Below are positions 1 through 30,109 of a stretch of 30,109 bases of DNA, piece by piece. The stretch is from Planctomycetota bacterium (GTDB lineage: Bacteria > Planctomycetota > Planctomycetia > Pirellulales > UBA1268): NCBI GenBank assembly GCA_046075145.1, contig JBJTPO010000204.1, positions 1 to 30,109 on the forward strand, read 5' to 3'. The position numbers were made by a program, and so were the translations under genes. The notes under the pieces were generated by a model, which saw nothing but the letters and a program-made list of their open reading frames with translations, was not told where the DNA came from and searched no databases. Every line of letters starts with the position of its first letter. Positions within the stretch are counted from its first letter, which is position 1.

Positions 1-1
1 G

Positions 2-3000
2 GCCGAGGCCCTGGTGGCCGCCCGTCGCGAGCCGGGCGGCATCTGGGGCTGGAAGGATCCACGGACCACGCTCCACCTCGAGTTTTGGCGCCGCGTGGTG
101 CCGGAGGCCCGCTTCCTGTTCGTCGTGCGGCGACCGTGGGAGGTCGTCGATTCGCTGTTCCGTCGTGGTGACGAGGCGTTTCGCTCGAACCCGCCCTTCG
201 CCATCCAGGTGTGGCTGCACTACAACCGCCTGATCCGCGACTTCGTCGTCAAGCATCCCGAGCAGTCGCTCGTGCGCGACCTCACGCAGGTCAGCAGGGA
301 TCCGGGCGAGGTCTTTGCGGCGGTGCGGCAGGTGCTCGGAGTCCCGCTCGGGGAGCCGCCCGACCGGTTCCGACCCGACCTGCTCTCCCAGGTCACCGAG
401 GCCTCGCGGGTCGCGTTCCTCGCCGCCACCTGCCCGGAAGCGATCGCCCTCTACGAGGAACTGGCGGCGCTCGCCGGCAGCGAGCCGCCCCGAGTGGACG
501 TCGGCCCGGGTGACCGTGGGGCCGTGGCCGGGCACGGGTTTCAGGAATGGAGTCAGTGCCGAAGCCTCGGCAGCCGGATGCAGCTGCTCGACCAGTCGCT
601 CGCCGAGGCCGACGACGCGAACGCCCGGCTGATGGCCGAACTCGCCGAGGCGCGGGAAGCCCGCGATGCCGCGATTCATCAGGGACAGGATCAAGCTGTC
701 AACCTCCAGAGCCAGCTCGACCTCGCCCGCCGACAGCTGGACGACGGCCGGGCGCGGCTGGAGCACACCGCACGGGGCCTCACGGAGCAGACCGAGGCCC
801 GAGCCGCCCTGGAGAACCAGGTCGTCCACCTGGAGCGGCAGCTCACGAACGCCGTCGCCGCGCGCAACGACGCTGCCGCCAGCCGCGACGCCAGACTGGC
901 CGAGTTCGAAGCGGCGGGCCAGGCGGCCGAGGCCAGGGCCGCAGCGTTCGAAGCCCGGTTCCGCGATGCCTCGCGCCGAGTCGAGGAACTCTCCCGGGCC
1001 GGCGACCATGACCGGCAGGCCGTCGCCGCCGCCGCCGCGGAGAGGGCGGCGCTCGACCGGGATCGAGCCGCCGCCGAGGCGCGGGCTCAGGCGCTCGAGG
1101 CCAGGGCCAACGAACTTGAACTGCTGCTGGCCGCGGCGGCAGCCCAGGCCGCCGAGAGCGAACTCGCCCACGACGATCTCGAACGGCAGCTGCTCACGCT
1201 CGAGGGCAGCAACTCCTGGAAGCTGACGCGGCCGCTGCGGTCGTTCCGGCGGCGGGCGATGTCGCGACCGACCGACTGGCTGCGACGGAAGGTTTCGGCG
1301 GCCGGTAGGCGGTGGTGGCGTTCGCTTCCCATCTCGATCGCCACGAAGCAGCGGCTGCGGCAGCGGCTCTTCACTCGCTGGCCGCTCTTCTTCCGCTGGA
1401 CCGACTCCTACCGTGACTGGCAGGCCTGCCGAGGACCAACCCCGCGAGATACGTCGGCGGCACGTCCCGCGACCCCGGCACCGCCGAGCGTGGTCGTGCG
1501 GCCGCCCCTGCCGCCAGCCGTGCCCCTGCCGCCAGCCGTGCCCCTGCCGGCGCCTGCACCGATTCCGGTCCAAGAAGCCGGCGTGCGGCTGATCGCCTTG
1601 CACCTGCCCCAGTTTCACCGGATTCCTGAGAACGACGCCTGGTGGGGCGAGGGCTTCACCGAGTGGACCAACGTCCGCCGCGGCCGGCCGATGTACGCCG
1701 GCCACGAGCAGCCGCATGTGCCGCACCCCGACGTGGGCTACTACGACCTCTCCGACCCCGCCGCGCTCGAGCGGCAGGCCGCGATGGCCGCCGCCCACGG
1801 GATCCACGGGTTCTGCTTCTACTACTACTGGTTCGGCGGGCGTCGGCTCCTGGAGAAGCCGCTCGACGAGATGCTGCGCTCGGGGCGGCCGAACTTTCCC
1901 TTCTGCATCTGCTGGGCCAACGAGAACTGGACCCGGACGTGGGACGGCCACGACACCGAGATCTTGATGGCGCAGTCCCACGAGCCCGCGGCTGACCGCG
2001 AGTTCATCCGCGACGTGATCCCGCTGCTCCGTGACCCGCGTTACATCCGCGTGGCCGGGCGGCCGCTCCTGGCGATCTACCGCCCGGAATCGCTCGCCGA
2101 TCCGCGGCGGGCGGCGGCCATCTGGCGGGAGGAGTGCCGCCGGGCCGGGATCGGCGAGATCCACCTGGTGGCTGTCCGCAGCTTCTCCAAGGACGACCCG
2201 GCACGATTCGGCTTCGACGCCGCCATCCAGTTTCCACCGCTGCAGATCCCGGCCCGCAACCTGGCCGGCGACGCCGCGGTCGCGGCCGTGCCGGGCTTCG
2301 CCGGCAGCATCCACGACTACGCCGAAGCGGCCGGCTTTTCGCTGGCCGAGACGGCGCCGGGCTATCGCATGTACCGCGGCCTGATGCCGGCCTGGGACAA
2401 CACGGCCCGGCGGATGGAACGGGCGACTTCATGGAGTGGCTCGTCACCGGCCCGCTACGGCGCCTGGCTGCGGGCGACGATCGACCGCACGATCCGCGAG
2501 CAGCCCCCGGAGCACCGGCTGGTGTTCGTCAACGCCTGGAACGAGTGGGCCGAAGGCGCTCATCTCGAGCCCGACACGCGGCACGGCTACGCCTACCTCG
2601 ACGAGACGGCTGCGGCGCTGGGCCTACCCCCGCCCAGCCGGCCGGTCGCCCCACCGATCAAGGCCGCGCCACCTGAAGTCACCCCGCCCGCAGCCGCGCC
2701 GACCACGATCAGCAGGGCGACCGCGGCCGACTCCCTGCCGGTCGAGCCGCCAGAAGTCCGCGACCACGCCTGGTCGCTCGTCACCGCGTTCCTAGGCGAG
2801 GAGCCCTCCCGCGAGCGACACGGGTTCCTCGCCGAACACACGGCCCTGCTCGGGCAACTGGCGGCGGGCGGCTGCCGCGTCCGGGTCGAGCATGGCCGCG
2901 TCGTCGCCGAAGCGGGCGGCGTCGAGACGCCCCTCGATCACCGCCGCGACCTGGCCGACGCGCTGGCCGTCGCGCGGGGAGACGACCCCGATGCCCCGTT

Positions 3001-5932
3001 CGCGTTCGTCGTGCTCCAGTTCGGCCGCTTCGACGTCACCGCCCGGTGCCTGGAGTCGCTCGTGCGGCTCGAGAGCCGCCGGCCGGTGCGCATCGTCGTG
3101 GTCGACAACGGCTCGCCGGCCGAGGTGATCGAGGCCACGCGCACGGCGGTCGCCGCGATGCCCGAGGTCGAGCTCCTGGAGACGGGCGCCAACCTCGGCT
3201 TCGCCGGCGGCAACAACGTGGGCTATGCCCATGCCCGCGACCGGCTCGGCGCCGCGTTCATCGCCGTGATCAACAACGACACCCGGATCGAGCAGACCGA
3301 CTTCATCCTCCGCTGCGAGCGGCTGTATCGCGAGACAGCCTGCTCGGTGCTCGGCCCCGACATCGTCACGCCCGACGGCCGGCGGGAGAACCCCTGGAAC
3401 GACACCGTCTACGGTCCCGGCGAGTGGCGGCGGCTCGCGGCGATGTATCACGAGGATCGGGCCGACTTCGAGCGGACCGGTCAGCCGCGGTTTCGCCGGC
3501 TCGGCCGGCGGTCACCCGAGGCGACGTTCCTCGCCAACCCGGTCCTCCAGGGGGCGGCGATCGTTCTCTCGCCAGTGTTCGTCCGCGGCATGCCGACCCT
3601 GTTCGACGAGCGGACGAAGCTCTACGGCGAGGAGTTCCTGTTCGCCGTCGACACCCTGCTCGCCGGCCACTTCATGGCCTACTCGCCCGAGGTTCAGATC
3701 CTCCACGAGGAGGGTGTCTCCACCGGAGCCCTGCCGAGCGCCACGAAGATGCGGCTCGGCTACGACAACGCGGCCCTGGCCGCCGGGCTCGCCGCCGGTG
3801 AACTCGACAACTTCGCGGCCGCCTGCCGGGGCGAGCCGCTCGACTGCCGGAGCGAGTCACTGGCGACGCTCGTGGCCGGGCCGCGGCGGCACGTGCTCGT
3901 CGACCTGTTCTTCTGCCAGCCTGGCTATCACGGCGGCGGCGAGTACGGGAAGGCGGTGTTCCGGGGCCTGGCCGGGGCCGCCGCCGCCCGCAGCGACGTC
4001 ACGGTCTGGGCCGCCCTCGATCCGGCGCTCCACATCGACCCCTGGGTGCTGGCCGAGTGCCGCCGGCTGGCGATCCGCGTGATCGCGGTCCGCTCCTACG
4101 CCGACATCGTCACGCTCGTGAACTCCGGCCGCTTCGACGCCTTCTTCTGTCCGGCGATCGTCGTCTACACCGGCTACGAGTACATGCGCCGGGCCGGCAC
4201 GCGGCTCCCCTTCAGTGGCGGCCGCACGCGGGTCGTCGGCACGCTGCACGACATCCGCGACCTGCAACTGATCCGCGACCGCGAGGCGATCACCGGATCG
4301 CTCGTGCGGGCCGGCTGGCGGCCCCAGGCGGCCGGCCCGGGCTCGTTCCTGGCGACCTCGGCCCCCGATCCCGCCTCCCTCGCGACGATGTACGCGGCGA
4401 TCTGCCACGATCCCCACGTCGACACGCTCGTCACCGTGTCGCGGTATTGCCTGGGTGAGATCGAGGCCGAGTTCGCCCCGCCGCCGGGGCGATTCGTGGT
4501 GCTCTCCTCGGCCGAGAAGGACCGGCCCGAGCCGACGCCCTTCCGCGGCAACGGGATCGGCGAGGATGGCCGCCCCTTCGCCCTGGTGCTCCACGCGGCG
4601 CGGCCGGAGAAGAACGCTCCGTCGGTGGCTGCCGCCTTCGACCGAATGTTCGCGGCCGAGGGGGATCCCTTCGGCTTGGCGGATCTGCGGGTGGTGTTCG
4701 TCGGAATCTCTTCGCTCGACGACCTCGGCCTGGGCCCGCTCGCACATCCAGAGCGGTTCACGGCGATCCCCGAGGTGCCTCCGGGCCAGCTCGAGTATCT
4801 GCTCGAGCAGGCCCGGATGCTCGTCTACGCCTCGTTCAACGAGGGCTTCGGCTACCCGCCCGTCGAGGCGATGCGCTACGGCACGCCCGCCGTCGTGGCC
4901 GCGGTCGCCGCGATCCCCGAGGTCTGCGGCGACGCCGCGGTGACCTGCGACCCGCGCGACGTCGACTCGATCACGGCCGCGATCCTCCAGGCCTGGCACG
5001 ACCCGCCCGCCCGCGACCGGATCGTCGGCCGCCACGCGGCGATCGCCGCCCGGCAGCGACGCGACCTCCTGGATCTCGTGCGGCTGGTGATCGACGGCGT
5101 GCGGCCCCCGGACCATGCCGCCGACGCCCTGCCGCCCCCGGCATCGGCGGCCACCGCACCCGCCGGCTACGTGCTGCGGCACGCCGGCTGGTGCCCGATC
5201 TGCGAACAGTCGACGACCTTCTCGGCCACCGAGGCGTGGCTCCGCGACCACTACCTCTGCGAGCGGTGCCACTCGCTGCCGCGGGAGCGGGCCCTGATGG
5301 TCGCGCTCCAGACCCGGTTTCCCGACTGGCGACGGCTCGCGATCCACGAGTCGTCGCCGGAGATGCGGGGCCTGAGCGCGAAGCTCGCCCGCGAGTGCCC
5401 CGGCTACGTGCCCTCGCAGTACGACCCCGCGACCCCCTGCGGCATGCTCGAGCCGGGGGGCCGCTGGCGGTCGGAGGATCTCGAACGGCAGACGTTCGAA
5501 TCGGGGTCGTTCGACGTCGTGATCACCCAGGATGTCTTCGAGCACATCTTCGACACCGACGCCGCCTTCCGGGAGGTGCAGCGGACGCTGCGGCCCGGGG
5601 GCGCGCACCTGTTGACGACACCGCTGGTGCGGGCGGAAGCGGCCTCCCGCCGCCGGGCGGAGCGGGGCCCCGACGGTGTGCGGCACCTCGAGCCCCCGGA
5701 GTTTCATGGCAATCCGATGTCGGCCGACGGCTCGCTCGTCACCTGGGACTGGGGCTATGACATCGTCGAGTGGATCCGCGCTTGCACCAGCGACGAGGCC
5801 CGGCGGATCATGGTCGAGATTCCGGCGCTCGGGATCGTGGCGGCGTATCTCGACGTCATCGTGGTCGAGCGGCATAGCGAGCGGAATGACCGCGGCCGCC
5901 GGCAGCTCCCCCGCCACGCCACCGCCCGCTGA
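2..5932 (+). CDS. Giant multidomain glycan-biosynthesis protein (5'-partial): sulfotransferase - coiled coil - WbsX/GH99-like - GT2 - GT4 - Zn-ribbon/class I SAM methyltransferase
   Basis: Frame is open from base 2. Motifs in order: WGWKDPRT and VVRRPWEVVDS (sulfotransferase, ~2-500); Ala/Glu/Arg heptad region (~578-1206); SNSWKLTRPLR; Pro-rich linker; LIALHLPQFHRIPENDAWWGEGFTEWTNV...NAWNEWAEG (WbsX, ~1586-2620); IVVVDNGS, NLGFAGGNN, INNDT, YGEE (GT2, ~2996-3770); HGGGEYGK, EGFGYPPVE (GT4, ~3890-5090); CPIC..CERC, FDVVITQDVFEH (methyltransferase, ~5180-5870). Confidence 0.93.
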   Translation, partial: AEALVAARREPGGIWGWKDPRTTLHLEFWRRVVPEARFLFVVRRPWEVVDSLFRRGDEAFRSNPPFAIQVWLHYNRLIRDFVVKHPEQSLVRDLTQVSRDPGEVFAAVRQVLGVPLGEPPDRFRPDLLSQVTEASRVAFLAATCPEAIALYEELAALAGSEPPRVDVGPGDRGAVAGHGFQEWSQCRSLGSRMQLLDQSLAEADDANARLMAELAEAREARDAAIHQGQDQAVNLQSQLDLARRQLDDGRARLEHTARGLTEQTEARAALENQVVHLERQLTNAVAARNDAAASRDARLAEFEAAGQAAEARAAAFEARFRDASRRVEELSRAGDHDRQAVAAAAAERAALDRDRAAAEARAQALEARANELELLLAAAAAQAAESELAHDDLERQLLTLEGSNSWKLTRPLRSFRRRAMSRPTDWLRRKVSAAGRRWWRSLPISIATKQRLRQRLFTRWPLFFRWTDSYRDWQACRGPTPRDTSAARPATPAPPSVVVRPPLPPAVPLPPAVPLPAPAPIPVQEAGVRLIALHLPQFHRIPENDAWWGEGFTEWTNVRRGRPMYAGHEQPHVPHPDVGYYDLSDPAALERQAAMAAAHGIHGFCFYYYWFGGRRLLEKPLDEMLRSGRPNFPFCICWANENWTRTWDGHDTEILMAQSHEPAADREFIRDVIPLLRDPRYIRVAGRPLLAIYRPESLADPRRAAAIWREECRRAGIGEIHLVAVRSFSKDDPARFGFDAAIQFPPLQIPARNLAGDAAVAAVPGFAGSIHDYAEAAGFSLAETAPGYRMYRGLMPAWDNTARRMERATSWSGSSPARYGAWLRATIDRTIREQPPEHRLVFVNAWNEWAEGAHLEPDTRHGYAYLDETAAALGLPPPSRPVAPPIKAAPPEVTPPAAAPTTISRATAADSLPVEPPEVRDHAWSLVTAFLGEEPSRERHGFLAEHTALLGQLAAGGCRVRVEHGRVVAEAGGVETPLDHRRDLADALAVARGDDPDAPFAFVVLQFGRFDVTARCLESLVRLESRRPVRIVVVDNGSPAEVIEATRTAVAAMPEVELLETGANLGFAGGNNVGYAHARDRLGAAFIAVINNDTRIEQTDFILRCERLYRETACSVLGPDIVTPDGRRENPWNDTVYGPGEWRRLAAMYHEDRADFERTGQPRFRRLGRRSPEATFLANPVLQGAAIVLSPVFVRGMPTLFDERTKLYGEEFLFAVDTLLAGHFMAYSPEVQILHEEGVSTGALPSATKMRLGYDNAALAAGLAAGELDNFAAACRGEPLDCRSESLATLVAGPRRHVLVDLFFCQPGYHGGGEYGKAVFRGLAGAAAARSDVTVWAALDPALHIDPWVLAECRRLAIRVIAVRSYADIVTLVNSGRFDAFFCPAIVVYTGYEYMRRAGTRLPFSGGRTRVVGTLHDIRDLQLIRDREAITGSLVRAGWRPQAAGPGSFLATSAPDPASLATMYAAICHDPHVDTLVTVSRYCLGEIEAEFAPPPGRFVVLSSAEKDRPEPTPFRGNGIGEDGRPFALVLHAARPEKNAPSVAAAFDRMFAAEGDPFGLADLRVVFVGISSLDDLGLGPLAHPERFTAIPEVPPGQLEYLLEQARMLVYASFNEGFGYPPVEAMRYGTPAVVAAVAAIPEVCGDAAVTCDPRDVDSITAAILQAWHDPPARDRIVGRHAAIAARQRRDLLDLVRLVIDGVRPPDHAADALPPPASAATAPAGYVLRHAGWCPICEQSTTFSATEAWLRDHYLCERCHSLPRERALMVALQTRFPDWRRLAIHESSPEMRGLSAKLARECPGYVPSQYDPATPCGMLEPGGRWRSEDLERQTFESGSFDVVITQDVFEHIFDTDAAFREVQRTLRPGGAHLLTTPLVRAEAASRRRAERGPDGVRHLEPPEFHGNPMSADGSLVTWDWGYDIVEWIRACTSDEARRIMVEIPALGIVAAYLDVIVVERHSERNDRGRRQLPRHATAR
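1505..1549 (+). repeat. 2.5 tandem copies of an 18-bp unit (cccctgccgccagccgtg, PLPPAV) in the Pro-rich linker
   Basis: Exact copies at 1505-1522 and 1523-1540, partial copy at 1541-1549; in frame. Confidence 0.9.
1628..1668. repeat. 41-bp perfect inverted repeat with 15653-15693 (between paralogous WbsX domains)
   Basis: gagaacgacgcctggtggggcgagggcttcaccgagtggac is the reverse complement of 15653-15693. Further perfect blocks: 2392-2418 with 14903-14929 (27 bp) and 2530-2559 with 14762-14791 (30 bp). Confidence 0.92.
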
Positions 5933-5960
5933 AACCACCGTCCCGGAGCCCCGCCCCGTC

Positions 5961-6353
5961 ATGACCCGTTCCGTCACCAGGCAGGACTACCTGGCACGCC
6001 TGCCCTGGATCGACCGCGCTGACGCCGACATCGACGCCTACTGCCGCACGCACCACGAGGACCTGTTCGACCTGCGGCAGGCGCTCACCGACTGGAAGCG
6101 GGACGGCGTGGTGATCTTTCCCGGCGCCATCGCCGCCGCCGCGCTCGACGCCTTCGATCACGAGCTCGAGGCACTGATGGCGAACCCCGGCTGCTGCCGC
6201 CAGGAGGTCAAGGTCGGGAAGCATTCCAAGCACACCGAGGAGTGCACGTCGGAGGAGCTCCGCACCTGCCACAACCTGCGGTTCAACAACATCCACTTCG
6301 TCTCCCCGGCCGCCCGGCGGCTGGGGCTGGCTCCGGAGCCGGCAAGGTCATGA
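5961..6353 (+). pseudogene. Truncated phytanoyl-CoA dioxygenase (PhyH)-like ORF, N-terminal part only (130 aa)
   Basis: WKRDGVVIFPGAI..AALDAF resembles PhyH/2OG-Fe(II) N-termini. The ORF stops before any HxD...H iron-binding triad. ATG at 5961; the stop overlaps the next ATG (ATGA). Confidence 0.55.
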
Positions 6354-7375
6354 ACGACCGTGAGTTCGTCACCTACTGCTACCAGCGGATCCTGGGCCGG
6401 GAACCCGACGTCCGCGGCCTACACCATTACATCGTCGCCTTGAGCGACCGGGCACTGTCGCGGCAGCAGCTGATGCTCGACTTCCTCGAGAGCCAGGAGT
6501 TTCGCCAGCGGCAGGGGTATCCGCCGGCCGCGGCCGCCCCCCTGCCATCAGCCGAGTTCGTGCCGGCCGGCCACTACTACTCCACGATCCCGTCGGCCGA
6601 TGATCGGCGGCGGGCGCTCGCCAACTTCCAGGCCCGGCCGACTGACCTGCCTGGCATCGATCTGCACAGCGAGCGGCAGTGGGCGCTCTTGGAGGAACTC
6701 CGGCCCCTGCTGGAGTCGGGCGGTCTCACCGATGAGCCAACCGGTGGGCGGCGGTACGGCTTCACCAACCCCTCCTTCGGCCCTGGCGACGCGCTCGTCT
6801 TGCAGGCCCTGATGCGGCACCTACGGCCGCGGCGGATCGTGGAGGTGGGCTCCGGCCACAGTTCGGCCGTGATGCTCGACGTGGATGAGTTCCACCTCGG
6901 CCGGAGCGTCGACTTCACGTTCCTCGAGCCCTATCCCGACCTGCTCAAGAGCCTGATGAAGCCGGGCGACCCGACCTGGGCGATCCACCCGCAGATCGCG
7001 CAGGAGGCTGATCTGGAGCCGTTTCGTCAGCTCGCAGCCAATGACATCCTGTTCATCGACTCGACCCACGTGCTCAAGGCCGGCAGCGACGTGGCCCGCC
7101 TGCTGTTCGACGTGCTGCCGGTCCTGGCGCCGGGCGTCGTGATCCACGTCCACGACATCTTCTGGCCGTTCGAGTATCCCTCGACCTGGCTCGACGAGGG
7201 GCGGGCCTGGAACGAGGCCTATGCCCTGCGGGCGTTCCTGCAATACAACCGCTGCTTTTCGATCATGCTGTTCGCCAACTACCTGGTGCATCGGGACCGC
7301 AGCTGGTTCGAGCGACACGCGCCGACCGTGTTGCGGAACTCCGGCGGGAGCATTTGGCTCCGCCGCGACGCCTGA
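6350..7375 (+). CDS. DUF4214-like domain + class I SAM methyltransferase (Methyltransf_24-like)
   Basis: N-terminal FVTYCYQRILGREPD..GLHHY...LSRQQLMLDFLESQEF (DUF4214 pattern); VEVGSGHSS, LFIDSTH, VIHVHDIFWPFEYP, WNEAY. ATGA overlap fixes the start at 6350. Confidence 0.88.
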   Translation: MNDREFVTYCYQRILGREPDVRGLHHYIVALSDRALSRQQLMLDFLESQEFRQRQGYPPAAAAPLPSAEFVPAGHYYSTIPSADDRRRALANFQARPTDLPGIDLHSERQWALLEELRPLLESGGLTDEPTGGRRYGFTNPSFGPGDALVLQALMRHLRPRRIVEVGSGHSSAVMLDVDEFHLGRSVDFTFLEPYPDLLKSLMKPGDPTWAIHPQIAQEADLEPFRQLAANDILFIDSTHVLKAGSDVARLLFDVLPVLAPGVVIHVHDIFWPFEYPSTWLDEGRAWNEAYALRAFLQYNRCFSIMLFANYLVHRDRSWFERHAPTVLRNSGGSIWLRRDA

Positions 7376-7444
7376 CGCCGAATCCCGGGTGGCCGCGTCG
7401 ACCGCTGGGGTGGCGCGGTGCCACGGACGCTTGCCGGCCCGCAC

Positions 7445-7474
7445 TTGGCCGTTCGTGGCTGCCGAAACTATCCT
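7445..7474 (+). promoter_or_regulatory. Possible sigma70 promoter TTGGCC-N18-TATCCT
   Basis: Consensus match by eye in the intergenic region, ~30 nt upstream of ATG 7507. Confidence 0.35.
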
Positions 7475-7506
7475 GCCAGTCGCGACGGAACGGCCACCAC
7501 ACTCCC

Positions 7507-9831
7507 ATGCGCACTTCAATCGCCAGCCACTGGGCCGAGATTCTTGCCGGAATCGTGATGACCGCGGCCGTCACGGTGACGCTGTGGCCTGAGCCGTCCG
7601 TCCGCCCGCTGACGCCCGCCGCCCAATGGCAAGTCGGAGGTGAAGCCGAGGCCCGCGTCGATCTCGGAGGCCTTCACCACACGTCGCATTTTCTCAGAGA
7701 CTCCGTCCGGTTCGACGGCGAGGCGGGATTCTGGCGGGTGTGGACCCCGAGCCAGGGAAACCGCCCGCTGCGACTGTCATCGCCGCCGTTCCCCGCTCCG
7801 CCCCTGCTCGCCATCCCGGTCACGGGCAAGACGAGCGGCACCAGCGGCCCGAACGCCATCTGGATCGAGCATCTCGCGAGCGGTCAGCGGCGGCCGGTGT
7901 GCTTCGGCAGCAACCACGTCAGTTTCAACGACGTCCTCGTCGCGGTGCCCCCGACCTGGGTCGGTGACGACGCGATCCTGCGGCTGGAAGGCACGGGCAA
8001 GGACAACATCGGGACCGGCAGCGTGTTCGCCGTGTCCTGGATTTCCTTCATGAAGACCACGTTCCTGGGCCGGCTGCCCGTCCTTGCGGCCGCGATGCTC
8101 GTCTACGGCTTGTTCATGTTCGTGGGTGCCGCACTGGCCGCCGCCTGCGATCGGGAGGAACTCTGCCTGCCGCTGGGGCTCGTGTCCCTCGGCACCTTCG
8201 CGATAGCGGCATTCTATGCCGTTCCCCTACTCCGGGCCGGAGGACTGCCGGCGGCAGGCGCCGTCCGGGGTGCCGTTGCCACGGCCGGCTTGATCGGAGC
8301 GGCTGCCCTCTGGGCCATGGGTGGTCCGGCACGGCGGCGGGGCTGGGAACGTGTGCGCGGGTATCTCTCCCTCTGGGTCTGGAGCACGCTGCTCGTGGCA
8401 GCCGTGTGCGGGGCGATCGGCACCGGCACCGGGCATTGGGAGCCGAATTATCGATTCTGGCCGGCGACCTGGTCGTCGGACCACGAACTGCCCTGGCGGT
8501 TCGCCGAAGGAATCCGACACGGCGACGCGCTGGCGACGATGTTCGGTGGCGGGTGGCGACCGACTGACCGACCACCCCTGATGGCCGCGGCCCACCTGTT
8601 GGTCGGCGACATCGTCGCGGCGCTGCAGGCGTTCAACGACGGCCCCCACCTCACCGGAGCGTTCTACAACTCGGTGGCGATCGCCCTTGGTGCGCTCTGG
8701 ATTCCGGTTGGCTACTGGCTCGTTCGTGAGGTGATCGGGGGTCTGACACAGCGGGACGCCTTGATGGTCGTCGGGTTCGCCGCGACCGTCCCCTATTCGT
8801 TCTTCACCACGACGTACGGCTGGCCCAAGTCTTTTGGGGCCGCCTTCGCACTCGCCTGCTTCGGCCTCGTGCTCGAGGATCGCCGCGGGTCGGCGGGAGC
8901 ATCCGCCAGGATCCCCTGCTTGGCGGCGCTGGCGGCCTTGAGCATGCTGGCCCATGCCAGCACCGCCGCCTTCCTCGCCCCACTGGCAGTCCTGTTTGCC
9001 GGCGGCATCAAGCGCCGGGCCTTGGTTCCCGTCGTGGTCGGCTCCCTGGTGGCAGGCATGCTCCTGAGCAGCTGGTCGGCGTACAAAAGGGTGATGCTGC
9101 CCAGCCACGATCCGGTCACCAAATACGCTCTGACGAACGACCTCGGCTTCGACCGGCCCGAGCAAACCTGGGTCGAGGCCGTCCGGGACCGCTACGCCGA
9201 CATGAGCCTGCCGGAGTGGCTGCGGCTCAAGCGAGAGATGCTGATCGATGCTGTCACACCGATGCGGTCGTGGCCGGCACAGGCACTGAAGCTGAACGCG
9301 GACGACGCCTCACGGCTCGCCCTGCTGAGGGCCTGGGATTTCCACGTGCCGACGTTCGGCAACGCCGCCGCCTGGCTCGCGGTTTTGGCCGCTTTAGCCT
9401 GCCTGAGTCGCGGCGGACCGGCGCTTCCCGGGGATGCTGCCGCATGGATGCTGGTCGTCGTGTCCGTCGCGAGCATGGCGTTCTACCTGCTCGTCTGCCT
9501 CGCATCGCCGATGCTGCACCACCTCCCGCAGGCGGGATGGTTTGGGCTGGCCCTCGGCGGCGGCGCCTGCCTGGCACACCGGTCGCCACGGTACCTGGCC
9601 CTCTTGCTCATGGCGCAACTCGTCTACTTCGGCATCGTGTGGCTCACCCACCCGCTCATGCATGCCGTCACGTTCGACGTCTCCGCGCTCGCCACCGCAG
9701 CCCTGCTGCTCACGGCGATGACGCGCCCCGCTCCTTCCAGGCGTGCACCATTGCCCGATACCGCACCGGCGGCGAGCCCGCGGGAATACCGGACATCGAC
9801 GGCGGACCCTGGACGACCTCGACTCCCTTGA
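7507..9831 (+). CDS. Polytopic membrane protein (~774 aa), possibly a GT-C-fold glycosyltransferase with an N-terminal extracytoplasmic domain
   Basis: N-terminal TM segment, ~150-aa soluble beta-rich segment, then many hydrophobic helices; loop motifs WSSDHELP and TDRPPL; glycan-locus context. The family assignment is inference. Confidence 0.7.
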   Translation: MRTSIASHWAEILAGIVMTAAVTVTLWPEPSVRPLTPAAQWQVGGEAEARVDLGGLHHTSHFLRDSVRFDGEAGFWRVWTPSQGNRPLRLSSPPFPAPPLLAIPVTGKTSGTSGPNAIWIEHLASGQRRPVCFGSNHVSFNDVLVAVPPTWVGDDAILRLEGTGKDNIGTGSVFAVSWISFMKTTFLGRLPVLAAAMLVYGLFMFVGAALAAACDREELCLPLGLVSLGTFAIAAFYAVPLLRAGGLPAAGAVRGAVATAGLIGAAALWAMGGPARRRGWERVRGYLSLWVWSTLLVAAVCGAIGTGTGHWEPNYRFWPATWSSDHELPWRFAEGIRHGDALATMFGGGWRPTDRPPLMAAAHLLVGDIVAALQAFNDGPHLTGAFYNSVAIALGALWIPVGYWLVREVIGGLTQRDALMVVGFAATVPYSFFTTTYGWPKSFGAAFALACFGLVLEDRRGSAGASARIPCLAALAALSMLAHASTAAFLAPLAVLFAGGIKRRALVPVVVGSLVAGMLLSSWSAYKRVMLPSHDPVTKYALTNDLGFDRPEQTWVEAVRDRYADMSLPEWLRLKREMLIDAVTPMRSWPAQALKLNADDASRLALLRAWDFHVPTFGNAAAWLAVLAALACLSRGGPALPGDAAAWMLVVVSVASMAFYLLVCLASPMLHHLPQAGWFGLALGGGACLAHRSPRYLALLLMAQLVYFGIVWLTHPLMHAVTFDVSALATAALLLTAMTRPAPSRRAPLPDTAPAASPREYRTSTADPGRPRLP

Positions 9832-10567
9832 ATCCGGCAGCTCGGACCAGCCCCTGCAGGGCCCGCAGGTTCGGCGCCCACCAGTTCGAGTAGTCCCCGT
9901 TCAGTTCATTGCCCGGGAAGAACTCACACAGGAGCAAGTCGCCCGCCCCGGGCACCTCCATCGCTTCGGTCTCGATCACGACCACCTCGCGGGTCAACGA
10001 GGCCACCTTGTGCAGTGCCGCCAACGGATTCTGCATGTGATACAGCACGCCGAGGAACAACACCACGTCGAACGTGCCGATCGTCCGCGGGTCAGCGAGC
10101 ATGAAGTCCTGAACGACTGCCTCTGCCCGGCTGCCCAGCGCCCGCCGGGCAAGATCGAAGCGTCGCTTGCCCGGCAATCCGGCCTGATCGAGCCTCCAGC
10201 GTAGGCACTCGGTTCGGTACGGAGGCGTTGGCGACACGCCTTGGGCCGCACACTCGGCCAGATAATCTTCGGTCAAGCAGGTCTCCAGTTCCCATACCTG
10301 CAGATCCAAGCTCACGACGCGGGCCGCGCCGCGGCGTTCCGCCTCGAAGGAATAGAACCCGTCGAAGGCACCGATATCCAGGACACTCTTGCCGCTGAGC
10401 GATGGGAGCCGCAGGGCATCGAGTTCCTTGGCCAACGTCGGGGCGCTCTTTTGCCCCTTGGTGACGACGCCATGACCAAGGTCGATCGAGTGGAACCAGA
10501 CCTCGCTCTCGGCGGCCGCCGCCAATTCCTGTGGATTCCCGATATCGATCGATTCGACGTTCTTCAT
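9710..10567 (-). CDS. Class I SAM-dependent methyltransferase (DUF1698/CmoB-like fold)
   Basis: WFHSIDLG, VLDIGAFDGFYSFEAERRGA, FDVVLFLGVLYH, NWWAPN. ATG 10567 is preferred over the long upstream extension. Confidence 0.88.
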   Translation of the reverse strand: MKNVESIDIGNPQELAAAAESEVWFHSIDLGHGVVTKGQKSAPTLAKELDALRLPSLSGKSVLDIGAFDGFYSFEAERRGAARVVSLDLQVWELETCLTEDYLAECAAQGVSPTPPYRTECLRWRLDQAGLPGKRRFDLARRALGSRAEAVVQDFMLADPRTIGTFDVVLFLGVLYHMQNPLAALHKVASLTREVVVIETEAMEVPGAGDLLLCEFFPGNELNGDYSNWWAPNLRALQGLVRAAGFKGVEVVQGPPSMSGIPAGSPPVRYRAMVHAWKERGASSP

Positions 10568-10616
10568 GACCGTTCTCTCGAAGCCTGCTCGTTCTTCCGG
10601 GCGAAGAATACCGTAA

Positions 10617-11348
10617 CTAGCCCGGCGAATACATTTGTAGCCCGACGCCGCGCCGACGACCCAGCCGCCGCCACCACGGACGCTGGGTGGCCCGTTCCAA
10701 GTCGAGCCCAAGGGATCGGATCTCAGGCCGTAGCGCCAGGAACGTGCTGAACAGCCGCTCCATGATGAAGGGAACGTACGGGGCGTCGATCTCGCGGTCG
10801 GCCCGCGACCAGGCGAGTGTGCGGTCGGCCGCGTCGAGCCCCTCCATGATCCGACGATACACCGGTTCGCAAAAGGCCATGTAGTCGTCCCAGAACCGGC
10901 GCGTGCCAGCCCAATAGTTGCAGAACAGGATCTGCTCGCTGGGCTGCTCGAGCGTCGCCAGATCGACGGCGATCCCGACGGCGTCGAGGAGCCGCTGGGC
11001 CAGGCCCGTGATCCCGGGATGGTGAATCTCGGCCTGCTGCCAGATGCCGGCGAACGGCCGCGGCTCAACCCGATGCGGATGGACGAACCATACGTCGTGG
11101 CCCGGATGGCGCCCGATGAACTCGACGAAAGCTCGGCCAGCGAGGCCGGTCTTGGTGCCGAACTTCCACGACAAAAAGCCCGTCACATCCCCCGCGCCGC
11201 AGCGGCCAGCGAGCCACTCCGTGCGGAACACGTGATACTCCCGCCACTCGGGTCGCGGGTTCGCCCGGTTGTCGTAGGGGATGAAGGCGCGGTCGAGGGC
11301 CGACCGTTGGGCGTCGGCGTAGAAGATTTGGTGGATCCGAACGGCCAT
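10617..11348 (-). CDS. Uncharacterised glycan-locus protein (possibly glycosyltransferase-like)
   Basis: Globular-looking 243-aa ORF (HQIFY, PEWREY, GFLSWKF, FCNYW, PFIMERLFS), 8 bp downstream of the preceding minus-strand gene. Confidence 0.7.
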   Translation of the reverse strand: MAVRIHQIFYADAQRSALDRAFIPYDNRANPRPEWREYHVFRTEWLAGRCGAGDVTGFLSWKFGTKTGLAGRAFVEFIGRHPGHDVWFVHPHRVEPRPFAGIWQQAEIHHPGITGLAQRLLDAVGIAVDLATLEQPSEQILFCNYWAGTRRFWDDYMAFCEPVYRRIMEGLDAADRTLAWSRADREIDAPYVPFIMERLFSTFLALRPEIRSLGLDLERATQRPWWRRLGRRRGVGLQMYSPG

Positions 11349-11356
11349 GGGCTGTC

Positions 11357-12211
11357 TCAGGTCGGCTGCAGGGCCACGATCACCTGGAGCGGATCGTGCC
11401 CGGTCCACTCGACCTGGACGATGCGCCAGTCGGGGGCCAGGCGTTGGAGGTGATCGAGCGACATTGACGTGTCGCCATAGCTGATATCGCCCGCTGCCGT
11501 GGGCGTCCTTCGGTGGGGCAAAAAGGCGAACCCCTGTTCCCGATGCCGCGCTTCGTAGTCTTCGAATCCGCTGCCGCCCCACTGCCTCCAGTACTCGATG
11601 GGCCGGATGGTCAGACAAAGCAGACCGTCTTCCCGTACGACCTGTCGCAGGGTCGCCAGAACCGTCCGCGCCGTCTGCTCGCTAAGATGCGTGAATACAC
11701 TGAACGAAAAAATGAGGTCGAATGGCCTGCGGAACGGTAGGGTCGCCGGGACCTCCTCACTCACCGCCAACGGGCACCTCAAGCCGCTCTCCTGGCAGAG
11801 CCGAATCGATTCACCCCAGGAGTCGACGCCATGCAAGGCCGGCTCGGGAACCGCATGGAGGAGCAGCCGCAGAAGCCTGCCCCAGCCACAGCCGAAGTCG
11901 AGAATGCTCGCCGAGTCGATGCCTCGCCGGGCATGTCTTCCCCACAGGCCCAGCAGCGTTCGCACAAAGGCCAGCGACTGAATCATCAGCGGCATGCCAT
12001 GGTTGCCGGTCCAGTTACGCTGGACCTGCTCCGCGGGCATCGACGGCAGGCGGGCCGCCAGCGCCGGCCACTGTTCAGGCACGCCGATCAGCAGTTCGCC
12101 GAACACCTCGAGTGGAATGGTTCGCATCGCCTCGGAAATCGTCAGATTTCGATCATCGGCCAGGAGGCCGTCGATCCGCGCCAGTTCCGTCTCGAAAAGT
12201 TCGAGCATCAT
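11357..12211 (-). CDS. Class I SAM-dependent methyltransferase
   Basis: ILDFGCGWGRLLR (motif I), FDLIFSFSVFTHL. Start overlaps the stop of the upstream giant gene (ATGA/TGATG; ATG 12211 or 12208). Confidence 0.9.
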   Translation of the reverse strand: MMLELFETELARIDGLLADDRNLTISEAMRTIPLEVFGELLIGVPEQWPALAARLPSMPAEQVQRNWTGNHGMPLMIQSLAFVRTLLGLWGRHARRGIDSASILDFGCGWGRLLRLLLHAVPEPALHGVDSWGESIRLCQESGLRCPLAVSEEVPATLPFRRPFDLIFSFSVFTHLSEQTARTVLATLRQVVREDGLLCLTIRPIEYWRQWGGSGFEDYEARHREQGFAFLPHRRTPTAAGDISYGDTSMSLDHLQRLAPDWRIVQVEWTGHDPLQVIVALQPT

Positions 12212-15200
12212 GCAACTCGCAATGAGATTGAGGGGATGTCGCGAGGGGTCGCGGCGCGAGGCCCACGACAAAGGATCTTGACGAGCCGGGTGAGGTCGGC
12301 CTCCTGGCGGGCGGCGATCGTCGCGTGCTGGCCCCGCAACTCCTCCGCGGCCGGCGGCGCAGCGAGCATCGTGCGGATGGCGGTGGCGATGCTCTCGAGG
12401 TCGAAGGGGTCGCAGGGGATCGCCGCGGCACCGCAGACCTCGGGTACCGCCGTGTTGGCGGCGACGACGCTCGGGGTGCCGTGGGCCATGGCCTCGAGCG
12501 GCGGATACCCGAAGCCCTCGTTCAACGACGGGTAGAGCAGGAACCGGGCCTCGCGGTAGAGGTATTCGAGCCGCTCCGGCGGCAGATATGGCAGCGTGAC
12601 GAAGCGGCCTGGATTGGCGAGCGACACCAGGCCCAGGTCGTCCATCCGGCCGATCCCGGTGAACAGGAGCTTCAGCCACGGATGCTCCGCCGCGAAGCGG
12701 GGGTCGGAGCAGAGCCGATCGAAGGCAACCGCGGCGGTGACGGCGTTCTTCTCGATGCGTCCGGCGTTGATCATCAGGGCGAACTCGTCGCGGCCCGGTT
12801 CGACGCCCGGCAGGGCGAACGGCTCGGGGGCCGGCCGATCCTTGGCGGGTGAAAACAGCACCTCGAGAGGCCGGTGGCAGCCGACGCTGGCTCGGATCGT
12901 GGCGGCTGAGTACTCGGACACCGTCACCAGCCTGTCGATCGCGGGGCTGGCACAGATGCCTTCGTACATGGTCCGCAGCTGCCCAGCGATCCCCGCCTGT
13001 CGGGCTACCTCCTGCCGCACCTGAGGCGGGCTCATCGCCTCCTCGGTTCGGCAGCCGCTCGCCCGGCGCACCTCGAGCACCCGCTCCCACTCCTCCGCCA
13101 GCACCTGGTCGCGGATGTCGTGCAGCGTGCCGACGACATAGGTCGGGCCGGCCGTGAAGCCGAGTTCGCCACCGACCCGCTTCTGATACTCGTAGCCCGT
13201 GTAGACGACGATCGCCGGGGCGAAGAAGGAGCTGAACAGGCCCGCGTTGACGAGCCCCGTGATCTCGGCGAACGACTTCACCGCCACGATGTTGACGGCA
13301 TGCTCGCGGCAGGCCTGCCACACCCAGCCGTCGATGAACAAGGCCGGGTCGAGCGCGGCCCAGAGCTGCACGTCGCCCCGTGCGGCCGTCGCGGCGACGA
13401 GCGCCTTGAACACGGCCTTGCCGTACTCACCCCCGCCGTGAAAGCCCGGCTGGCAGAAGAGCAGGTCCACGAGCACGTGCGTCCGGCCGTCGGCGGTGAG
13501 CGGCTCGATCTCGGCGGTGTCGGGCCCGAGCCACTTCCCCCGACTGGCCGCCTCGTGCCGCTCGAGCCGTCTCCGGCAGAGCGCGGCCGTCTCGATCACC
13601 GCGTCGTAGCCGAGTGCGAGCTTGCGCCGCTCGGGCACCTTCGCCGTGGACACGCCCTCCTCGTGGGCGATCACGATCCGTGGGTCGTAGACGGCCTGGT
13701 GGCCGGTCAGAAGGCAGTCCACCGCCAGCAGGAACTCCTCCCCGTAGAGAAACGTCCGCTCGTCGAAGGCCCGCGCGCGCTCCGCCGTGAACACGGGCGA
13801 GAAGACGTAGGCGGCGCCCTGGAGGATCGGCTCATGGAGCGTCGTCGCCGCGGGGCTGCGGCGACCCAGGCGGCGGAACTCGGCCGGCCCGCCCTCCTCC
13901 CAGGTGACCCGCTGCCGCTCGTAGAGATCACCCAGGGCCGCCCACTCGCCGGCGTCGTAGACCTCGTCGTTCCACGGGTTCTCGTGACGTCCGTCGGGCG
14001 TGACGATGTCGGGCCCGAGCACCGACCAGGCCCGCTCCGCGAACGAGGCCAGGCACTTGGCGACGAACTCGGGATCGCCCACGACCGTGTCGTTGTTGAT
14101 CACGGCGATGAAGCCGGCCCCGAGAACGTCCCGGGCATGCGTGTAGCCGACGTTGTTGCCCTTGGCGAAGCCCAGGTTTTCGCCGGTGAACAGGAGCGTC
14201 ACGTCGGGCAGCGCGGCGAACAGCGTCCGGGTCTTTTCCACCGCGGCCGGCTCGGAACCGTTGTCGACCACCACGATGCGCACCCGACGGCCACCGGTCG
14301 GGAGCCGCCGCAGCGAGGCGACGCAGCGGGCCGTGACCTCGGGCTGGTTGAACTGGAGGACGACGAACGCGAAGGGATCATCGGCCCCCGGTCGGGCGGC
14401 GCGCGCCGCGGCGGCGACAGCCGCCGGGGAGTCGAGCGGGAAGACTTCCTGACCGATCGTGCACCCGGGCCGGCCCTGGTCGAGCGCGAGGCGATGGCCC
14501 GCGGCCGCCAGCCCCGCGATCGCCGCCACCTGGTTGAGCAGAAAGCCGTGCGACGCCTCGGGCACGCCGCCGCCGAACAGCGTGCGCAGCCGGGCCCGGC
14601 GGTGTTCGATCGCGGCGGTGTGCCGGTTCGGTACGAGTGGGGCCGAAACCGTCCGGACGGACGCCGCCACCGGAGCCCGCCCCCCGGCGGGCCGGGGCAG
14701 GAGCGCCGCCGCGGTCTCCTCCAGCACCCGATAGCCGTGCCGCATGTCGGGCTCGAGGTGGGCGCCTTCGGCCCACTCGTTCCAGGCGTTGATGAACACG
14801 AGTTGCCGCTCGGGCGGCTGCTCCCGCTGCATCTGCTCCACCACACCCCGCAACCAGCGGCCGTAGAGTTCGGGTGAGGAGTTGACCCAGGCCGTGGCCC
14901 GCTCCATCCGCCGGGCCGTGTTGTCCCAGCCGGGCATCACGCCGCGGTACAGCGGGTAGTCGGCCGGAGGCCGCGCGAGCGAATGACAGATCGCTTCGCG
15001 GTAGTCGAGCACGCCGCCGCGGAAGCGGCGATCCATGCCGGCAAGGCCGGTATCCCGCAGGTTCGTGGCGGGAATCTGCAGCGGCGGAAACTGGATCGCC
15101 GCGTCGAAGCCGTAGCTTCGCGGGTCGGCCTTGTCGAAGGAGTGCACGGCGGCCAGATGCAGCCCCGGCAGGCCCTCCCGCTCGGCAAGTCGCCGCCACC

Positions 15201-16551
15201 GGTCCGCGGTCGCCGCCGGTTCGGCCAGCAGGCCCGGCCGGTAGACGGCCAGGAGCGGCCGCCCGTCGACGGTGATATATCGCTCGTCGCGGAGGGCCGG
15301 CAGCAACTCCCGGAGAAACCGTTCGTCGCCGTCGGCCGAGTGCCGCTGCTCCAGGAGCACCTCGCGGTCGAGGCCGTCCCAGGTCCGCGTCCAATTCTCG
15401 TTGGCCCAGCATAGGCAGAAGGGAAAGTCAGGGCGGCCGCTCGCCAGGAGCTGCTCGACCGGCTTCTCGAGGATCCGCCGGCCGTCGAACCAGTAGTGGT
15501 AGAAGCAGAAGCCGTGGATGCCGTGCCGGCGGGCCATCTCGGCCTGCCGCTCGAGCACGCCCTCCTCGGCCAGGTCGTAGTAGCCGAGGTCGGGGTGCGG
15601 CACGTGCGGCTGCTGGTGGCCGGCGAACATCGGCCGGGCCCGCCGCACGTTCGTCCACTCGGTGAAGCCCTCGCCCCACCAGGCGTCGTTCTCCGGCACG
15701 CGGTGGAACTGGGGCAGGTACATCGCGATCGCCCGCACGTGGCCGCGGTTGGCCGGACCGGCCATGACCGGAGCCGCGGCCGGGCCCGCCGCCGCCACGC
15801 CGCCGGGTGCATAGGCGACCGCCGCCGCGGCCCGCGCGTCTGCGCCGGCCGGCTCGTATTCGGTGACCAGGAAGTGCACGAACGGATTGACGTCGGCCGC
15901 GAGGGGTACGGGCCGGGCGGCCACATAGGCGGCCAGCGAGAAGCCGGGCGAAGGCTCGCGACGCTCCCGCCAGCCCGAGCCGAGGAAGTGCGACAGTGGC
16001 TCGAGACCAGCCAGCGCCACGTCCGGGTTGCGGTCAAGGTACCAGCCGACGTCAAACAGCGGATGCGGGATCCGGCCCTCGCGCCAGCCCGCGGTGAGGT
16101 AGTGCTCGAGGGGTTCGAGCCCGGCCGCTGCGACGTCGGCATGGGCCGCCAGATAGCCGGCGGCATCGAAGGCCGGATGCGGCGAGCGGCCCTCCCGCCA
16201 GCCTTGCGTGAGGTAATGCAGCAGCGGTTCGCAGCCTGAGGCCGTCACGTCGGGATAGCGGACGGCGTACCACGACGGGTCGAAGAGCGGATGCGGCTGG
16301 CGGCCCTCCCGCCAGCCGTGCGCGACATAGTGGGTGAGCGGATCGAGCCCGGCGGCCCGCACGTCGGGGTGGCAGCCGAGATACCAGGTGGCATCGAACA
16401 GCGGGCTAGGCGAGTGCCCCTTCCGCCAGCCACGGCGGCGGTAATAGGCCCACGGCCGCCAACGGATGCGCGGGCGACTCGCGCCATACCGGGTGGCGTA
16501 CCAGCGTGCGGCGAAGTAGGGACGCAGGTCGGGCCGCATCGGATCCGGCAT
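12208..16551 (-). CDS. Multidomain glycosyltransferase: 38-aa repeats - WbsX/GH99-like - GT2 - GT4 (paralog of the 2-5932 core)
   Basis: AIAMYLPQFHRVPENDAWWGEGFTEWTNV, NAWNEWAEG, IVVVDNGS, INNDT, YGEE, HGGGEYGK, EGFGYPPLE. Start is ATG 16551 (or 16539). Confidence 0.92.
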   Translation of the reverse strand: MPDPMRPDLRPYFAARWYATRYGASRPRIRWRPWAYYRRRGWRKGHSPSPLFDATWYLGCHPDVRAAGLDPLTHYVAHGWREGRQPHPLFDPSWYAVRYPDVTASGCEPLLHYLTQGWREGRSPHPAFDAAGYLAAHADVAAAGLEPLEHYLTAGWREGRIPHPLFDVGWYLDRNPDVALAGLEPLSHFLGSGWRERREPSPGFSLAAYVAARPVPLAADVNPFVHFLVTEYEPAGADARAAAAVAYAPGGVAAAGPAAAPVMAGPANRGHVRAIAMYLPQFHRVPENDAWWGEGFTEWTNVRRARPMFAGHQQPHVPHPDLGYYDLAEEGVLERQAEMARRHGIHGFCFYHYWFDGRRILEKPVEQLLASGRPDFPFCLCWANENWTRTWDGLDREVLLEQRHSADGDERFLRELLPALRDERYITVDGRPLLAVYRPGLLAEPAATADRWRRLAEREGLPGLHLAAVHSFDKADPRSYGFDAAIQFPPLQIPATNLRDTGLAGMDRRFRGGVLDYREAICHSLARPPADYPLYRGVMPGWDNTARRMERATAWVNSSPELYGRWLRGVVEQMQREQPPERQLVFINAWNEWAEGAHLEPDMRHGYRVLEETAAALLPRPAGGRAPVAASVRTVSAPLVPNRHTAAIEHRRARLRTLFGGGVPEASHGFLLNQVAAIAGLAAAGHRLALDQGRPGCTIGQEVFPLDSPAAVAAAARAARPGADDPFAFVVLQFNQPEVTARCVASLRRLPTGGRRVRIVVVDNGSEPAAVEKTRTLFAALPDVTLLFTGENLGFAKGNNVGYTHARDVLGAGFIAVINNDTVVGDPEFVAKCLASFAERAWSVLGPDIVTPDGRHENPWNDEVYDAGEWAALGDLYERQRVTWEEGGPAEFRRLGRRSPAATTLHEPILQGAAYVFSPVFTAERARAFDERTFLYGEEFLLAVDCLLTGHQAVYDPRIVIAHEEGVSTAKVPERRKLALGYDAVIETAALCRRRLERHEAASRGKWLGPDTAEIEPLTADGRTHVLVDLLFCQPGFHGGGEYGKAVFKALVAATAARGDVQLWAALDPALFIDGWVWQACREHAVNIVAVKSFAEITGLVNAGLFSSFFAPAIVVYTGYEYQKRVGGELGFTAGPTYVVGTLHDIRDQVLAEEWERVLEVRRASGCRTEEAMSPPQVRQEVARQAGIAGQLRTMYEGICASPAIDRLVTVSEYSAATIRASVGCHRPLEVLFSPAKDRPAPEPFALPGVEPGRDEFALMINAGRIEKNAVTAAVAFDRLCSDPRFAAEHPWLKLLFTGIGRMDDLGLVSLANPGRFVTLPYLPPERLEYLYREARFLLYPSLNEGFGYPPLEAMAHGTPSVVAANTAVPEVCGAAAIPCDPFDLESIATAIRTMLAAPPAAEELRGQHATIAARQEADLTRLVKILCRGPRAATPRDIPSISLRVA
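15850..16401 (-). repeat. Tandem 114-bp (38-aa) repeats, consensus LFDxxWYLxxxPDVxxAGLxPLxHYxxxGWREGRxPHP
   Basis: Four clear units starting at 16401, 16287, 16173 and 16059, a degenerate fifth from 15945, and a degenerate unit before 16401. Confidence 0.9.
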
Positions 16552-16727
16552 GCGAGCAGGTCTCTCATCGGGCACAAGGGGCGAACCCGGGCGGCCCGGC
16601 GGGCCCCGGTGAGCGGGTGGGTACCGCGCGGTCCCGCTCGGGGTCAAGGTCGGCGGTAGCCCCGGCAGGCGACGCAGAGCGGGCAAGGAGGGCAGGCTGT
16701 GAGCCTCGATGCCGGACACCGCAGGCG

Positions 16728-16756
16728 TTGACCGTCCGCATGACCGGTGGAAGAAT
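16728..16756 (+). promoter_or_regulatory. Possible sigma70 promoter TTGACC-N17-AAGAAT with extended -10 TG
   Basis: Upstream of a GGAG Shine-Dalgarno (16776) and ATG 16789. Confidence 0.45.
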
Positions 16757-16788
16757 CCTGCGTCTCTTCGGCACCGGAGCCCGCCGCC

Positions 16789-18312
16789 ATGACGGCATCA
16801 CCGACCGCCGGCCACCCGCCGGTCCTCGTCATCGGCGGGATGCACCGCTCCGGCACGTCACTGACTGCGTCGGTCATCGCGGCCGCAGGCATCCACCTCG
16901 GCGACGACCTGATGGCCGCCGGCGCCGGCAACCCGCGCGGGCACTTCGAAGACCTCGCGTTCTATCACCTGCACCAGCGCATCCTGGCCGCCAACGGCCT
17001 GTCGCTGGAAGGGTTCACCTGCCAGGAAACCATCGACGTACCGCCAGCCGCACGGATCGAGGCGAACGAGCTCGTCGCCCGCCGCCGCGGAGCGGGCCGG
17101 CCCTGGGGCTGGAAGGATCCGCGGACGGTGTTGCTGCTCGACTTTTGGGCCGACCTGCTCCCCGAGGCCAGATGGCTGTTCGTGGTGCGGCCTCCCGAGC
17201 AGGTGGTCGACTCGCTGCTCCGCCGCGGTGACACGGCCTTCATCGTGAACCCGCGGCACGCGATCGACGTCTGGGTCGCCTACAATCGCCGGATCCTGGA
17301 GTTCGTGCACCGACACCAGCAGCGGTCGGTCGTCGTGGACCTCGAACAGGTGACCGCCGACCCCGCATCGCTCGTGGCGACCGTGTCCAACCTGATGGGC
17401 ACGGTGCTCTCGCCACCCCCCTCGACCTACGAGGAGGGGCTGCTCGTGTCGGGCCTGCCACCGCATCGCGCGGGGCTGGTGCGGACCGTGCGGCCGGAGG
17501 CGCAGGAACTGCACGCGCAGCTGCGGCGGCTGGCCGGTCTTGAATCGGCCGTGGACGGCGGGCCGTTCAGGCAGACGGAGACCGCCGATGCCGCGCTCGC
17601 CGAGTGGACCATCAGCTGCCGCACCGGGGCAGCCGCCGGACAACTCGCGGCCCGCGAAGCCGACGCGCGACAGGCCGCCGAGCGGCTCGCCGCCGAACTC
17701 GAGACCGAGCGGGCCGCCCGGTCGGAACTCGCCGCCCAGACCGAGACCCTGACGGCCGACCGGTCGGCGATCGTGACCGCCCTCGAGACCGAGCGGGCCG
17801 CCCAGGGCCAGTTGGCAGCCACGCTCGAGACCGAGCAGGCCGCCCACCTCCACGCCCGCGACCGCGCGGCCGAACTCGAACGCGACGTCGCCCGCTGCGA
17901 GCAGGCGATTGTGACGCTCGAGGCACGCTGGAAAGCCGCCACCGCGGACGCGGACGCCGCACTCGACGCTCTGGCGACGCACCGCGCGGCGGAGGCCGAA
18001 GCTCGACTGGCGATCGAGCGGCAGCTGGCCGAGGCCCTGGCCCGGAGCGAGGCGGCGGAACGCACGGCGGCGCGGCTCGAGACCGCGCTCGCGGACCGCG
18101 ACCTCGCGATCCCGCGGCTCGAGGCGGCGCACGCCGAGGCCAGGGCGCGGGCCGAGCAACTCGACGCCGAGGCCACGGCCGCCGCCGGTGAGCGACACGA
18201 CCTCGTCGCTCAACTGGAGGCGGAGCGGGCGATCCACGAGGCGCTGCGGCAGGACATGAACGGCCGGATCGAGGCGGCCGTGACCTGCCGCGACCGGCAC
18301 CGTCCGCGCTAG
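16789..18312 (+). CDS. Sulfotransferase-family domain + C-terminal coiled coil (~507 aa)
   Basis: GGMHRSGTS (5'-phosphosulfate-binding loop), NPRGHFED, WGWKDPRT, VRPPEQVVDS (3'-phosphate motif R-x7-S), then ~220 aa of A/E/L/R heptads. Confidence 0.9.
   Translation: MTASPTAGHPPVLVIGGMHRSGTSLTASVIAAAGIHLGDDLMAAGAGNPRGHFEDLAFYHLHQRILAANGLSLEGFTCQETIDVPPAARIEANELVARRRGAGRPWGWKDPRTVLLLDFWADLLPEARWLFVVRPPEQVVDSLLRRGDTAFIVNPRHAIDVWVAYNRRILEFVHRHQQRSVVVDLEQVTADPASLVATVSNLMGTVLSPPPSTYEEGLLVSGLPPHRAGLVRTVRPEAQELHAQLRRLAGLESAVDGGPFRQTETADAALAEWTISCRTGAAAGQLAAREADARQAAERLAAELETERAARSELAAQTETLTADRSAIVTALETERAAQGQLAATLETEQAAHLHARDRAAELERDVARCEQAIVTLEARWKAATADADAALDALATHRAAEAEARLAIERQLAEALARSEAAERTAARLETALADRDLAIPRLEAAHAEARARAEQLDAEATAAAGERHDLVAQLEAERAIHEALRQDMNGRIEAAVTCRDRHRPR
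17698..17844 (+). repeat. Three 21-bp direct repeats (ctcgagaccgagcgggccgcc, LETERAA) in the coiled coil
   Basis: Copies at 17698, 17782 and 17824 (one mismatch in the third); spacings are 84 and 42 bp, i.e. 28 and 14 codons. Confidence 0.85.
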
Positions 18313-19049
18313 GACTCCTCGAGAGCGTCGCCACGGCCGCGGATCGGCTCGTCCCGCACGATCGCCCCATGGGAAAGCTCGATCACGCGATTGCACTCCC
18401 GGGCGATCAGCTCCGCCGAGTGGGAGGCGATCACGAGGATCCCACTGTGCGACACCAGTTCCCGGATCCGCTGCTCGGCCTGCTGCCGGAACTCGGCGTC
18501 GCCGACCGAGAGCCATTCGTCCATCAGCAGGATGTCGGCCCGCACGCTCGTCGTGATCGCGAAGGCCAGCCGCATCAGCATGCCGGTCGAGTAGGTGTGG
18601 ACCGGCATGTGCAGGTAGTCGCCCAGGCCGCTGAACTCGGCGATGTCGGGAGTGAGCCGGCGGATCGTGCGGCGGTTGAGCCCGAGCACCAGTCCGCGGA
18701 TCATGATGTTCTCGTAGCCGGTGGCCTCCCGTTCGATCCCCAGCATCGGATTGACGAGGCTGGCGATCGAGCCTTCATGGCGATACCGCCCCCGGGTCGG
18801 CGGGTAGACACAGGCGAGCGTCTGCAGGAGCGTCGATTTTCCGGAGCCGTTGTGGCCGACCACCCCGAGCCGGGCGCCGTCGCGAAGCTCGAGCGTGACG
18901 TCGCGGAGCGCCTCGACGACCGTGATCCCGGTGCCCCTGCCGATCCGACCCCCGGTGGCTGCGGCGGTGAGCGTTTTTTTCAACGACTCCCCGTCGGCCC
19001 CGAAGACGGGGTAGTCCACCGACACGGCGTCGAGCGCGATCAGGGTCAT
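18309..19049 (-). CDS. wzt: Polysaccharide ABC transporter ATP-binding subunit, no C-terminal carbohydrate-binding module
   Basis: Walker A GHNGSGKST, signature YSTGM, Walker B ILLMDEW, H-loop ASHS; only 246 aa; follows wzm. Confidence 0.93.
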   Translation of the reverse strand: MTLIALDAVSVDYPVFGADGESLKKTLTAAATGGRIGRGTGITVVEALRDVTLELRDGARLGVVGHNGSGKSTLLQTLACVYPPTRGRYRHEGSIASLVNPMLGIEREATGYENIMIRGLVLGLNRRTIRRLTPDIAEFSGLGDYLHMPVHTYSTGMLMRLAFAITTSVRADILLMDEWLSVGDAEFRQQAEQRIRELVSHSGILVIASHSAELIARECNRVIELSHGAIVRDEPIRGRGDALEES

Positions 19050-19053
19050 CGGG

Positions 19054-19899
19054 TCACACCCAATACACGACCTGGCGACGCCAGCGGGCGTAGAGAACCA
19101 CCGCCACGGCGACGTTCAAGGCGGTGAAGTACAACAGGAAGCGGACGGTTCCCGGTGCCGCATACCCGCCCAACAGCGGCAGCCGCAGGACGTCGAGCAA
19201 CTGGGCGAGCGGGTTGTAGAGAATGAATCGGGACCGCTCCGGCAGCCTCTCTGGGATCCAGAACACAGGTGTCAAGAACATCAGCAGTTGAAGCGAACTG
19301 GCCACGATGTTGGGCACGTCGCGAAACCGGGCCGAGAGCAGGCCGAGCGTGATCGACAGGGCATGAAGATTGACGACCACCACGACGAGGCCGGGCAGCA
19401 CGAGCAGCATCTGCGGGCTCCAGGTGAGCCCCGCCCAGATCGCGACCGGCAGGTAGAGGACCAGGTGATGGGCCAGGAAAAACAGATGCTTGGCCAGGCT
19501 TCGCCAGACGAACACGCTGCGCGGCACGGCTCCCTGCTTGAGGTAGGGGGCCGACGAGATGAACACCTGGCAGCCGTCGTTGATCGAGGTGCTGAGGAAG
19601 TTCCAGAAGATGATGCCCAGCGCCAGGTGCGGATAGAACCGGGCCAGCGGCACGTCGAACAGCGCCGCGTACAGCGGGCCCATCCCCAACAGCATCGCTC
19701 CCATGCTGAGCGTGATCCACCAGGGGCCCAGGAGCGAGCGGCGGTAGCGGAGGACGATGTCGTACCAGGCCAGCGTGCCCCAGAGGTCGATCTGCAGCGT
19801 GCCGCTCCACCAGTCGGACCAGCCGCTCCCGACGGGCTGCAGGTGTTGCGCCGGCTCCGGCAGCCGCGCTGTGGCGACGGTGGCAGGCGGGGCGGGCAC
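19054..19899 (-). CDS. wzm: Polysaccharide ABC transporter permease
   Basis: DIVLRYRRSLLGPWWITL, RFRDVPNIV, FLTPVFW, YNPLAQLLDVLRLPLLG; six TM segments; GTG start. Confidence 0.92.
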   Translation of the reverse strand: MPAPPATVATARLPEPAQHLQPVGSGWSDWWSGTLQIDLWGTLAWYDIVLRYRRSLLGPWWITLSMGAMLLGMGPLYAALFDVPLARFYPHLALGIIFWNFLSTSINDGCQVFISSAPYLKQGAVPRSVFVWRSLAKHLFFLAHHLVLYLPVAIWAGLTWSPQMLLVLPGLVVVVVNLHALSITLGLLSARFRDVPNIVASSLQLLMFLTPVFWIPERLPERSRFILYNPLAQLLDVLRLPLLGGYAAPGTVRFLLYFTALNVAVAVVLYARWRRQVVYWV

Positions 19900-19954
19900 G
19901 GCCGGTCAACCGGGAGGAAGGGGCGGGGCCGGTGGGAAATCGGCCGATTCTTCG

Positions 19955-19983
19955 ACACTAGGCAGACCCGGAATGACCGTCAA
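19955..19983 (-). promoter_or_regulatory. Possible sigma70 promoter TTGACG-N17-TAGTGT for wzm-wzt
   Basis: Good -35 and TAnnnT -10 with optimal spacing in the divergent intergenic region. Confidence 0.55.
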
Positions 19984-20003
19984 GCGAACCGGGGACGAGG
20001 GGC

Positions 20004-21005
20004 ATGAGTGACCTGTCCGCGGCGGGCGAATCAACCCGCGTAACCGTCGTGATCGTCAACTTCAACGGCGGAGCCCACGTGGTCCGCTGCCTGGAGTGCC
20101 TCGCGGCCCAGACCGTGCCGCCCGCGCGGATCGTGCTTGTCGACAACGCCAGTGGCGACGGCTCCTTGGCGGCCTGCCGGGATCTGGTCGCGGCGCGCCC
20201 CGGCCTCGCCGGACGGACGACGATCGCAGCGCTCGAGGCGAACCTCGGCTTCGCGGCGGGCTCCAACCGCGGCCTCGCCCTGGCGGAGACGGAGTTCGTC
20301 GCGCTGCTCAATCCCGACGCCTTCCCGGAGCCCGGCTGGCTGGAGGCGCTCGTGGCCGCCGCCGCCGCCCATCCCGCATGCACCGCGTTCGGGTCGCGGC
20401 AGATGCTCGCCGGCCAGCCGGGCGTGATCGACGGAATCGGCGACCGCTGGCACGTGAGCGGCCTGGCCTGGCGGGAAGGGCACGGGCGACCGATGGAACC
20501 GGCCGACCTCGTCGCCCGCGAGATCTTCTCGCCATGCGCCGCGGCTGCCCTCTACCGCCGTGACGCCGTGCTGGCGGCCGGCGGGTTCGACGAGGACTAC
20601 TTCTGCTTCGGTGAGGACGTCGATCTCGGCTTCCGGCTGCGGATCGCCGGCCACACCGCCCGCTCCGTGCCGGAGGCGGTGGTCGAGCACGTGGGCGGCG
20701 CGAGCTCCGACGGCCGGCTGGCGACCTACCTCGGCCACCGCAACCTGCTCTGGACCCTGGTCAAAAACACGCCTGGGCCGATTTTGCCGGCCGCTTTGCT
20801 CGCGCATCTTTTCCAATCTATCCTTTTGGGACTGGTGCTCGGCTGCCGGGGCCGGGGACGTGCCTTCGCCCGCGCCAAGTGGGATGCCGTGGTGGGGCTG
20901 GGCGGATGCTGGCGGAAGCGACGGGGTGTGCAGGCCGGGCGGCGAACATCGACATGGCGACTTCTCAGGAGCATCGATCTGGCGCCCATGCGCCGGGGCC
21001 GCTGA
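20004..21005 (+). CDS. GT2 family glycosyltransferase (WbbL/GT2-like)
   Basis: VVIVNFNG, LVDNASGDG, NLGFAAGSN, LLNPD, FDEDYFCFGEDVDLGFR, RNLLW. Confidence 0.92.
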   Translation: MSDLSAAGESTRVTVVIVNFNGGAHVVRCLECLAAQTVPPARIVLVDNASGDGSLAACRDLVAARPGLAGRTTIAALEANLGFAAGSNRGLALAETEFVALLNPDAFPEPGWLEALVAAAAAHPACTAFGSRQMLAGQPGVIDGIGDRWHVSGLAWREGHGRPMEPADLVAREIFSPCAAAALYRRDAVLAAGGFDEDYFCFGEDVDLGFRLRIAGHTARSVPEAVVEHVGGASSDGRLATYLGHRNLLWTLVKNTPGPILPAALLAHLFQSILLGLVLGCRGRGRAFARAKWDAVVGLGGCWRKRRGVQAGRRTSTWRLLRSIDLAPMRRGR

Positions 21006-21040
21006 CGCACCCGAAAGACGACGCCGGCTCGCTCGCCCCG

Positions 21041-22024
21041 GTGAGCGTGGTGATCGTCAATCACGACGCCGGCCGACTCCTGGCCGACTGCCTCGCGGCG
21101 GCGCTGGCGCAGGCCCGTCAGGTGATCCTGGTCGACAACGCCTCGCAGCCGGTCCCCTTCGAGGCGGTGGCGGCCCGCTTCGCCACCCATCCACGGCTGA
21201 CGATCCTCCGCTCCCGCGTGAACACCGGCTTCGCCACGGGCTGCAATCAGGGTGCGGCCCGCGCCGATCAATCCACGATTTTGTTTCTGAACCCCGATTG
21301 CATCCTCGGCCCCGGCTCACTGGCGACGCTCTCCCGCGCCCTGGTCACCGGCGACCGGGTCGGCATGGTGGGGGGCCTGCTCACCGATGCCGGTGGCAGG
21401 GAGCAGGGGGGCGCTCGCCGCAGCATCCCGACGCCATGGCGATCCTTCGTGCGCGGCTTCGGACTGGGCAGGCTGAGCTGGCTGGCCCCGCGCTGGTTGT
21501 CCGACTTCTACCTCCACCGCGAGCCGCTGCCGACGCAAGCCATCGACGTCGAGGCGGTCTCGGGTGCGCTCACCATGGTCAGCCGCGAGGCCTTCGATCA
21601 GGCCGGGCCGTGGGACGAGGGCTTCTTCCTTCACTGCGAGGATCTCGATCTCTGCCTGCGGTTTCGCCAGGCAGGCTGGCGGATCCTGTTCGTCCCCGAC
21701 GCGCCCGCCGTACATCACCGCGGGATGTGCGGCCGATCGCGGCCGCTGGCCGTCGAGTGGCACAAGCACCAGGGAATGATCCGCTTCTATCGCAAGCACT
21801 TCCGTCACGCCTACCCGGCGGGGCTGTTCGGGCTGGTAGTCGCGGGCGTCTGGCTCCGATTCGGCTTGGTGGCCGCCCGGCAGACCGTACACCGCTCGCT
21901 CGCGGCGGTCGCCCGGATCGCCTCACGTCCCGACCGCGACGCGGGACCGGAAGCGGATGCGGTACGGGTGGTCGATGCCGTGCGAGTGGCCCGGGCCGCT
22001 CCCGCGCCGACGCTTCCCTCGTGA
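21041..22024 (+). CDS. GT2 family glycosyltransferase (start uncertain: GTG 21041 or ATG 20954)
   Basis: VSVVIVNHD, LVDNAS, NTGFATGCNQG, FLNPD, WDEGFFLHCEDLDLC. Confidence 0.88.
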   Translation: MSVVIVNHDAGRLLADCLAAALAQARQVILVDNASQPVPFEAVAARFATHPRLTILRSRVNTGFATGCNQGAARADQSTILFLNPDCILGPGSLATLSRALVTGDRVGMVGGLLTDAGGREQGGARRSIPTPWRSFVRGFGLGRLSWLAPRWLSDFYLHREPLPTQAIDVEAVSGALTMVSREAFDQAGPWDEGFFLHCEDLDLCLRFRQAGWRILFVPDAPAVHHRGMCGRSRPLAVEWHKHQGMIRFYRKHFRHAYPAGLFGLVVAGVWLRFGLVAARQTVHRSLAAVARIASRPDRDAGPEADAVRVVDAVRVARAAPAPTLPS

Positions 22025-22043
22025 CCGCGGGCCTGCGTCACCC

Positions 22044-22967
22044 ATGAGCGAGGCGGCTCTGGTCGGCGTGATCGGTGCGGAGAGCCTCGTGGGGCGGCCG
22101 CTCGTGCCGCTCCTGTCGCAGACCGCGGGCGGCGTGCTCGCCTGCTCCCGCTCGGCCGCCGTGGCCGCCGAACCATTCCGGGGCGGAGTCCACCGACACC
22201 GAACGGCGGCGCCGCTGCCGGTCGGATCGGCGGGCGTTTCCCGCTGGATCACGCTCTGCCCGCTGTGGGCGGTGCCGGCTCATCTCCGGTGGCTCGAGCA
22301 GCTCGGCGCCGAGCACGTCGTGGCCCTCTCGTCGATGAGTGGCGTCACCAAGGCGGACTCGTCCGACTCGGCCGAGCGGGCGCTCGCAACCCGGCTCACG
22401 GCGGCCGAGGACCGCCTCGTCACGTGGGCTGCCGATCGCGGCATCGGCCTGACGCTGCTCGTGCCAACCATGATCTATGACGGGCGGAACGACGCGAACG
22501 TGGCGGCCATCGCCGATTGGGTCCGCCGCTTCGGCTGGTTCCCCCTCTGCGGCCCGGCGCTGGGTCGGCGGCAACCCGTGCATGCCGAAGACGTGGCCGC
22601 GGCCTGCCTGGCAGCCAGCGACCGGCGACCGCCCCGCACGCGCTACACGCTTTCCGGCGGCGAGGCACTCCCCTTTCGGGACTTGGTCGTGCGGGTCTGC
22701 CGGGCCCACGGCCTCCGGCCGCGAACCGTCCACCTCACGCCCTGGATCTGGCACGTCGCGGCCAGGTTCGCCCGGGGGCTGGGCCTCGCCGGCGGCGCCA
22801 GCGGCGGCATGGGCCGCCGAATGAACGAGGATCTCTCCTGCGACCACGCCGCCGCCGCGGCCGACCTCGACTTCCGTCCCCGGCCGTTCGATCCCGCCGC
22901 CCATACAATCGCGAGCGATGATGGACTAGTCACGACGCGGCCGGACCGACGAAGGGACAACCCATGA
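22044..22967 (+). CDS. Atypical NAD-dependent epimerase/dehydratase-like (SDR) protein
   Basis: Rossmann start VGVIGAESLVG, LLVPTMIYDG, RQPVHAEDVA, YTLSGGE; no YxxxK visible. Confidence 0.8.
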   Translation: MSEAALVGVIGAESLVGRPLVPLLSQTAGGVLACSRSAAVAAEPFRGGVHRHRTAAPLPVGSAGVSRWITLCPLWAVPAHLRWLEQLGAEHVVALSSMSGVTKADSSDSAERALATRLTAAEDRLVTWAADRGIGLTLLVPTMIYDGRNDANVAAIADWVRRFGWFPLCGPALGRRQPVHAEDVAAACLAASDRRPPRTRYTLSGGEALPFRDLVVRVCRAHGLRPRTVHLTPWIWHVAARFARGLGLAGGASGGMGRRMNEDLSCDHAAAAADLDFRPRPFDPAAHTIASDDGLVTTRPDRRRDNP

Positions 22968-24928
22968 GCGACCGTCCAAGGTTCCTGCCTGCCCAACGGT
23001 CGCCGGCAGATTCGCCCGCGGCCCAGCCGTGGGCGTGGCTCGTGACCACGCTGCTCTTGGCGGTGGTACTCGTCGGCGTACACGCCGTGATCGACCCGGA
23101 CGCCTACGACGTGTCGCAACTGCCGCGGCTGCTGGCCGTGATGGCGGGTCTCCTCGTGGCCGCCCCGGCGACGCTCCTCGTGCCGGCGCTCGCCCGGCGG
23201 CTCGACTGGCGGCCTCTCGGCGACCCGCTGGTGGTCGCGGCGGCCGCGTACCTGGCCGCCTGCTGCCTGTCGCTCGTGGTCGCGACCAACGTGTCGGCCG
23301 GCTTCACCGACGTGTTCCGCACGCTCGGCGGTTTTCTCGTGCTCTGCCTCTGCCTGCTCGTGCTGCCGCTCGATCCGGGCTGGCGTCGCCGGCTCTTGGA
23401 AATGGCGGTGGTCGCCACCCTGGCGGCGGTGACCGTGGCCGCCTGGGAGCTCGCCCCGCTCATGGCCGCCGGCACCCTCGGCCGCCGCGATCTCGAGACC
23501 GCGTTCCTGGACGGGATGATGTCGAACGTCAACCTGTTCGCCGGCTATCTGCTGCTGATCGTGCCCTGGTGCCTGTGCGCAGCGGCGGAGTTTCGCGGGG
23601 CCTGGCGGGGCGTGGCCGCGGCGACCGGCCTGGCCGCGGTCGCCACGCTGGCGGTGCTGCAGTCGCGGGCGGACTGGCTGGCCGGGGGGGCCGCGGCGGT
23701 CGGCGTCGCGATCGTGATCCTCCGCCACCGGCAGGCGCTCGGCGTGCCTGCTGGCCTGCGCCGCCCGCTGATCGCGGCGGTGGCATTCCTGCCGCTGGTG
23801 GCCTTGGTCGGCGGCGGGCTCTCGCTCACCGACACGCCCGTCGGCCGGGCCATCGACCGCCTCGTCATCTCCCGACCCCATCAGGCCGGGACTCCGAGCG
23901 ACGGCGGCCGGACGATGGTCTGGGGCATCGCCGCCGAGATGATCGCCGAGCATCCGATCACGGGCGTCGGCGCCGGCAATTTCACGCTGCGGATGCACGA
24001 CTATTTCGGCTCGGACAGGCTGGGGGAAACGCTCGATTTCACGAACCTCTCGAGCGATAACTGGCTCCAGCCCCACAACGACTTCCTTTGGGTGTTCGCC
24101 GAGAAGGGGCTGCCGGGGATCGTGAGCTTCGGGGCGGTGTTCATCCTGGCATGGCTGGCGGTCCAACGCGTGCTCGCCGGCTCACCACCGACTTCCGACG
24201 CCCGGCTCGCGGTGGCGTCGCTGACGGCCTTGGTCGCACACCTCGTGTTCTCGGCGTTCGACTTTCCCCTCGACCGCGTCAGCCACCAGCTGATGGTGGC
24301 CGTGCACCTGGCGGTGCTCGTGCTCCTCAAGCGGGCCGCAGAGCCTTCACCCGGTGAGCCCGTGCGGCTGCCGGGCTGGCTCGTCCTGCCGCCGGTCGTC
24401 GCCGCGACGGCGCTGGGCTGTGTCTACGCCTGGTCGGCCCTCACGCAGGAACACGCGGTGCTTGACACCCGCCGGGCCCAGCAGGCCGGTGACTGGGAGG
24501 CGATGCGAGAGGCCGCCCGCCGGGCCACCACCCCCTGGAAGACGCTGGACTACCTGGCCGTTCCCGTCGCCTTCCTCGAGGGCGAGGCAGAGCGGAATCT
24601 CGGCAACCTCGAGGCCGCGACGGCCTGCTTCGAGCGGGCGATCGCCGCCAACCCGTCGCGGCTCTACACCCTCCAGAACCTGGGCGCGGCCTACGCCCAG
24701 GGGGGCCGGCTCGACGATGCCGTCGATGTCTTCGCGATCGCCGCCGACCGCTACCCCGCCCGCCTCGAACTGCGGCACAACCTCGCCCTGACGCTCGTCA
24801 ACGCAGAGCGGTTTCCCGAGGCGATCGCGGTGATTGAGGACGTGCCCGAGCCGCTCCGAACCGAGGGCATGCGGGAGGCGCTGGCCTTCGCCCGCGAGCG
24901 GGTGGCGGCCGGTCCAGCCGCCGAGTAG
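22964..24928 (+). CDS. O-antigen ligase/oligosaccharyltransferase-family membrane protein with C-terminal TPRs
   Basis: QSRADWLA, GRTMVWGIAAEMIAEHPITGVGAGNF, PHNDFLWVFAEKGLPG (Wzy_C pattern); TPR-like AATACFERAIAANP..NLGAAYAQGGRLDDA..NLALTL. Confidence 0.88.
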   Translation: MSDRPRFLPAQRSPADSPAAQPWAWLVTTLLLAVVLVGVHAVIDPDAYDVSQLPRLLAVMAGLLVAAPATLLVPALARRLDWRPLGDPLVVAAAAYLAACCLSLVVATNVSAGFTDVFRTLGGFLVLCLCLLVLPLDPGWRRRLLEMAVVATLAAVTVAAWELAPLMAAGTLGRRDLETAFLDGMMSNVNLFAGYLLLIVPWCLCAAAEFRGAWRGVAAATGLAAVATLAVLQSRADWLAGGAAAVGVAIVILRHRQALGVPAGLRRPLIAAVAFLPLVALVGGGLSLTDTPVGRAIDRLVISRPHQAGTPSDGGRTMVWGIAAEMIAEHPITGVGAGNFTLRMHDYFGSDRLGETLDFTNLSSDNWLQPHNDFLWVFAEKGLPGIVSFGAVFILAWLAVQRVLAGSPPTSDARLAVASLTALVAHLVFSAFDFPLDRVSHQLMVAVHLAVLVLLKRAAEPSPGEPVRLPGWLVLPPVVAATALGCVYAWSALTQEHAVLDTRRAQQAGDWEAMREAARRATTPWKTLDYLAVPVAFLEGEAERNLGNLEAATACFERAIAANPSRLYTLQNLGAAYAQGGRLDDAVDVFAIAADRYPARLELRHNLALTLVNAERFPEAIAVIEDVPEPLRTEGMREALAFARERVAAGPAAE

Positions 24929-24935
24929 TCCGCCC

Positions 24936-25430
24936 CTACAGCTGCGTCGGGTTGGGGGCGTCGCCGTAGACGGCCTTGGGGTCGAAGGCCTTCTCGTGTT
25001 CGAGAAACTCGAGCGTCGTGCCCGCCTTCCGCTCGGGCCCCAGCGGAACCCTGCGGTAGAAGCAGGAGCGGTAGCCCACGTGGCAGCTGGCCCCGCCGGC
25101 CACCTCGACCCGCAGCCAGACGCAGTCCTGATCGTCGTCGATCCGCATCTCGACGATCTTCTGGACCAGACCGCTGGTGGCCCCCTTGTGCCAGAGCACC
25201 TGCCGGCTGCGGCTGAAGTAGTGGGCCTCGCCCGTCTCGATCGACTTCGTGAGCGCCTCGCGGGTCATCACCGCCACCATCAGGACCTCGCCCGAGTGGT
25301 AGTCGGTGGTCACGCAGGGAATGAATCCCAGGGCGTCGAACTTGGGAGCGAGTTCATGCCCCTCCTCCACCTGCTCGACGGAGTCTCGCCGACCAAAGAT
25401 CGCTTCGTCGTTGTTCGCCGCCGCACTCAC
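24936..25430 (-). CDS. hisI: Phosphoribosyl-AMP cyclohydrolase
   Basis: [33 protein letters not shown]; GGAGG Shine-Dalgarno before the GTG. Confidence 0.95.
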
Positions 25431-25494
25431 CGCACACCTCCTGCCGGAACTTTCGAGTCCGTCATCATACCCTCCGGATGCCGGCCTTGGGGCG

Positions 25495-26631
25495 TCACCA
25501 GCCGGAGGCGGCCGCCATGATCAGGGCCAGCGCCGTCACGAAGCAGACGAGCGTCGTCCGGAATCCCGCCCGGTCGAACCGCCGGGAAAGCTCCGGCCGG
25601 CCCAGCGTCTCGTAGGCATACAGCGAGAGCGTCGATTGGGTGAGCGACAAGAGGATCGTGACGATGCCCAGCAGGTTCACGATGTCGGCCAGGGAAAACT
25701 CGTTTGTCTCCGGTACGAGGCTGCCGACGAAGTAGGCGTTGGCCACCACCGCGAACAGGCCACCCACGCCCAGCCCGAAGCGGGGATCGACGTGAATCGG
25801 CTTGATGAAGCAGGTGAGCAGGGCCACGGCGACCGAGATGAACAGCGCTTGGAACATCTTGGCGAACAGCCCGAGCCCACCCCGGTCGATCAGGATGGCG
25901 AACCGGGGCTGGGAATAGGTGCGACGGGGGTCGTCGTCGATGTCGGCGCGGCCGCGTCTCGTCTGGTAGGTATGCGGGCTCTCCGCCGCATGGAACCGCC
26001 CGACCCGGTAGTTCGACAGGGTGGCGCGGTGGCTGACGGCGGTGTCGACCAGGTCGGGCACGAACAGGAGCTCCCGGCGGGTATGGGCAGAGTTCTCGAA
26101 CGACGCCAGGAGCAGGTGCTCGTCGACGGGAAACGTGCGGATCCGAAAGGGCTTGGTGTAGGTGACGGATAGCCGCCGGAGCTCGTAGTGCTCGCCCTCT
26201 TCGTCGACGTGTGCCAGGAGCCGCGCGTCGGTGATCGTGCCATCGACGGCGATCAGCCGATCGAAGGGATTGAAGGCGTCGTCCTCCCGCTCGTCCCGCC
26301 ACCGGCACCAGACATCGATCACGGCCGACCACTCGCCGTCGTGGAGCGAGACCCCGCCGAGGCTCTCCAGGTAGAAGCCGATGGTCACGCGCCGGGCGTC
26401 GTCGGTGGGCAACGGATCGATCGGCTCCGATCCGGGCCTGGGCCGGGCGGGGTCGAGGGTGGTCTCGAGCACGAGCCGATCGAGGGTGCGTCCCTGCCAC
26501 TGCGTCCTGGCCAGCCAGTGTGCCGGCACGAGAAACACGACCGCGAGCAGGATCAGCCAGCCCTTCATCCACGGCAAGAGCCGCGGGTCCGGATGGCCGG
26601 CGGAGAGGGCAGGCTCGGGACGGCTCGTCAT
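25495..26631 (-). CDS. Prokaryotic pentameric ligand-gated ion channel (GLIC/ELIC-like) homolog
   Basis: Extracellular beta domain ([21 protein letters not shown]), Pro-loop [13 protein letters not shown], pre-M1 Arg (LIDR), four TM helices; M2 [19 protein letters not shown] aligns with ELIC-type ERLQTSFTLMLTVVAYAFY; extra N-terminal hydrophobic segment. Confidence 0.82.
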
Positions 26632-26712
26632 GGTCGTGGCTCGCGGGGATCGAGAGATCGGAACCTGGGAGCCGTGAAGATAGGTCGCCCCGTGCCGTCC
26701 GGCCACCGCCGG

Positions 26713-26742
26713 TTGACCCACCCCGGACCGCGGCCGTACCTT
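26713..26742 (+). promoter_or_regulatory. Possible sigma70 promoter TTGACC-N18-TACCTT
   Basis: Upstream of GGAGG (26771) and ATG 26784; flanked by a 7-bp inverted repeat cggttga/tcaaccg. Confidence 0.45.
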
Positions 26743-26783
26743 CAACCGATTCCCTTCCTCGCTGTTTCCCGGAGGCGCCTGCG

Positions 26784-28052
26784 ATGCGGTTCCAGCCCCT
26801 GTTCCCGATCCTGCTGGCGGCCCTGGTGTGCCCGGCGTTCGCAGCCGACTGGCCCACCTTCCGCGGTGCCGACCGGACCGCCGTGGCCCCCGACACCGAC
26901 CTCCTCGAAGCCTGGCCGGCCGACGGCCCACCGCTCGTCTGGGAGACGACCGGCGCCGGCCGCGGCTACTCGAGCCCCGCGATCGCCGGCGACCGGATCT
27001 TCACGCTCGGCGACGGCCTCTCCACCGCCGACGACGCCGACGAGTATCTCTCCTGCTTCGACCGGGCCACCGGGAAGCAGCTCTGGAAGGCCAAGACCGG
27101 CGGCCCGTGGACGAGCGGCCAGGAATCGTGGCAGAGCTCCCGCAGCACACCCACGGTGGACGGGGCGATGGTCTACGTGCTGACACCGTTCGGCCAGCTG
27201 GTGGGCTGCCTCGTCCAGGACGGCCGCGAGGTGTTCCGGGTGGATCTCAAGCAGCAGTTCGGCGGCACCAAGGGGGATTCCTGGGGCTACAGCGAGAGCG
27301 TCACGATCGACGGCAACAAACTCGTCTGCATCCCCGGCGGGCCGCAGGCGACCGTCGTCGCGCTCGACAAGAAGTCCGGCCGCCTGATCTGGGCCTGCCC
27401 CGTTCCCAACGATCCCGGCGCCGGCCACGCCTCGATCGTGATCGCCGAGCTGGGCCGCCGGCGGGTCTACGTCACCACCACCGCCGGCGGCGCGATCGGC
27501 GTCGACGCCAAGACCGGCCAGCTGCTCTGGACCTACCCGATCGACCAGACCACGGCCGTGATCCCGACGCCGATCGTGAAGGGCGACCTGGTCTTCTTCT
27601 CGGCCGGCTACAAGCGGGGCGGCGCCCTGCTCCGGCAGGTGCCCGGCCCCGGGGGGGCGGTCACGGTGGAGCCGGTCTATCCGCTCAACACCGATCTGGC
27701 CAACAAGCACGGCGGGATCGTGCTGGTGGGCGACCACCTCTACGGCGACTCCGACGACAGGGGGATCCCCTTCTGCGCCGAGCTGGAAACGGGGAAGATC
27801 GTGTGGAAGGAGCGGGGCAGCGGCCGCAACTCGGCCTGCGTCGCCGCCGGCGACGGGCACGTATACGTCAAGTTCTCCGACGGCACCGTGGCGCTCGTGA
27901 AGGCCGATCCCGCCGGCTACGAGGAAGTGAGCACGTTCAAGGTTCCCGGCAGCGGCGACCGGCCGAGCTGGGCGCATCCGGTGATCCTCGACGGCCGCCT
28001 CTACCTTCGCGAGGGCGACGCGATTTTCTGCCACGACATCCGGGCGAAGTGA
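26784..28052 (+). CDS. Secreted PQQ-binding-like beta-propeller repeat protein (planctomycete-expanded family)
   Basis: Signal peptide, DWPTFRG, repeated CFDRATGKQLWK-type blades, WAHPVILDGRLYLR..IFCHDI C-terminus. Confidence 0.9.
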   Translation: MRFQPLFPILLAALVCPAFAADWPTFRGADRTAVAPDTDLLEAWPADGPPLVWETTGAGRGYSSPAIAGDRIFTLGDGLSTADDADEYLSCFDRATGKQLWKAKTGGPWTSGQESWQSSRSTPTVDGAMVYVLTPFGQLVGCLVQDGREVFRVDLKQQFGGTKGDSWGYSESVTIDGNKLVCIPGGPQATVVALDKKSGRLIWACPVPNDPGAGHASIVIAELGRRRVYVTTTAGGAIGVDAKTGQLLWTYPIDQTTAVIPTPIVKGDLVFFSAGYKRGGALLRQVPGPGGAVTVEPVYPLNTDLANKHGGIVLVGDHLYGDSDDRGIPFCAELETGKIVWKERGSGRNSACVAAGDGHVYVKFSDGTVALVKADPAGYEEVSTFKVPGSGDRPSWAHPVILDGRLYLREGDAIFCHDIRAK

Positions 28053-28113
28053 CCACCCCCATCCGCGCCGACAGGTTCGGCCAACACGCCCGGCTGCCCC
28101 ACGACGCTCGAAC

Positions 28114-28254
28114 CGACGGGGGTGGCCCAGGCCAATCGAAACGGGGTTGCCGGCCGAGCGCAGCCAGGATGGCGAAGCGAGGACGGCATCGAGCGAGTGA
28201 AGGGCAGGATGCCCGGAGCGAGCGTCCGGTGAGATGGCATGGGCCACCCCGTCG
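28114..28254 (+). ncRNA. Candidate structured intergenic RNA or repeat element with a 15/16-bp terminal inverted repeat and CAGGATG hairpins
   Basis: cgacgggggtggccca (28114-28129) pairs with tgggccaccccgtcg (28240-28254). Internal hairpins: gcc-aggat-ggc (28163-28173), gggc-aggat-gccc (28202-28214), ccgga-N7-tccgg. Transcription is not demonstrated. Confidence 0.4.
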
Positions 28255-28293
28255 CACGCAGCGGGGCGCATCACTTCATCACCAAGCGGGCCG

Positions 28294-29010
28294 TCACTCG
28301 CCGGCGCACTCGGCGACGCCCCGGTAGGCCAATCCGCCGACGATCCCGCCCAGGATCGGCGCCACCCAAAAGAGCCACAGCTGCTCGAGCGCCCAGCCGC
28401 CCACGAACACCGCCGTGGCCGTGCTGCGGGCCGGGTTCACCGAGGTGTTGGTGACGGGGATGCTGACGAGGTGGATGAGCGTGAGGCACAGGCCGATCGC
28501 GATCGGGGCGATCACGCCCGGCGCCCGCTTGTCGGTAGCCCCGTGGATCACGAACAGGAACACGGCGGTCAGCACTGACTCGATGATGAAGCAACTCGCC
28601 AGCGGGTAGCCCCCCTTGCCCAGCGCCGTGACGGGCGAGTGCTCGCCGTAGCCGTTGCTGGCGAAACCGCTCGCCACGGCGTCGAAGCCCGGCAGCCCCT
28701 TGGCCACCAGATACAGCACGCCCGCCCCGGCGATGCCGCCCGCCACCTGAGCGACCCAGTAGGGCACCACGTCCCTGGCCGGAAACCGGCCGCTGGCGGC
28801 GAGGCCGGCCGTGACGGCCGGATTCAGGTGGCAGCCGGAGATGTGGCCGATCGCCGCCGCCATGGTGAGCACGGTCAGACCGAAGGCGAGCGAGACGCCG
28901 ACGAAGCCGATCCCGAGCTCGGGATAGCCCGCGGCCAAGACGGCGCTGCCACAGCCCCCGAGCACGAGCCAAAAGGTCCCGATCGCTTCCGCTGCCAGCT
29001 TGCCCATCAT
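28294..29010 (-). CDS. aqpZ: Aquaporin Z
   Basis: [39 protein letters not shown] (two NPA motifs), [11 protein letters not shown]. Confidence 0.95.
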
Positions 29011-29098
29011 GGGATTGCATCCTTCCTGCGAGAGTGTGGTGGTCTGCCGCCTGCTTGGCGGGCCGGGCCCGGTCCGGCCGGCTCGCTCCGAGGCCGGT

Positions 29099-29128
29099 AC
29101 CGTAGGGAGACCCGACCGCGAGCGTCAA
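29099..29128 (-). promoter_or_regulatory. Possible sigma70 promoter TTGACG-N18-TACGGT for aqpZ
   Basis: Consensus-like elements just downstream of the dgkA-like stop and ~90 nt before the aqpZ ATG. Confidence 0.4.
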
Positions 29129-29143
29129 CCACGATTCCGGACA

Positions 29144-29518
29144 CTATCCCATGGCCAGCTGCCAGAGCCGGGGCCCGAGGATGATGCCGCCGATCACCAC
29201 CGCCGTGATCACGGCGACGAACACGCCGCCGCTGGCATGATCGAGGGCGTCACGGATCCCGTCGTCGGGATAGCGGCCCACGGCCCGGGCCAGCGCCTCG
29301 ATCGAGGTGTTGAAGACCTCGGCCATGATCACCAGCCCGATGGCGAGCGCCACCAGGCACCACTCGACCGCCGAGATCCCCAGCCAGGCGGCCAGGGCCA
29401 CCGCGGCGAGCGCCGCCGGGATGTGGGCGGCGAAACTCGACTGGGTGGTGACCGAGAGGAAGAGCCCGCGGAATGCGTCGGCGAACTTCCCCAACCAGGT
29501 GCGCGGCGGCGGTGTCAC
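29144..29518 (-). CDS. dgkA: Prokaryotic diacylglycerol/undecaprenol kinase (DgkA family), divergent
   Basis: FADAFRGL, EVFNTSIE, ALDHASGGV; three TM helices; 124 aa. Confidence 0.8.
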   Translation of the reverse strand: MTPPPRTWLGKFADAFRGLFLSVTTQSSFAAHIPAALAAVALAAWLGISAVEWCLVALAIGLVIMAEVFNTSIEALARAVGRYPDDGIRDALDHASGGVFVAVITAVVIGGIILGPRLWQLAMG

Positions 29519-29536
29519 GAAACGGCCTGCCCGGCG

Positions 29537-30067
29537 TCAGCCGACCTTCACGTAGGGGTCGCCCTTCTTCCAGTTGCACGGGCAGAGCTCGTCACTCTGG
29601 AGGGCGTCGAGGACGCGGATGACCTCGGCCACGTTGCGGCCGACGCGGCCCTGGTTGACGTCCACCCACTGGATCACGCCGTGGGGATCGACGATGAAGG
29701 TGGCTCGCAGGCAGTAGCCCTCGGTCTTCTCCAGGATGCCGAGTTCAGCGGAGAGCTTCTGGGCCGCGATCAGCGGGTAGCCGAGCTTCTCCAGGTCGGG
29801 ATGGCTCCGCCGCCAGGCGAGGTGGGAATACTCGTTGTCGGTGCTGCCTCCCACGACGCTCGTGTCACGGTCGGCGAAGGCTCCCAGCTGCTTGTTGAAC
29901 TCGGCCAGCTCCGTCGGGCAGACGAAAGTGAAGTCCTTGGGATAGAAAAAGTAGACGACCCACGTGCCGGCGTAATCGGCGTTCGAGAGCAGCTTCACGT
30001 CGTCCTTGCCGGTGCCGACGCACGCCTGGCAGGAGAACTGGGGAAACGAGTCGCCGACGGTGAGCAT
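29537..30067 (-). CDS. ahpC: 2-Cys peroxiredoxin (AhpC/Prx1 family)
   Basis: FFYPKDFTFVCPTE, RATFIVDP, LDALQSDELCPCNW; GGAGG Shine-Dalgarno before ATG 30067. Confidence 0.9.
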   Translation of the reverse strand: MLTVGDSFPQFSCQACVGTGKDDVKLLSNADYAGTWVVYFFYPKDFTFVCPTELAEFNKQLGAFADRDTSVVGGSTDNEYSHLAWRRSHPDLEKLGYPLIAAQKLSAELGILEKTEGYCLRATFIVDPHGVIQWVDVNQGRVGRNVAEVIRVLDALQSDELCPCNWKKGDPYVKVG

Positions 30068-30109
30068 GCGGATTCCTCCGAGAAACGGTTGTCGCAACGG
30101 TGATCTGTT

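Follow-up and report, generated by a model that had tools for sequence, protein, structure and literature searches.

A planctomycete gene joining a predicted sulfotransferase, a coiled-coil stalk and a glycan polymerase: a possible sulfate-capping system

Introduction

Whether sulfate may serve bacteria as a new kind of chain-end cap, by analogy with the caps already characterized, is the question raised by a surface-glycan locus of a planctomycete of the order Pirellulales. The control of chain length through a capping enzyme carried on a coiled-coil ruler is among the features of bacterial glycan synthesis that are understood best; to our knowledge, the caps added in this way are limited to methyl, phosphate-methyl, and Kdo, and sulfate, if its role as a cap is true, would be a new chemistry among them. 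The window (the whole stretch of DNA that was analyzed, 30,109 nucleotides of contig C204) begins inside a gene that encodes, in this order, a sulfotransferase, a coil, a basic amphipathic junction, a WbsX domain, a GT2 module, a GT4 module, and a methyltransferase. No sulfate terminator, either proposed or shown, was found in the open full-text literature; the census of Mann, Kimber, and Whitfield (2019) lies outside that scope, and sulfate terminators may have been predicted elsewhere before.

The Fused Gene

The fused gene is the ORF at 2..5932 (+), which is open at its 5' end, encodes 1976 aa in the window, and ends with a stop codon at 5930-5932; the full-length protein is about 2070 aa. 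The GC content by codon position, 0.74/0.53/0.90, is as expected for a genuine gene when the DNA is 72% GC, and the long ORFs antisense to it have the wrong pattern. The domain order recurs in full-length orthologues from independently made ENA and JGI assemblies; this recurrence and the third-position GC of 0.90 led us to reject both a frame left open by chance and a chimeric assembly.

Two contigs of the MAG, C443 and C204, each carry part of the gene; the completeness of the MAG is 79.6%. About 91 residues at the start of the protein are absent from the window contig, and 80 of these were recovered on C443 (G000:C443:242..3, minus strand), the remaining 11 or so codons being unassembled. 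On C443, rmlA and rmlC come before these 80 residues, so that both genes precede the fused gene. The recovered piece carries the motifs GMHRSGTS and GHFEDL, the former being the PSB loop, at aa 17-24. A preliminary description of this DNA had expected a GxxRSGTS loop in the missing 5' end, about 95 aa upstream; the loop is there, at the shorter distance of about 70-75 residues from the first residue of the window. The same description had claimed a single ORF of at least 1976 aa running from the sulfotransferase to the methyltransferase, and this is upheld by the codon-position GC, the Pfam matches, and the C443 sequence.

The Sulfotransferase Head and the Supply of PAPS

The window contains the C-terminal 60%, approximately, of the sulfotransferase domain (2..475, +; aa 1-158 of the fragment), which is of the PAPS-dependent type and includes the motif WGWKDPR and the 3'-phosphate-binding (3'-PB) pair R43 and S51. 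This fragment matches the Sulfotransfer_3 profile (PF13469) at aa 15-75 with an E value of 0.01 and 16.5 bits, against a cut-off of 27 bits, and it reaches 23.1 bits, still below the cut-off, in the genome-wide search. The weak score is attributed to the domain being cut by the contig end. The complete paralogue encoded in the same locus, P0002, passes the same cut-off marginally (29.6 bits), and orthologues of the fused gene carry a precomputed PF13469 annotation.

The assignment of the head as a sulfotransferase is based on four elements: its similarity to the head of P0002 (45% identity, E 9e-49), which has the GMHRSGTS motif; the presence of that motif in the orthologues; the 5' end on C443; and the fold of P0002. 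The AF2 model of the P0002 domain has pLDDT values mostly of 82-98, and each of its best 41 fold matches in the PDB is a sulfotransferase, in most cases solved in complex with PAP or PAPS; the fold matches include the mycobacterial Stf0, Stf1, and Stf9. It was these fold searches that were informative, as a PDB sequence search with the head of an orthologue gave no significant match.

Residues R43, D50, and S51 are invariant in the alignment of the fused family (A1), and the equivalent Arg/Ser pair, R148/S156, is invariant in a second alignment (A2). R43 and S51 are eight residues apart, a spacing which we take to match that of TPST. Little or no variation is seen in the PSB loop, the 3'-PB Arg/Ser pair, or GHFEDL across 49 family members, both local copies included. 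Judged by its sequence, the fused head is a sulfotransferase of the PAPS type whose cofactor loops are intact, and sulfate transfer itself is predicted.

The donor should be available, since the genome contains cysD, a cysN-cysC gene, and a further cysC, the set that the preliminary description had named for PAPS synthesis, and also cysH. The genome search gave no ATP sulfurylase of the Sat type (PF01747), which is of no consequence given the presence of CysD and CysN. By its gene content, the genome is predicted to be able to make PAPS.

The Stalk and the Junction

The head is followed by a coiled-coil stalk at 554..1207 (+; aa 185-402), 218 aa long and without a single proline. Its L, I, V, M, and F residues have their strongest period at 3.5 residues, and the enrichment at the heptad a and d positions gives z = 6.0 against shuffled sequences, as compared with z = -2.3 for the WbsX domain used as a control; matches to SMC-type profiles are weak. 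At 0.148 nm per residue, a fully extended stalk would be about 32 nm long. The coil of about 210 aa proposed in the preliminary description is therefore confirmed at a slightly greater length, with further support from the helix model of the paralogue. Among the orthologues the coil is 197-252 aa long, with a mean identity of 39% compared to 69% in its flanks; a length that is kept while the sequence drifts is what is expected of a spacer.

At the foot of the stalk is a basic, aromatic-rich junction (1208..1429, +; aa 403-476) that begins with SNSWKLTRPLR and contains 20 K/R against 3 D/E, together with 12 aromatic residues. Its amphipathic moment is at the 99th percentile of the protein, it has no transmembrane helix, and its mean identity among orthologues is 69%. 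These features make the junction a candidate for binding the membrane peripherally or for lying close to the polymerase. The SNSW motif is found in 10 of 10 fused planctomycete proteins and in none of 29 sulfotransferase fusions from cyanobacteria or other non-planctomycetes, and it is thus clade-specific. A Pro/Ala-rich flexible linker (1430..1588, +), with a perfect 18-nt tandem repeat in 2.6 copies at 1504-1549, leads to the polymerase side.

The Polymerase-Side Modules

The first of these modules is the WbsX domain (PF14307, Glyco_tran_WbsX) at 1589..2605 (+; aa 530-868), identified with a Pfam E value of 2e-130. A PDB sequence search with this domain gave nothing significant. Its AF2 model (pLDDT 89.4) is a predicted GH99-like (beta/alpha)8 barrel, and the best 37 PDB fold matches, with TM-scores of 0.52-0.63, are GH99 endo-alpha-mannosidases or mannanases, with the exception of the match at rank 5, 5ngw, a GH-like entry of unstated family. 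The module is therefore predicted to have a GH99-like fold, and the profile and fold matches agree with the earlier description of WbsX in these terms. The domain has invariant glutamates in an NEWxE motif. WbsX has 9669 cluster representatives. A literature search on WbsX/PF14307 matched mostly papers on the filarial WbSXP; its single pertinent result was a phage-resistance study of Burkholderia gladioli in which the O-antigen gene wbsX was mutated.

The GT2 module, of the GT-A type, is at 2996..3511 (+) and matches PF00535 (Glycos_transf_2; aa 1007-1170, E 7e-9) and PF13641, with a weak similarity to rhamnosyltransferases (TIGR01556, E 1.5e-5). The GT4 module is of the GT-B type; its C-terminal Rossmann half, as delimited by Pfam, is at 4565..5023 (+), matches PF00534 (Glycos_transf_1; aa 1522-1674, E 2e-15) and PF13692; the module carries the E-x7-E motif (EGFGYPPVE). 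The C-terminal, polymerase-proximal domain at 5462..5722 (+) is a class I SAM methyltransferase (PF08241, Methyltransf_11, aa 1821-1870, E 1e-9; also PF13489 and PF13847).

A Second, Split Set and the Exporter

The locus contains a second, paralogous set divided over separate genes. Its polymerase core, at 12208..16551 (-), is about 1447 aa long from M57, with WbsX at 14716-15729, GT2 at 13849-14361, and GT4 at 12337-12798, and it is 55% identical to the core of the fused gene over 1193 aa. Where the fused gene has its sulfotransferase-coil arm, this polymerase has 38-aa N-terminal repeats (nt 16060-16431). Immediately downstream of it lies a separate methyltransferase gene (11357..12208, -), which is no paralogue of the methyltransferase domain of the fused gene.

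The sulfotransferase of this set is the free sulfotransferase-coil protein P0002 (16789..18312, +; 507 aa from M15), whose complete sulfotransferase domain is at nt 16819-17541. Its coil is modeled as a single helix of 238 residues at aa 276-513 (nt 17572-18285) and contains a 42-nt repeat, equal to two heptads, in 2.8 copies. It has no detectable sequence similarity to the coil of the fused protein. The C-terminus of P0002 bears a conserved motif, and no amphipathic membrane helix is recognizable there.

The ABC exporter is encoded 12 kb downstream of the fused gene, beyond the second polymerase set (18309..19899), and in this position the wzm/wzt pair previously noted in the locus is borne out. 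Wzt (18309..19049, -; 246 aa) matches PF00005 and positions 4-231 of the 244 of the galactan-type Wzt profile; it consists of the nucleotide-binding domain only, with no carbohydrate-binding module (CBM), and Wzt_C (PF14524) was not found in the 79.6%-complete MAG. The ABC-2 permease Wzm is at 19054..19899 (-). Two further GT2 genes at 20004..22024 (+), namely 20004-21005 and 20879-22024 (the start of the latter being uncertain), are candidate primer or adaptor glycosyltransferases, and the ligase of the exported glycan may be a Wzy_C membrane protein of the O-antigen-ligase type, with C-terminal TPR repeats (22964..24928, +). The term single-polypeptide assembly line, used in the preliminary description, was consequently an overstatement, as the locus holds two paralogous sets, and besides them a ligase-like gene, two further GT2 genes, and several methyltransferases.

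Relatives in Planctomycetes and Cyanobacteria

The full-length orthologues of the fused gene encode 1753-2075 aa with the same domain order and the same GMHRSGTS loop, located in nine of them at aa 17-24, 88 residues upstream of WGWKDPR. In relatives at 68% and 45% identity the gene order is also kept: rml and GDP-mannose-dehydratase-type genes, the fused gene, methyltransferases, the second core, the free sulfotransferase-coil gene, and wzt. Wherever the fetched loci of the relatives include wzt, its product is short as well.

The same sulfotransferase family is commonly fused to a coil and GT modules in cyanobacteria. These proteins, of 1000-2177 aa and encoded beside wzm/wzt, have GMHRSGTS at the N-terminus, then a proline-free segment of 190-460 aa, then GT2/GT4 modules, and often a C-terminal methyltransferase. 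The Wzt_C CBM is present on Wzt in 27 of 37 cyanobacterial loci, and a methyltransferase or methyltransferase-coil gene adjoins the CBM-bearing Wzt in 20 of the 37. The sulfotransferase fusion immediately follows a CBM-bearing Wzt in at least seven loci, where no further coil gene intervenes.

Comparison with Known Systems

The closest layout is that of WbbB from K. pneumoniae O12 and Raoultella terrigena, in which an N-terminal modifying enzyme, a coil, and the polymerase GTs are likewise in one polypeptide, and whose pathway depends on Wzm/Wzt (PMC11231755), both of which are also encoded in the locus of the fused gene. However, the head is a GT99 beta-Kdo transferase in WbbB and a predicted PAPS sulfotransferase in the fused protein, and the polymerase side has two GTs in WbbB and three modules here, including the GH99-like WbsX, in addition to a methyltransferase. 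Moreover, in contrast to the WbbB system, Wzt here has no CBM.

Another parallel is ORF6 of K. pneumoniae O7, which combines a methyltransferase-kinase terminator, a coil, and two C-terminal GT2 modules (PMC11231755). As is proposed for the fused protein, it has a nonglycosyl cap enzyme at the distal end of a coil fused to a polymerase part, and further modules are supplied by other proteins (PMC11231755), a feature comparable to the system of the fused gene. The cap chemistry differs, being methyl-phosphate in O7 and predicted sulfate here, and the O7 Wzt has a CBM and exports only terminated chains (PMC11231755), whereas Wzt here has none.

P0002 instead resembles WbdD of E. coli O9a/O8 (= K. 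pneumoniae O3/O5), with its N-terminal head, its extended C-terminal coil, and its gene beside that of a separate multimodule polymerase. It differs from WbdD in having a sulfotransferase in place of the kinase/methyltransferase, and a conserved C-terminal motif with no recognizable amphipathic membrane helix. The WbbB/WbdD-like layout recognized in the preliminary description thus agrees with the domain order of O12 WbbB and O7 ORF6 for the fused gene, and with that of WbdD for P0002 (PMC11231755).

Other envelope sulfotransferases and one animal system provide looser comparisons. LpsS of Sinorhizobium meliloti is an LPS sulfotransferase and, like the mycobacterial Stf0 and Stf1, it exemplifies PAPS-dependent sulfation of cell-envelope glycoconjugates. 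Unlike the fused protein, these enzymes are stand-alone and lack both a coil and an attached polymerase, and no part in chain-length control has been proposed for them. In animals, the HNK-1 sulfotransferase reportedly limits the extension of matriglycan, a growing linear glycan, by LARGE1 through the 3-O-sulfation of its terminal glucuronate, which makes it a eukaryotic precedent. These are Golgi enzymes of an unrelated pathway, and no coiled-coil ruler connects them to the polymerase.

Proposed Mechanism and Alternatives

The reading that we favor, with a probability of about 0.45, is that the product of the fused gene is a polymerase-terminator, located in the cytoplasm and bound peripherally to the membrane, for a surface glycan exported by the ABC transporter, the glycan being probably rich in deoxyhexose or rhamnose and O-methylated. 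The WbsX, GT2, and GT4 modules would extend an undecaprenyl-linked chain at the membrane, while the adjacent methyltransferase would decorate it. An oligomeric coil would keep the sulfotransferase about 30 nm away, so that only the nonreducing end of sufficiently long chains could reach it, and sulfate placed on the acceptor hydroxyl at that end would block further extension. The coil would thereby determine the modal length of the chains, the role that coils have in WbbB and WbdD. Since Wzt has no CBM, export would not proofread the cap, and termination and export might be uncoupled or coupled in another way. P0002 would have the same task with the second polymerase, and the product would be another glycan or another block.

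This polymerase-terminator reading is favored by the architecture, the PSB loop, the sulfotransferase fold of P0002, the invariant PSB and 3'-PB residues, the coil and its conserved length, the basic junction, the synteny, and the PAPS genes; the heptad-multiple repeat in the coil of P0002 and the cyanobacterial fusions adjacent to CBM-bearing Wzt are also counted for it. It is weakened by the Wzt without a CBM, both here and in those loci of the relatives that include wzt, given that all experimentally proven terminator prototypes have a Wzt with a cap-binding CBM (PMC11231755), and also by the methyltransferase or methyltransferase-coil genes of 20 of the 37 cyanobacterial loci, by the incompleteness of the MAG, and by the division of the gene between contigs. 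Somewhat doubtful, in our judgment, is the more specific version, in which sulfate is a true cap, of a chemistry not known to be described for any bacterial glycan, placed through a coiled-coil ruler of about 30 nm with no cap-reading CBM in this planctomycete clade, and the two sets, one fused and one split, produce two length-defined glycans or a two-block copolymer.

The same missing CBM is the starting point of an alternative that we consider possible, though with less than even odds, in which the sulfotransferase acts along the chain to give a sulfated, methylated polysaccharide, and the coil only oligomerizes or scaffolds the synthase. Chain length would then derive from the balance between polymerization and export, as in the CBM-less K. 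pneumoniae O2a. With its two sulfotransferases and its methyltransferases, at least four as genes or domains, the locus points to heavy decoration. This sulfotransferase family is abundant in cyanobacteria, whose polysaccharides are sulfated along the chain. In the 20 cyanobacterial loci mentioned above, the separate methyltransferase-coil gene could be the real terminator, and an ABC-type sulfotransferase cluster has been proposed for the sulfated capsule of Arthrospira (Maeda et al. 2021, PMC8205485). Nevertheless, a modifier acting on every repeat would be badly placed some 30 nm from the polymerase, and the enzyme that is fused beside the GTs is the methyltransferase; the conservation of coil length despite the drift of its sequence fits poorly with a simple scaffold; and a distal enzyme on such a coil is the terminator in every studied case (PMC11231755).

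A role for the coils in pairing rather than measuring is improbable. According to this idea, the fused and P0002 coils (a Rosetta-stone pair) would form a heteromeric scaffold in which two cores and two sulfotransferases make one heteropolymer, and the sulfotransferases may act on a nonterminal or nonglycan acceptor, such as a primer or the lipid-linked end. The fused and split sets do occur together in every locus of a relative that reaches far enough, and the coils are similar in length (218 versus about 234 aa). On the other hand, their sequences have no detectable similarity. The one complex prediction covered a different contact, that of two copies of the P0002 C-terminal coil (aa 380-521) with the second-polymerase repeats (aa 57-330); it scored 0.00, which lends no support to docking and does not count against it either. 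Across six genomes the lengths of the fused and split coils track each other loosely (r about 0.6, n = 6), a correlation that is weak, not significant, and drawn from related genomes, and for these reasons it was not used as evidence. Less probable again is a head that is inactive, or has another substrate, and serves the stalk only as a cap with a structural or regulatory role; the Pfam score, marginal even in complete members, would fit such a head, but the near-invariant cofactor motifs of the 49 members, the confident sulfotransferase fold of the P0002 model, and the PAPS pathway all argue for an active enzyme.

Implications

If the polymerase-terminator reading is true, it would link the termination of bacterial glycans to the sulfation-based length control of animal glycans, and it would offer a handle on sulfated surface polymers of defined size in planctomycetes and cyanobacteria, with relevance to marine carbon cycling and to the microbial production of sulfated polysaccharides. 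The locus is a convenient test case, as the fused and split formats are side by side, and the methyltransferase on the polymerase side makes it possible to compare two modifying enzymes within one protein. The CBM-less exporter, in turn, makes it possible to ask whether capping always requires an exporter that recognizes the cap.

The cyanobacterial relatives with a CBM-bearing Wzt, some of them cultured, are the more tractable systems. Fusions of the type found in Arthrospira platensis PCC 7345 (locus L030) share with the planctomycete gene the sulfotransferase family, the coil-like segment, and the GTs, and differ from it in having no WbsX module, no SNSW junction, and a Wzt that usually carries the Wzt_C CBM.

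The fused gene and its sulfotransferase head

All 30,109 bases of contig C204 make up the window; C204 belongs to a MAG of 758 contigs and 3.34 Mb that is 79.6% complete. The window's GC content is 64-74%, and Planctomycetota/Pirellulales MAGs are both the closest genome records and the source of the named homologues of its proteins. The fused gene, ORF 2..5932 (+), is open at the 5′ end and has a GC content per codon position of 0.74/0.53/0.90, usual for a real gene at such GC; the long ORFs antisense to it have values of the shadow type. In its product, P0001, Pfam recognizes WbsX (aa 530-868, E 2e-130), GT2 (aa 1007-1170), GT4 (aa 1522-1674), and class I methyltransferase (aa 1821-1907) domains, together with Sulfotransfer_3 (aa 15-75), a weak match (E 0.01, under the cut-off) because the domain is truncated. 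NCBIfam adds SMC-like matches at aa 185-400 and a weak rhamnosyltransferase match on the GT2 module, so that the domain list of the preliminary description is borne out by the five Pfam domains and these matches.

A complete paralogue in the window, P0002 (16747..18312, +), is 45% identical to P0001 across the shared head (E 9e-49), scores above the Pfam cut-off, and possesses both GMHRSGTS and WGWKDPR. A search of 5.8 billion proteins returned nine full-length orthologues of P0001 (1753-2075 aa), which are 42-77% identical to it within the first 480 residues and whose precomputed Pfam sets agree with its own, save that the methyltransferase is missing in four. GMHRSGTS lies at aa 17-24 in all of them, GHFEDL is nearly invariant, and the 3′-phosphate-binding Arg/Ser pair (R43 and S51 in the P0001 fragment) is invariant in the alignments, according to which about 91 N-terminal residues are absent from P0001. 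By using the N-terminus of an orthologue as query, the start was found on the minus strand of another contig of the MAG, C443, whose end cuts the gene. Its first 80 codons (242..3, 85% identical to the orthologue) are preceded by rmlC (340..876) and rmlA (873..1742), both also on the minus strand; C443 (1-1742) abuts the window, in the gene order of the relatives' loci L010-L012, with about 11 codons unassembled in between. The missing 5′ end, expected in the preliminary description to carry the loop, was recovered in that P0001's own start was located, with GMHRSGTS in it.

The AF2 model of P0002 (pLDDT 82) has a confident α/β head, and its best 41 PDB fold matches are all sulfotransferases, including TPST1/2, the CurM and olefin-synthase sulfotransferase domains, heparan sulfate 3-OSTs, NDST, and the mycobacterial Stf0, Stf1, and Stf9. 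For PAPS synthesis, the MAG has genes for CysD, for CysH, and for two CysC proteins, one of them in a CysN-CysC fusion that a contig end interrupts, which answers the earlier suggestion to look for cysDNC; seven Sulfotransfer_3-like genes occur in the whole MAG.

The coil and the junction at its foot

The predicted coiled coil was also corroborated. P0001 has no proline at aa 185-402, its L/I/V/M/F periodicity is strongest at exactly 3.5 residues, and a/d enrichment in the best register is 6.0 SD over shuffles (-2.3 for the WbsX control), while AF2 models the P0002 coil as one helix (aa 276-513). With a rise of 0.148 nm per residue, the 218 residues of the P0001 coil would reach about 32 nm if fully extended. 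In 10 fused proteins, coil length ranges from 197 to 252 aa, with a mean pairwise identity of 39% versus 69% in both flanks; length is kept as sequence drifts, as expected of a spacer, and selection would seem to act on how long and how helical the coil is, not on its sequence. The P0002 coil contains a 42-nt tandem repeat (14 aa, two heptads; ×2.8, 17686-17803), which is a simple way to alter stalk length by multiples of the heptad.

Directly C-terminal of the P0001 coil is a 74-residue segment opening with SNSWKLTRPLR, conserved to the same degree as the catalytic domains. It contains 20 K/R, 3 D/E, and 12 aromatic residues, its amphipathic moment is at the 99th percentile of P0001, and it is followed by a Pro-rich linker with a perfect 18-nt repeat. 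No transmembrane helix is predicted in P0001, P0002, or the third large protein, P0003. By analogy with WbdD, the C-terminus of which binds the membrane (PMC11231755), we infer that this junction may be a peripheral membrane anchor, which would fix the polymerase modules to the membrane surface and leave the sulfotransferase well away from it.

The WbsX module

The WbsX family is very large (9669 cluster representatives at E ≤ 0.001), and its members mostly sit within multidomain proteins of 500-2200 aa. A PDB sequence search detected no solved structure. In the AF2 model of the P0001 domain (pLDDT 89.4), the 37 best fold matches are GH99 endo-α-mannosidases/mannanases, with the addition of one glycoside-hydrolase-like entry whose family is unstated, and GH71 enzymes rank next; on these matches, the earlier label "GH99-like" is right. 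A NEWxE motif is invariant in the WbsX domains (1589-2605 and 14716-15729), and its E-x-x-E spacing presumably resembles that of the two catalytic glutamates in GH99 enzymes. If this motif is catalytic, a module that is very common in O-antigen megaproteins and passes for a glycosyltransferase could instead work as a retaining glycosidase or transglycosylase.

A second, split set in the same locus

The description of a single-polypeptide assembly line is an overstatement: besides the six modules in one ORF, the locus has a further, split set. P0003 (12208..16551, -), with the order WbsX-GT2-GT4, shares 55% identity with the fused core across 1193 residues. Where P0001 has its sulfotransferase-coil arm, P0003 has 38-aa repeats, four strong and two degenerate; at the DNA level they form a 114-nt tandem (×3.3, 16060-16431), with a unit consensus of roughly DVxxAGxEPLxHYLxxGWREGRxPHPLFD. 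Complex prediction gave no support for docking of these N-terminal repeats with the P0002 C-terminus, a score that counts neither for nor against such docking. P0003 is followed by a separate methyltransferase gene (-), non-paralogous to the fused methyltransferase, and is divergent from P0002, which in turn is convergent with wzt and wzm (-). Further along are two GT2 genes, an unknown gene, and a Wzy_C/TPR ligase-like gene; a 478-aa ORF (25495-26931, -) has no Pfam match. The stretch between the fused and split sets contains a DUF4214-methyltransferase gene, an 825-aa ORF (7354-9831, +) of coding type (GC3 0.82) with no match in Pfam or NCBIfam, and a convergent methyltransferase gene.

This order is kept on metagenomic contigs whose fused proteins are 68% and 45% identical to P0001: rml and GDP-mannose-dehydratase-type genes, GT2, rmlA, rmlC, and the fused gene, then methyltransferases and the second core, after which a protein occupies the position of the free gene. 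The last is a Sulfotransfer_3 protein in the 68% relative; in the 45% relative, whose locus also reaches a short wzt, it has no Pfam match on record, but its C-terminal tail is homologous. The fused-type and free-type heads are separate orthologous groups (32-37% identity between them, 42-82% within the free type), which makes the duplication an old one with both copies maintained. Free proteins end in the motif LVAQLEAERxIHExLRxDMTGRIEAAV (18190-18312), conserved to about 50% overall identity and a candidate interaction site.

Export and the proposed site of sulfation

In every experimentally terminated system, the cap is read by a CBM on Wzt (PMC11231755). This hallmark is lacking here, because the Wzt is of NBD length (246 aa, aligning from end to end with the profile for galactan-type Wzt proteins, which have no CBM) and no Wzt_C (PF14524) was found in the MAG (79.6% complete). 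Where the fetched loci of relatives reach wzt, its product is likewise short or has no detectable CBM (238 aa in L012; no CBM match in L013 or L014).

In P0001 the methyltransferase adjoins the GT modules and the sulfotransferase lies about 30 nm off, a layout that favors terminal sulfation: the distant sulfotransferase would modify the non-reducing end of long chains, and the terminal sulfate would halt growth. We tentatively prefer this stop signal, at a probability of roughly 45%. Sulfation along the length of the chain, where the coil would act as a scaffold, is a serious although somewhat less probable competitor, for which the CBM-less Wzt, the chemistry of cyanobacterial sulfated polysaccharides, and a proposal of Maeda et al. 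(PMC8205485), in which the Arthrospira sulfated capsule is the product of an ABC-type sulfotransferase cluster, all argue. Two further readings are less likely than either. A heteromeric scaffold of fused and free proteins is improbable; an inactive head, set beside the invariant Arg/Ser pair, is very improbable indeed.

The stop signal would follow the logic of the coiled-coil terminators WbbB and WbdD, but with a sulfotransferase as the head; the version here has six modules, is present twice, once fused and once split, and is paired with a CBM-less exporter. The full-text literature searched revealed no bacterial sulfate terminator; an earlier prediction is possible, the 2019 census (Mann, Kimber, Whitfield) lying outside its scope. 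That census reportedly predicted new chemistries.

Distribution of the sulfotransferase family

More than 568 relatives of the GMHRSGTS family occur among species-representative genomes. In many cyanobacteria (Arthrospira, Microcoleus, Tychonema, Limnoraphis, Okeania, Nostoc, and others) the family forms the N-terminus of 1000-2177-aa proteins, with a proline-free run of 190-460 residues after the head, from aa ~235-290. Among 37 non-planctomycete loci, almost all of them cyanobacterial, in which Wzt is encoded near the sulfotransferase, a homologous CBM is present in 27 and a methyltransferase(-coil) gene in 20, and in at least seven the sulfotransferase gene directly follows the CBM-Wzt gene. 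The locus of cultured Arthrospira platensis PCC 7345 (L030, 6013-16258) bears all the classical hallmarks, including the Wzt_C CBM: wzm, a Wzt_C-bearing wzt, a 528-aa methyltransferase-coil protein, and then a 2091-aa sulfotransferase/coil/GT2/GT2/GT4/methyltransferase fusion. It may be connected with the rhamnose-rich polysaccharides, both sulfated and methylated, that have been reported for A. platensis.

When 151 genomes from the order of the window were sampled, matches with E ≤ 1e-20 were confined to its genus (four of six other species); such patchy spread is usual for surface-glycan loci. In one of the genus's other species, a 2322-aa frame with a related sulfotransferase-coil start (G039:C122:6063-7139) is interrupted by one TAG and may be either a pseudogene or the product of an error in sequencing.

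Follow-up and report, generated by a model that had tools for sequence, protein, structure and literature searches.

Results

Organization of the locus

In the window, that is, the whole stretch of 30,109 nucleotides analyzed in this work, the gene under study spans positions 16789-18312 of the forward strand and codes for a protein of 507 amino acids (P0004) made up of a sulfotransferase head, a coiled-coil stalk, and a conserved C-terminal motif, hereinafter ST-CC. The public gene call also starts from ATG 16789 and gives 507 residues. The ORF 16747/16789-18312 (forward strand) has a GC3 of 0.89, a coding-type value; the antisense ORFs overlying the gene were set aside as high-GC artefacts. 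A predicted sigma-70-type promoter lies at positions 16728-16756 of the same strand, with the -35 hexamer TTGACC (16728-16733), a 17-nt spacer, and the extended -10 sequence TGGAAGAAT (16748-16756); its pattern (TTGAC and TG.AA.AA) shows no variation in six orthologous intergenic regions, even though the corresponding proteins share 42-80% identity. A putative ribosome-binding site, GGAG (16776-16779, forward strand), is located 9 nt upstream of ATG 16789. Given the position of the conserved promoter and of the GGAG motif, the upstream GTG at 16747 should fall outside the ST-CC transcript. On the basis of these signals, ST-CC is a real gene, endowed with a predicted and conserved promoter of its own.

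ST-CC is arranged head-to-head with the gene for polymerase B (12208-16551, reverse strand; 1447 aa, with Brep, WbsX, GT2, and GT4 domains according to Pfam), which is its proposed partner, and tail-to-tail with wzt, and this arrangement is conserved. The wzt gene (18309-19049, reverse strand) codes for an ABC ATPase of 246 aa (PF00005, NF050108; longest open frame 269 aa) lacking a carbohydrate-binding module (CBM), and the ABC-2 permease gene wzm (PF01061, 281 aa) lies at 19054-19899 on the same strand. The stop codons of wzt and ST-CC overlap in the tetranucleotide CTAG, a convergent overlap retained in orthologous loci. A search for PF14524, the carbohydrate-binding module of Wzt, gave no match in this genome, whose completeness is 79.6%. 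The pairing of the free gene with this polymerase, on which the preliminary description had relied, was borne out by a survey of gene neighbourhoods: the divergent pair formed by ST-CC and a Brep-WbsX-GT2-GT4 polymerase was found in 10 lineages, with sulfotransferase identities of 42-80%, and it persists in two loci with no wzm/wzt nearby (L009 and L011). A DUF4422-like protein of 233-242 aa, with no Pfam match, always follows polymerase B, and several methyltransferase genes are present within the locus.

The sulfotransferase head

The domain encoded by positions 16822-17538 (forward strand; residues 12-250) was recognized as a sulfotransferase by PF13469, by the AF2 model, and by Foldseek. 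The Pfam match to PF13469 (Sulfotransfer_3), which covers residues 25-217 of P0001, scores 29.6 bits (E 1e-6) and just clears the cut-off of 27 bits; the same domain is also present in ST-CC homologs. The AF2 model has a pLDDT of 84, mostly exceeding 90 over residues 12-250, and the top PDB matches retrieved with it by Foldseek are all sulfotransferases, that is, TPST2 (3ap3, E 5e-8), the OLS ST (4gox) and CurM ST (4gbm) domains, Stf1, and 3-OST, each with a probability of 1.00. In agreement with this, the ST-CC family profile matched the structures of CurM ST (E 1.5e-7) and OLS ST (E 2.9e-7).

Both PAPS-binding motifs are intact, as previously described, and they are invariant in an alignment of 60 homologs. 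The predicted 5'-phosphosulfate-binding loop GMHRSGTS (16837-16860, forward strand; residues 17-24; invariant in alignments A1 and A2), in which G17, M18, H19, R20, S21, T23, and S24 are the invariant positions among the 60 sequences, pairs with the GMPRSGTT of TPST, and the putative 3'-phosphate-binding motif R134-x7-S142 (17188-17214, forward strand) aligns with VRHPYSVIES of CurM ST and IRDGRAVVHS of TPST. The likewise invariant WGWKDPRT (17104-17127, forward strand; residues 106-113), which includes K109, aligns with the lysine motif NKDPF of TPST. Hence R20, K109, R134, and S142 are invariant, and they align with residues that bind PAPS in TPST and CurM ST. As for the candidate catalytic-base region, the alignment points to E54, which is invariant, and to H52 and D55, which are nearly so. 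On account of its predicted fold and of its cofactor motifs, the ST-CC head is predicted to be of the PAPS-dependent type, and the two APS kinase genes in the genome can supply the PAPS that such a predicted enzyme uses.

The stalk and the C-terminal motif

According to the AF2 secondary structure, residues 262-498 (237 residues; 17572-18282, forward strand) form a single continuous helix, most of which, from residue ~290 to residue 498 (17656-18282, forward strand), shows the 3.5-residue periodicity of a heptad coiled coil; at 0.148 nm per residue, this stalk would be roughly 31-35 nm long. The hydrophobic periodicity exceeded that of 500 of 500 shuffled sequences, both in the free coil (residues 290-498, 209 aa) and in the fused coil described below (residues 193-402 of the truncated giant A, 210 aa), and in ST-CC the register is constant through two long blocks. 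In view of the heptad signal, a stalk of the single-alpha-helix (ER/K) type was rejected. The helix boundaries and the periodicity thus agree with the coil previously placed at ~17630-18290, with about 220 aa versus about 210 in the fused copy.

Within the coil, TRF detected a 42-nt tandem repeat, corresponding to 14 residues or two heptads, at positions 17686-17803 (forward strand; 2.8 copies), and the indels found among ST-CC homologs are multiples of 14 aa. In 28 homologs sharing at least 65% identity, the distance from WGWK to the C-terminal motif falls into two phase classes, each proceeding by 14-aa steps (330, 358, 372, 386, 400 and 354, 368, 382), with the lone exception of 394. The head and a C-terminal motif of ~30 aa are conserved, and the intervening coil is hypervariable in both sequence and length. 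A stalk that changes by multiples of 14 residues between two conserved ends behaves, at the sequence level, as expected of an evolvable spacer.

The conserved C-terminal motif (18190-18270, forward strand; residues 468-494; consensus ..L.AQLEAER.IHE.LRQDMTGRIE) has 11 invariant residues in 20 homologs with identities down to 50%. It is charged and differs in this from the amphipathic membrane anchor of WbdD; a membrane-binding element was sought in the free ST-CC protein and none was found. The idea that the motif is a docking tag portable to other catalytic heads received no support among proteins of 278-888 aa, for which a search with this region returned PF13469 ST-CC proteins in 27 of 27 matches.

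Split and fused versions of the same module

The window harbors a second, fused version of the module in giant A (2-5932, forward strand), whose 5' end is cut by the contig end and which comprises a sulfotransferase tail, a coil, a basic segment with SNSWKLTRPLR, WbsX, GT2, GT4, and a methyltransferase; its full-length orthologs have 2053-2083 aa and an N-terminal PF13469. The block WGWKDPRT..FVVR.P..VVDSL.RRGD.AF..NP, reported earlier as common to the two proteins, belongs to a wider similarity between free ST-CC and the giant A N-terminus (46% identity over 215 aa, E 1e-46). It is equally correct that ST-CC is divergent to a giant paralog without this module: the two genes are separated by a 237-bp spacer, and polymerase B, which has no ST-coil, shares 55% identity with giant A over 1196 aa. 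Since the free gene and the giant A N-terminus are paralogous and the two polymerase cores are paralogous as well, the fused and split forms represent a true Rosetta-stone pair, as had been proposed. In the sulfotransferase tree, the fused copies (support 99/97) and the free copies (98/95) form distinct clades, and this topology indicates that the two are separate old lineages. A "double Rosetta stone" involving the methyltransferase was not retained, the C-terminal domain of giant A matching the free methyltransferases encoded at 11357-12214 and 9710-10570 with E values of only 0.02 and 0.005, respectively, that is, through a generic SAM-fold motif.

Free and fused copies occur together in four genomes, where the anchor-to-coil-end distances (free/fused) are 372/388, 382/383 (with an N-run inside the fused copy), 366/407, and 425/438. 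The similarity in coil length claimed in the preliminary description holds in this genome (209 versus 210 aa), and the lengths are of similar size in the four genomes, but no co-variation emerged among them (Spearman ~0.2, n=4).

As regards polymerase B, its Brep module, an N-terminal domain of 38-aa alpha-repeats (~15817-16419, reverse strand; 114-nt repeat), was modelled by AF2 with a pLDDT above 90 across residues 45-245, and the model had no match in the PDB. The module occurs on many unrelated proteins, and in one cyanobacterial locus (L055, where the open frame is broken by an N run) it follows the coil. Because it is generic and also found after a coil, Brep does not appear to be a dedicated substitute for ST-CC, and its being a dedicated dock for ST-CC is speculative. 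A complex prediction run without controls on residues 1-270 of polymerase B and 410-507 of ST-CC gave a score of 0.00, which speaks neither for nor against binding.

The wider family

A DNA pattern scan retrieved 587 relatives; an order-level genome search limited to scoring ten candidates gave matches reaching E 1e-20 in the same genus alone, which, in view of the 587 relatives, probably reflects that limit. The linkage to ABC-dependent glycan loci on which the earlier proposal hinged is evident: wzt lies within 10 kb in 38 of the 80 genome loci of the sulfotransferase family, versus the ~0.6% that chance would give for a 20-kb stretch drawn at random from this genome. Thirty of these 38 Wzt proteins are 414-485 aa long, and the Wzt_C domain was confirmed in both of the two that were checked (L077 and L085). 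The cyanobacterial relatives are mostly glycosyltransferase fusions beside cap-reading Wzt exporters; the giants among them consist of the sulfotransferase, a coil of ~195 aa (one coil having been read by eye), an S..FWK motif, and then the glycosyltransferases. The family also includes short members with little or no coil, which occur outside glycan loci (P0072).

Discussion

The architecture of ST-CC recalls that of WbdD of E. coli O9a and K. pneumoniae O3 and O5, a stand-alone coiled-coil-ruler terminator that recruits the polymerase WbdA (PMC11231755). Both ST-CC and WbdD are free-standing, begin with a terminating-type enzyme, continue into a long coiled coil, and finish in a conserved C-terminus, the coil being a spacer between two functional ends; both are encoded together with a multi-GT polymerase and wzm/wzt. 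Unlike in WbdD, the head is a PAPS sulfotransferase rather than a kinase/methyltransferase, the two proteins are not homologous in sequence, a charged C-terminus takes the place of a membrane-binding amphipathic helix, and the Wzt of the locus has no CBM, a module found on Wzt in every experimentally proven terminator system (PMC11231755). The only domain found being the sulfotransferase, ST-CC is to be regarded as an analogue by architecture and not as a member of the WbdD family; the likeness is one of architecture as read from the genes, and both the cap and the interaction with the polymerase are putative here.

A similar distribution of activities on separate polypeptides is known for ORF7 of K. 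pneumoniae O4, a stand-alone Kdo-transferase terminator whose polymerase modules reside on separate proteins (PMC11231755); in this protein, too, a coil lies C-terminal to the catalytic head, but the head is a GT137 Kdo transferase, a TPR-like bundle precedes its coil, and the O4 Wzt carries a CBM. In WbbB (K. pneumoniae O12 and R. terrigena) and in ORF6 of K. pneumoniae O7, terminator, coil, and polymerase lie on one polypeptide, and giant A follows the same order, with a terminator-type head, a coil, and GT modules; ORF6 orthologs exist with and without the C-terminal GT modules (PMC11231755). The heads of these proteins are a Kdo transferase of family GT99 or a methyltransferase-kinase, whereas that of giant A is a sulfotransferase. 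ST-CC would represent the unfused counterpart of this WbbB-type protein and, unlike in the WbbB and O7 systems, both formats coexist in one locus together with paralogous polymerase cores. Lastly, TPST1/2 and the CurM and OLS ST domains share with ST-CC the fold and the 5'-PSB and 3'-PB motifs, with an identity of only 15-19%; their acceptors are protein tyrosine and beta-hydroxyacyl-ACP, they have no coiled-coil stalk, and they are not encoded in glycan loci.

Based on these data, we suggest that ST-CC might act in trans as a chain terminator and ruler of the WbdD type, capping the glycan with sulfate, a reading to which we assign a probability of about 0.5. According to this model, a long parallel coiled coil would carry a PAPS-dependent sulfotransferase on its tip, and at its base the C-terminal motif would attach it, at the membrane, to polymerase B; the growing lipid-linked glycan would be sulfated at its non-reducing end only when long enough to reach the head, ~31-35 nm away, and sulfation would halt elongation, the chain then being exported by the Wzm/Wzt pump. 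The split pair of ST-CC and polymerase B would thus resemble WbdD with WbdA, and giant A would resemble the fused WbbB. Two departures from the known terminators would follow from the model, namely a sulfate cap instead of methyl, methyl-phosphate, or Kdo, and an exporter devoid of a cap-reading module. No description of a sulfate-capped glycan was found in the literature searched. The work of Mann, Kimber and Whitfield (2019, Glycobiology 29:822), which is said to be a census of terminator chemistries, may already have predicted sulfotransferase terminators.

A different possibility is that ST-CC is a decorating enzyme, which sulfates internal residues of the polymerase B glycan and whose coil only oligomerises or scaffolds the protein, with no role as ruler or terminator. 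Indeed, with an exporter that lacks a cap-reading CBM, no component of this locus calls for a cap; moreover, the several methyltransferase genes point to a polymer with heavy decoration, bacterial polysaccharides with sulfated repeat units are known, and short enzymes of the same family do without a long coil outside glycan loci. Yet the stalk has ~210 residues, a length for which a simple oligomerisation tag has no need, and such a tag would leave unexplained the heptad-preserving length steps between two conserved ends. Furthermore, in the fused paralogs, as in the giants of Cyanobacteria, the head sits at the coil end far from the glycosyltransferases, and a head distant from the site of synthesis is the opposite of what an enzyme decorating the chain during polymerisation would need; in the wider family, the length of most nearby Wzt proteins (30 of 38) is sufficient to accommodate a CBM. 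We consider this explanation less likely than the terminator model.

It is also conceivable that ST-CC is a terminator and ruler not dedicated to polymerase B, either serving both polymerases or docking onto Wzm/Wzt or the DUF4422-like protein. This would fit the conserved CTAG overlap with wzt, the constant presence of the 233-242-aa protein downstream of polymerase B, and the generic nature of Brep, present on many unrelated proteins and, in at least one locus of Cyanobacteria, following the coil. However, the pairing with polymerase B survives in loci with no wzm/wzt in the neighbourhood, and giant A carries an ST-coil of its own and therefore does not need a second one, so that this alternative appears improbable. 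Even less credit, in our opinion, can be given to a non-glycan target (protein tyrosine or a lipid) with an incidental gene neighbourhood: the best structural matches are, it is true, tyrosylprotein sulfotransferases and polyketide ST domains, but the carbohydrate-acting heparan 3-O-sulfotransferases match the fold too, the divergent pairing with the polymerase is conserved in 10 lineages, Planctomycetes and Cyanobacteria both have fusions of the same sulfotransferase with glycosyltransferases, and wzt is strongly enriched nearby. Such a target is very improbable.

If ST-CC is indeed a sulfate-capping terminator, a broader scenario can be tentatively put forward, with less confidence than the model itself: sulfate would constitute a further class of cap, in this Pirellulales lineage its enzyme would be encoded at a single locus in a fused and in a free version, the latter docking through a private C-terminal motif, the ruler would be retuned by slippage of the 14-residue (two-heptad) repeat, and chain length would be set with no cap reader on the exporter.

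To our knowledge, termination by a coiled-coil ruler has been established for three cap chemistries only (methyl, methyl-phosphate, and Kdo), almost solely in Enterobacteria. The sulfotransferase version is common in Cyanobacteria and Planctomycetes and, if the model is correct, it would add a cap chemistry in phyla that are dominant in the environment and about whose surface glycans very little is known. The locus offers a natural comparison of the fused and split formats with paralogous polymerases, and the homologs provide a series of natural coil-length variants spaced 14 residues apart; with an exporter lacking a cap reader, the ruler function and the gating of export can be tested separately. 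If true, the setting of chain length without a cap reader would uncouple the "ruler" from the "export checkpoint".

Organization of the locus

The window, which is the whole of the 30,109-bp contig C204, belongs to a MAG of 758 contigs and 3.34 Mb, 79.6% complete and with about 72% GC, and its gene map was drawn from frame-specific GC3 and Pfam matches. On the forward strand it opens with giant A, a fused sulfotransferase-coil-polymerase whose 5' end is cut by the contig edge (2-5932), followed by a DUF4214-methyltransferase (6242-7375) and a polytopic membrane protein, a long ORF without Pfam match (7354, or about 7500 on the map, to 9831). The reverse strand carries a methyltransferase (9710-10570), a gene for a 242-aa protein without Pfam or NCBIfam match (10617-11345), another methyltransferase (11357-12214) and polymerase B (12208-16551), the giant A paralog devoid of the sulfotransferase-coil module. 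The free sulfotransferase-coiled-coil gene, ST-CC (16789-18312, +), is followed by wzt (18309-19049, -), wzm (19054-19899, -) and, on the forward strand, two GT2 genes (20004-22024), an epimerase-like gene (21957-22967) and a Wzy_C/TPR ligase-like gene (22964-24928), beyond which housekeeping genes begin.

The membrane protein, whose orthologous position in locus L008 gives a weak PMT_2 (GT-C) match, may serve this pathway as an extracytoplasmic glycosyltransferase. The 242-aa protein follows polymerase B in every orthologous locus, a methyltransferase intervening in some of them; its protein-atlas look-alikes fall into clusters with DUF4422 (WbbM-type glycosyltransferase) on 13% of members, a possible kinship to be taken as a lead only. 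The same genome has a third sulfotransferase paralog on a 3-kb contig (C254, bases 70-594, -); it is more distant, at 35-37% identity, and carries the motifs GMHRSGTS and WGFKDPR.

A sulfotransferase on a coiled-coil stalk

ST-CC is a real gene, coding for a sulfotransferase on a coiled-coil stalk. The preliminary description, according to which the gene is free-standing, keeps both PAPS-binding motifs intact, shares a motif block with the giant protein and ends in a long coil, was borne out on all these points. Indeed, the ORF has a coding-type GC3 of 0.89, and the public gene call (P0004) gives 507 aa from the ATG at 16789. Six orthologous intergenic regions have in common TTGAC, a 17-nt spacer and TG.AA.AA, represented here by TTGACC at 16728 and TGGAAGAAT at 16748-16756 (+), with GGAG downstream at 16776; hence ST-CC has its own sigma-70-type promoter, and translation does not begin at the GTG further upstream (16747). 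At their other ends, the convergent ST-CC and wzt finish on the same palindromic CTAG (18309-18312), with overlapping stop codons and no space for a terminator between them, and orthologous loci retain this convergent overlap, which spans 4 nt in L008 and 12 nt in L005.

The head is a sulfotransferase. GMHRSGTS, WGWKDPRT and R134-x7-S142 are invariant in a 60-sequence alignment reaching down to 23% identity; PF13469 is matched with 29.6 bits (cut-off 27), and the BLASTP alignment with the truncated giant A covers 215 residues, of which 46% are identical (E 1e-46). The AF2 model has a mean pLDDT of 84, with residues 12-250 mostly above 90, and its 30 best PDB matches in Foldseek are all sulfotransferases, including TPST2 (E 5e-8), OLS ST, TPST1, CurM ST, Stf1, heparan 3-O-sulfotransferases, NDST and Stf0. 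A family profile matches the structures of CurM ST (E 1.5e-7) and OLS ST (E 2.9e-7) across the 3'-phosphate-binding motif, and in phmmer the P-loop, the KDP lysine and the R...S motif all align with TPST. E54, invariant in the family, is a candidate for the catalytic base on sequence grounds. The presence of two APS kinase genes in the genome makes a supply of PAPS possible.

The tail is a genuine coiled coil. In the AF2 model residues 262-498 form a single unbroken helix, and the 3.5-residue hydrophobic periodicity exceeds that of all 500 shuffles both in the free coil (290-498) and in the coil of giant A (193-402); the heptad register shifts once and is constant in the two long blocks on either side of the shift. 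A charged single alpha-helix was ruled out by this periodicity and register. At the textbook rise of 0.148 nm per residue, the heptad part would measure about 31 nm and the whole helix 35 nm.

Fused and split forms

Full-length giant A orthologs have 2053-2083 aa, with PF13469 at the N-terminus. The part missing from the window is very probably encoded at the end of contig C443 of the same genome (bases 1-290, -), whose reverse complement ends MSRSAQ..VIAGMHRSGTS..EGFVAEA, about 10 residues before the window's first codon; rmlC (dTDP-4-dehydrorhamnose 3,5-epimerase), directly upstream, hints at a rhamnose-containing glycan. Four genomes (G000, G151, G152 and G153) harbor one free and one fused copy each, and in the maximum-likelihood tree of the sulfotransferase domain the four fused copies group together (99/97), apart from a clade of the free copies (98/95). 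The duplication is thus an old one, after which both formats were retained alongside each other, in agreement with the earlier view of fused and unfused versions of one module. The fused coil ends in S.SW.LT.PLR and a basic, aromatic segment; in the free coil a separate charged motif takes their place.

Polymerase B, of 1447 aa, is made up of Brep, an alpha-repeat domain with 38-aa repeats, then WbsX, GT2 and GT4; over 1196 residues it shares 55% identity with giant A. Its divergent orientation to ST-CC, already pointed out, proved to be conserved: the head-to-head [Brep-WbsX-GT2-GT4]/[ST-CC] pair occurs in ten lineages (the window, L005/L023, L008, L009, L011, L024, L025, L031, L104 and L021), with sulfotransferase identities of 42-80%. 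In L009 and L011 the pair is present with wzm/wzt absent within 10 kb, so it is the polymerase, rather than the locus alone, to which ST-CC is linked. Short members of the family whose coil is small or missing (e.g., P0072) stand in unrelated contexts. ST-CC is predicted to be functionally tied to polymerase B.

Brep (residues 45-245; 15817-16419, -) is a widespread, uncharacterised module: its model, a confident alpha-repeat fold (pLDDT >90), found no match in the PDB and many in AFDB (E down to 4e-19), among them GT2, GT1 and RgpF glycosyltransferases, nucleotidases and hemolysin-type calcium-binding proteins.

Close ST-CC homologs come from MAGs of Pirellulales and other Planctomycetota, and a DNA-pattern scan found more than 587 relatives, distributed over Planctomycetota, Cyanobacteria, Obscuribacterales, Acidobacteriota and further phyla. 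Among the 80 best loci, the sulfotransferase frequently forms the N-terminal part of proteins of 1000-2600 aa that also contain GT2, GT4 and, in some cases, a methyltransferase. In the proposed neighbourhood survey, 38 of the 80 had wzt (E <1e-30) within 10 kb, a count that overstates independence, many loci being from related cyanobacteria; with the single wzt of this genome in 3.34 Mb, a random 20-kb stretch would include it about 0.6% of the time. The nearby Wzt has 414-485 aa in 30 of the 38 loci, and Wzt_C (PF14524) was present in both examples examined. A Lyngbya giant is ordered as sulfotransferase, ~195-aa coil, S.FWK motif, two beta-rich domains, GT2, GT2, GT4 and methyltransferase. 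The beta-rich segments, of ~100 aa and each with a G-W-C motif (L085:11500-12160, residues about 500-720), lie between coil and first GT2 in the cyanobacterial fused proteins and may provide the terminator-polymerase with carbohydrate-binding domains of its own.

A variable spacer between conserved ends

An alignment of 20 full-length homologs (50-82% identity) shows two conserved parts, the head (1-290) and a block at the C-terminus (invariant R469, L472, Q475, A478, E479, R480, I482, E484, R487, D489 and R493); the intervening coil is hypervariable, in sequence as well as in length. As a measure of stalk length we took the WGWK-to-C-terminal-motif distance, which spans 232-461 residues in 52 homologs. 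In the 28 closest (>=65% identity), which share descent and are not 28 independent events, it is 330, 358, 372, 386 or 400, or else 354, 368 or 382, that is, two phase classes offset by 4 residues and each stepping by 14, with 394 as the single exception. The alignment contains a number of separate 14-, 28- and 42-residue indels, scattered over the coil; the homolog P0005 has a clear 28-residue tandem duplication, and the ST-CC coil contains a 42-nt repeat (17686-17803). In the giant A ortholog L109 (G151:C54), an N-run falls within the coiled-coil-coding repeats, where the assembly probably broke, which advises caution with MAG-derived coil lengths.

In known systems the modules are either fused (WbbB, O7 ORF6) or separate (WbdD, O4 ORF7), and all proven terminator systems have a Wzt with a cap-reading CBM (PMC11231755). 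ST-CC matches them in architecture and genomic setting; however, its head is a sulfotransferase, its coil base has no recognisable membrane anchor, and the Wzt encoded here, of 246 aa, lacks the CBM, PF14524 not being found in this 79.6% complete assembly. The searchable literature, outside which the Mann et al. 2019 census falls, yielded no paper that brings together sulfotransferase, Wzt and coiled coil, nor any that deals with sulfated O-antigens of planctomycetes.

The main rival, that ST-CC is a sulfotransferase decorating the glycan, appears rather unlikely, though worth keeping in mind; with the coil as a mere oligomerisation tag, it would not predict the heptad-preserving change of length between conserved ends that is expected of a ruler or spacer. 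On the basis of architecture and comparative genomics, the best-supported mechanism, to which we assign a probability of about one half, is that ST-CC may act as a WbdD-like chain terminator and coiled-coil ruler.
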